A stretch of 62,864 nt of DNA, counting the filler, from Folioceros fuciformis (lineage: Eukaryota), in the NCBI GenBank assembly GCA_049999805.1. It is 16 parts of 16 records of this genome, joined end to end, with 100 filler letters (N's around TTAATTAATTAA, not from the genome) between each part and the next. Parts side by side here need not be neighbours in the genome. Positions count along the whole stretch, not along the records: positions 36,217 to 40,436 come from JBNGIO010003865.1; 15 more parts are not named here. One strand, given 5' to 3'. Position 1 is the first letter of the stretch, and each line of letters starts with the position of its first letter. A program made the position numbers and the translations under genes. Below, one piece after another: positions 1 to 62,864 of this stretch. The notes beneath the pieces were generated by a model. The model saw only the letters and a list, made by a program, of their open reading frames with translations. It had not been told where the DNA came from and ran no database searches.

Positions 1-1149
1 GCATGCAAGATTTTCCGAGGCAGGGGGGACAATCAGGTGGTGCGAGTTCGACAAGAGGGACGCTATCCCAGGGCGCCACCCAGATCCCACTAGGCGCACC
101 CGAGATCCGTCGAGCGGTGCGCGTGCAACGACCAGCCAACCAGATCCCGGCGGGCGGGCCCGCACACACCCCTTCCTCCCACGGCGCGCGCGGAATCTTG
201 CTGGGTGCGCGCGCCGGTTAACAAAGCGGCCTGGGCACCGTTTCGGCCCCAGGTCAACTTAAAATATTTTAAGTTGGCCCCGGGGTATGAAACGCCGGGG
301 CCCAGGTNNNNNNNNNNNNNNNNNNNNNNNNNNNNNNNNNNNNNNNNNNNNNNNNNNNNNNNNNNNNNNNNNNNNNNNNNNNNNNNNNNNNNNNNNNNNN
401 NNNNNNNTAGGGGCACCCGTTGGGCGTAACGGTGTGCCGTTAGACTCAACGGGTGCACCTTTTCCCCCACCGGTTGTGCCTCCTCACTTGCCGGACGTAC
501 CCGTTTGCTCGACAAAGGATCCCCGAGGCTCTCCCCAAGCTCAATTTCTCGGCGACGTTGCAGGTTCAAGCACTTTGCTTTATGAAGTAACACCTTGCAA
601 GCTAACCTCGTGTGCTGAGCCACTGCCATCAGTCCCACAATTCGTTGCTTCTGGTGGTGATCCGAGCTTTCCCCCACGACGGAGACTACTTGCTATGCGC
701 TGCGTGCCACCACCACAAGTCTCTGTAGAAGCTGATGCTCTTCCAGATTTGACATCTGAGATCAAGCAGGAGGAACTCACTCCTGTCTTTGCGAATCTGG
801 AGACAGCCTACAAGGAGTACAAACTTGGTGAGGCACAAGCAAGAGCTACAGCACAGGAGCAACGTACCCAACAGTATCAAGCTCTCTGGCATTCAATCAC
901 ACAACTCAACACCAATTTGGTTTCTGTTGCTGAAACGGTTTGCCGAATCGAATCCACTTTTGATTCTGTGAATCACATTAACGCTGAACTTGATTTTGGG
1001 CCCTCTGAGCCCATGTTGTGAGGGTGGTGTGGTTATTGTGAGCAGTACATCTCTATTTACATTTACAAGCTTGGTTCTTGACGCGAATTCTTGGTTTTGC
1101 GTCATAACACAAAGTCAGCTTTCTGTCAATAATCACAAGTTTTCTGAAG

Positions 1150-1453
1150 ATGGCTACTCCTCCACCTACACCACCAACACTGGCACCTTCTCCTCCTGCT
1201 CCAATCATTAATGTTATGAATGTGAGTATGGATTTTAAGGAGAAAGACCATTTTGATGACACCAAGTTTGAAGTTTGGTCTTAGCGGATGAAGACTGCTC
1301 TCAATACTCGAGATCTTCTTGCCATCGTTGATGGCTCACTCCCGAAACCACCTGGACCTTCACCCGCTCTCGACTCATGGACAAGGCAAGACAGACAGGC
1401 TATGCCCATGCTTATTTCTGGCCTGGACGAAGTCACTCTCCATCACACCGATG
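1150..1453 (+). mobile_element. Ty1/copia gag N-terminus, disrupted
   Basis: Frame from ATG 1150 reads ...FDDTKFEVWS*RMKTALNTRDLLAIVDGSLPKP...WTRQDRQAM, the typical copia gag start. It has an in-frame TAG at 1282 and is cut by the scaffold end. Confidence 0.8.
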
Positions 1454-1497
1454 NNNNNNNNNNNNNNNNNNNNNNNNNNNNNNNNNNNNNNNNNNNN

Positions 1498-1509
1498 TTA
1501 ATTAATTAA
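1498..1509. other. Artificial scaffold-joining spacer (TTAATTAATTAA inside a 100-nt N block); first of 15
   Basis: The same six-frame-stop 12-mer flanked by Ns occurs at 1498, 3376, 4959, 6411, 8044, 10313, 12273, 17581, 25758, 33889, 36161, 40481, 47512, 51763 and 55711. Sequence on either side is not biologically adjacent. Confidence 0.97.
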
Positions 1510-1599
1510 NNNNNNNNNNNNNNNNNNNNNNNNNNNNNNNNNNNNNNNNNNNNCTTGAGAGCAGGGTAACATAGATGTGGTACGGCTTAGTCAATTTAG

Positions 1600-2930
1600 G
1601 GATTAGCCAAATTAGGGCTTGGTATAGTTGGGACATTTGTTTAAGCTTGACAAAGTTGTGATATTCTTGAAAGCCTAATAGAGTTATGATGGCCTTGAGA
1701 GCGGCATGACAAAGTTATGATAGGGTTAAGGCATTAGGGCTTGATATAATTGTGAAAATTTTGAAAGCTTGGCAGAGTTGTTACCATCTTGAAAACATAA
1801 CAAAGTTGTGATTTGGCTTGAAGGGGGGACTTGACAAAGTTGTTAAAATAGTTTTGAAAGCAATATCTAACAAAGTTGTGATTTGTGACAGATTTGAAAG
1901 CAGTAGCTAGAGTAGTGAAAGCGGTACATAGAGTTGTGATAGTCGTTCGTGTTATGACACTAGTCTTGAAAGCAAAAGCTACATTTGTGACAGTAGTCTC
2001 GAGTTATGATAGTAGTCTTGGCGGAAGCTATAGTTGTGACAACAGTCTCGTGTTATGATAGTAGTCTTGAAAGCGGTAGCTAGAGTTCTGACAATAGTAG
2101 TCTCCTGTTATGACAGTAGCCTTGAAAGCAGCAGCTAGAGTTCTGACAATAGTAGTCTCGTGTTATGACAGTAGCCTTGAAAGCAGCAGCTAGAGTTCTG
2201 ACAATAGNNNNNNNNNNNNNNNNNNNNNNNNNNNNNNNNNNNNNNNNNNNNNNNNNNNNNNNNNNNNNNNNNNNNNNNNNNNNNNNNNNNNNNNNNNNNN
2301 NNNNNNNAAGCGGTAGCTAGAGTTTTGATCATAGTAGTCTCGTGTTATGACAGTAGTCTTGAAAGTGGTAGCTAGAGTTCTGACAATAGTCCTTGTTATG
2401 ACAATAGTCTTGAAAATGGTAGGTAGGGTTGTGACCGTAGTTTGTGTTATGAGTAGTCCTTGTTATGACAATAGTCTTGAAAATGGTAGGTAGAATTGTG
2501 ACCGTAGTTTGTGTTATGAGTAGTCCGTGTTATGACAGTAGTCTTGAATGCGATAGCTAGAGTTGTGACAGTAGTCTTGAAAGTGGTGGCTAGACTTGTG
2601 ACAATACTCTAGTTGTGAAAGTAGTCTTGAAAGTGGTAGCTAGACTTGTGATAGTAGTCTTGAAAGCGGTGGCTAGAGTTGTGACAATACTCTAGTTATG
2701 ACAGGTAGCTAAAGTTATGACAATAATCTTGAAAGGAGTATCTAGAGTTTTGATAGTATTTTTGAAAGCTAGAGTTGTGACAGTAATCTTGAAAGTGTTA
2801 GCTAGGGTTGTGATAGTACTTGAGATGTGACAGTATTTTTGAAACCAATAGCTATCTAGAGTTATGACAGTAGTAATGGAGTTGTTACACTAATATTGGA
2901 AGTGGAAGCTATGACAATAGACTTGAAAGC
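1600..2930. repeat. Degenerate tandem satellite, ~55-bp period made of ~20 and ~35-bp subunits
   Basis: Recurrent GTT(A/G)TGACAGTAGTCTTGAAAG..GCTAGA. Near-identical units start at 2101 and 2156, and the array decays toward both ends. Confidence 0.9.
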
Positions 2931-3431
2931 CACTAAGTAATCACCAACCAATGAGTAATTGACCAGTTATTTGATACGATGTGTGGAAAGTCCTAATTAT
3001 TGACTTAAATTTGATGAATGTGATGTTTGTTTGGCTCGTTCCCTCATTAGCTAGTCATCCTTTAACTGCCTCACTGACGTGGTGCAGGTGGACAGTCCCT
3101 AGACGTTGTTGAAAGGCCCGGTCGCACATTGGCGATTCGGAAAGCATGCTGGAAGGGGCCCGGGATGGAAATTTGGCGCTAAAAGCCTACCCTAGATATC
3201 TCGTGACTGAAATCTGACATGAGGTGACAGGAACTGACGTGACCGGCCGTGACCTGCGCTGCCGTAGCTCCGGGCTGGCCTGGGATGGTACAGCGAACAT
3301 CACCTACAAGTGAGGGAGTGGACAGAGGGAGNNNNNNNNNNNNNNNNNNNNNNNNNNNNNNNNNNNNNNNNNNNNTTAATTAATTAANNNNNNNNNNNNN
3401 NNNNNNNNNNNNNNNNNNNNNNNNNNNNNNN

Positions 3432-4914
3432 AAGAGTCACTAGACTAACCCCAAAGAAAAGAAAGAAGGAAACACACTCCCCTCTCGGATATCTCCTCCC
3501 CACAACCTTACCAGACGCCATGAAACATGGCCGGCCTATAGCACTTGTCCAAATAGGGAACAAGAGTGGACAGGTCGAGAGAAAGATACATCCTTTACAA
3601 TCAAGAGCTAAGGGCAAGCCCCTTCACCCTGGTCATTACACCTTGTGATCCTACCAGACATTGAAACAATATAAATAATTATATATTTAGGGTCCAGTAT
3701 TTAGGTTAGTTAAAGACTTAATATGCCTAATGCCTAAACAGGTATTACGGTTGTACCCGCTTCGCTCGGCTGTGACACATATCGTGTTCACAAGCACAAT
3801 AGAATTCAGTCGATCCTAATCGTGTTAGACGTTGCACAGCCGGCAACACACTGCAGGTCATAAACCAAGCAGGGACAGACCACAAGAGCTCATGAAAAGA
3901 GTACCTCCAAGAGCTCACGAAGTGACAAACTCACTCCCAAAGTGAATGACTACCTCCCCCTACAGGCTCACCTGATCTTATAGGAGCGCCTCTCTCTCTG
4001 ACTTCACCTCTCTCTAACTTGACAAATATTATTTNNNNNNNNNNNNNNNNNNNNNNNNNNNNNNNNNNNNNNNNNNNNNNNNNNNNNNNNNNNNNNNNNN
4101 NNNNNNNNNNNNNNNNNNNNNNNNNNNNNNNNNNATATCGTGTTCACAAGCACAATAGAATTCAGTCGATCCTAATCGTGTTAGACGTTGCACAGCCGGC
4201 AACACACTGCAGGTCATAAACCAAGCAGGGACAGACCACAAGAGCTCATGAAAAGAGTACCTCCAAGAGCTCACGAAGTGACAGACTAACTCTCAAAGTG
4301 AATGACTACCTCCTTCTACAGGCTCACCTGATCTTATAGGAGCCTCTCTCTCTCTGACTTCACCTCTCTCTAGCTTCACAAATATTATTTTAATAGGACC
4401 ACTAGTCTAGCTGGCTGTCACCAGCCACTTATTTAGACTTCTAGCACATCCTGCCACCAATGAGCTGGCCCTACCACCACAAGGATCTACCACCTCTTAG
4501 ACTATCTTGAGACTTCGGAGGATGTTTGATCTTCAAAGATTTGCGGACGCCGCCTCTTCCTTGCTGGATGGTTGCCCGCTAAGTCTTCCTCTACAACTGT
4601 TCACCCTTGGTGGCTGAGCCAGCCTCTAGGGGAGGAGTATGAGTAGTGGGAAAGATAGAGAAGAGGTGGGAAGGAGTGGGATCAGCAGCCGGAACCTAGC
4701 CTGAAAACGGTAGCTTATTCAGTGGAATCAGCTTCCAGCCGAAATGGTTCCTCGGCCATGGAAGACTGACCCTAGCGTGCTGGAATAAGTCTCGAACTAG
4801 AAGGAGAAGAAAGCAGGTAAAACAGATTTGAATTGGAATTAAATCCAGAAAAATAGGGATGAAAATAGAAAAGGAGAAATTAGGAAAATAAAAAGAAAAG
4901 AAATACGAGGATAC
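3432..4914. repeat. Dispersed repeat (probable LTR/TE sequence), homologous to 55060-55640
   Basis: AAGAGTCACTAGACTAACCCCAAAGAA occurs at 3432 and ~55060. 4510-4914 aligns with 55230-55635 (e.g. GAATCAGCTTCCAGCCGAAATGGTTC..GGCCATGGAA). Confidence 0.8.
3646..4504. mobile_element. Solo-LTR-like insertion in the above repeat (length inflated by a gap duplication)
   Basis: Absent from the 55 kb homolog. It starts TG and is flanked by CCTTG (3641-45) and TCTTG (4505-09), a probable 5-bp target-site duplication (TSD) with one mismatch. Confidence 0.5.
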
Positions 4915-5014
4915 NNNNNNNNNNNNNNNNNNNNNNNNNNNNNNNNNNNNNNNNNNNNTTAATTAATTAANNNNNNNNNNNNNNNNNNNNNNNNNNNNNN
5001 NNNNNNNNNNNNNN

Positions 5015-6366
5015 AGTCTTTATGAGTCACCAAGCATTGATACAGCTGAAATGCATGATCTGGTAGAAGAGGAGCCCTCGCATCCAAAGCTGTCTGCACA
5101 GCAAAGCCGAAGGTTAAAACATGCACACCTGCAGCCTAGGACATCTGGCAGAACGCGTAGGCAGCCTGAATTCTACGAATCTGAAGACTTCAGGCACCAT
5201 AAATCTCACTTGACGTACTGCTTGGCCACGTACTCTGCATGGTATGAACCTCCAACATACAAGGATGCATTGTCGTGCCCAGATGTACCTTTGTGGCAGA
5301 AAGCCATTAACTCGGAGCTGGACTCCCTATATGAAAACAAGACTTGGGTCTTGACCAGTCTCCCACCAAATAGAAAAGCAGTTGGTAGTAGATGGGTGTT
5401 CAAAGTAAAACTCCGGGCAGATGGCACAGTTGAGAGGTATAAGGCGAGAGTAGTTGCCAAGGGGTACTCCCAAATTCCAGGAGTGGATTACGATGACACT
5501 TTTAGTCCTGTGGTCAAGCTGACCACACTCAGGCTCTTCATTGCCCTGGCTGCAGTTAATAATTATGANNNNNNNNNNNNNNNNNNNNNNNNNNNNNNNN
5601 NNNNNNNNNNNNNNNNNNNNNNNNNNNNNNNNNNNNNNNNNNNNNNNNNNNNNNNNNNNNNNNNNNNNAAAACAAGACTTGGGTCTTGACCAGTCTCCCA
5701 CCAAATAGAAAAGCAGTTGGTAGCAGATGGGTGTTCAAAGTAAAACTCCGGGCAGATGGCTCAATTGAGAGGTATAAGGCGAGAGTAGTTGCCAAGGGGT
5801 ACTCCCAAATTCCAGGAGTGGATTACGATGACACTTTTAGTCCTGTGGTCAAGCTGACCACACTCAGGCTCTTCATTGCCCTGGCTGCAGTTAATAATTA
5901 TGAGCTGGAGCAACTTGATGTTACTACACCCTTCCTGTATGGAAACCTGCAAGAGGAAATTTTCATGCAAGGACCTGATGGGGTTAGCATCACTCCTGCC
6001 TTGCCAAATCCAGTTTGTAAACTGCAGAAAACATTATATGGCTTGAAGCAAAGCCCAAGAGCATGGTTTGCAAGGATAGATGCTTACCTTCAGGATCTGG
6101 GGTACGAAAGCCTAAATGCTGATACGAATGTATACATAAAACGTGAAGAAGCATCCTTCTTGGCGTTAGCCATTTATGTAGATGATATTATTATCTTAAG
6201 CAACTCGCCTAGAATGATCTTCATCCTGAAGGGTCAATTGAGCAGCGAGTTTAAGATAACAGCAGCAGGGGCACTTACTTTTTGTTTAGGCATGCAGTTG
6301 TAGCGAGATCGGGAAGCAAGAACCATCTTCCTGCATCAAACAAAATATGCAATGCAAATATTAGAA
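5015..6366 (+). mobile_element. Ty1/copia reverse transcriptase fragment
   Basis: Motifs WVFKVK..RYKARVVAKGYSQ..GVDY..TFSPV, QLDVTTPFLYG, LYGLKQSPRAW and IYVDDII. Premature TAG at 6301. Part of it is duplicated across the N gap. Confidence 0.95.
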
Positions 6367-6466
6367 NNNNNNNNNNNNNNNNNNNNNNNNNNNNNNNNNN
6401 NNNNNNNNNNTTAATTAATTAANNNNNNNNNNNNNNNNNNNNNNNNNNNNNNNNNNNNNNNNNNNN

Positions 6467-6539
6467 ATGATACTTAACTAGACACTAATCTTAGACTAAA
6501 CACATTATTCTAAACACATTGGGCTTTAATAACCCTACA
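6467..6539 (-). mobile_element. LTR 5'-end fragment of the 27376/34063 LTR family
   Basis: Matches 34278-34347 (CTAATCTTAGACTAAACACATT...CACATTGGGCTTTA.TAACCCTACA). Confidence 0.85.
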
Positions 6540-6633
6540 CCACCATGGTCATGAGTGAATGTTTTGAAACCTACTACAAATAATACATACATGAATGCCA
6601 AGATGCTCATTATTCTCACATCTACACCTATTT

Positions 6634-7138
6634 TGTAATTAGAGGCAAAGTTTCGAAAGTGTCCGTCTGTAAGAAGGATTTATTTGTGAAGCGACGAGTA
6701 CATTGATCTCGGTGTCCATTTGAGGTGCGAGTGGAATATTCCATCTGGAATGCTATGAGACTAAGTATGCCAAGCACGGGCTTGCTCGAACAGGAAGCGC
6801 TAGTTGTGTGTGGACGACTAGAGCCGAGGGGCCTCATTTTCACTGACCATGTTACTTTGTTGTGCTTGAAAAAGGCTGGTTCACAGCATTGGTGCCTTTC
6901 AGAAGAGCATGGAGGTGCACATGCTGATTGCCCAAACACTGACTATAGGGTATCAAAGGTGGGCCTGTTATTAATGCATATCTACTGCCTAGGTTAGGGC
7001 ACGTTTCGGTCTACATACTAGATACCAAAAGTCGAACTTAAGCGAACGGTTACGAGTACGCTCGCAGCGTTTCACCTCTGTACTTAACGATCACGTTTCA
7101 ATGCAAATCTAATCCTGATAATTACATGGTATCAGAGC
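6634..7138 (+). mobile_element. 5' LTR (~493 bp, TGTAATTA...TAATTACA) plus tRNA-iMet PBS
   Basis: Inverted termini at 6634 and 7126, followed directly by TGGTATCAGAGC (7127-7138). A second, slightly diverged copy ends at 7744 with its PBS at 7745-7756. Confidence 0.9.
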
Positions 7139-8439
7139 AGGATCCCTTCCCTCTGGTCATTGATCTCATCCATACCAGCCACNNNNNNNNNNNNNNNNNN
7201 NNNNNNNNNNNNNNNNNNNNNNNNNNNNNNNNNNNNNNNNNNNNNNNNNNNNNNNNNNNNNNNNNNNNNNNNNNNNNNNNNNGTCTGTAAGAAGGATTTA
7301 TTTGTGAAGCGACGAGTACATTGATCTCGGTGTCCATTTGAGGTGCGAGTGGAATATTCCATCTGGAATGCTATGAGACTAGGTATGCCAAGCACGGGCT
7401 TGCTCGAACAGGAAGCACTAGTTGTGTGTGGACGACTAGAGCCGAAGGGCCTCATTTTCGCTGACCATGTTACTTTGCTGTGCTTGAAAAAGGCTAGTGC
7501 ATAGCACTGGTGCCTTTCAGAAGAGCATGGAGGTGCACATGTTGATTGCCCAAACACTGACTGTAGGGTATCAAAGGTGGGCCTGTTATTAATGCATATC
7601 TACTGCCTAGGTTAGGGCACATTTCGGTCTACTGACTAGATACCAAAAGTCGGACTTAAGCGAACGGTTACGAGTACGCTCGCAGCGTTTCACCTCTGTA
7701 CTTAACGATCACGTTTCAATGCAAATCTAATCCTGATAATTACATGGTATCAGAGTAGGATCCCTTCCCTCTGATCATTGATCTCATCCATACCAGCCAC
7801 ACCATAATGCCCCGCCAATTGCGACCTAGTGCATGGTGATCAGAGGCTAAGGCGCCTTGCAAAGAAGGCAGAAAAAAAAAAGCCAAATACCTTCAATGGC
7901 AAAGGTCCAACAAAGAGATTCAATACCTCAAAGAGGCACAGGAAAACCTTTGTCATTATGGCTGGTTCAGGACCTGCGGTGTCCTACTTTTTAATTGGCN
8001 NNNNNNNNNNNNNNNNNNNNNNNNNNNNNNNNNNNNNNNNNNNTTAATTAATTAANNNNNNNNNNNNNNNNNNNNNNNNNNNNNNNNNNNNNNNNNNNNT
8101 CGCTGCGCTATGACGGGGGGGAAACAGCAAATCGCCCAGTCACAGGCAGTGAGGATCAAGACAGCAGCGGGGGTGGCAAATGAAGCAACAGGACTGCGGA
8201 TTGGGGTGGAAATCAGGACAGGGCAGGAAGGGAACGGGGCAAGAAATCAGTGGGAAGAAGAAGAAGGCAGGCCTGGCCCTACATCGGCCAAATCCTCCAG
8301 CTCGCCTCAACCTCCTCTTGTGCACACATTCAGTCCCATCACTGGCGATCCCACCTCCTACATGCAATGTGAATCAAAAGAAGCAGGACAAAGAGATGGA
8401 GAGGGAAGGGGAAGAAGAAGAAGAGGGGGCAAGAGGAAA

Positions 8440-8621
8440 ATGAAGGAGAAAGGGAGAAAGGGAGAAAGGGAGAGAAAGGGAGAGAAAGGGAGAGAAAGGG
8501 AGAGAAAGGGAGAGAAACGGGAGAGAAACGGGAGAAACAGGAGAAACGGGAGAAACGGGAGAAACGGGAGAAACGGGAGAAAAGGGAGAAAAGGGAGAAA
8601 AGGGAGAAAAGGGAGAAAAGG
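8440..8621. repeat. 9-bp purine minisatellite (GGGAGAAA[A/C])n
   Basis: Directly visible tandem array running into the N gap. Confidence 0.95.
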
Positions 8622-9189
8622 NNNNNNNNNNNNNNNNNNNNNNNNNNNNNNNNNNNNNNNNNNNNNNNNNNNNNNNNNNNNNNNNNNNNNNNNNNNNNNN
8701 NNNNNNNNNNNNNNNNNNNNNGAGGAAGAAGTTGTGAAACTAAACGATTGGATTGACTGTGTGTGAGTGGCAGTGAGTCGAGAGTGTAGCTGAGGAACTG
8801 AAAAATTGGAGTGGTGAGAGTGAGCGCCGTGGGGGTGTAACCGCAACTGACTAGCGAGTAAATAGAGCAGGAGGGTGACGAGAACTAGATGTGTTCATGT
8901 GCCGTGACGGATTGTTGTGAGGTGAAGAGAAGTTCACCGGTGTCAATGTGACTGAAGTATAGGGACGTATGAGCAGATGCGAGAGGTCGGGTCCGGAGGA
9001 TGCGAGTCGAACGCGGTGGTGAACGGGAGCGTGCTGACTGATTAAGGACCGGGTAGGTAGGTGAAGGTTCGTGTCTCCCTGTGTGTGTGTGCGTGTGTGT
9101 GCATGGGCGTCAGCTGAGCACCTTAGATCTCTGAGAGGGGCACTAAGTGGATGTGAGCGGATGGAGGGGTGCGTGTTGAGGGGAAAGGG

Positions 9190-10268
9190 TGATCGCCAAG
9201 CGGGCATGGTATCTCTACCAGGCACCCGCTCACATGTATCATGGCCACATCAATCCCACGGTCGTTGTAGGTTTCCCCGGAATCGCTCCCCTCTAAGCCT
9301 GGTCAGCTACATCTATCGCTCCCCTACACTAGTCAACTCTCCCAACCACGTACCTACCAATCTGGCCACACGTCCCATCAATAGGTAGACACCATTCCTT
9401 CACTTGGAAGGGCCCCAGTACCTCCCCTACCGATTTCTACCTTCCAATCACATTCCTACCAATCGTGCAACATGTCCCGTCAGTAGGTAGGCACCATTCC
9501 TTCACTTGGAAGGGCCCCAGTACCTCCCCTACCGGTTTGTACCTCCCTACACTCGATACCTTTTCCTCACAAGGCTCCCTACAACACCTTCCTCTACCCA
9601 CAATCTAGCTGCTCATCTCCCTACACCCAGCAACCAACGAGTTTCCTCCGAGCCTACTCCGCTCCCTCCAACTCTGTTTATCGTTCGCCTACAACATTCA
9701 ACCTTTCCCAGCGCGTACCTTCAACACGTCCAGTCAGTAGGTAGGCACCATTGCTTCACTTGGAAGGGCCCCAGTACCTCCCCTACCAACTTCCAACTAC
9801 CTACACCCAGCACCTTTCCCCACAAGTCTCCTCACAACACCTTCTACACGATCCAACTCCACATTTCCCTACGTCCAATACTCCCAACCAGACATCACAA
9901 GAACCTTTGCGATCGGCAACAGAAAGGGCACTCGCAGCCCCCCCTTCCGCCAGGATGTCCACGCATGCTTACGAAAATTGGTTCTCTATTCATCACGAAA
10001 CACTTACAATCAAAGAACGGGGGCCTAACTCAAGTTCTTCGTTCTACTTATATAGGATGGCATATGGCTTCCTACCTACCACTAGCCGCGGCCAGCTTTA
10101 ACTACGCACACCTACCAAGAGGCTAAGACCTACCAATAGTTGCTAAGGCAGTGCGCGCCGATGAAGATTAGGACTGTCGGTGCCGCCATAGAAGATTCGT
10201 TGACCCCCTTTTTCAAAAAGTTATGGCTAGGATGGCTCTTGAAGGGAGGCAGAGTCTGAAGGTTGAGC
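9190..10268 (-). mobile_element. Athila-like LTR 3' portion, family B
   Basis: Colinear with 40583-41475 and 62595-62864. It holds three copies of CACCATT.CTTCACTTGGAAGGGCCCCAGTACCTCCCCTACC and the U5 motif GTCGTTGTAG at 9261. Confidence 0.75.
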
Positions 10269-11429
10269 NNNNNNNNNNNNNNNNNNNNNNNNNNNNNNNN
10301 NNNNNNNNNNNNTTAATTAATTAANNNNNNNNNNNNNNNNNNNNNNNNNNNNNNNNNNNNNNNNNNNNGTGTAAGTTATATTTCTTATTTGCACGCTTGC
10401 ATGCAACCCCTCTAAGAGCAGGATTTGCAAGCAAGGTAGGTTCTAATAAGGTTAGTAACTTAAAATCCAAATGTCCTATTTGTTCCTTCAATTCTTGTAA
10501 GTCAACAATGACTGAAGCAAGTTTGTGACAAATGCTCTGAAAACGCTCATCAACATGTTGTTGATGTGTTTCTATTCTAGCATTTAATTGTGACACACTA
10601 ACATGTGGTAAAATGTGTGTGGTCAGAAAACCTCTAGGGTTACCATTTCCGACAAATGGAAGATTAGTAGGATTTTTGGGTGGTTGAGCAAGCGACAGGT
10701 GACTTTGTTGAGGGAAGATAGCATCAAGAAGATTATTATACGACTCCCTTATAATGNNNNNNNNNNNNNNNNNNNNNNNNNNNNNNNNNNNNNNNNNNNN
10801 NNNNNNNNNNNNNNNNNNNNNNNNNNNNNNNNNNNNNNNNNNNNNNNNNNNNNNNNGAGGGAAGATAGCATCAAGAAGATTATTATACGACTCCCTTATA
10901 ATGCAAGTGCGCTCAGGCTGATCTTGAGTTTGAAGAATCCACTCCAGGGTTTGCTGGTAGAGTGATTTAGCAACTGTTGGCCTGTCCTCTTGTGCAAATT
11001 GTCTTCTGTAGACATCCCTCTGACGATTGCGCTCAATAGGGCATGGCCGCCATTGCTGCCCGTCCATCAAATTGGCCATTCATTTGACCAATCTTGTATT
11101 TTATTGTGTATCAAGAAACATTTTAAAATTTTTGTATATGATTCTATAATAGAATTTTTGCCAATTCTGGCAGTTTTTCTAGCGCGCCTATAGACAGAAT
11201 GCAAAGATGCAATATGTCAATAGATGCTCTAGAACAAACTCCTAGAAATGAAAATTTTCAAAATAAAATCCAAAGAAAAACTATAAAACATTTTCTTGAT
11301 ATGTTTTTAAAACATTTTCTTTAAAAAAAAAACAACAACAAAATACAATAACCAAATTCATCCGTCTGCACATCAAAATGTACGGAATTTAATGTGCATT
11401 CTTATGAATGCAGTCTATACCAAAGCATG

Positions 11430-11679
11430 GCTCTGATACCATGACAAATATTGGATTGAATTGGTGTAGAACAATTGCTATAATAAACAATTACATTATT
11501 GATAAAGAGAATATTACAATAAGAGCACTTTGTTAAAGTGGCTCACTCAACTGAAGTTGTTGTGAAGAGACATAACCTTACACTAAGGGACATGACTCAT
11601 AATGAAGGGGTACTAAAATGATAATCATAATAACCCTGTACACACATACTATAAATGCTAACATTATTGAACCCTAATA
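11430..11679 (-). mobile_element. 5' LTR (~240 bp) plus tRNA-iMet PBS of an element nested in a copia; an uncharacterised ORF (10369-11079, -) follows
   Basis: GCTCTGATACCA at 11430-11441 (PBS, minus strand) abuts an LTR end. Copia protease-region coding sequence resumes at ~11680. Confidence 0.75.
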
Positions 11680-12228
11680 AATCAGCACCTATTCTCATCA
11701 CTCTAGAGTCCCCAACAAAGACTGACTATGGTGTGTCTTGAAGGTGAAAGGTTGAGAAAAGGTCGCGGTTGTTGCAGACATGGGCAGTTGCACCCAAGTC
11801 AACAAACCAGCGAGTTGAGTTCTCCCTTGTGGAAGTTAGGCAAACAATAAGGACTGTACGGTTGCTTCGTTTCTGAGAGCTGTTGGATCGAGCAGATGGT
11901 TTTTGTTCCTTAGAACTAATATGTGCCTCCTGCTTGGACTCCCTCTTAGGCTCACTAGACTTCTTTTTACGACAATCTCGTTCCCAGTGGCCTTGATTCT
12001 GGCACCAGTTACAGTTACCAAGTCTTCTAGTAGAAGAGGTTTGTTGCGAAGAATGAAAATCATTGGATTGTTTCTTCCCTCCTTTATCCTTCCCCTTCCA
12101 AGGTCCCTTAGCTTTAGCATAGAGGACCTTGTCACCTCTAAGACGATTGTTTGTCTTGTGGTGATTCTGACTTTGCTCCTCTTGCAGGAGCGCCCCTATC
12201 ACTTCATTCAAGTTGATAGTTGAGGGCT
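11680..12228 (-). mobile_element. Ty1/copia gag zinc knuckle and protease fragment
   Basis: CNWCQNQGHWERDC knuckle and WFVDLGATAHVC protease motif. Related to the copia at 56199 (CNWCQIPSHWKPDC). Confidence 0.9.
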
Positions 12229-12328
12229 NNNNNNNNNNNNNNNNNNNNNNNNNNNNNNNNNNNNNNNNNNNNTTAATTAATTAANNNNNNNNNNNNNNNN
12301 NNNNNNNNNNNNNNNNNNNNNNNNNNNN

Positions 12329-15300
12329 ACGTCCAGCATAGTAGATTGGGTAGTCCCTCCCCTTCTCATCCCACTGGCTAAGGACTGTCCCAATGGCAAA
12401 GGCTGAAACATCCACATACACATGGAATTTCTTGTCCCAATCAGGCCCCTCGAGTGTTGGTGCTGTCACAAGAGTGGTCCTCAAGTCCTGAAATGCAGCC
12501 TCCCTCGCCGCTGCCCACTCCCAAGATTGCTCCTTCCTCAATAGGCCCGTCAAAGGGGCAGCCCGTCTAGCAAAATTGGGCACAAACCGGCGGTAGTATC
12601 CGACCATTCCCAGGAATCCACGCAGCTCCTTGAGTGTGGTTGGGGCCCTCAAGGCAGCAATCACCTTCACCTTATCCGGGTCCAATTCAATGCCTCGTGC
12701 TGAAATTCTATGACCCAGCAAGATCCCTTCAGCCATACCAAAATAGCATTTCTCCAGGTGCAAACAAAGTTGCGTCTCCCGGCACCTAGCCAAGCATAGC
12801 CTTAGGTGCTCTAGATGTTGTTCCACCCTTCCAGACACACAAAAATCATCTATGAACACCTCCAAGAACTTGTGGAGGAAGTCCTTGAAGATCTTGTACA
12901 TGCTGCTCATGAAAGACCCTAGTGCTCCTATCAGCCCAAAGGCACTCCTCTTGTAGGCAAAAGTCCCCCAATCGGTTGTGAAGGCTGTCAATGGCCAATC
13001 ACTCTCCCTTAGGGACAGCTGATTGTAACCGGAGTAGCCATCCAAAAAGGAGTACATCATGCGGCCAACCACCAAATCCAGGATGTTGTCAATGAATGGT
13101 AAGGGAAAATGATCCTTCTTGGTGGCCTTGTTCAGCCTCCTCTAGTCCTGGCACACCCGAATCTTACCAGGCTGTTTCTTAGGCACCACCACGATTGGGG
13201 CCACCCACTCTGAATTCACAATGGGAAAAATCACATCTGCCTTCAAGTACTGCTCCAGCTGTTCCTTTACCTTCATGGAGTACTTTGGATTCAGCTTGTA
13301 TTGTGGAATTCGGACAGGGACAGCTCCTGGTTCCAAGTCAATCTTGTGCTCCCCCCATTCCTTGGGAATTCCCTTCATGTCCGTCACCTCAAAGGCAAAC
13401 ACATCGACGAACTCAGCCAAGAGTTGCTTCATCCCCTCCTCCAATGTGGCATCCAGCTGTTTTGCAAACTTCAGCGCCTTGCCCGGCAGTACCTCCACAT
13501 CCTTGATTTCATCAGCCTGCACCCATTCACGCTCCACCGGTGCTGAGCTGACTCCAAACCCCTCNNNNNNNNNNNNNNNNNNNNNNNNNNNNNNNNNNNN
13601 NNNNNNNNNNNNNNNNNNNNNNNNNNNNNNNNNNNNNNNNNNNNNNNNNNNNNNNNNNNNNNNNGGCAGTACCTCCACATCCTTGATTTCATCAGCCTGC
13701 ACCCATTCACGCTCCACCGGTGCTGAGTTGACTCCAAACCCCTCCTCCGGCTCCCGGGGATCTTCCTCCGTCATTCCCCATTCCCTGAATAGGTCTTCAA
13801 AGGTAATTCTAGTGACCTCCGACTCATCTCCAGCAAGCCCTTCAGCCCTTGGATCACAGCCCCCTTCTCTCATCTCACCTTCCTTCACACCTCCCTTGGC
13901 ATGGAGGATTTTCTTCTGGTTGGCAACTTCAGCAACTTCCCCTTTCACATTTAATTTTTTAGCCCCTGCCATGTTGCAATCCAGGGTGATCCCAAAACAC
14001 TCCACCCGGTTCAGGGTATAAGGAATATCCCTCCGGTAGTCCCCCTCTTCATCTATCCATGAGAGGTGAGAAAAGGGGAATTTATCCTCCCCCTCCTCCC
14101 CCTCCAAATCAGTTGTATCCCCCACGGACGTGTACCCTTCGGTGTCCGTTGGGGTCTCACCAAGGTAGACGTCCCGGCTCCAGGTCAAACAAATCCTACC
14201 CTCCTTGGTCTTGGGGTCGCATTCAGGTGGTTTGAAGGCCACTTCCTTCCTCCCCCATGACAGCCTGCACCTTGAGCCATACAACCAAGTCCTGCCCAGC
14301 AAGATGTCATAGCCCGGTGCCTTGTGCTGAATAACCACGAAATCGAGGAGGTAGGGGATGGTCTCTATGGTTGTAGTCACCCCCCTCAACTCCCCCACCG
14401 GCTGCATCCTGGACATATCAGCCAGCCTCAAGACCTTGGTTGTGGGCTCCACCTCCAACCCGAGCTTCTTGGCAGTGTCCTCCGTCATGATATTCACCCC
14501 TGAACCCGTGTCCAGCGGAACCCTCTTAATCACGCAGCCTGCAATCTCCACCTGCAACTCGGCCGGCCCTTGGTCCACCATGGACACCATGTTGACCATA
14601 GGGGCTGACACTCTTGGCCTTGATTTAGGCAGCCTTTGCTTCTTGGGTTGGGCTTCTTGCAAGGCCTTCCGGACTTGCTGCCGGTATTTGGGGTTGTCCT
14701 TCAAGAGCTGACCAAAAGTGACAACGAATTGCTGATCCATGATGGCCCCAGCCAAGTCGAATGGCTTTTGGATAGCCCCGGCTGTACCTTCAGTCACTGC
14801 TGCCACCTCCCTAGGCGGCTCACTTGCAGCCACAGGCCCTGCCACCTTTGCTGCCTTATCCAGCTCCTCTTGGATCATGTCCATGACCTCTCCCCGCACA
14901 TCTGGTGGGAATTCTAGGTTCCCCTCCTTTGCTGGAGCTACTTCCTTTCCAGCCCTTAATTTTTCCTTCTCGGAGCTTTGTCCCCCGGTCACGTGTGGAG
15001 TGCTCTTCCCTTCCTCCTTCGATCCGGTAGTGGATTCAACTTCCTTCCTTCTCTTCTTGGCACTCTGTTGCTTCCCTCTCTTCCTTCCACTATGGGTGCA
15101 TACTGCCATGGCTGCAGCCTCCCCATAGTAACCCCCCATCATGGTGTCCAGGCCTTCCAATCCCTGAAGCACCCTGGCCTCAGCCTCCTCCCAAACAGCC
15201 ATGAGGGCGTCCTCCACGTGCATGGCCGTTGCAGCCCCTTGAGGTGCTGCTTGCTGCACCCCTGTCACCACTAGCTGGGCGATCCTCACACTCTTTCTAG

Positions 15301-17088
15301 GGTTCTGGCAAAGCACGCTGCCCGCCACATGCCCTTGCTGTTTGCAGTCCTGGCACAACCTATCATAATCCCCATTGGCTTGCCTGGTTGCTGAGGGGCA
15401 ACTATTGGCATAATGTCCAAAGCCTCGGCAATTGTAGCATTGGACCACCCCCGCTGTTTGATTAGCAACCCTCCCCATTTGGTTGCTGCGACCACCCATG
15501 CTCATGGGATTTCGCAGAATGGAAGGGAGGGCCGTCTTGGGGTATTGCTGCCCTTGGGGAAACTCCTGAATTTGGTAGGAGTCCTCCACCTGGCACTCCT
15601 CTTCTCCCCCCTCATAGGTCAGCAAGTGCACCTTGGCCCCTTGACAGTGGGTCTTGGTGTGGCCTTGCTCACCACAAGTGGAGCAAAATAGGTTAGCCTT
15701 GCCACTAGTTGCAGCCCTTCTTCTCTCATGTTCCTTGACTGCATGGAGATGAAACTTCTCGAACTTGCTCATCATCTCCTCCATCTTGGACTCTTGCTGC
15801 TCTACCTTCTTGGCTGCAGCCTCAGCCTCTTTCTTGACCTGCTCCACCTCCCTCTTAGCATTAGCCACCTCTTGTTTGGCCTTAGCCAGATCTTTGGCCT
15901 TCTTTGCCTCCTTCTTCCTCCTAACCCCCGCTTGCTCCTTCTTCTTCCGTCTTCTCTTGGCCGCCTCATCCTCCGAGGACTCCTCCTCCCCGCTGTCTTC
16001 CGTTGAGGATGAAGAGGTCCCCGCTGATGATTCTTTTAAAAATCGCTCTCCTCGGAGGGATCTTCATCCGAGGAGGATGACTCCCTCTTCTTCTTCCCCT
16101 TCCTAGGCCTGTTCCTCTTCTTATCCTTCTCCCTCACTCTCTCCTTCTCCTTGGATTTCCCCTTGCCCCAAGGATGAGACTCCTTGTAGTAGAGGGCCGC
16201 CTTGATAGCCCTATCCACATCCTTCTCTGCAAACAATTTCACGTGGCCCCCCATCCTAGATCCTAGGCCTCCAGCAAACCACCGAATGGCCTGCAAGTCC
16301 AAATGAGGGCCACAGCAATCTCGCAGGCTGTGGAACCTCTCCACAGAGGCCTGTAAAGTCTCCCTCCTCCTCCTTCTCATGGCCTCCAACTTGGACAGCA
16401 CGTAGCCTTCTACGTCTATCCCCCTGAACCGCTCACAAAAGGCCCTCTTTAGCACATCAAAAGTTGCTGGAAATGTGCCGGCCTTGAGGTACTCCCTCCT
16501 ATACCACTTGGCAGGCCCTCCACTTAGTACACCATAGAACAATTGGACACGCTGTGCATCCATTGATTCCTGGTTAGCATGGGTCAGCTGTTCAAATCTC
16601 TCCACAAATTCATCCGGGTCCTCATACCCCTTCTTCTCCCCATACAAGGGGTACGGCTGCTTGGTGGACATTGCAACAGCTGGTGTCGCCATGGGGCTTG
16701 TCCTTCCCCCTGCAGTTGCAGTTTCAGCAACTCTAGCCCCTGGAATTTGGCTGATGTTGCTAAATCCTTCAGGTCCCACACTCCCAAGCACCTGCACAAA
16801 CCCAGGTTTAGTGTCAAAGGGCAGGCTCGGGTTAGGTTGGCTTGGCTTAGGCCCCTCCCCTGCTGCAGAAAGTTGGGGGTCTTGCCCCAACGTGGCTGAA
16901 TCCCCCAAGGCCTGCTGGTTGCTTGCCCCTCTCCTCCTCCAATCCGGTGTATGCCCAGGTCGTGTCCGCCTCAACCCCCTCTCCACTGCTCTTTGCTCAC
17001 GCTCCAATACTTGCTGCTGCCTCCTTGCTTGAGCTTGAGCTCCCCCTTCACATCTGGAGTTGAAATCTTCAGCACCTATGCGGGGCAT
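12329..17088 (-). mobile_element. Athila-type Ty3/gypsy gag-pol (capsid, zinc knuckles, protease, RT, RNase H start), inactivated
   Basis: Gag ORF 16036-17088; CCHC knuckles (CYNCRGFGHYANSC); protease LDTGSGVN; RT motifs KDHFPLPFID, LDGYSGYNQ, FIDDF; RNase H-region FHVYVDVSAFAIG. Frameshift at ~16036 and TAG replacing Tyr in CQD*R at 13142. Confidence 0.93.
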
Positions 17089-17162
17089 CCATCAGCCCTG
17101 CCACACTCCCTTTTCAGTCCCCTATCCAAGTCAGTCCTCCCCAACCTTGACAGCAATGTCAC

Positions 17163-17180
17163 TCCCCGGCAATGGCCCCA
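17163..17180 (-). promoter_or_regulatory. Primer-binding site complementary to the tRNA-Asp 3' end
   Basis: Minus strand reads TGGGGCCATTGCCGGGGA versus the canonical Athila PBS TGGCGCCGTTGCCGGGGA. It lies 3 nt after the LTR end ...CTCCACA (17184) and upstream of gag. Confidence 0.88.
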
Positions 17181-17183
17181 AAA

Positions 17184-17536
17184 TGTGGAGTGGAACTTGC
17201 ACCTAAGAACCACCACGGGCCACACCTCCCCCTGGTTATTGTCATAGTACTAGGGTTCGCTCCCAAGGGAGTGAACCAGTGTCAAGGTTTTCTACAACTT
17301 CCCCCACTCTGCCCTAATCTGATCCTAACTATCAACCGATCCCTAGACCTAACCGCACTACAGCAAAATGATCAGAACCTCGTCTCCAATACCAACTACC
17401 ACCTCAGCTGAACGAGGGCTCAACATCATCTTCAGCCCCCACTCCAGCACAACGGCTCTCTACTCCAGCACTCCAACACTTCAATCCTTCACCACCACGT
17501 CTCACTCCTGGATTTCAAACACAACAGCCCTTCACT
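17184..17536 (-). mobile_element. 5' LTR (U5 side, truncated by scaffold end) of the Athila-type element
   Basis: CA terminus next to the PBS; closely homologous to 37602-37900. Confidence 0.85.
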
Positions 17537-17636
17537 NNNNNNNNNNNNNNNNNNNNNNNNNNNNNNNNNNNNNNNNNNNNTTAATTAATTAANNNNNNNN
17601 NNNNNNNNNNNNNNNNNNNNNNNNNNNNNNNNNNNN

Positions 17637-17716
17637 TATGGTATGGTATGGTATGGTATGGTATGGTATGGTATGGTATGGTATGGTATGGTATGGTATG
17701 GTATGGTATGGTATGG
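17637..17716. repeat. (TATGG)16 microsatellite
   Basis: Perfect pentamer array at the scaffold edge. Confidence 0.98.
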
Positions 17717-18465
17717 ATGAGTGATCTTGAATAAGCAGATTTTATGGATCGTTTATTTATCATTAAAATAATACCGAGTGTAAATTCAAATGTCGAGATT
17801 AGGGCAAATTGAAAGGTAAGTAAGTAAGTAAGTGTACATTCCAATGAGCCCCGGTGAGGCTGAAGAAGCTGCAGTTCTAGAAAGGGGCGTTCGGGAGGAG
17901 CTGCGACGAACTTCACCTGAGGTAGGTGGAGGGATTGAATACCCAAAATCTCAACGAAATGGTTGATAAGGTGGGAGTGACGAAATGACGTCGTGTGGAT
18001 GTGCGACCGATTCCACGCGCGTTCACACCCGCTGGCAGCCACGAAGGAGAGGAGGACGGGTTCCAAGGTGTGGCCGCATCGTGCTGCTGAATCACAGCCG
18101 GTAGGTCGAGCTGGCCGCGATGACCACGCCCTGCCATGCCATTGGCGAGGCTTCGTCGCCGATTCCGTGCTGGCCGCTTGAGCCGATCTGAGATCGCTTG
18201 CTTGCATGTTGACAGTATAAGATCGGGGAGAGGCGAGCTCGTCTTTGTTGCATGCAGATCTGGTGTGAGGTGTGGGTGCGGCTGGGATCGGGGTTGAGAG
18301 TGGGATCTGTGTGGAATGAGGGTTGGCTGACATCGCGCTGTTGTTGCATGTCGGTGGAGCAGGGGNNNNNNNNNNNNNNNNNNNNNNNNNNNNNNNNNNN
18401 NNNNNNNNNNNNNNNNNNNNNNNNNNNNNNNNNNNNNNNNNNNNNNNNNNNNNNNNNNNNNNNNN

Positions 18466-19934
18466 AGGAGGACGGAGAGACGGACAAGCCGAGCTTCGTT
18501 CTGGAGCTGGATGCGTCTACTTTTGAGGATGCCGTGGCCAAGCATGACTTCATCGTGGTGGAGTTCTATGCGCCGTGGTGCGGCCATTGTAAGAATCTGG
18601 CCCCGGAGTACGAGAAGGCGGCTGAGATTTTGAAGGAGAATGATCCTCCCATCGTCCTGGCAAAGGTGAACGCCGACGAGAAGGAGAATAAGGCGCTGGC
18701 GGAGGAGCACGAAGTGCGGGGGTTTCCCACGCTCAAGATCTTCCGGGGCAAGAGTTTGGTCGGGGTAGAGTACAAGGGGCCGCGGGATGCGGACGGGATT
18801 GTGGAGTACTTGAAGAAGCAGGCGGGGCCGGTGTCGCAGGAGCTGACGTCGGCGGAGCAGGCTAAGGAGTTGGTGGCCAGCGCTCCTGTGGTGATTGTAG
18901 GTTTGTTTGAGGAGTTCGAGGGGGAGGACTACTCCAGGTTCATCATCGCGGCGGAGTCTGTGCGGTCGGATTTTGTTTTCGCGCACACCAAGGATCCCTC
19001 GCACTTGCGCGGAGATGTGAAGGCGCCGGCCGTGGGACTGTTCAAGGCCTTTGATGAGGGGTTTGCGAGCAGCAAGGACTTTAGCTTGCAGGCTCTGACG
19101 GCCTTCTTTGAGGAGGAGAGCTTGCCGTTGGTGACGGAGATGAACAAGGACCCGGCGTTGCATCCCTTCCTTCTCAGGTTCTTCAACCACCCGGACCCTA
19201 AGGTGTTCTTTTTGGTGGACTACTCGGCGAGCAACATCGATGAGCACAAGAAGGTGTATTCGGAACAGGCTAAGGTTGCCAAGGGGAAGGGTCTCAAGTT
19301 CTTGATCGCCAACTTGGAGGACGCTGAGAACGCCCTCAAGTTTTTCGGGCTTGAGCGGGAGACGGCCCCTGTCCTCATCATCCAGGATAACGAGGACCAC
19401 AAGTTCGTGAAGGAGAACGCGGACCCCTCGGAGGTGGCGTCCTGGCTTTCTGACTACTTCGAGGGCAAGTTGGTGCCGCGTGTTAAGTCCGAGCCCGTTC
19501 CCGAGACCAATGATGAGCCTGTGAAGGTTGTGGTGCAGAAGACGCTGAACAGCTTCCTGGTTTCTGGCAAGTTCGTCCTGTTGGAGTTTTACGCCCCGTG
19601 GTGTGGGCATTGCAAGAAGCTGGCTCCCACTCTGGATGAAGTGGCTGAGTACTTCCAGGACAAGCCTGATGTGGTGATTGCCAAGTTCGATGCCACGGCC
19701 AACGATGTTCCCAAGGACTTGTTCGATGTAGACGGCTTTCCGACCTTATATCTCCATACTCCCAAGGGTGAGGCCGTTCTGTACACCGGTGACCGGAGCA
19801 AGGAAGATCTCATAGAGTTCATTGAGAAACATAGGAACCCAGACTTTGTAAGTCATGTGGAATCAGCCACAGAGCCTGCCACAGCGGAGTCCAAGACAGG
19901 AGAGGCACACGCGGATGTCAAAGATGAGTTGTAA
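18466..19934 (+). CDS. PDIL1: ER protein disulfide isomerase, classical a-b-b'-a' type; start codon and signal peptide hidden in the gap 18366-18465
   Basis: Two EFYAPWCGHCK active sites, intervening b/b' domains, the KSEPVPETNDEPVKVVV linker and C-terminal KDEL-stop. The visible ORF is uninterrupted. Confidence 0.96.
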
Positions 19935-21879
19935 GATACTGAGCGGACTTTCTAGTTAGAGTTCTCCAGACTCTTGCTTGAACATTGCCTGGGTAATCAC
20001 AACCCTCCAGCTTTTGCTTCATCTTTGTATTTCATCAGAGCACACCACCGAACAGCAACAGCTCACCTTGCCTGGCTTCAACTTAATCCGCTGCACATCT
20101 GCGCGGGTGTGGGCCGCTGCCCTTCATATCTTGTGATTGTCACCTTCTTGGAACAACTCAACGGACATTGATCTCAAGTGGATAGACTCTCCTCTGAATC
20201 CGACATGCATATCATTCAAAAATCTCTTCGTCTCGCATCAATGTCCTGTACAGGTCAGGTCTCAGAACGTGGCGGCGATTAGCGTCAGAAAGTCGCGGCC
20301 AGTCAGGCTCAGAAAGCTGCTGCCAGCTACTGTACGAACCTACTGTCGGCCTTCTATGATTATGATACATTACTCGTCCAGCTTTACGCAGCGAGAGGGT
20401 AACAGATAACAGGACAGGCTAAACGGAACGGAATGCAAGTGTCGTCCAGTACTAGCACAACGTTATTATCCGCCAAACACATGCACACAGCACGTCTTCT
20501 CCTGAAACTCTTCTCGGAGCTGTGATTCTCATAGCTCGAAGCTTAGATTAATAGAGGAATATTAATTTCATATAAAACAGTTATATTATACTGAATTAGA
20601 TACATCAGACCTCACATCATAAAAGTCTACTGATGTCTCTTCTTTCATCGACAAGTCGTTATAATTTTGCTCATTTATCTTATTCAAGATACTTAAATGA
20701 TAGATATTAAAAAAATAAATTTATGTACTTATATAAAATAATTCATTCATCTAGAACCTTCCAAGTCGTTGTATCATGACATGTGGATATGTCCCATCTT
20801 CAGGCCCTCATTAATGCATGTATGAATTATTCCTTACATACTTTTTAAATTTCTGTGGGATAATAGTTATAAGAAAAAAAATATTTTCTTTCTCGAGATC
20901 TACACATAATCACACATTTTTCGTGTATTTAAATATTCGAAAACAAATTCACAAATTTTTATATGTTCTTGTGCCTACACATGTGAAAAGTGCATCTTCT
21001 AAAACATTAATTTGTTGTTTGCATTTCTAAGTGCTTCTTTGTTGTACTAAAATGTAGCTGGGTTGTGTTCACAACTAAGAATGTGAGCCTCTTGTAAGAG
21101 ATTATTTCAACCATGTATGTATGCATATAAGAATAGCATTGGATGTAGTTATCCATCACTAGTAGTAGAAAACTTGGCTTCTAATAACTCAACGAACTCA
21201 AGATGAATTCAGTTTGTTTTGTTATCAAAATTAAAGTACTATTATGCTTTTGTTGGCTCCTACTCTCATGCTCTTGTCCTAGCTTTGCAGTGAGACAAAT
21301 TCTTCAAAGATTAGACTTGCTAAGTTCAGAATCTATGTTATTGCCGTCCTTGAATTTACAAGAATCAGGGCAAGTTCTTGCACAAGAGATTCCACAATGT
21401 CCTTGCATTCAAGTTTCAGATCCTCGAAGCAAAACTTGTCCCCCTCAAAAAGTTTTTGTTTGCCTTTGTTATGTTACCATTGGATCTAGAGAACAATATG
21501 GCGTTTGCAGAAGAGATCTTGACATGATATACCCAAAATGCTTTCAGTCTTCATTTCCCTTATGGCCTGGTGCACCTTGGGCACAATGGAATACACTTTG
21601 TAGATGTCCTGTTCAATGTTTGATGTGTAAAGATGAACTCAGAAGTTGACATAGATTTTGGGCATGAGGTTCCCTTTCTCTTAATTCTGGAGATAGGTTC
21701 AATATATAACTTAGATGTGCTTCCATTGTGTGTCAATGAGAATTTGAATCATAGTTCAGATTGAAGAAGATGGATCTTGTGGATCTTGCTTCATTCTTCA
21801 TCTTGTGTTAGAAAGGAAGGATAATTTGATGAATCAAAGATAAAAAGCGTATTTCATGTTAGGTCCAGCTTGGGGCTTA

Positions 21880-21943
21880 GACATTTTTTGTAGGGTGAGC
21901 CAGGTGGAATGGACATTTTTTGTAGGGTGAGCCAGGTGGAATG
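21880..21943. repeat. Perfect 32-bp tandem duplication
   Basis: GACATTTTTTGTAGGGTGAGCCAGGTGGAATG twice. Confidence 0.95.
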
Positions 21944-22254
21944 GTTTGTGGAATGTGCGATTCTTCCATGTTGCGATGGGTGTGGTGAGGACAGTGATAG
22001 AGGAAAGTATAATATTGTATGAATATTTCGTTCGGATATTAGATTATTCCAGATTCTTGTTGGGTTGTTCTTCGGGGTTTGGAAGGGGGCTGTTCTTTGT
22101 GTCTGCCCGAACTGCCCTCCTCCGAAGCTTCTCTTACGTTTGGCAGGAATGCAGGGTCACATCGGCCAGGTCTTGAGGTGGGATATGGGCAAGAACGAAT
22201 TGGGTGTGCATTCCTTTAATGCCGACTGGCTAATCCATGGGCTGACAAAAACGC

Positions 22255-23113
22255 CTACTGGTCTGTTTTGGGCAACAGAGCATTGGCCAGCTCCACATAC
22301 TGCTTACAGGAGGGCCGAGAGCTTAGTTCCTTCCACCAAGCGTACACATGCTTCCGGCTCTTGTAGATGTCGACACCCTCAGGATATGTGCGGAGAAGCC
22401 AAAGAGTGGGCCCGAAGTGTGAGAGATCAGCGAGGGAGATGCCGTCACCAGCGAGGTAGTTGTGTTTGGACAGGTGAGCTTCGTAGATGTCCAACACTGC
22501 CTCCAGATTCTTGACGTTCTCTTGAACCTTAGTCTCGTCCCCTGGCCTGCCCAGGAGGCCTTGGGGGTAGAATTTCTCCGCCACAATGCCCCGGGTGATT
22601 GTGAAGTAGTTGTGATGCAGCACATCCAGCCACTGGTTCACGTGGCCTCGGACCTTCGGATCTTTAGGGTAGAGCTCAGTACCCTGTCCGGAAAACTTGT
22701 CCGCGATGTAGGACACGATGGCACGAGACTCTGCGAGAATCGACCACCAGAGCACGCTCAGAGGGTGAGACAATCAAACCATATGCAGCCTTGCAGTAGT
22801 GAAGAAGGAACGTGACGTTCACCGAAAAGACTGTAGTCTCCGTCTTTGATGTAGGGCATCTGGCCGAATGGCTGCAAGCCACAAAATTCAATCGTGAAGT
22901 GAGCACCTTTCGGTCGCACCCAGGTGCCTGGTCTGGTCATGTAAAACCGGAAATGCAAAGACTGGCCTGCATTTGAAGATGAGCTGGCTGCTTGTGGGCT
23001 CGAGAAGGAATGTCCACAATGACAAACTCGAAATCCGCTTCCTTCTCCCACAGGCTCATGAGAACAAGGCCCGTAAAGGGAGATGGGCCGAAGCCGAACA
23101 CCTCGATCGTCAT
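22255..23113 (-). CDS. GSTF: Phi-class glutathione S-transferase, 223 aa; exons 23113-22967, 22871-22823, 22730-22255
   Basis: Spliced protein MTIEVFGFGPSPFT...HKQPAHLQMQ/PFGQMPYIKDGDYSLF/ESRAI...YLAGDGISLADLSH. The 147/49/476-nt three-exon layout is typical of phi GSTs. Intron 1 has a GC donor. Confidence 0.93.
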
Positions 23114-23374
23114 TGCCCAGCAATTGTTGGCGCAAAACGCTGCAGCAGAGATAGCAGCGGCAGGACGTAGTAACAAAGAGGACTCTTATAAGCGGGCAGG
23201 ATCGAGCTGAGCTTGCACCGTTGGACAGACAGGGCAGGAAAGATCCAGGGAAAGCAGACCAGACGAAGGTCGCCTGGAAGCAGCTCAAGATTCAGGATTT
23301 AATTATCCTACAAGGCGAACAAATTTATGAGCTTTCATGTTTGGAGGCTGAGTTTGTTCAAAATCCAGCCATTT

Positions 23375-23421
23375 CCACGTCACAGATTACAGCAGTGCTG
23401 CAACAGAGGGCAATGACGTGG
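23375..23421. promoter_or_regulatory. Inverted pair of TGACGTGG (bZIP/TGA-type) motifs upstream of the first GST
   Basis: CCACGTCA at 23375-82 and TGACGTGG at 23414-21, 260-310 bp upstream of ATG 23113. TATAAG on the minus strand near 23190. Confidence 0.45.
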
Positions 23422-23429
23422 TCTCGACT

Positions 23430-24270
23430 CTAGTGCTTAATCTTAGGGTAGGCAGGTCCAGCTAGCTCCCAGTACTTCTGAGCGGAGCCACGACTGGTGA
23501 TGTCTTCCCACCATGCCTGCACATGCTGCCGGCTCCTGAAGCTCAGGGCCAGCTCAGGGGCAATATTTTTCAGCCAGAATGTGGGGGCGATGTGGGCGAT
23601 GTCTGCCAGGGAGAAAAAGTCACCGGCAAGGTACTTGTGCTTGGATAGCTGGGCTTCATAGATGTCCAGCACTTCCTCCAGCTTCTTGAGGTTCTCTTGG
23701 GCTTTGGCCTCGTCTCCTGGCCTGCCCCAGAACCTGGGAGCGTAGAACTTCTCCAATGCGATGTTGAACCCGAGCGTGCTGTAGCTCTGGGCTTCCACTT
23801 CCATCCACTGGTTCACAGCGCCCCTAGCCTTCGGGTCTTGGGGGTAAACGTCGGTTCCTTGCTCTGCAAACCTATCTGCAATGTGCCTGACAATGGCGCG
23901 GGATTCTGCCCAGGCATCACGCAAGAACCAAATCAGCTGACTTGTTGTGCTTGCAGTAAGGCTTTGCCCAAATGAATCACACTCACCGAACAGCTCCAAG
24001 TCTCCGTCTTCGATGTAGGGAACCTTCCCGAAGGGCTGGAAGGCAGATAAAGGAGTATACTAAGTCAGGAAACAGAAAGTGTGAAGCACAAGGACAGGGA
24101 AATGAGACAGAATTGCACGGCACCTGCTTGGCCAGATGAGGCAGCTGCTTGTGAGCCCCCGCGGCCATGTCTACGGTCACCAACTCGAAGTCAGTATCCT
24201 TCTCCCACAGAGTGATGAGGACGGTGCCGGTGAATGCGGAAACAGGGACACCGTGCACTTTGATTACCAT
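23430..24270 (-). CDS. GSTF: Phi-class glutathione S-transferase, tandem paralog, 223 aa; exons 24270-24124, 24035-23987, 23905-23430
   Basis: MVIKVHGVPVSAFT...HKQLPHLAKQ/PFGKVPYIEDGDLELF/ESRAI...YLAGDFFSLADIAH. GT-AG introns and the same exon sizes as its neighbour. Confidence 0.95.
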
Positions 24271-25017
24271 GGCGCCGCTGCACTGAAAAACTATCAGAGG
24301 AAACGAGAAGCAAGGCTTAACCAGTGTCCGACTCAATCGGCTGGAACTCCAAGTGAAATTGGAGTGCAGATCCCTTTGAAAGGGTGATGTTGCCTGGTTC
24401 TCCGCCGGAGACTGGACGTCAATTAATGCTAGGTGGGAAAGGATGGCGGCCATGGCCAATCACGTAATGGGGCCCTTACCAGCTGGAGTCCCATTGCGAG
24501 AAGAAGCCGTTACCTGCGGTTTTATTGAAGTTACTCCGGTCTATCCGGGATCCTCATCTTATGACACACGCAGCCGAGATTTCAAACAGTCCATGTGAGA
24601 CACGGGGTTTCACAGAGGGAGCACCTCGTGGGGCAGAATATGCTGAGAAGCTGGAGCCTGTGGCTCACAGTTGGCCAGCAAGTTTGGGAACTACGGATGC
24701 ATTGGAAGGAGAGAACACATCGGCCCCTCAGCGGGTTTGGCCCAACCGAGAGGGACGACGGCTCCTCCCATTCGGACGGGGGTAGGGACACACAAACTGC
24801 CAGCATCGATAGAAGTGTCATTGGAGCTGGGCAGCAATCTGCCCAAAGCTGCTCAAGTGGTCACACTGTCTAACGTGCCTACAAACTGGACAATCCTGCA
24901 CCAGCACCCCAAACAAGACAAAACGAAACAATCGGTTGCGTGAGGACGACCCAAGTTGAAGCTCTCCATCAGGCCAAGAAGAGGAAGAATACAAACCAGC
25001 TCATTGGCTGCTGCGCT

Positions 25018-25713
25018 TCACTTCTGCTCTTTCTTATCCCTCTCTTCCGTCCATGTAGCCTGCCATTGGTTGTCGTAGAAGGTCCACTCTTTCGCTAAGG
25101 TTTTGAGCTTGGATACATCGTCGTTCTTCCGGATGAAGAGCACACCCAGAACAGTAAGAAGCAGCAGAAGCTTCCCGAGAAAGCTGTTCTGTTGATCAAC
25201 GAGCCCAACACCACTCAAGCTGTCCACGATGAAAGCCGAGGCATAACCCAACATCGCTGCTCGACCTGCGGACAAAAGTCCATATCCACACAAGACAAAA
25301 CCGCATCACCACTTGCCCACACATACCAACACCCCAGCCCAGAACAAGACAAGACAATCGACACAACACGGCCACCCTCCTGCACTCCTCCGCATACCGT
25401 TCAACACCTCTGCTTCCGGGAGATGAAATCTCTTCACCCACGCCCACCAGGGCACGACCGAGGTCTCGAACACCACAGGCTCGTCGTTGCTGGAGGCTTC
25501 GGGGTTATCCTCTAGCCACTTCCTCCTCACAACCTCTGCAGGAAGAAAACCCAACACCAGGCCCGTCACTCCCGCTCCTACGCGCAAGCCAAACAGAAGG
25601 ACCCACCAAATCCAGCACGGCGTTCTCTATCCCAGTCGGCAACCCACCGGCATCGATCACGGCATCCCAATCCGTCTTCCCGTTCTTGGTGAACTGCACC
25701 AAGTCCCAGGTAC
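25018..25713 (-). CDS. LIL3: Light-harvesting-like protein 3, 5'-truncated; exons 25713-25648, 25535-25398, 25265-25018
   Basis: Spliced [28 protein letters not shown]...[25 protein letters not shown]...GVGLVDQ...[14 protein letters not shown]. Contains the LHC motif ExxNGRxAM. GT-AG introns keep the frame. Confidence 0.95.
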
Positions 25714-27375
25714 NNNNNNNNNNNNNNNNNNNNNNNNNNNNNNNNNNNNNNNNNNNNTTAATTAATTAANNNNNNNNNNNNNNNNNNNNNNNNNNNNNNN
25801 NNNNNNNNNNNNNACGCACCGTCGACTTCATTTCTTCTTCCAAGCTTTGTAAGCTCCACCGTACGAATGTGACGTTGGTGGTGCCTGGGACCTAATTTCC
25901 ACTATGGATCCCCTTCTCATCTTTTGTGGATGAGGAAATTGCTTGAAAAAGCTGCCGTTCCGTTTATTCTAGGTCTACGCTNNNNNNNNNNNNNNNNNNN
26001 NNNNNNNNNNNNNNNNNNNNNNNNNNNNNNNNNNNNNNNNNNNNNNNNNNNNNNNNNNNNNNNNNNNNNNNNNNNNNNNNNTAATTCACTAAGGACCTTC
26101 TGCCTGTCCGCCTGTACTGAACCCTGATTCTCAAACCAAGTGTCATCAACCTAATTCAGAAAAACCTGTACGTCCTAGAACATGACTAGGAAACACTTTC
26201 GCTTGAAAAGGATGATGTCTTGTTAGATGTTCAGATCAAACTGTTCAGTAAAACCTAAAATAATACCTTTCGTTGTGAACGGATGTCCAATTCAACTTTT
26301 CATTCACGTGTAATGAGAATAGGGCGTTGTACGCGGTAGATACGCAAGTGTGACGATTTGAGTGAAACGGCATGAACAAGAAAATAAATCAAACACTCAG
26401 GATTAAACATGAAATCAAACAAAACTCGAACAACGTGATACCCGCCAGATTACTACATTCAATGATGGATTTGTAATTATGCACACCCGCAAATCCGTAT
26501 ATACTAACACAATACATGATGTTTGCGCTATTATGCGACACACTTTTTCTGCATGTTAACGCATCGCTGAAAATAAATGTACATAAATGTGGATACATGA
26601 CACGAATTTCAAACATTCAAATCCGACGAAGCCCTAAATGGCAGAATCTGACCGTTTTGATTAGAACTTGTTAAGACCACAACACTAGTTACTAATTCGG
26701 AGCATCACTCATTGTTGCTCTTCTCATTGTGATGTGCTCGTTGTTCTTCTTTCTTGCTGCTTATTCTTCTTCCTTGCTCCTTGTTGTTCTTTCTTGGTAA
26801 GGGCTCTTCTTTTTTAGAGCTCATCTCTTTTTAAGCTCTTCAGTTTTAAAGCTTTGTTTTTTGGCTCTTCATGTGCTATAATAATTTTTTAAAACATTTA
26901 CAGGTAAAGATGGTTCATTTTTCTTAAAGTTCAGCATTTGGGCATTTTTGGAAGGGCTCCACATGATGACCAAACAAGGAATGGCGACAATAGGCAAACA
27001 TGCCAACAAAGCCAAAAGAGACAAAAGGTGCAAAAGACAAGAGTCTTCAAGGAAGAATGAAAGGTCACATTTCATTGGGTGGGGTTGCGCTTGTCATGAC
27101 TTAAAAAGTCTCCTAGAATGCTACATCTTTGTGAACTTGTTGTGCACATTGACACCAAGCAAGTTAAGGAGTCCTGACCAGCAAGAGCGTGGTGAAGATA
27201 AAGTCGTGGTGTTTCGATCAAAAAGCCAGTCATTAGAAATGCTTACCTCAATAGTTGGAAACGAAATGTTGCAAGTATATAGGGGTGTTGAATAAGTGGA
27301 AGAGCGTTCTTTTGATAGTTTGCTTAAAAAGATCAGTGTCAGAAGACAATCATGGCATCTTAACAATTTTAACTG

Positions 27376-27649
27376 TATAGAGTAATTAAAGCCCAATGTG
27401 CTTAGACTAATGTGTTTAGTCTAAGATTAGTGTCTAGTTAAGTATCATTTATTTATATTAGCTTAAGCTAATCTATAAGAAGCTTCTTACACAGCTTCTT
27501 GTGCGCTTCTTGTGAAGCTTCTTTAGGAGCTCTTCTTGAGGGTATAAATACCCTCTTGAGCTACCTTGCAATATAGAGAGACACAGAGAGTGTGAGACCT
27601 CTCTTTCTCCTCTCCTCCTTCACCATGTGGCTCCCCTAGCGATCATTCA
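27376..27649 (+). mobile_element. Solo LTR (~274 bp)
   Basis: Full-length homolog of the LTR at 34063-34347. Flanked by AACTG and AATTG (TSD, one mismatch); no PBS follows. Confidence 0.85.
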
Positions 27650-27997
27650 AATTGATCATGAAGCTTGTAGTGGACTAAACAATTGAATCAAAGTTTTGTA
27701 TTGCAGATTTGCATCTTCATGTTTACCACACATGAGAAGGGTGCAATGACGTGATGTTAGAAGTAATCAAATTGACATCTTAAAACTTGTTGGAGGTAAT
27801 GGACCCTGAAATATATTATGTTTCACTTGTATCGAGGGATGGGGAGCAGAGAAGCTGCTCCTTTCATCGATCTCATGTGAAGTGAGCCACCAAAGAGTTC
27901 AAGATGACTGATAGCCTTGGTGTGCACGATGAGAGGAAGCACCCAAGGGAGGCATCTGTGTATTATAAGTTGTGATCACCCACTCACATCAAAGGAG

Positions 27998-30900
27998 TGT
28001 GGGGGAAAATATTGCACCCGGGGGTGCTACTAGGTCCACACAAACCCTCTTTGTCGTTATAGCATTGGGATTCAATCCCAAGGGAATAAGTTGTGTCAAA
28101 TAACACAGGTTTTCTCACAAAGTCAACTGCTACCCAAGGTCAGTCTTACTCACCTGCCGCTCGACTACCTCCTATTCAACTACTTCTGCCCCGTCGCGAC
28201 TCGGCTACCGCCATCGCCTCCTCAACTACCTTGACCCTAGACTACCTGACAGGAATACTCGGCTACCGGGGTGGGTGTCACTCCAACTACCGTCACTCAG
28301 CTACCTCGTCGCCTCCACAACTACCGCTCTGCTTGGCTACCCTCGTTGTCCCTCTACAACGGTCGCTGTTCCGACTACCTCAGTGGGGCCCACTATCTCT
28401 CTCTTCCTCCTTTTTCTCTCTCTCACTTCCCCTCTCTCACTCCTTTCTCTCTCTCCCTCTCTCACTCCAAGTAACTCACCACACTGACTCGCACTTCTCA
28501 CGGTCATGACCAGCCACCGGACTCTCTTACTTGCAGCCACACTTACCTCACAGCCTACTCCCTTCCATCTGTGCCTGTCTGCTCGTCATTCCGATTCGAG
28601 ACCTGTCGGCGCTCGTTTCACACACATACACACAAGCACACACTCACGACATCCATCGTCGTCTTTCTCCGGTTACTCCACGAACTCTCATACCTAGCAG
28701 CACGCACCGATGCGTCCACGCTCACACACACACTTCGGTCACGATCCCAAATCAATCTCCCCAAATCCACTCACACCCCACTGCTCTCCAGTCACACGCG
28801 CATGCAGTCTTACTTTCAATCCACGGGCATTCCTTCTCAGCACATAGTCACTCCTGGCCCTCACTCTCTCTCTCCTGTAATTTGGTAGGAACGATGGGAT
28901 CACTAGAGGCTAAGGGAAGGGGCATCCACTTCCACTCCGAACTTGCGGATTCGGCCCCCGACGCCCTCACCATTGCACGTGATCGTCACGAGGATAGCTG
29001 GGGCGCTCGTCTCCCACTCAGCGAGGTTCCCCCTCCTGATTCGTCCCTGTAACCCAATCATGGAGCATCCACCACCTACACCCACACCCTCAGAACACTA
29101 CGTGCGCTCGCTTGCCTGGACCTCCTATCCAGCAACGGCCATCGCTAGGCTTTCGCAAGGTTGGAATATTGGGCTGATTTTTGCTGATTTTTCCGAGGCC
29201 CCAAACCGGCCTCTTGTACACGGTAGTGGCGGTCCCTTCCACCATAAAGTCTGTCAGGGGTTAGTCAGCGCTCTTAATTTATGAGCGGCTTAGGTCCAAG
29301 CAAAAGCAATCTAAAAAACACTAGCCTAGACTGCAATTACTATCGCCTCTCTCTTTGCTGTTGGCGCCTTCATCCTGGCTGTCGCGGTCCTCCCCTTACT
29401 GGCCCACCCCTGGCCCTCCTACCCCTTCGTTGGTCAGGCAGGTCCTCCCAAAGGACCTCCACCTTACTGCTACTGCTGCTGGACCTTGCTGGCGGCGGCG
29501 AAGGTGGCTCCCGTCATAGGGAATCCCTCTCCTCCCTCCGTCGCCGATTACTGAGGACGAGGACGGGCTCCCGCTCAACCCACTGTTGCGCCTCCTCCTC
29601 CATCAATTCCTCCAGGACTGCCTCATAATAGCAGTGAGGCAGCCCCCATACTCGCCAGCGGTAGTAGTAGAGGCCCCTGCGGGTCCTCAGTTGCAGGCCG
29701 TAGCCCCGCGTCCCTCCTGTGCCCATGCGTACATACAAAAACAACTTCAGACTCGGGCTCCTTCCACATAGAGGCCTAGCACATAAGAGGCCTCCTCCTC
29801 ATACTGCAACACAACCCGATCCTCTGTCATAAAGGAGGTGCTTACCCCTTCCTCCCTTGGGCTACCTCGGGCTGCCTGCCCCCTGCTCTCCTGAGGTACC
29901 TGAGGGTCCTCCATCCCTCCAGCTACTGCTTCCCCCGGCTCAGTCCGCTTTGTGCGAGTCGCCCTCCCGGAGCACCTGGGCACAGGCGCCACCGCCAGCA
30001 CCTCTTTGGCCACTGGGGTCGTCCCTCCTCTACCGGTAGCCCCTTCGGCTACCGGCGTGGCCACTCGACTACCGGTAGCCCTATTGGCTACCGGCACTGT
30101 TGCTCGACTACCGGTAGCCCCGTCGGCTACTGGCACTGTTGCTCGACTATCGGTAGCCCCGCCGGCTATCGGCATTGTTGCTCGACTAATAGTAGCCTCT
30201 TCGGCTACCGGCGTCGCCGTTCGACTACTCCGCCCAACCTTGCCCTTCCCCTTCACTCACTCCCTGGCCTCATCCCACTCCCATTTGTACTTGTCGGCTA
30301 GCTTCTGGACTTGTTCCACCGCAGCCATCTCCTGCTCCTGAGCCCTAGCCATCTCCTGTTGCATTTCCAAATTAGTCTCATGGGCTTCCCTCACCTGGGC
30401 TAGGAGTGTCCCCTATTGCTCCTTCAGCACCTGTATCTCTGCCTTCGTCTGCCTTCGCCTGGCGCACCTCTTCCTCCACCTGTGCCTTGTCCTCACTCAA
30501 GACCCGCTGCTTCTCCTCCAGGAGCCGCCGTGCCGTCTCGGACTCCGCCAACTGCCTCCAGGCTTTGGCCTCCTTCCCTCTCGCCTCTGCCTCCTTGCTT
30601 TGGGCCTTAGCCTCCTTCTCCGCCTGCATGCTTAGCCAGGTCAGCGCCCTAGCCGCCTGGTCCAGCAAGTCTGCTTGTGCCTGGACCATTGTTAAGGTTA
30701 GTCCTTGTAGGTCCACCTCCTGTGACTCCACAGGGGCCATTCCCTTCTTGGTTATCTGCCTTCTTAGCAGCGCCCGCAGTCTCTCCAGCTCCCTTTGCCT
30801 ATAGCCTATCCACCTGAGGAATTTTCCTAAAAACATCTTCCCATCCTGGAAAGACTTCCTGTTCCAGTACGTGCCCTAATTTGCTCATGACCTCAGGAGG

Positions 30901-32336
30901 GGCCACTTCCATTTCTGGTACCTACTCCTGAGATGCCTCTGGCTCCTCCTCGTTCTATTCCTGCTCCACTGGCTCTTGGTCTGCTGGCTCCTAGGCAGCT
31001 GCTGGTTCCTGTTCAGCCTGTTCCGGGACTGCCTCCTATGGCGCTGATCCGCTTCCTCTCCTGGTGATCTACCCACTGGCCCATCTCTTCTTGGCAGGAG
31101 TATTCTTCCCTGCCCCCGCCTTCTTCTTCTATCTGGTGGGCGTCTCCTCCTTTGAGCTGTCCGCGCCGCCCGACTCCCAGCTGCTGGAGTCGGCTCCCAC
31201 TGGCTCGGCGGGCTTCCACTTCACATCCATTATCGGCCTCCACATATGCAGCGAGGCGAGTACCTCCAGTTCAGACACAAGGTTAGCATAGCAGTAAATA
31301 TGTATTAGGAAGGGGGAGATCATCGAAGGTCGAGGAGAAGGCAAGGTCATATTCCGCATCTCCTTGTCCATCCTGGCGTACAGGATGTTCCTCCATTCCA
31401 CCTTGCTCCCCTTGACAACCTCGTGCACGAACAGGAGCATCTGATCAGACAGGTAATCCTGCTTGCGACCTGCAGGAAGCTAAGGAACCATTTGGCCAGG
31501 CCCATCAACTGGGGATTGGCCATATCGCGGATCAGCCACCCATTGGCTTCCTTTTTCGTGCCCGGCTTGAACAGCACCTCGGCGTCCGCTGTGCTGCTAC
31601 GCTTCTTCAGGGACTCTAGCACAAGTCCTCCCTCCTCCTACTAATTGCGGCCATACACCCGCCTCACCAGCTCCAGGTTCCAATGCTGGGGTCTGCCTTG
31701 GATTCCCTCTTCTCGGACTGGCTTCCTCAACCTCAAAGCGCACTCCCTGACCAGTCTTGGTGCCGCATGATTCCACCTCTAGGTCATGAACCCGAGGCCT
31801 AGTTCTTCGACCAGCCCTCCGGCTCTGACCCTCTAGTGCTCCATGTTGGGCCATAGGACGACGTCGATCTTCGGGACAAAAGGTCCTTCCTCCTGCTCAG
31901 TCACCATTACTCGTGGCAGCAGCTCTAGACGAGACCTCATCCTGCCTGATCCCCTCTCGTGCTCCGAACACCACTGCCCCCCTGCACCTATGGTCGCCTG
32001 GTGTCCTCCGCCCGCTCCGTTCTATTGCCTCAGTGCCCGCTCTGCTCCTGGCCGTCATCGTGCTTCACGGCTACTCTCGCTCTCACTCCAACTCGCCGAC
32101 GCTCCTGCTTCGAATACTGCCCAAGACCCCCTTGACTTTCTCTAGGGTTTTATAATGTCGTTCCTATTCCACTACCGCCGGTTGGGCTACCGCCAGTCCC
32201 CCTTCCACGACGGTCGCCCAACCAGTTACCGTCGCCCAGTCACAGCATCCCAATTTTTGCCTCAGTCCACAACTACCTAAGCCTCTACCCCTCTTCCTAT
32301 TTTCTTATTTTCCAGGGTGGGGTGCATATATAGACA
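27998..32336 (-). mobile_element. Athila-related ~4.3-kb unit (family A) with decayed accessory ORFs (env-like/Transposase_32-like domain, coiled coil, repeats, C-terminal domain)
   Basis: Its U5 end is homologous to the LTRs at 17184 and 37602. ORF pieces at 31129-31622, 30378-30836, 29747-30256 and 29514-29744. A homologous copy lies at 52071-54665 (+). Confidence 0.75.
30008..30240. repeat. 39-bp coding minisatellite (~6 units, 13 aa, EGATGSRATVPVA-like)
   Basis: GGCTAC starts at 30047, 30086 and 30125. Each unit contains the inverted pair GGCTACCGG/CCGGTAGCC. Confidence 0.9.
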
Positions 32337-33355
32337 CGTGAGTGCCCCCGAACCACCAAGGGCCAAGGACACTCTCGCTCACACTTCTTCTTGAACCTAT
32401 CACTCAATCCCATCAAAACACCAAGGGCCAAGGAGACTTTGGGTATAAATACCCAAGTCTTATGCTCATACTAAGCCGATTCACTCGCATTCTCACAAAA
32501 AAAAAATCACAACCTATTCATTCCATCCTTCAAAATGGGAGTCCCAAAAGTTTTTTCCCTCTACAAGGAGGCTAGCAAAGAAGTTGCTCCTTTCGTTGAT
32601 CTTGTGTGAACTGAGCCGCCAAAGAGTAGAAAGATGACTAGTAGCCTTGGTGTGCACGATGGGGAGGAAGCACCCTAAGGGGAGGCATTTGTGTGCACTA
32701 TTACAAAAATATACACGTATATCAATATAGGGGTTGGTCACTCCATATATGTATAAATCTATGTTAAGTATATACACAAAGTGTACTAAGTCTGGACAAT
32801 CTTGATATTGAAGAGGTTCAGGTTTAGATGTTGAGAGGCAAGCTCTTTGGAAGCACGACATGCTCAATCATTGGAGAGAATTGAATGTTTTGTGTTATTG
32901 GTGAAAAACATGGTTATAGTGAAGTGGGAGAAGCTAAGGTTGCAACTCAAGCTTGAGTAAAAGTTGGTAGTCAGAACTTCCAAAAGAGTGCATTAGAGGA
33001 CCATGCAAGGAGTACATATCATTTAGCATCATTAAAGATGGAGCAAGCCCAAGCCTAGGTTCAACAATCAACCATGCAACAAACTTTGGAAATGTATTTT
33101 TCCAAAAAGGATAAGGAGATTCTCAACTTATTGAAGTTCACATATTTCATTCCTAGGAAGGATTTGAATTTCCATATATACGAGAACCTTTGTGACTTCA
33201 GGGGGATATTGGAGTGGAAGGCATTCAAGAGGTGAAGACATATGGTTCATATCTTATAAATAGTGCCTGCAAGGAGCATGTGGTCCTTACAGCCAATTTG
33301 TGGTTCTTACAGCCAATTTTTTACGCAAACAACAAAAAGAAAGGTTGGGTGCAAG

Positions 33356-33844
33356 TGTGAACCTCCAAAGTTTGGGGTAGTGGTTTGTTTTAGTTGAAAA
33401 ATGGTTAATAGTGGTATGATTTCGTTTTCTTTTTCTACTTATTTTTTTAATTTTTCTTTATTTTCTGATCATTTTTCCTATTTTTCTTGTACTAATTAGG
33501 TGACTTGAACAATAAATTGGTCTGGTTATTAGAGTGGGTATAGGTTTGGGACGTATAGGTTTGGTCCCAAACCTGGGAAAGTTTAGGTCTGGTACCAAAC
33601 CATAGGATCGGGAAGGTTTGAATTTATGTTTAATTATTGATTTAATATTAATTAAAGATAGATAATATTAAATATTAAATATAATTAAATAATTAAATAA
33701 TGTGCCAAGTGGTCTGGCTGGCTGACAAGGTTGCATAATTGACTAAACGACTGTCGGAGCTGGCCCTAACTAAGACAAGATTGCAGCCGCTTTCATTCGC
33801 ATTCCCCCACCCTTCTCCATCTTCCAGTCTTGTTTTCTCTATGT
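33356..33844 (+). mobile_element. LTR 5' part of the TGTGAACCTCC family
   Basis: The same start occurs at 45497 (+) and 40582 (-), with an internal copy at 51819-52070 (-). Homology begins sharply at TG. Confidence 0.8.
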
Positions 33845-34048
33845 NNNNNNNNNNNNNNNNNNNNNNNNNNNNNNNNNNNNNNNNNNNNTTAATTAATTAA
33901 NNNNNNNNNNNNNNNNNNNNNNNNNNNNNNNNNNNNNNNNNNNNCCCTTGCACCCAGCAGTGTGCTCACTCTGAAGCCGACTTGTGCACCTTGTCCGCAG
34001 CAATCCAAGCCATCACCCTTGCTCCACAATCCAAGCTCCACAACCTGA

Positions 34049-34347
34049 GCTCTGATACCACTTGAAGGATCGCTAGAAGGAGCTACATGGTGAAGGAGGA
34101 GAGGCAAGGAGGAGGAGAAAGGAGAGGTCACACTCTCACACAGAGTCTCAATAGCAAGGGAGCTCAAGGGGGTATTTATACCCTCTAGAAGAGCTCCCTA
34201 GGAAGCTTCACAAGAAGCGCACACGAAGCTGCGCAAGAAGCTTCTTACAGATTAGCTTAAGCTAATCTAAACTAATGGTACTTAACTAGATACTAATCTT
34301 AGACTAAACACATTAGTCTAAGCACATTGGGCTTTATTAACCCTACA
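34049..34347 (-). mobile_element. 5' LTR (34063-34347) plus tRNA-iMet PBS (34049-34060)
   Basis: Minus strand TGTAGGG...CCTTCA then AG-TGGTATCAGAGC; homologous to 27376-27649. Confidence 0.9.
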
Positions 34348-34620
34348 CTGTCAGCGGTGCGGTGGTGCGCGCGACGGTTTGCGGCGTGCGGTGAGCTGTT
34401 AGCGGTGTAGTGGTGCGCGCGACGGTTTGCGGTGTGCGGTGAGCTGTAAGCGGTGTCGTGGTGCGCGCGACGGTTTGCGGCGTGCGGTGAGCTGTTAGCG
34501 GTGTNNNNNNNNNNGTGGTGCGCGCGACGGTTTGCGGCGTGCGGTGAGCTGTTAGCGGTGTAGTGGTGCGTGATGGTTTGCGGCGTGCGGTGAGCTGTCA
34601 GCGGTGTGGTGGTGCACGTG
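34348..34620. repeat. 48-bp GC-rich tandem repeat (~5-6 units) upstream of LINE ORF1
   Basis: GTGGTGCGCGCGACGGTTTGCGGCGTGCGGTGAGCTGTTAGCGGTGTA units start at 34362, 34410 and onward. Confidence 0.95.
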
Positions 34621-34818
34621 CTGGGATGGGGTTTAGGGTGGAGGTTCGGTTTTCTTGTGGTGCCTGTGCTGCACGGGTTTCGCAGTCGGGGTGCGGTGGT
34701 CTGTGCCCTAGGTTTCGCAGTCTGGTGGGGCTTGTCCGACTTAAGGGTCTGATAATGGGGCAACCTGTTTATGGCGCACTAATATTAGTGTTCTATTACG
34801 GTATTTTTGCAATTGGGA

Positions 34819-36116
34819 ATGGCTTTAGCGATTGGCCCTAAAGAGTCCTCTCTTGAATCTAAGGTGCAATGTGACATGGCAAATCTGTTCTCCAGGGTTC
34901 ATAGTCTTGAGGAAGGAGACTCTCGTTTTGGAGGACAAATACTTTCTTTCATGGAGTCTGTTATTATCGTGGAGGCTAGACTCGAAGATCTCTCTGCCAA
35001 GCACTTCGGATCTATCTAATAGGTTTGAGGTCCTCCAAACAACCAATGATTCCCTCCTCAATGAATTACAGCAAACACAGGCTGATGTTTTAAGCCTTCG
35101 GAATGGGAACACCTTATTGCAAACTTCTCTAGACACTTTCTACTTGGATATGACCGCCCAGCATGCTGATCTTCAGGCATCTCTTAAGCAGCTCATAGGG
35201 AAGATTTCTGAGCATGCTAATATGATCTCCAAGCAAGTTGAGTTGACCACAATTCCACACTCTACTTCGGCTTCTACGATTGGCCTACTTGGCCTTTTGG
35301 AGAAGGTTGAAATTATTATTGAAGACAAATTATCTTCTATTCGTACAGGTATGTTTAAGAATGATGAGGTTATTCAAGAATTGCAGGATAGGCCCCCTGC
35401 TCCTACGACCCGATCTTTTGCCGTCGTCATAGCCGCGACAAACTCTGCCATTATTGCTGCTACCATTTCGGAGTCTCGCGATCGCGATAAGCGGTCTCGA
35501 AACCTCCGTATTACAAGGATTTTAGGAACTACTCCAGAAAGTGCTGTCAAGGGTTTTTTGGCTGATGTTATCAAGGTCGATGTTCGGTTCCAACATGCTT
35601 GGAGAGTGGGTAAGGACCATTCTCGACCCCCCACTTATATTGTTCGTTTTTTTACTCTTGAGGATAGGTTGCGTGTGTTACGTGCACGCACAAACTTGAA
35701 AGGCCAAGATATATTTGTCAACCTTGACCTTACTCCTCTCCAATGGGAACGCAAGAAGCAATTGTTGCTTGACTGTAAGAAGGCAAAATCAGAGGGTATG
35801 GTGGCTTATTTCATTGATGATGAACTGGTTATGCGGGAACCCAAGTGTGCCGTGCATGTCCCGTAGGGATGCGGGGCCCGTGACGGCATCCTCCACCTGG
35901 CTTCTTGGAATTGCAACGGATCTATCAATCTACACCCTGGCGGAATGCTTGATCTCCTCACGGGCCGGGATTGCCGGGATATTGTGTTTCTATCAGAGAC
36001 TCATGAGCATCATACCCGCCCCCTTAGGCCGTTCTCCAGATATTCATGTTTTTCTACCTTTAGACACCATGTCTCCAGTAACTCTCCCAAGGCTTTCGGG
36101 GGTATTGCTTGCTATT
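34819..36116 (+). mobile_element. Non-LTR retrotransposon 5' part: ORF1 (34819-35866, one frameshift near 35000) and start of the APE endonuclease
   Basis: ORF1 has a coiled coil, SNRFEVL, RSRNLRI, RVGK..RPPTYIVRF and IFVNLDLT. The endonuclease reads ILHLASWNCNG...DIVFLSETH...GGIACY. Cut by the scaffold end. Confidence 0.88.
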
Positions 36117-36216
36117 NNNNNNNNNNNNNNNNNNNNNNNNNNNNNNNNNNNNNNNNNNNNTTAATTAATTAANNNNNNNNNNNNNNNNNNNNNNNNNNNN
36201 NNNNNNNNNNNNNNNN

Positions 36217-36734
36217 CGTCTAACAGATTGTTGCTGTTCATGTGTGCGTGCGCTTGTTTCCGAGGTGAGTGAGACGGTTTGTGGTGAACCAAGGAAGGGA
36301 AGCGCCAAAGAGGATGCGCGGGCGGGAGGTAATCAGTCGGGTAGGAATGACCCGGTGGAAGAGAAAATCCTAGAGAGCCGGAACTAAGAGAGAGAGAGTG
36401 GGACCCACGAGCAGTAGATCGTCAGGCGACCGTCGCCCGAAAGGCGACAGAGGTAGCCCGGTGGGCAACCAAGGGTAGTCTAGGGGAAGGTAGCCCCTGG
36501 GGCGACCGGGTGGTCGAGGGGTCGTCCGGTGGGGAAGTAAGGGGGCTTGGTAAGGTTCGAGCACTGGACGTGTGTGCGTGGGTCAGTCGAGCTTTAAGTG
36601 CTAATTGACTTTAGAAGCTAAACTGTGTAGTTTAACACAAATCATTCCCTTGGGATCGAATCCCAGAGCTACAACGACATAGAGGGCTTGTGTGGACCTC
36701 GCGGTACCCCCGAGTACCATATTTTAACCCCACA
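36217..36734 (+). mobile_element. Athila-like LTR 3' end (family A-related)
   Basis: 36620-36734 is the reverse-complement homolog of 27998-28110. It ends ACCCCACA with no PBS after it. Confidence 0.78.
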
Positions 36735-36885
36735 CTAGCTCTGTAGAATCTCAAGCTTATGTCTGGCACTATAAGATCTCAAGTTCATGCCTGGCTCTGC
36801 ACAATCTCAAGCTCATTTCTAGCACTGTAAGATCTCAAGTTTATGCCTGGCTTTGCACAATCTCAAGCTTGTGCCTGGCTCTACA
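36735..36885. repeat. 28-bp tandem repeat with alternating (56-bp) higher-order structure
   Basis: ATCTCAAG at 36748, 36776, 36804, 36832 and 36860. Units alternate GCACT.TAAG and GCT.TGCACA. Confidence 0.9.
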
Positions 36886-37601
36886 TGATTAGATGCTTCA
36901 TCTCAACCTATCTTCATAGAAAAAGACGCTCCNNNNNNNNNNCGGCACGCTTTCATGATGTCTCGAATTCTCTAGTTATAAGCCGATTTCTCCATTCTTG
37001 TACATCACTTTCCCTTGTACAACTGGAGGACTCAACATTCTCCCGATGGACAACGTACATCATTCTTTCTCCTGACACAGCGAAAAGCCTCGGCATCTTT
37101 ATTCTATTGATGACGCTGTACAAACACCATTCAGGTAAAGAATGATACGGGTACAAAGGAGGAGTACCTTTTCTTGACACGTTGCCTGCAAGAGAAATAT
37201 TTTACACTAGAAAGTGCCTGAAGAGACTTAGCAGCAGACTTGCCAGAGCAACTTCTTGGGTTGTAAAAGTAACAACTTTAGGTAGCCCTTGTCAGCCACC
37301 CCTCTCTGTACATTGCGGGTCGATGGTACATCACTTCAATTCAAAAATATAACCCCCGCCACAGGTACCCCATGCATTAATGAATGACCAACTCCACTAG
37401 GATGGAGTAAATCAGCTTACACCCCAAGTGGAACGCTATGAATGCCTACGAATAGATAGTAGCAGTGCAGAATTAACTCATGAACTCCACGGTTTGGTTT
37501 GGATACTACATCAAGTCAGTTCCTTCAAATCCTACTATGAAGCACCAACCTAAGGGGTAGACCCAAATATCTGAGGGTTACTGGTAAAGTAGATGGCATC
37601 A

Positions 37602-38340
37602 TGTGGAGTGATTTCCTGCACCCAAGAACCACCAAAGGACCACACCTCCCCTTATTGTCGTTGTAGTCTTATGATTCGCTCCCAAGGGAGTGAACTAGTG
37701 TCAAGGAACACCTACAGCTATCTACTCACACTTCTACCTATTAGCCGGTCTATAGGCCTGACCACACACACACAACAAAGAGGCCAGAAGCCTAGCCTAT
37801 CTTCAAATCAGCTCACACAACTCACTTCAGATCTTCAGTCCTTCAGCTCTTCATGATTTCCACTTCAGTCCTTCCTTCTTCACTTCAGCCCTTCACCCTT
37901 CACTTCAGCACACACTCCTGCACCTCAGCAACTCACTCTTCACTTATATGCACTTCACTCCAACTCTTCCTCTCTTTGCTTCAGCTATCCCCTGGAAATT
38001 GGGACACAACAGCTTCACTCCTTGCAACCTTCAAGCATAGTGTGGATACTAGGACTAGATAGCCCTCCTAGCTCACGGTCCTGTCACTTCACTTCAGTCA
38101 GCCTGCGAATCATTCAGCCCTTGCAGATCCGGCCACACGGATCTTGGTAGTCTTGGGATCCTCCACGTTCCCCTAGTGGCAAGGGAAATCAGGACCTTGG
38201 TTCAGTCTCAACCGGCTCAGCGCCCTAAGCCAAGAGTTCTGGACACAAGGTCCAGAGAAATCGCACCGTAGACAGCCCCCTCTCAGTGGCAGGTCTCCCC
38301 TCTTATACTGCCTACCCTCTATCTCTGTCTACTAGGGTTA
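37602..38340 (-). mobile_element. Athila-type LTR, U5 side (far boundary uncertain)
   Basis: Aligns with 17184-17536 (TGTGGAGTG..TGCACC.AAGAACCACCA..CCACACCTCCCC..TTCGCTCCCAAGGGAGTGAAC.AGTGTCAAGG). Confidence 0.8.
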
Positions 38341-38344
38341 ACCT

Positions 38345-38620
38345 GAATCAATTACCCCACCTCCTCTCTCTGACCTAACCAAGTTCTGACCTAAAACTGA
38401 CCTAGGTATGACCTAACCTAACCTAATCTAGGTCTGACCTAACCTGGATCTGACCTAAACCTAACCCATATCTAACCTAAGTCTAACCCAGACCTAACCT
38501 AGGTTTGACCTAAACCTAACCTAGACCTAACCTAAGTCTAATCCAGACCTAACCTAACCTAGGTCTGACCTAAACCTAACCTAGACCTAACCTAACCTAG
38601 AATCCTAACTCTAACCTACC
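38345..38620. repeat. Degenerate (CCTAA/ACCTAG)n array
   Basis: Dense ACCTAACCTAACCTAG/GACCTAA units. Confidence 0.85.
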
Positions 38621-40582
38621 CTTGCTTCTAATTGCCCATTGCCCCATGACACCGTTAGCTGCCCACAATTATCAACCCCTCACATCTAGCAAAAATCAGG
38701 GGTGCCTCTCAACATCCCTCTCCTCTCCGAGGTCAGATCATCTCCACTCTTCTGATTATCCTGCCTTCTTCCCCAAAGTCTCCCATCTTCAGGTCCTTCC
38801 CTCCATCCTGCTGGCCACGGCTGGCCAAGACTCCTGGCCTTGCAACTTGCCCACCAAGCAATCCTGAATAAGGAATCCGCCCTCCTATCAACATAACCAC
38901 CATTGGGCTTCCCACCACGAGTAGCATACCTAGGCTAGGCCTTCGGCCTACAAGCAACCACGGTTGCTACTCATGGATGGAAAGCCAAGTGTCACTTATA
39001 TCCTTATCGGACCACCCTCCAAGCTGCTAGACAGGTCTGCTGGACTGATGCCCTTGAGCGGATAACCCCAGGGTGTCGCATCTTGGCATGGCATACACCA
39101 TCCATCATCGCCGCAATTAGCATCCAGCCCTCGGCCTACGGTAGCGAGTCAGTTCCAACCCACTAACCGCGGATGGCAAGCCGTATGCTAATTGCAGCCA
39201 CTGGCTGCCATGGTACAGGGGATGTACTACCCTTGCCTTCGATGCTTGGGTGGGGCAGTCCACGCCCCCCCCCCCCAATGCCATCCCCACGCCCTAAGAT
39301 AGCTTGGCAGTAGCCTACAACCAGTGTTTCAATGTCAAGCTGTCATCCTTGGAGTGTCCCTCGGGACACTCCCCTGTCTTCCCCCTGGGCAGCCGCCTAC
39401 TCGGCTGTTACAAGGGGAAGACGCCTACTCGGTTGTTAGGCCTACTGGCTGTCCAACCAGCCATCTGGCCAGTCTTCGGCTGCTAGATCCGGTCGAGACC
39501 ATTCTGTCCAACTCGAAGGAACGACCATACAGAACCGCCGATGGGGTCAGTTGATCTGCACTGCACCTAGTTTGACCAGGATTTGGAACAAGCCGCTCTC
39601 CTTGGTTTGCAATGCACTAAGTGCAAGTCCGTCCGTGCCTGGGTGCTCTCGGATTCAACCGCTTATCCTCAGCCACCGCCTGGATTCGGCCAGCACGTCG
39701 TGACTCCCCTAGCTCTGCTTCCAGCCAAACTGCGACTATCCCAGCTGCTTGGTCTCCGGCTGATCGGGACTGGATCCAGTCAGCTAGCCTGGTTGCCGAG
39801 TCGCCTGCCGTTTTCTTGATTCAGCTAGCTGGCCAGCTGACCAGACTCGACTGGCCAGCCTACCTTTGCCTGGATCTGGCCAGGCGGCCAGCCCGTAGGC
39901 CGCCTACTGCCCACTTGCAATTGGAGCGGGCTAGGTTGCTAACCAAACTCCTCACCGCCATCTCCAGCCAACAACCCCCTTGTTCGGCCATCCGTCACGG
40001 CTCATCTCGGCTGCTCACGGCCGGGCTTTCGCCTGGCTAAGACAGCTAGCCAGGCGAGCCAAATAGAACGTACCTCTGGGAATTCCTGAATCATCTTGCA
40101 AACAGCCAAGACACCTTGGGTGGAATGTAGTTAAAGTTTCTAGTGTGTAACAGAAGGAGGTGATCAACAGGAAACCAAGACTAAAGGCCACAAGAGCAAG
40201 GAAAGAAAAAAAGCCCATTTTCGGATTACTTTCTTTGGTGTTAACTCAACTTTTTTTTCAATGCATTTGTGCAACTGCCCATCATCACTACAAAAGCTTT
40301 TTTAGCTTATTGTCACCTGAGCACCAACCAATCATCAAGATATCTTCTTATAGGGCCAGAACGCTTCTTCACGGCCTTTGCTTCTTGAATTATTTTCTGC
40401 CTCCGTATCTAATCCCGCCACCCCCCTCTTTTAGGGNNNNNNNNNNNNNNNNNNNNNNNNNNNNNNNNNNNNNNNNNNNNTTAATTAATTAANNNNNNNN
40501 NNNNNNNNNNNNNNNNNNNNNNNNNNNNNNNNNNNNTTTTTCAACCAAAACAAACTACTACCCCAAACTTTGGAGGTTCACA

Positions 40583-43500
40583 CCCATCAATAGGTAGGCA
40601 CCATTCCTTCACTTGGAAGGGGCCCAGTACCTCCCCTACCGATTTCTACCTTCCAATCCCATTCCTACCAATCCTGCAACACGTCCCGTCAGTAGGTAGG
40701 CACCATTCCTTTACTTGGAAGGACCGTAGTACCTCCCCTATCGATTTCTACCTCCCTATACTCAATACCTTTTCCTCACAAGGCTCCCTACAACACCTTC
40801 CTCTACTCACAATCTACCTGCTCGTCTCCCTATGCCCAGCGACCCACAAGTTTTCCTCCGAGCCTACCCCGCACTCTTCCAACTCTGTTTATCGTTCCCC
40901 TACGACATTCAACCTTTCCCACATACCTTCAACACGTCCAGTTAGTAGGAAGGCACCATTTCTTCACTTGGAAGGGCCCCAGTACCTCCCCCTACCAACT
41001 TCCAACTACCTACACCCTACACCTTTCCCCACAAGTCTCCTCACAACACCTTCTACACAATTCAACTCTGTGTTTCCCTACGTTCAAGACTCCCAACTAG
41101 ACATCACAAGAACCTTTGCGATCGGCAATAGAAAGGGCACTCGCAGCTCCCCCTTCCGCCAGAATGTCCACGCAGGCTTACGAAAATTGGTTCTCTATTC
41201 GTCACGAAACACTTACAATCAAAAAACGGGGGCCTCGACTCAAGTTCTTCGTTCTACTTATATAGGATGGCAGACGGCTTCCTACCTACCACTAGCCGCG
41301 GCCAGCTTTAACTACGCACACCTACCAAGAGGCTAAGACCTACCAATAGTTGCTAAGGCAGTGCGCAGCGATGAAGATTAGAACTGTAAGTGCCGCCATA
41401 GAAGATTCGTTGACCCCCTTTTCAAACAAGTATGGCTAGGATGGCTCCTGAAGGGAGGCAAAGTCTGAAAGCTGAGCCACTGGGCCCCCCTCCATTATTG
41501 GGATTCGTCGTCTTTTGGATCCACGAGCTTCCACCGTACCTTCCTCTATGTGGATCTCTTGGGCTATCCCTTCACCACCACCTAGAAGTTTGGCAGGGGA
41601 GGGATCCCTTTGTTCCTCAACTTGAGGCTCCTTCCCTACGTAGGGTGGGAATGCTCCCTCCGTAGGTAAGGTACCTGTTGCTCCCTCCGTAGGTAGGGTA
41701 CCTGTTGCTCCCTCCGNNNNNNNNNNGCTCCCTCCGTAGGTAGGGTACCTGTTGCTCCCTCCGTAGGTAGGGTCCCTACCATTCCTTCCCCTCCTCTCGT
41801 AAGTAGGTTCCCTACGGGAGTAGGTCCTCTTTGTTGCGTGTTCTTCTTGGCCCATAGCAGCTCCTCAGGTTCCCATTTCGAGCTCTCTAGGTCCATACTG
41901 CTGTCCTCTTGAAAGTCTGTTGGTAGGGGCACTTCCTCCAGGGACTCATGGTCGTCATCATGTGGCCCAAGATACCATCGCCTTGCCAATGCTGCCAGTT
42001 CCTTGTGATGAGCAAGTAGACGTTGGCGTAGGTGGAGGTTGCGATTTTGTTGAGCTAGATCTATGGTATCTATGTCAACAACCCAATCCCCACCCTCGCA
42101 GCTACTCTTGTAGATATCCCATTCAGCCTTCATCGCCCCTACCTTCAACTGTAGGTCAAGGTTTTCTTGATGAGTTGCATGAAGCTTGGTCATGCACCCC
42201 GTCAAGTAGGCATAGTCAGCACTAAACCTACAAGCTCGAACCACTAGCATCCTATGAATCTTGGTTTGGTGCTCAGCTTCTTGTTGTGCTTTCTCCTGCA
42301 GAAGGTCTTCTAATTGGATGGTCAATTGTTCCCTCTCCACTCGCTCTCGTTGCCCTGCTTCAAGGTGTTGCTGGAGTTCCTGGTTCGCTTTAGCATTCTG
42401 TGCCTCCAACTCATCTAGCTTGCCTTGTAAATCCTTTGCAAGGTAGACTTGTTCCCGTAGTTGTTCCTCCACAACCTTCCTAGTTTCCTCAAACTGGGCA
42501 AGGTCCCTTCGACATGCAATGATCTCATGTAATAGACCTTGTTGGGAAGTCTGCAACGTGGTCACCTGCTGGGTCAACTTCTCCAGTCCTTGCCTTTGCT
42601 CACCATCCTTAAGGAGATATTGTCCTTGCTCTTTTTCCAATTCCTGCACTTTGGATTCTAGTCGTGCCTGGTTTGCATCCCGACTTATGTCCTTCTGTAG
42701 TAGGGCTGCAATCATTGCATGGGCCTCTCCTCAATTGATGTTTTGTAGCTGTTGGCCACACCGAATGATGTTGCTCCACACTCCCAACGAAGTGTCGTTA
42801 CCTTGGCTTGTGGTGTGTGCTCCTCGGGCTACCTCCCAATTTATTGGGCTCCTTCTCCCCAAATCTGGTGCTCCACTCTATGCTTGCACTACTGGTGTCA
42901 TCACCAAATCCCCTATTGCTATCAACTATTGGTTGGCTTGGTCCAGGATCCCTCACTCTCCATCTTAGTTGGGGTGGAATCTAGGGCTGCGGGGGTGGTG
43001 ACTAATGGTAGCCTTCGGTTTTTTTTGCTTCTCCCTGGGTCTCCGTATCAACGGGGTGTCATCTTCATCAAACTCATCATAGGCTGCCCTGGCTGATTCG
43101 GAATCAAGTGGGAACTCCTCATCCGTAAGAGGGGTCGACACTCCACCGGAAAGAAAAGCCTCCCCTTGCAACAGGACAACTACAAAAGGTTGTTTTGCCT
43201 CCTCCAACTCTCTTGTGTTAACAACCCTTATGTCTTCCATAAGTGCACCAAGTAAGTCGAGAGTTAGCAGGGACGTGCACTCCCCTCCTCCTACTGTTTG
43301 GCTTGAGCAACTTCTCCCAGTGGTAGGTATACGCCTAATACATAATGAACCCCCAGTTTAGCTTTGCTCCTTGAGTCACTCTCCAAAGGAAGTGGAGGAA
43401 AGCATTGCTGAAATATGAGGTGCGTTGATAGTTCACCAATCCAAGAACCACCTTAGTGAACAACCACCATTTGAGCTCCTTCATCCTCTCAGTCCTCCAC

Positions 43501-44587
43501 CCGTTCTTGGTTCTTGCTAGCTCCCCTTCCAACAGCAATTCTAGTGCCACAGATGGTAGGGTGGTGCTGGGTGACCTCCGCCCATCTATGGTTTTATCCA
43601 GGATCCCAATACCATCGCTCTCCTCTTCCAACCTACTGTACACCTGTCGGATGCTCCGAACAATCCAACACCGAGGGTCAGTCCTCGTGTTTCGTTCAGG
43701 TAGGGCTTCCAACTCCTCCTTCGATTGCTGAAGGTTGGTATAGCACTCCTTCACCAAGCCTTCATGAACATACGACCAATGTCTGCCATATATCCAGTCA
43801 AGCTGGATGTTTGTGTCACATGCCCAAGTCCATAGGTCTATCAAATCCCTTGAGTTGAATTGGCCCCTAAAGTAGGAAAAGGACGGAACATTGGTTCGGG
43901 GAGAGCTGGCTGCCCTCGTGGGCCGTCCTCTACTGCCGGAACCCACCTGAGTGTTATTGGAGGTTCGCGCCATAGTTGATGGAACAAAACCCCACGAACG
44001 TCGATTGCCCTCCTTTACACAAGTTTATACCCCTACCTCCGTAGGCAACTGCTCCCAGCTTCTATCTAGCTGATTTCACGTCCCCTGCACCGTTCCTCCC
44101 TATGGCTCTCACCACAGCAAAGCCCTTTCTCTCGCTCTGAGTCCACTTGGTCACAACAAGTAGGTCCCCGGCGTAGGTGTCTCGTCACACAGCTTCTTCT
44201 TTGTTCCCCGCTATGTAGGTAGATGTAGTTCCCTACGTGGAGGTGAGCACCCTTCATTGATGGGACACCTTAGGTAGGGACCCCTTTAAATACCCTCTTG
44301 TCGTAGGTATACTTCTATATATAGTAACTGCCCTTAATAGATACCTGTAAGTAGCTTGCCCTTTACAACTATATTTCTTATTTAGGTACTACCTCCCACA
44401 TAGATATCCTCCCTACGTGGGCTTACCTCCCTATAGATAACCATCCCAAAGAAGGTAACTTCTTTACAATACTACCCCTTATTATTGCCACTCATCTAAC
44501 CTACCAAACCAAGACCAAACAAAACTAAAAATGTTATTAGCCGCTCCCTACCTACTGTGGGTACTTGCCAAAAACCCGCATTCCACA
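40583..44587 (-). mobile_element. Athila-related ~4.2-kb unit (family B) with accessory ORFs 43335-43973, 42965-43240 and 41636-42715
   Basis: Begins TGTGGAATGCGGG at 44587 on the minus strand, with TATAAA at 44029-24 before ATG 43973. The 3' part is colinear with 9374-10268. A TGTGAACC-family LTR (40537-40582) interrupts it. Confidence 0.78.
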
Positions 44588-45496
44588 CCCTCTGTAGATG
44601 AAGAGTTAGCTCTAGCAAGTGACCAGTTTAATGTGGTCGAACTAGAGTTTTTCGATATTGTTGATTTTCCCTCTGTTGATTTTGACCCTGATCTTTCTGA
44701 TCAGCCTTCTTCCTTCCCACCTGGTCCAATAGCTCCTATTGGTCCAGATACTTCAGATGCTAAGCCAGAAGACGATCTATCTAATCATCAGCTTCAGCCA
44801 GAGCCAGAGCCTCGTCCAGAGTCCGAGCTCGCTGTTGATGATCTTGTCGAGTATACTTTTCCTGTCCCTGAGCCCTGTCCTCGAGTTCCTCGACGTTCCA
44901 CTGGTCTTCATCGTGGACGTGACCAGTGGCTGGAGACGCCTTATCAGGCTGAAGACTGGAGGACTCAACGGGACATGGTTACACCTGTTTCTCAGTCAGT
45001 GGGAGCTGATCACGAACCTCAACCTGTTCATGAGCTTGTCCAGCTGACTGTGCAGCCAGGCTATGAACCACAATCTTATCAGGAGGCTGTCACTGGTCCT
45101 GAATCTCAGCACTGGAAAGCTGCTATTACCTCCGAGTATGAATCCCTTCTTCATAATCACACTTGGGAGCTCTGTCCCCGCCTAAGGGGAGGAAGATCGT
45201 CAGCAGCAAGTGGGTCTTTAAACTCAAGTATAAGGTTGACGGAACTATAGCGAGGTACAAAGCTCGCCTTGTTGCCAGAGGACTCTCTCAAGTGCCGGGG
45301 TTAGATTATCATGACACTTTCTCTCCGGTTGTCAAAGCACAATCTCTACACGTCCTGTTTTCTATGTCAGCATTCTACAACCTGTTTATCCATTAAATGG
45401 ATGTTAAGACTGCGTTCTTACATGGTAAACTGGAAGAACTGGGTCTGTAAGTTGTTGAAAACAATCTATGGCCTCAAGCAATCACCTAGGGCCTGG
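44588..45496 (+). mobile_element. Ty1/copia integrase-RT linker and RT fragment, frameshifted
   Basis: EPQSYQEAV..WKAAITSEYESLLHNHTWEL, KWVFKLK..RYKARLVARG and IYGLKQSPRAW, which ends at an LTR insertion. Confidence 0.9.
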
Positions 45497-45969
45497 TGTG
45501 AACCTCCAAAGTTTGGGGTAGTAGTTTGTTTTGGTTGAAAAAGGGTTAATAGTGGTATGGTTTGGTTTTCTTTTTCTACTTCTTTTTCCTAATTTTTCTT
45601 TATTTTATGGTCATTTTTCCTATTTCTCTTTGTGCTAATTAGGTTAATTGACTAGGAAATAGTTGGTTTGGTTATTAAAGTGGGTATAGGTCTGGTCCTA
45701 GACCTGGGAAAGTTTAGGTCCGGTACCGGGCCATAGGGTTGGGAAAGTTTGAGTCTAGGTCTGGTGATTAGTTTAATATTAACCAAATATATAATATTAA
45801 ATAATTAAATAATAATAGAATAATATAAAATAAGTAAAATAAAAAATAATGGTCTGAACATAGGAACGGGAATATGTGGGGTATGCCAGTGTCAGGGGTC
45901 AGGGTCTAACGTTAGGCTGGCTGATTGCCTGGCAGGCCTGAACGGTCATGGAGGCCATGCCGTAGCTAG
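45497..45969 (+). mobile_element. TGTGAACCTCC-family LTR inserted in the copia RT
   Basis: Homologous to 33356-33720; interrupts the RT immediately after SPRAW. Confidence 0.82.
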
Positions 45970-47467
45970 TGTTAGAAATCAAGCTCTAACTGAATTGTTA
46001 TTAAGAGCATACAACACTTAGGATAGTCTAGATTATCCCATATTAAACTCGTAGTTATCTATCACCTAAGTGTTATCAGGATATACAAGGATATTCCACC
46101 CTCGAGACTAAGGCTTACCTTATCGAGGGTTGCCCCGCCCGAAGGCTATATATGTAGCATCCTGTGCACCATAAGTAAGGAACTGTGGAGTCCTTCTAGG
46201 CCTGTGGTGCTATTTCAACATGGTATTAGAGCCAGAGAGAGTGCTGGTGCCGCCGGTGGCTATGGCGGGGGTTTGAGGCTATGGTCATGAGCGTGAAGGT
46301 GGCTGGCAACGCAAGCCATTGAGAGGCGCAGGAGGCGCAACGGCGTAGGCGGCGTATGAAGCCGCAATAGGCGCTACAGGCGCAAGAGCGCGCGAGAGGC
46401 GCGAGAGGGAGAGATACTCAGGAGGAGCAGCAACTACTGGAGGCAACCAGGCCGTGGAAGCCACAGCAGGCCCAGGATTTGCAAGGAGGAAGGCCTGAAC
46501 TTGGCAAACAGTGTTTTTTTTTTTTTTGGAAGCTTGAGCAAAGGCTGTTTTTGCTTAGCGAAGAGTCAGCTGCACATTCAGGAATTGTTAAGATTTGATT
46601 GAGGCTTGTGGAGTGCTGGAGCTCTACAGCAATGCAGGGAGTTGCAGGGATAAGTGTTGGTGCGTAAAGGAGCCTGAATCATGGCTAATTTGCAGGGATC
46701 AGACAATATCTCTCAGGTCGTGGGAGAGAAGTTGGATAACAAGAATTTTGCTTTGTGGAAGTTCAGGATGAAGAACTTCTTGGTAGGTAGAGGCTATTGG
46801 GACCTCTGCACATGTGATGAGAGTGAACCAGAGATGGATCGTACTCCATCACAGGAGCAAAAGACTACTCACAAGCATTGGACTGAGAGAGCATGTAAAG
46901 TGTTACGCTGGCTCTCCTTAAGCATTTCAGATACTATGGTCATACAGATCACGGGATGTGAGTCTCCAAAGGATGCATGGGATATACTCATGAGGAACTA
47001 TGGAAATGTCACACATGCTAGGAAAATCCAGTTGAAGCAGCAGTTCAACAACTTGTCACGAGGTAGCAGATCCATACTCATGTATACAACAGAGGTGAAG
47101 ACCATAGCTGATCAGCTTGCTACAATCGGGCAAGTGTGACGGAAGATGACATGGTTGCAGTTACTCTGAACGGACTTGGCAAGGAGTACAAGTCCTTTGA
47201 CACATCAATCTCTGTGAGAGTTGAGTTCCCAAGTTGGGATGAATTGGTTGCTTTGTTGCTGCATGAGGAAGTTAAGCTTGGTCTGAACACAGGTTCAGGT
47301 ATATCTCAAGGGAGAGACACTGTTTTGTTTTCTAACCAGCGTGGGAGAGGTCACAGAGGTCGTGGTTCATTCCGAGGACGGGGTGATGCTCGGAACACGC
47401 AGAATCAGCAAGACAATTGGCGTGGAGGAAATGCGCAAGGCCAGAGAGAATCTAGAAGTTTTAGAGG
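45970..47467 (+). mobile_element. Ty1/copia 5' LTR (45970-46220), PBS (46221-46232) and gag (46681 onward, frameshifted)
   Basis: TGTTAG...TCAACA, then TGGTATTAGAGC. Gag reads EKLDNKNFALWKFRMKNFLVGRGYW. The LTR is homologous to 55790-56050. Confidence 0.93.
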
Positions 47468-47567
47468 NNNNNNNNNNNNNNNNNNNNNNNNNNNNNNNNN
47501 NNNNNNNNNNNTTAATTAATTAANNNNNNNNNNNNNNNNNNNNNNNNNNNNNNNNNNNNNNNNNNNN

Positions 47568-50130
47568 GAAGTTGACCAAAAGCATGATTAGCGTAGGGCA
47601 GTTGGATGACGTTGGCTACCACTGTTGGTTTGGAGATCGTTCTTGGAAGATCTCCAAAGGTTCTCTTGTGTTAGCTCGTGGATCGAAGTGTGGCACTTTG
47701 TACTCACTTCAGGTAACCACTGTCAAGGATCATGTGATTTGTGTAACGGAAAAGCCAAGTATTTCTTTGTGGCATAGTCGGTTAGGACATATGTCTCAAA
47801 AAGGAATGAAGATACTATCTCGTTTAGGTTACGTCCCTGCTTTTGACTTCTCCGATTTCTCCATGTGTGAGCACTGTCTGTATGGGAAACAGACGAAGTC
47901 ACCACATGGAGCAAGAGGTAAACACAAAAGTAAACCTCTTGAGTTGGTTCACAATGACGTTTGCGGACCTATGCCCACTGTATCGTTAGGCGGTGCATCC
48001 TATTTTGTCACTTTCATAGATGATTTCTCACGCAAGGTGTGGGTTTATCCTTTGAGGAAAAAGGATGATGTTCTGACAGTGTTTTAGAAGTTTGTCACCC
48101 TTGTGGAGAATCAGTCTGGCCTGCGACTGAAATGTCTAAGGACAGACAATGGGAGAGAGTATGTTTTGAAGGCTTTCCAGTCATTCTGTGATTCCAAGGG
48201 AATCAGGAGAGAATTGACTGCCCCATACACTCCTCCCCTGAATGGTGTGGCCGAACACATGAACACGACCATATGCGCAGTTTGTTGTCAAACTTTGGAT
48301 TGCCTAACGAATTTTGGGCAGAAACAGTGGCTACAGCGGTGCATCTTATTAATAGATCTCCTAATAGGGCTATGGATGAATAGGTTCCAGAAGAGATGTG
48401 GTCTGGAAAGAAGCCGTCATACAAGCATTTACGAGTGTTTGGCTGCGAGGCATACTACCATGTTCCGAAGGAGTTTCGGGACAAGTTGCCACCTAAGTCC
48501 AAGAAATGTATTTTTCTTGGCTATGGTGAATCTGGTGAGATGGGATACCGTATGTGGGATCTAGAGGCCAAGAGGATGGTTCGGAGCAATGACGTGTTCT
48601 TCAATGAGACCAAGATGCACAAGAAGCCTACTCCAATTGTGGAGGTGCGACGGGTGGTCTTNNNNNNNNNNNNNNNNNNNNNNNNNNNNNNNNNNNNNNN
48701 NNNNNNNNNNNNNNNNNNNNNNNNNNNNNNNNNNNNNNNNNNNNNNNNNNNNNNNNNNNNNTGATTATGTCATGCTGACGGATTGTGGGAAGCCCTCTAG
48801 TTACCAAGAGGCCATGTCAGTTACTGACAAGGACAAGTGGGAGAAGGCGATGCAGTCATAGATGGATTCGCTCCACAAGAACCGAACTTGGGAGTTGGTT
48901 CGGTTGCCTAAGGGTAAGAAGGCGTTGCCATGCAAATGGGTATATAAGATGAAGGACATACCCCATTATAGCAAACCCAAGTACAAGGCACGATTGGTTG
49001 CGAAGGGTTTTAAGCAACAGCAAGGTATTGACTTTGATGAGATTTTCTCACCGGTTGTCAAAATGACCACCTTGTGATGTGTTCTTGGTCTGGTTGCGAG
49101 GCTCGACATGGAATTTGTCCAGATGGATGTGAAGTCAGCATTTTTGCATAGTGATCTCCAGGAAGAGGTATACATGCAGCAACCAGAGGGTTTCATTGAG
49201 AAGGGCAAAGAGAATCTGGTGTGTAGGTTGAAGAAGAGCCTTTATGGTCTGAAGCAGGCACCAAGAGAGTGGTATTTCAAGTTCCGCTCATTTATGCTTT
49301 CTCAAGGCTATAAGCGTAGCGATGAGGATCATTGCCTCTATACGAAGCAAGCTAAGGATGGAAGCTTGCTCATTCTAGTCCTCTATGTGGGTGATATGCT
49401 AATTGCTGGGACTAACAGTGATGAGATTTTAGCGTTGAAGTCAAAGTTGAATGGTCGTTTTGACATGACAGACTTGGAAGAGGCAAGCCATATTCTTGGC
49501 ATGTGTATTCGTCGAGAGAGACATAAGCGTTTGCTGTACTTGTCTCAGACTGAATACATTAACAAGGTGCTTCAACGTTTCAATATGGAGAAGGGGAAGG
49601 TCTTAAGTACGCCGTTGCCTCCATATGTGAAACTTTCGAGCAAGGATTGCCCAAGTTCTGTGGAGGATAAAGCTGAAATGGAGAAGGTTCCATACTCATC
49701 AGCTATAGGGAGTTTGATGTATGCAATGATTGCTACACGTCATGACATTGCTTTTGCAGTGGGAGTGGTTAGCAGGTTCATGTCAAACCTTGGCAGGAAG
49801 CATTGGGAGGCAGTGAAAGGAGTTGTGAGGTACTTGAATGGTACGAAAGCTTTGTGCATATGTTTTGGTAGTGAAGATGCATCTGTCGTGGGATATACGG
49901 ATGCTGATTATGCAGGGGATATGGACAAAAGGAGGTCCACATCAGATTATGTCTTCATGTGCATTGGAGGGGCAGTCTCATGGTGATCTCGTTTGCAATC
50001 GTGCATAACGCTATCTACCACAGAGGCCGAGAATGTTGCAGCGACTGAGGCATGCATGGAAGCCATGTGGCTTGCTCGTCTAGTGGGAGATTTGGGGATC
50101 AAGGTTGAGCTGCCAGTGTTGCATTGTGCA
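47568..50130 (+). mobile_element. Ty1/copia (Tnt1-like) pol: pre-integrase, integrase, RT, RNase H; multiple stops and frameshifts
   Basis: [58 protein letters not shown] and GYTDADYAGDMDKRRST. The RT active site is decayed to YVGD. Confidence 0.95.
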
Positions 50131-52070
50131 ATGTTGTACAAGGCTAAAAAAGCGTTTGACACGAACATGACCTCGGTTATATAGAAGAGTAATAATAAGC
50201 CAAAGATGAGGGGCATCTGCAAAGGCATCTCCACATATTTCAACCCGTCAAATAGTTTGTCCCAAGACACATACACGAAAGCTCTCTTAAAATCCATAAG
50301 CCATGGTAAATGAGCTTCTTTAAGTGATGATCCTAATCAATAATGAGGCAAAGATTACAAATGTTATTCAAAATCTGTCTGACAAAACTAGGTTGGCCAT
50401 GAGCATGTGTTTTACTCATAAGTCTTGAAGGTCTTGGCATAAATATGTTCCATAACAAGAAATTTGTAGTTAGAGGGGAGACGAGGTAATGTATGTTGAA
50501 GATAAGGGTAATTATATTTTCGCACTAGGAAATGGGAAAACCAAGAGGCAAGGTATCATTAAATAAGATTGCAAGAGAGGACTAAGAGTTCATGTGAGCA
50601 AAAGGGAAAAGATCTCTAAAAATACCAGCTGAATTCAATAGAGTTCAATTCTTCAATTTTCGAATGGCATAGGACTGTAGAGTCCGACAATACTACCTTA
50701 CATAATAAGATAAAAGATGCATACCAACGCGCGCATTTCTCTAAGAGGAAGCATGAGAAAAAAAATACAGATTCATGTGCATGTGCGGTGCATGGAGCAT
50801 CAAACTTGTCTTCAAGGTAGTTAGAATAATAGTAATAGTAATATTAGCAATGCCATACTTCTTAAAAAACATTTATTAAACAAATACTAATTAACAAATC
50901 GTTTCATGCCATGTTTGATCCATTAACCATGCCTCTAGCCTCTGGTTATGGGTGTCGTGTTGTCTGCAGGGGTTTCCTGCAACGTGCACCTAGTTGGGCC
51001 TCATCTGTGAAACGCGGTACAGATTAGATCACTTGCAACACATTCCTGTGGGAGGCAACCAGGTGCGATGCTCCAGCATGCTTGTGTGCCTAGCATTATG
51101 AGCATTAAGTACTGGGATAACCTTGGCTGTCTAGACCAACAAACACTACTGGGTGACCTCTTTCGGTGCATAGATGCTCCAAGAAAGAAATCCTGGATGC
51201 CGGCTGTCCGTGCGATCTGCTTGTCTTCGATTTTCGAGCTGCATGCACACTTCCAGGGTACACCCGTTATTCGTGCATAGATGACTAGCCGCGTGGGAAC
51301 CGGGCCTCGTTAACTCTAAATCCATAAACCGCAACTTGAACGTCTGTTGGAGATTCAGGGGCCGCGTCGGTTGTTGCTTCTTCATCACCCGCCAAGTTCT
51401 GGCTTTGGACTTTCTTGTCCCATGGCTTCTAGGGACCCACTAAGAATGTGGGCGGCGTACTTGCCCTCACAGCGCGCTCGCATCCCTGTTGTCTCCAGCT
51501 TGTGGTATGGGTGCCTGTAGAGGGCTCGCAGAACGTCACTTGATCCGGTCCTCGCTGAAAACGTTCATTGTCGGAAAGATGAGCCATGACATCCTGTCTT
51601 TCTGCTGCCGGACACGATTTTGCGGGAACAGCACAGCTGCTTATGTCACCGGTGAGAGAGCCTCGCAAGTTCTCTGCGTCGGAGTTTGACACGGCCTCTG
51701 CTGTGAATGCTCTCACACNNNNNNNNNNNNNNNNNNNNNNNNNNNNNNNNNNNNNNNNNNNNTTAATTAATTAANNNNNNNNNNNNNNNNNNNNNNNNNN
51801 NNNNNNNNNNNNNNNNNNTTCCTATGTTCAAACCATTATTATATTATATTATTATTTAATATTATTATATTATTATTTAATCATTTAATATTATATCTTT
51901 AATTAATATTAAACTAATCACCCAACCCTATGTATGGCCTGGTACCGAACCTAAACCTTCCCAGGTCTGGGACCAAACCTATACCCACTCTTATAACCAA
52001 ACCAACTATTTCCTGGTCAATTAACCTCATTAACACAAAGAAAAATAGGAAAAATGACCAGAAAATCAAG

Positions 52071-54665
52071 GAAGTCACATGGAAGCCTGCAAAGCCCAAG
52101 GAGGTGGACTCCATTTTCTGGGAAGCAGAGGCAACAGAAAGTTTAGAGGGGGAGGCCCCAACCAGGGCAAAAAGGAAAATAGGGACGGGACGGAGAACCC
52201 CGGCCAAGCTGAGGAGAACTGCAGGCCCGGTCGTTAGGAGGAAGGGGGAGGGTCCGCAACTGGAGAGTGTCCAGGAGCAGCCCGATGTCCAGGAACCGGA
52301 ATAGGCTGAAAGGGAGCAAGAGTCGTTCCAGGAAAAATCACTGGAAGAGCACACGAACCCGCCAGAAGTGGAGGCCGAGTTAGGGCTGGCTCAAGTACAA
52401 GAACCCTTCCTGGGCTGGGAAGGGATTTTTAGGAATCCTCGATAGCCAGGCTGTAGGTGGAGAACCTGGTGAGAGTTCGGGAGTTGCTGGGGCATTAGGT
52501 CATTGGGCGGAGGATGTCTTCGGAGGGAGAGTCGTAGCAGGTGGACTTGTTGGGCCTGACCGAGGCAATGGTTCAGGCCCAGGCAGAGTTACTCGATCAG
52601 GCTGCCCGGGCCTTAACCTGGTTGAGCATGCAGGGTGAACAGGAGGCCAAAAGTCGGGCAAGGTTGGCTGAATCCGAGGCAAGCCGGCAGCTCTAGGAGG
52701 AGACTCGACGAACTTTGGGCATGGCTAAGGAGCAGGTTGAGGAGGAAAACTGCCAGATGAGGAGGGAGGTAAGGGCGCTGAAGGAGCAGTAGGAGGCACT
52801 CTTGGCTCAGGTGAGAGAGGCCCATGGGACTAACCAAGAAATGCAGCAGGAGGTACTGAGAGCCCATGAGCAAGAAGCGTCTGCACATGGAGCGAATGCA
52901 GAAGTTGGCGGAGAGATACAAGCGGGAGAGGGATGAGGCCCGAGACAAGGTGAAGGGGAAGTCCCGGACTCAGCGGGGTAGTTGAGTTGCAACGCCGGTA
53001 GCTGAAGAAGCTACCGGTCGTGGAGTGGCAACGCCGGTAGCCGAGACCCCAACCTAGGTAGTTGAAGAGGCGCCTGTTGAGGAACCTGCCGTTCGGAAGT
53101 CTGGCAGGGCAACTCGTACCAGGAGAGCGGGCCAGGGAGGAGCTACAGTTGGGGGGATGGAAGATCCTCCGGCACCCCCAAGTGATAGAGGGCAAGCAGC
53201 GCGGAGTAGCCCACGGGAGGAGGGGGTAAGCACTTCCTTTGCGACAGATAATCAGGTTGTGTTGCACTACCCAGAGGACGACACTTATGTGCCTGGCCTC
53301 TATGTGGATGGAGCCCGTGTGCTGAAGTTGACTGTACATGTGCGTGTGGGCATAGGAGGGACAAGGGGCTACTGCATGCAGCTAAGGATCCGCAGGGGGT
53401 CCTTCTTCCATTGCTGTCGGGTGTGGGGACTACCACACTACTACGCTAAAGCAGTCCTGGAAGAACTAACGGAGGAGGAGCCGCAAGCGTGGGTCGACAG
53501 GGAGCCAGTCCTTGTCCTCAGCAACAGGTCGCGGGAGGTAAGGAGAAGTCCTTCGCGGCAGGTGCCACCTGCATCGCCACCGCCAGAGGTAAGGAGTGAT
53601 AGCGAGGTAGAGATCCTCTGGGAGGACCTGCCCGATCAGCGGCGAGGAAGGAGAGGCAGAGGTGGCTGGGCAGGAGGAAGAATGAGAGGTGGAAGGGCGA
53701 GAGGAGGAAGACCGAGGGGAGCGGAAGGAAGGCGGCCGTGGAAATGAAAATAAGCGATAGTAATTGCATCCTAGATCCGTATCGTAGACAATCTCTGGAA
53801 AATGCTTTTTCTTGGATATGACACCGTGCGCCATTAAGAGCGCCTCCTTGTCCGCAAGACCAGACTTAAATGGCGGCTGCGGACCCACCAACCGTGATGT
53901 ATAAGGGTCATGTGGTCGCCTCGAAAAATCAGCAAAGCAAAGATCAGCATTCCGACATGCAGGCCTAGCGATGACCGCTGCTAGATAGGGAGATCCAAGC
54001 GCCTAAGCGAGTGTACGCAGAGAACCTGGGTGGCGATGTCGAGGCTGCGTTGCCCCGCGACAATGATCTGAGGGGCGAATCAGGAGGAGGACCCTCGCCG
54101 AGTGGAAGCTTGCTTCCCTGCTACCCCGAAATATCCCCTATTGCGAGAATTGGTGAGAACGTGAGGGGGACGAATCCGCTGGCTGCGGAGTTGAGCGGGT
54201 AACCGTGTCCCATATCCCTTGGCACCCCATCAGCTCTTCTAAAACTTGAGAAGGAGAAGGAGTAAGTGAAGGAGAAGGAGGATGATTGAGGAGAACGAGA
54301 GGAGAAAGGAGCGTGGGAACTGTGGCACAAAGGAAGAGTAGCTACGAGTTGTCGAAGTTTGAGTGTGATAAGAAGTAGTAGTGAACATGGTGACGAGTGT
54401 GCGTCGCATGCGCCGAGAAGTCTGACCTCTGTGAGCGGGTTGCTGAGATTGTGGGTTAATGTCCAAGGTGTCGCTGCGACGGGGCGCCGTGGATTGGCTG
54501 NNNNNNNNNNNNNNNNNNNNNNNNNNNNNNNNNNNNNNNNNNNNNNNNNNNNNNNNNNNNNNNNNNNNNNNNNNNNNNNNNNNNNNNNNNNNNNNNNNNN
54601 GTGGCTGGAAAATTGTGACCAGATTGTAAGTGAGCCGTGGAATAGATTTGGATTGGGTGGCCTTT
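52071..54665 (+). mobile_element. Second family A accessory-ORF unit, 5'-truncated
   Basis: Protein and DNA homology to ~28900-31220 (reverse complement), e.g. WKPAKP/WKPAEP and PREEGVSTSF..D..VVL.Y. Confidence 0.8.
53157..53747 (+). CDS. TE-borne hypothetical domain (196 aa) with an Arg/Gly-rich tail
   Basis: Open frame whose amino-acid sequence is conserved in the disrupted copy at ~29400-29910 (-). No family recognised. Confidence 0.55.
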   Translation: MEDPPAPPSDRGQAARSSPREEGVSTSFATDNQVVLHYPEDDTYVPGLYVDGARVLKLTVHVRVGIGGTRGYCMQLRIRRGSFFHCCRVWGLPHYYAKAVLEELTEEEPQAWVDREPVLVLSNRSREVRRSPSRQVPPASPPPEVRSDSEVEILWEDLPDQRRGRRGRGGWAGGRMRGGRARGGRPRGAEGRRPWK

Positions 54666-55060
54666 TGTGGTGGCAAAACCCCGGGCACTGTTTGCCAACG
54701 GGTTCAACCTTTAGCAGCCACAGTTATCCCACTGTCGTTGAGACGTTGGGTTTCGTTCCCACGAAGGAGCGATGGGGTTCCTAGCTGCTCTAGATGGAGG
54801 GTCAGACTCAATCGTTTCGATGACGGATTCAAGGGCTCCCCTCCAGCTTCGATCATGCGTGGGACAGTCCTCGCTGTCCGGTCAATTGCACCTCTCTCGG
54901 TGCCCACAAACTCACATTAGTCACTACAACGACCCTAACCTCTCAAATCTGGGACTTCCCTCACTCGCTTCACTCACTCACTCACTCCAGCACCAGCATC
55001 CAGCAACCAGCAACGACACCACTACCTTCTACGCTTCCCTATGGACTCCCCCTACTCGGC
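54666..55060 (-). mobile_element. Divergent Athila-like LTR U5 fragment
   Basis: TG start at 54666, CCACA, GTCGTTG at 54734 and GGGTTTCGTTCCC at 54748, in the same order as in the other LTR ends. Confidence 0.55.
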
Positions 55061-55777
55061 AAGAGTCACTAGACTAACCCCAAAGAAGAACATGCCGCCA
55101 CCCACGATCTTATCGGACACCATGCAAGCACGGTTGACACTCACTCCAGCCCTGCGAGGAAACAAAAATGACAGATCATGGGGACACGACATGGAGAGCA
55201 CAATCAAGAATTAAAAGGGACCCCACCGTGAGACTTTGAAGGATGCCTGATCTTCAAAGTTCTTGCAGACGCCGCCTCTTCCTTACTAGATGGCCACCCG
55301 CAAAGCTTTCTCTTGCAATTGTTCCCCCTTGGTGGTTGAGCCTGCCTGCAGAGGAGGAGTATGAGAAGTGGGAGAAGATAGGGAAGAGGTGGGATCGGCA
55401 GCCGGAACCGGGCCTGAAGTCGGTAGCTTATTCAGCAGAATCAGCTTCCAGCCGAAATGGTTCTTCGGCCATGGAAAGCTAACCCCGGGGTGCTGGGAGA
55501 GGCCTCAAACTGTGAGGAGAAGAAAGCAGGTGAAACAGAGTTGAGTTGGAATTTATGGAATTAAATCCAGAAAAATAGGGGTGAAAATCGAAAGAGGGTA
55601 TTATGAAAATAAAAAGAAAATAAATACGAGGATACCTATGCAGTATACATATCAATACGTATTAAANNNNNNNNNNNNNNNNNNNNNNNNNNNNNNNNNN
55701 NNNNNNNNNNTTAATTAATTAANNNNNNNNNNNNNNNNNNNNNNNNNNNNNNNNNNNNNNNNNNNNCACTCTCTCTG

Positions 55778-56050
55778 GCTCTGATACCATGTTGAAATAG
55801 CACCACATGCCTATAAGGACTCCACAGTTCCTTATTTATGGTGCACATGATGCTATATATATAGCCTTCAGGCGGGACAACCCTCGATAATGTAAGCCTT
55901 AGTCTCGAGGGTGCAATATCCTAGTATATCTTGATATATCCTGATAACACTTAGGTGATAGATAACTACGAGTTCAATATGGGATAATCTACACTATCCT
56001 AAGTGTTGTATGCTCTTAATAACAATTCAGTTAGAGCTTGATTTCTAACA
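55778..56050 (-). mobile_element. Copia 5' LTR (55790-56050) plus tRNA-iMet PBS, inserted in the gag of the next element
   Basis: Reverse-complement homolog of 45970-46232; GCTCTGATACCA at 55778-55789. Confidence 0.92.
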
Positions 56051-59000
56051 ATTAGTAACAGTGCGCAACGAATTTTATTCTCTCCGCATGAATAATAATG
56101 AGAGCATTGGTACTTATGTTGGCAAGTTTCGTTATCTTTGGGCCTAGCTTGCTGCCTTAGGCACTCCCTTATCGAAATTCGAAGCTTGTGTCCAACTGTT
56201 GGCCTCCCTTCCTGCCAGCTTTCAAGCATTTGTGTCCTCTCAAAATGGCATTGTTCGAGAGGCTCATCAGGCGGTAAAGGCTGGCCGCACACCTAACATT
56301 TCCATCTCTGAAATTGCCGGCGCTCTTCTTCAAGAGGAGGCTTCCAGATACAACACTGGCACTTCGAAGCATGGTGGTGAACGAGTTCTGTTCGTTCGCA
56401 AAGGCCGTCAACGCCACCAGCCCCACCAGCGACGTCGTCCTCCTCCACCTGATAGACGCCCCTTCACTGTGCCTTCTCCGGCTCCTGGTCGTGGACCTTC
56501 GGCATCCAAACCTGCTAGTTCCGGCCGTAAGCCCGGTACTTGCAACTGGTGTCAAATTCCAAGCCATTGGAAGCCTGACTGCCGCAAGAAGAAAGCTGGC
56601 GAGCCTCGACGTCCATCCAAGANNNNNNNNNNNNNNNNNNNNNNNNNNNNNNNNNNNNNNNNNNNNNNNNNNNNNNNNNNNNNNNNNNNNNNNNNNNNNN
56701 NNNNNNNNNNNNNNNNNNNNNNTCCATCCAAGACTGCCAATACGGCCTCGACCTCCAAGCAGAAACAAGCCGGCATTGCCCTCACAATCTACTTGGTAGC
56801 TTTTGAATATAAGACCTCTTGGCTATTTGATTCCGCTGCCTCCGAGCATATATGCTGCCATCGTCATATGTTTTCTAATTATCTCCTTGCCGAAGATCAA
56901 CATTTTGTTCTTCTCGGCGACGACTCTGGCCTTACTATTGCGGGCACTAGCACTGTTACTTTTACTCTTGAAGATGGTTATGTGCTTCTTCTAAGTGATG
57001 TGCTGCATGTTCCGCAAATGGCGAAGAATCTTATTTTTGTTCGACACTTGGTGAAGGACGGTACATTCCAGCTAGAGTTTGGAAGAGACGATTGCCTCCT
57101 CACAAGATCTGTTGCTCCTGATCGCGTGGTTGCCAGAGATCGTCCGCGGCATGATCTCTATGTCTTCTTTGCCGTACCAGTGATCACGGCTTCCTCGACC
57201 CCAGCTTCCGCAATGGTAACTGTGGTCGACAGAGGGAGTTCCTGCAAAGGTGACTCCCTATTATGGCATTCTCGGCTTGGACAAATTAATCATGCTAAGC
57301 TTCTCGAGATGTCTAGGCAGGATTTATTTACGAATAAGCTACCTCACTTTTCACAGACTCCACTATTATGTGGACATTGTATATATGCTAAACAACATAC
57401 CTTCCCCTATCCTACTCTCCTTGCCCGTTGGGCTACTCAGCCCTTGGAGTTGGTCCATGTTGATCTTTGTGGTCCACTTCCCATCCTTTCACTTGGTGGC
57501 CCACTGCATTTTATGACTATTGTTGACGACTATAGTTGCTATATCTTTGCTATTCTGCTCAAGTTGAAGAGTGACTCCTTCGGCTCCTTTGCTATTTTTG
57601 TCACTATGGCCGAGCTGCAAACCGGTTGCAAGCTTCGGTGTATTAGATCTGACAATGCAGGGGAATTAAATAACCGGCAATTTAAGAATTTCTGTCTTGA
57701 GAGGGGGATTCTCCGTCAATTTATGATTCCCTATACTTCTCAGCAGAATGGGGTTGCTGAAAAGGCCAACGGCGATCTGCTCGCCATGGCCCGTGCTATG
57801 CTAGCCTGCGCTCCGCTCCCCAAACCCTTCTAGGCCAAAGCGATTAATACTGCAGCGTATCTCCGCAACAGGGTACTTTCCAAGTCCGTTCTTGACCAGA
57901 CACCCTTTGAGTCTTAGCATGGATATAAGCCTCTTATTACTCATCTTCGGATTTTCGGCTTCCCCGCCTATGCTAATATTCCTTCTCAACTTCGCGACAA
58001 GCTTTCTGCTCGTGCTCGCAAGCTGGTATTTGTTGGCTATGGCGAGGACCGTAAGGCTTATAAACTGGTTGACTTGGATACCCATGCTATTGTATATGCT
58101 CGCACTGTCACTTTTGATGAGGCTTGGTTAGCATCTGCTCGTTCTGAGTCCATGGATTCTACTTCGGCTCCTTCAGACGACACTGCTTCTTCCGACCCAA
58201 GTGACCTTATGCCTGAGTTTTTGACTCAGCCCTCTATTTTCCCGGACTTTGGTCCCGCACCCACTGCTCCATCCTTGGCCTCTTCACCTCAAGCAGCACC
58301 TATCCCTATTGTTCCTGCTCAAGAGGGGGAAGATGAACAGGCCATTATTGATCCTTATGAAAACAGAGAAGACTTTGGTGCTCTTAATCCACAAGACCCA
58401 AAGACTGTTCTTGCTCCACCTTCTCCTGTAATACTTGATCCAGTCCCTGAGCGAAGATATCCTTTGCGTCATCGTCAACCGAGACACCTATGGAATGAGA
58501 TCCCCTTTGATTTAGAGTTCAATAAGCTGGCTACACCACCACTGCCGCAGGTCACTTCAACACCTTTAGTGTTGCCCCTTCAAAGGGAGATCCTCTCACT
58601 TAACAAGAGTCATATTCGTGACCCGATGCAGCTAAGTGGAAGTTTGCTATTGATGATGAATATAATTCTCTTATAATACTTGGACTCTAGTAAACTTGCC
58701 GAAAGGCAGAACTACTGTCAAATGCAAGTGGGTTCTCAAAACTAAATTCCATGAGGTTGAACCTTGATGAACTGGGTCTAGATTAGGGCACTATTCATTA
58801 GGGCCTCGTAACTTTAAACATTATTATCTACCTAGGGTTTATATTGGTTTGTTAGTGGTTATATTAGTTATATTACTTGCAACCGCTTACGGTTGCAACC
58901 GCCCAACCACCTAGCCTATGTAAAGGCTTGTACTTTACTCATTAATTGATTCCGTTGTTTTCTTTCCTATCTGAGAGCTATTGATTCTCATCAGTATTCG

Positions 59001-60458
59001 TTATAAGGTGAGACTAGTGGCTAAGGGTTATAGTCAGAAAGAGGGAGTGGACTATCGGGGCGATAAGGTTTATTCACCTATAGTCAAGGCTGCTTCCGTG
59101 AGAATGCTCCTGGCTTTATGTGCCGAGCTTAATCTGGAAATTTATCAACTTGATGTTTATAATGCTTTCCTTTATGGTCATCTGTAAGAAGAGATCTATA
59201 TGGATCAACTAGAAGACTATGAAGATAAGCAATATCCCAATAAGGTGTGTAAACTTCTTCGTTCTATTTACGGACTAAAGCAAAGCCCACGTTTATGGTA
59301 TGAGAGAATGGACTCTTACCTCAAGAAGATAGGTTTTATCCAAAGTGAAGCAGACACCAATATCTATGTACTCCGCAAGGACAGCTCCCTTGTATTGGTT
59401 GCTCTATATGTTGATGACTTAGTTATTCCTAGCAACAATATCGAACTAGTTAACAAGATTAAAGCTGACCTTAGTAAAGAATTCGAGATGAAGGATCTTG
59501 GCAAAGTTAAATATATTCTTGGTATGCATGTACATAGAGATACCACTGGTGCTATCTATCTCCATCAAGGAAGATATGTAGCTGGTATGTTAAAACACTT
59601 CAATTTGGAGAATGCACGTGCTGCAGCCACACCTGGCGCCGTAGGTGTTAAGCTTTCATCTGCTACCTGTCCACAATCAGAACAGGAAAAGAAAGATGGA
59701 AAATATTCCTTATCGTATGGAAGTTGGTACTCTCATGTTCTTAAGTAATCAGACTAGACCTGATATCTCAAATTCTGTAAATGCTATTGCTTAGTTCTCA
59801 GAGAATCCAGGAAAGGATCACTGGGTTGCTCTTAAGCGCATCATGCGGTACCTCACAGGTACTCCAAATTATGGCCTCTGCTTCAAGCCTAGCGGAAAGA
59901 AGCATCTGCTATTGACATGCTTTGTCGATGAAAATGGACCTATACATATGTACCCACAGACGACAATACAGCAGATATACTGACAAAAACCCTGCTGAAG
60001 TTTAAACACTGCTTCTACAAAGAAAGGCTTGGATTGGTTGACTGTAGTAGCTTTTTGAAGCTAGACCAGTCACACATTTGGTGAGGCGTATCTTATCACA
60101 GAACATTCAGTTACTTGAAGTTGACAGCTATTGTAGACCGCTTGCTTCAATCTTACTTGCGGCCGATGACGATCGGTGAGTTGAGTTTAGTTGAAGATCG
60201 TAGTACTTATACAATACTCCTGCGGCAAATGATTATTAGTTCTTTGATTTAGATAACCCAACTAGTCTGAGAGGGAGAGTTAGAAGTACAAACCACATTG
60301 GTTATGGGTAACTTAGCTAGCGTGGTCATACCCTTTGGTATCTAGTACCGAAGAGGTACAACTCTTCAAACACAGGCTATAAAAGCCCACCTCTTGTAAT
60401 CAATTTTATCAATTAGTAAAGCACTATCTTTGATCAAACGCTTCCGCAAAGCACTACA
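56051..60458 (+). mobile_element. Decayed Ty1/copia element (gag, protease, integrase, RT, RNase H remnant, PPT, 3' LTR ~60279-60458)
   Basis: Zinc knuckle, WLFDSAASEH, LWHSRLG, IRSDNAGE, QQNGVAE, YGLKQSPRLW and LYVDDL. The purine tract GAGAGGGAGA near 60269 precedes an LTR-like segment ending CTACA. Confidence 0.92.
58765..58993. mobile_element. ~229-bp solo-LTR-like insertion in the RT
   Basis: Splits KWVLKTKFH from [11 protein letters not shown]. Termini TGATGA...TCATCA; no clear TSD. Confidence 0.65.
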
Positions 60459-61899
60459 AATTAGTAAGGGCACTTCCAGTAGTAGCTAATCACATGCCCA
60501 AAAAAATTCTTAAGGTTTGCAACATATACTTTGTGCATGGTGGCAGAACTCTTCTCACACTTATACCACACATGAGAGTGTGTATTGCCAATTGTGCCCA
60601 AAGTCACAATCTTGGTATTCTGGCCAAAGGCACCCTCAGGAAAGGCAGAAGGTGCATTAGGAGTCTACTTTTCCAAATCATAGCAAATAGGAGATGCTTG
60701 CAAGGCATAGGCTATCTTACCTCTGGAAGGCGTGGTAATTCTCATAGCTGCTGTAGCTAAAGGTGGCTAGGCAGAAGCTTTGAAAGGACCGTCCATATCC
60801 TCAGCGATCGTAGTTTTGTACTTCTCGCGACGAACCCTCCTCTTTAGCAACTCAGCATTGGAAGGGCGTCCTCTCTTTCATGGTGGCATCCCTTCACCAG
60901 AAACATTCTTGGACCCTGAAGCGTGAGGAGGCTAGGAGGACAAGGTAGTTGTCCTAGGTTGGTGTTTCGCGAATCAATTAAGATGGTCCCTTGGGTGCTT
61001 GCACACCTAAGGAGTAGAAGGAGACATGGCCAAAATCGCGTTGAGGACAAACTCGTGAGCTACAACAGAGAGAAAGGATAGCAGCACAATAAATGTAGCC
61101 AACCTTATGAGTGTTGGTTTTTCATTGATGTGTTGCAGCTAGTACAAGATAAGGGACCGAAGGGGCGTAACAAGGAACCCGCGCCTCAAGCACACACACG
61201 CAAAGCTCAGTCATGATGAAGAGTACAACTGAAAACCCAAGGCATCCTGAACAAGTGGGAGTGAAGGAGGAGATATGTGCTAACGGCTCCCTAGGGTTTT
61301 AGAGGTTTTACATAGCTTATCAGTTAGTGATAAGTTATAAGTAGATAAGCTACATATATAGATAGAAACAAGCATACCTATTCGTTAAGAGTTGTGCCCT
61401 TAGCCAAAAGGTACACCTGTAGGTAGTATTTAAAAACCAACTTACCTTTTTCGTTTTAATTAATTCAATGTATATTCTTCTTGCTAGAAACAATCTTCTT
61501 TACTATATATGTAATTGCTTAAGTGCAATTGGTTTACATAACCCTTAAATAATGTTAGAGGGTACTCTTTGGCCTAGATTGCTAGGCGCATTGTAATCCT
61601 TCTTTGCTGCATAAGAGGTACTAGTCATGGCCTCTTCTTCCTTGCCGTAGGTGATAGCAAGTAGTGGTGGTGGTACTCTTCCTCTTCACCCGCTTACTGT
61701 GATGGAAGCTCTAGCATTATGGGAAGCTCCTCTAGATGGATGATTGCAAAAGGCCATTTGGCTTCTTATATTTTACATTGGTGAGGAGTCCCTTCATGGA
61801 CCATAGGTGCACTAGGTGAGTTGTACAGGAACATGACCTAGCCCCTCCCTCATCATTGGTGTTGGGCTTTAGAAGATTTTCCTAGTGATATGTGTAACC

Positions 61900-62594
61900 C
61901 CTGAAAATTATGAGGCCCCCATCGGGCTTCTCCTATTGCACCACCCTCCACAGGAAATGAAGAAACTCATTGCTGAAATATGATGTTTGTTGGTAGTTTA
62001 CTAGTTTGAGAACAATCTTTGTAAATAGCCTCCACTTGGGCTCCTTAGTTTGGTCAGCCCTACATCCATTCTTGCTCTTGGTATGGATACTTCCCACCAT
62101 GATTTCAATTGTCCTGTTCGGGAGGGAGGGAGTAATCGAGTGCCTACAATATATGGTCCTATCCATGAAGCTAATCTCATCATTCTTGTTTTTCAGTCAT
62201 CCATAAACTTACCGAATGCTTAGGACAATCTAGAAATGAGGATCTATCCTAGCATTTTTATTGGGTAGAGTTGCAAGGTCTTTTTCCGTTTGCTGCAAAC
62301 TTTGATAGCACTCCTTCATCAATCCTTGATGGGATTAAGACTAGTGCCTCGTATAAAACCAGTGCGATAGCACTCCTTCACCAATCCTTGATGGGATTAA
62401 GACTAGTGCCTCGGATAAAACTAGTGCACACTGGATGTTATCTTCCCTCGCCCACAGTCGAAGTTTAAACAAGTCCCTAGAGTTTACTTGGCCTTTGAAA
62501 TAGTGAAGGTGGGAACTTGTTCCCTTATTGCACCTCCCTTGTTGCGTGTCTCATCATTGCCTCCCAACAAACTTCCTTTTGAGGTACGTGCCAG
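61900..62594 (-). pseudogene. Decayed copy of the family B accessory ORF
   Basis: KNGCRADQTKEPKWRLFTKIVLKLVNYQQTSYFSNEFLHFLWRV aligns with KNGWRTERMKELKWWLFTKVVLGLVNYQRTSYFSNAFLHFLWRV in 43335-43973. Confidence 0.85.
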
Positions 62595-62864
62595 TGTGGG
62601 CAGGCGGGTATGGTACCCCTACCAGGCACCCGCTCACATGTATCGTAGCCACATCAATCCCATGGTTGTTGTAGGCTTCCTCAGAATCGCTCCCCTCTAA
62701 GCCTGGTCAGCTACGTATATCGTTCCCCTACAATAGTCAATCCTCCCAATCACGTACCTACCAATCTTGCAACACGTCCAGTCAGTAGGTAGGCACCATT
62801 CCTTCCCTTGGAAGGGCCCCAGTACCTCCCCTACCGATTTCTACCTCCTTACACTCAATACCTT
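62595..62864 (-). mobile_element. Family B LTR 3' end abutting the start of the above ORF
   Basis: Colinear with 9190-9440; terminus TGTGGGCAGGCGGG. Confidence 0.8.

Follow-up and report, generated by a model that had tools for sequence, protein, structure and literature searches.

A tRNA-Asp-like module in the U5 ends of Athila-type elements, its U5-leader stem and a candidate second primer contact

Athila-type LTR ends in the window analysed here, a stretch of 62,864 bases, share a short U5 module that, judged by its sequence, is very probably real and related to tRNA-Asp. A U5-leader stem is also real, and it pairs with the 3′ half of the primer-binding site (PBS). Beside this stem, box A of the module is a putative second contact for the primer tRNA, a reading that our modelling of the pairing leaves evenly balanced. 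The contact with the tRNA T arm, which had been proposed together with box A in the original prediction, is doubtful.

Results

Elements of the window and their orientation

Short unplaced plant scaffolds were strung together artificially to form the window, so adjacent pieces are not genomic neighbours and every LTR end of the finding lies on a separate scaffold. Scaffold joints consist of 44 N, TTAATTAATTAA and another 44 N, and gaps of 100 N and 10 N occur inside scaffolds. Most of the Athila-type LTR ends in the window lie on the minus strand. The plus-strand sequence of 17163-17180 is TCCCCGGCAATGGCCCCA, followed by AAA and then by TGTGGAGTGG; it resembles the tRNA-Asp 3′ end, which places the PBS and its element on the minus strand:

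17163..17180, minus strand: PBS of a family-a element; plus strand resembling the tRNA-Asp 3′ end at 16/18 positions, 3-base spacer

A tRNA-Asp PBS had been predicted for this element, and the match at 16 of the 18 positions bears this out. One marker of the Athila lineage, a tRNA-Asp PBS a few A/T bases past the LTR end, is thus present (16/18, 3-base spacer). Downstream of the PBS, the Retrotrans_gag, zf-CCHC, aspartyl protease, RVT_1 and RT_RNaseH_2 domains follow in this order on the minus strand (12329-17091); the order from gag to RNase H is seen within the scaffold, and the integrase of this element would fall beyond the scaffold end.

Since the element lies on the minus strand, GTCGTTGTAG as read on the plus strand is in the tRNA sense and its complement is carried by the element RNA. 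The geometry of the predicted pairing therefore stands, the element RNA having the complement of the tRNA 5′ end, with the correction that the elements are antisense to the plus strand; it is this antisense orientation that makes the pairing idea geometrically right.

Other content of the window was recorded in its own right. An open frame of at least 488 aa at 18468-19934 (plus strand) contains two thioredoxin domains and a Thioredoxin_6 domain and is protein disulfide isomerase-like; intronless and in a repeat-rich plant scaffold, it could be a retrocopy or foreign DNA. A Ty1/copia reverse transcriptase is found at 49078-49986 and an integrase at 56724-58676. The scaffold with the family-a LTR also contains, at 38373-38622, an array of ACCTAACCTAA-like units of 11, 22 and 55 nt, whose weak miRNA matches in Rfam are at chance level.

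A conserved module near the LTR ends

The LTR ends and their modules were placed as follows, in four families (a to d):

37602..37656, minus strand: last 55 nt of U5, family a; TGTGG at 37602 on the plus strand, element-sense LTR end ...CCACA
37657..37667, minus strand: box A, family a; plus strand GTCGTTGTAGT, equal to tRNA-Asp nt 1-11, with the complement in the element RNA
37673..37683, minus strand: T-arm-like word, family a; GATTCGCTCCC in the tRNA sense, the best-conserved U5 block between families
37682..37694, minus strand: strand S1, family a; element-sense TTCACTCCCTTGG, its predicted partner being the PBS 3′ half and leader bases
17184..17275, minus strand: family-a 5′ LTR end; terminus 17184, degenerate box 17241-17250, T-arm-like word 17253-17264, S1 17263-17275
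27998..28090, minus strand: family-b LTR end; box 28053-28062 (GTCGTTATAG), T-arm-like word 28067-28079
36634..36734, plus strand (element): family-b LTR end; box 36669-36678 and T-arm-like word 36652-36664, both minus-strand reads
9207..9291, minus strand: family-c LTR end; box 9261-9270, terminus uncertain
62611..62710, minus strand: second copy of family c; box 62665-62674 (GTTGTTGTAG)
54666..54764, minus strand: family-d LTR end; box 54734-54743 (GTCGTTGAGA), T-arm-like word 54748-54760, terminus guessed
17931..17956, plus strand: eighth module, family-d-like and unlisted earlier; minus-strand read TTCGTTGAGA, four bases, GGGTATTCAATCCC
54924..54933, minus strand: inverted box copy in the family-d LTR; GTCGTTGTAG without mismatch, read in element sense, some 190 nt upstream of the family-d box

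The terminus of family a is firm: 37602 is a breakpoint in contigs of the host sequencing runs, beyond which their flanks differ, and in one host contig the family-a LTR end is followed by a tRNA-Asp PBS complement (17/18). In family b, two copies part exactly at TGTGG. The terminus of family c is uncertain, the similarity of its two copies beginning at 9197, ten bases before the placed 9207; after its box, TCCCCGG at 9274-9280 (tRNA nt 59-65) is followed by AATCGCTCCCC at 9281-9291. As placed, the boxes lie 54-68 nt from the LTR termini, those of families c and d being uncertain.

Seven LTR ends had been predicted to share a motif near the terminus, and its frequency in the window agrees with this. 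Allowing at most one mismatch, GTCGTTGTAG has 8 matches in the window against 1.81 expected, and 0/100 shuffles reach 8. Five of these matches are listed LTR ends (9261, 28053, 36669 on the minus strand, 37657 and 62665), one is the inverted copy at 54924 on the minus strand, and those at 20765 and 30701 look unrelated. Without gaps, the match to tRNA-Asp nt 1-10 is 10/10 at 37657, 9261 and 36669 (minus strand), with 37657 reaching 11/11 when the next T is included, 9/10 at 28053 and 62665, and 7/10 at 54734 (GTCGTTGAGA) and 17241 (GTCATAGTAC); three families have 10-11 nt identical to tRNA-Asp nt 1-10/11. The T-arm-like words lie at the positions predicted for them. The composite pattern CGTT..6-16..TCRNTCCC has 7 matches in the window against 0.45 expected and adds the module at 17931-17956 (minus-strand read), and its match at 1326 is probably due to chance.

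The tRNA-Asp reference came from plant-type genes on metagenome contigs and may not equal the host's own tRNA-Asp. These contigs were scanned with 15 bases of tRNA-Asp nt 59-73, a string that agrees with primers printed in PMC11039404, and at least 120 stretches were returned; those listed were sorted into 6 tRNA-Asp genes, 21 PBS-type junctions and 93 others, mostly GC-rich chance matches. All 6 plant-type tRNA-Asp(GTC) genes among the matches listed start with GTCGTTGTAGT, have the T arm GGGTTCGATCCCC and contain CCGGGTTCGATCCCCGG, and they were confirmed by ARAGORN, which on the 124 loci reported tRNA-Asp and one doubtful Trp only. The 5′ end and T arm that the original prediction had assumed are accordingly right for plant-type tRNA-Asp(GTC) (6/6 genes among the matches listed). 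A soybean small RNA printed in PMC3519564 shares its first 24 bases with these genes.

The U5 sequences of the four LTR families have a between-family identity of 0.32 per aligned column, and the top two 10-column blocks are TTCGATCCCA, which is T-arm-like (0.78), and GTCGTTGTAG, the box (0.76). The motif had been expected to be better conserved than its flanks, and these two elements of it are indeed the best-conserved blocks of U5. In a sliding 10-mer comparison of the four family representatives with the tRNA, z reached -8.9 at position 1 and -5.5 at position 53; the strongest value on the other strand was -2.4 (position 52), and the 1% max-statistic null was -3.9. In this profile the four window families gave no match to the tRNA D arm and anticodon arm. 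The duplex energy of window U5 RNA with the tRNA gave z -8.0 for nt 1-12 and z -3.7 for nt 1-27. For single copies, the nt 1-27 duplex is significant at p < 0.05 in 3/7 window copies, and the 37657 box gave an RNAduplex energy of -23.4 kcal/mol against tRNA nt 1-27 (p 0.0075, 400 shuffles).

The same figures bear on whether the module could be a chance resemblance, or else an antisense tRNA pseudogene, a SINE or a polymerase III promoter in the LTR. The T-arm-like word does resemble a B box. The shuffle tests, however, reject chance, and the window families lack an A-box region (10-mer profile positions 7-25). A tRNA gene, pseudogene or tRNA-derived SINE was rejected because tRNA models recognise none, ARAGORN finding no tRNA in the window and Rfam giving no tRNA match at E <= 10. 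We consider explanations of this kind hardly credible.

Copies of family a in the host were compared by aligning contigs of three runs from one sample on window 37450-37850. Most related host copies have C at box position 8, and many have A at position 1. Among the rows listed, T>C at 37664 (41 contigs of run X1, the majority) and G>A at 37657 (22 contigs of run X1) are the two commonest box variants, and both keep a G.U pair with the tRNA; since transitions are the commonest changes anyway, such G.U-compatible variants are weak evidence. No variant at 37665-37700 was found among the rows listed. Contig depth across 37604-37701 is far above that of the flanks and is not usable to rank parts of the stretch. 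As a separate observation, run X3 has 19 G>A differences against 5 in X1 and X2, as might be expected if the same sample had been used for a converted (bisulfite-type) library.

Predicted pairing with the tRNA 5′ strand in independent families

Loci outside the window were chosen by their PBS alone, and the box was not used in the choice. In a PBS-type junction, CCA (CAA in L047) comes after the scan pattern, and an A/T spacer leads on to an LTR end. Among the PBS-type loci listed, L056 was excluded as too short, L041, L047, L078 and L075 were dropped as duplicates, and 16 family representatives were picked by eye; the tests on these loci were designed after the sequences had been viewed. Plain Smith-Waterman and chained-segment scores were noisy and had an unclean swapped-order control, and were therefore given little weight.

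The junctions of L005, L041 and L107 resemble the Brassicaceae ATHILA junction TATCA + ATT + TGGCGCCGTTGCC given in the accessible text of a preprint (10.64898/2026.03.20.713144). By tblastn, the window gag and pol had a sole match of 41 aa among the fetched loci, in L037, and no link was found between the window gag and the Brassicaceae-type junction loci. Viral contigs scanned with the 18-nt PBS complement gave 4 matches, all of them GC-rich phage. In three of the loci, L009, L099 and L117, AAATGCTTGTTGGC-type ends come after the tRNA-Asp PBS complement, and second partial copies of AACGGCGCC occur within 60-75 nt in L009 and L117; these loci may belong to another class of element or consist of tandem PBS-like repeats.

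The U5 RNA of the 16 representatives resembles the complement of the tRNA 5′ part in a strand-specific and region-specific manner. The alignment score against tRNA nt 1-25 gave z 3.3 (p 0.003), compared with z -1.2 for the other strand, z -0.1 for tRNA nt 13-37 and z -1.4 for a reversed decoy. The duplex energy against tRNA nt 1-27 gave z -5.1 relative to shuffles (other strand z +1.2, reversed decoy z +1.7), and a subset of 14 representatives gave z -4.6 for the U5 end. In control regions of the same loci, the leaders gave z +0.9 and the LTR interior z -0.5. In L008, L054, L067, L012, L090 and L107, the distance of the duplexes from the LTR end is 33-85 nt. Those outside the window extend into the D arm, reaching tRNA nt 1-25 in L008 (-22.6 kcal/mol), and the U5 complement spans the D arm in L008, L090 and L107.

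The signal is uneven, with 5/20 outside loci individually significant (p < 0.05). L026, L033, L037, L095 and L099 give no signal for tRNA-Asp nt 1-27, and L037 is the nearest relative of family a. The predicted pairing with the tRNA 5′ strand is thus supported in part: its strand and region specificity holds across the 16 families taken together, and several tRNA-Asp-primed families lack it.

Elements with another primer are also present in the window:

7127, 7745, 11430, 34049, 46221 and 55778, window: tRNA-iMet-type PBSs of four LTR families

The 10-mer box is absent from the U5 ends of all 4 tRNA-iMet-primed LTR families in the window, and only one of these U5 ends has a one-mismatch 7-mer, as would be expected of a motif that goes with the tRNA-Asp primer. 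The U5 RNA of tRNA-iMet-primed elements shows no excess over shuffles against tRNA-Asp nt 1-27 (z -0.5).

Complementarity to the tRNA 5′ end might also arise if the box were a target or decoy of host small RNAs cut from the tRNA-Asp 5′ end. According to the accessible part of a preprint (10.1101/085043), 19-nt 5′ tRNA fragments cleave Athila6A RNA in Arabidopsis, and small RNAs beginning GTCGTTGTAGTATAGTGG are printed in plant small-RNA papers. The window boxes, however, offer 10-11 nt of complementarity only, and an element is not expected to conserve a site that gets it cleaved. Moreover, the validated case in the accessible part of that preprint (10.1101/085043) is a Met fragment, in the 3′ region. 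A small-RNA role for the box is very improbable in our assessment.

A U5-leader stem across the PBS and the doubtful T-arm contact

When natural U5-PBS RNAs are folded, PBS nt 11-18 and 4-8 leader bases pair with the strand that directly precedes the T-arm-like word on its 5′ side. The U5 strand of this leader stem reads [NNNN]UCCCUUGG in element sense. The leader bases vary by family and the U5 strand varies in step with them, indicating covariation. Consistent with this, the mean stem energy is -16.15 kcal/mol with the own leader, compared with -13.44 kcal/mol for permuted leaders (p <= 5e-5; p 0.43 in the antisense control). In 7/16 representatives the best-ranked leader is the cognate one, and in 9/16 the cognate leader is among the top two; for the family-a end at 17184..17275, the own leader is rank 1 of 20, at -18.3 kcal/mol. 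In the host contig that spans the family-a LTR end and PBS, the leader, read by eye, is complementary to family-a S1.

The T-arm-like word best fits tRNA nt 53-62, half of which is already paired to the PBS. The U5 signal against tRNA nt 44-58, the part of the T arm free of PBS pairing, is weak, with z -1.4 for the window and z -2.0 for the outside families. In family a, S1 repeats the T-arm-like word almost perfectly in inverted orientation. Because the word overlaps both the leader stem and this inverted repeat, at least half of it is accounted for by intramolecular structure. The predicted T-arm contact therefore becomes doubtful, with weak values for nt 44-58 and a word that overlaps a covarying U5-leader stem.

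Whether intramolecular pairing explains the whole motif had been raised at the outset. It accounts for at least half of the T-arm-like word, which overlaps the leader stem, but is unlikely for the box, since U5 shows no excess over shuffles against PBS nt 5-15 (z +2.0 and +0.1). In its full form, this explanation would make the box and the T-arm-like word arms of U5/leader helices, both tRNA-like since anything that pairs with the PBS resembles tRNA stems. It draws on the real and covarying U5-leader stem and on the inverted repeat of family a. It also draws on CAACGAC, which by reading can pair with GCCGUUG of the PBS at 6/7 positions, on TGTAG-like words that precede the box by 36-52 nt in families a-c, and on the inverted copy at 54924, which could pair with the family-d box. 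Besides the missing excess against PBS nt 5-15, the T of the box at tRNA position 2 matches the tRNA and forms an A.C mismatch with the PBS, and the identity extends over tRNA nt 8-11 and over the D arm in other families, regions for which the PBS offers no partner. Furthermore, a TGTAG/CTACA stem around the module was rejected as not significant (p 0.03-0.79), and RNAalifold on the window U5 ends returned a 5-pair GGGA/UCCC hairpin alone, with no compensatory change. A purely intramolecular origin of the module is thus distinctly unlikely in our view, and a relation of the box to the tRNA itself remains the preferred reading.

Two other candidates were also tried and rejected. Self-priming of the Tf1 type is contradicted by the U5 values against PBS nt 5-15, which are not above shuffles, by a PBS that matches the tRNA and by a box internal to U5. 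An old PBS upstream of the T-arm-like word, read by eye from 17/26 matches in one copy, finds no support in the 10-mer profile at positions 58-63.

Cofolding reproduced one of the two predicted contacts. With natural U5-PBS RNAs and unmodified tRNA, RNAcofold paired the PBS in 10/10 cases and box A to the tRNA 5′ part in 1/10, namely L090; the pairing predicted for U5 and PBS with tRNA-Asp thus holds for the PBS and is seen once for the box.

Discussion

A model of primer annealing and the origin of the module

The module is compact and antisense to the primer tRNA, and it occupies the last ~100 nt of U5. In the element RNA it runs 5′ to 3′ from S1 through the T-arm-like word, a pseudo-PBS in sequence, and a spacer of 2-6 nt to box A, and continues through about 55 nt of terminal U5 and an A/T spacer of 3-6 nt to the 18-nt PBS. 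Box A is the complement of tRNA-Asp nt 1-10/11, which in other lineages extends into the D arm. In our model, the S1-leader stem would cover the 3′ half of the PBS in the free RNA. Annealing of the tRNA 3′ end to the PBS would open the acceptor and T stems of the tRNA, and the freed tRNA 5′ strand could then anneal to box A, so that the primer may be anchored to either side of the terminal part of U5.

As to its origin, the module was probably copied from a piece of the primer tRNA, although this is speculative. A broader possibility, which we put forward tentatively and would sooner doubt than accept, is that, throughout the tRNA-Asp-primed plant lineage, the U5 end is built around an antisense copy of the primer, captured as reverse transcriptase read through under-modified tRNA and now serving as a cradle. 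The leader stem would then shut the PBS, and the annealed tRNA would be unfolded and held at nearly full length except for the anticodon arm.

A copied primer need not be a primer contact. An ancestor may have copied its primer tRNA into U5, with pieces kept as a relic for another job such as packaging, dimerisation, strand transfer or protein binding. In keeping with this, the lineages retain different tRNA parts: families a, b and d have nt 1-10 and the T arm, family c has nt 1-10 and nt 59-65, L008 has nt 1-6 and 7-24, and L012 has nt 1-21, 27-32 and 44-62. The block also starts exactly at tRNA nt 1, like a run-off copy, and the accessible text of PMC13191261 describes an unmodified primer tRNA that is copied to its 5′ end. 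However, with an identity of 0.32 elsewhere in U5, a neutral relic would be erased, whereas the retained part is tied to the tRNA sequence in several lineages, and the tie exists only on the strand that pairs with the tRNA. In addition, simple read-through would place the copy after the PBS and not before it, and the extra steps needed are conjectural. A relic with another function is therefore unlikely, and we retain box A as the candidate second contact for the primer.

Plant genomes contain Athila-type elements in very high numbers, and in Arabidopsis these elements invade the centromeres, as described in the accessible part of the ATHILAfinder preprint, and the start of their reverse transcription is described so far, in the sources accessible in part, as an 18-nt PBS. 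If true, a second primer contact and a U5-leader stem would be testable control points for initiation, a signature for annotating U5 ends and solo LTRs, and a plant counterpart of retroviral and yeast initiation complexes. A module derived from the tRNA itself, if true, would show how extra contacts arise. As the box matches the tRNA-Asp 5′ end, it would favour Asp as the primer if it is functional (compare the accessible part of 10.64898/2026.03.20.713144).

Comparison with known systems

Members of the Athila lineage (Calypso/Diaspora, and those of ATHILAfinder) have an 18-nt tRNA-Asp PBS located 3-6 bases past the LTR end (PMC1142308; 10.64898/2026.03.20.713144). In their accessible parts, these descriptions cover the LTR terminus, spacer and PBS only, and do not mention a U5 site or a U5-leader stem. 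Our literature search found no earlier account of an Athila U5 site, most subscription journals lying outside it, in line with the original prediction, whose author knew of none.

A U5-leader stem is known in ASLV, as is masking of the PAS in HIV. The HIV-1 PAS and the ASLV U5-TpsiC interaction involve U5 motifs upstream of the PBS that are proposed as a second tRNA contact (accessible text of PMC13191261). The present elements resemble them in having a covarying U5-leader stem across the PBS. They differ in the tRNA region contacted, which would be the 5′ acceptor strand and D arm and not the TpsiC arm, the signal at nt 44-58 being weak. In addition, the part covered by the stem predicted here is the 3′ half of the PBS.

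In Ty1, extra regions complementary to the TpsiC and DHU arms are needed for primer packaging and initiation (PMC4974528, accessible part). Similarly, the D arm is covered by the U5 complement in L008, L090 and L107. By comparison, the Ty1 boxes lie 3′ of the PBS in GAG and the primer is tRNA-iMet, whereas the present complement is found in U5, on the 5′ side of the PBS, and takes in the 5′ strand of the acceptor stem.

The Drosophila gypsy element has a second site that pairs with part of the anticodon and TpsiC stems (PMC1635307), and Ty3 has a bipartite PBS (PMC4974528), as far as the accessible parts of these papers describe. The present elements share with them the Ty3/gypsy type and the putative use of a region other than the tRNA 3′ end for pairing with a second site. 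For cDNA synthesis, gypsy requires the 5′ PBS alone, according to the accessible text. This is distinct from the present arrangement also in its geometry: the second site of Ty3 and gypsy lies at the 3′ end of the genome and bridges the RNA ends, whereas a stretch of about 100 nt at the 5′ end contains both sites of the present elements.
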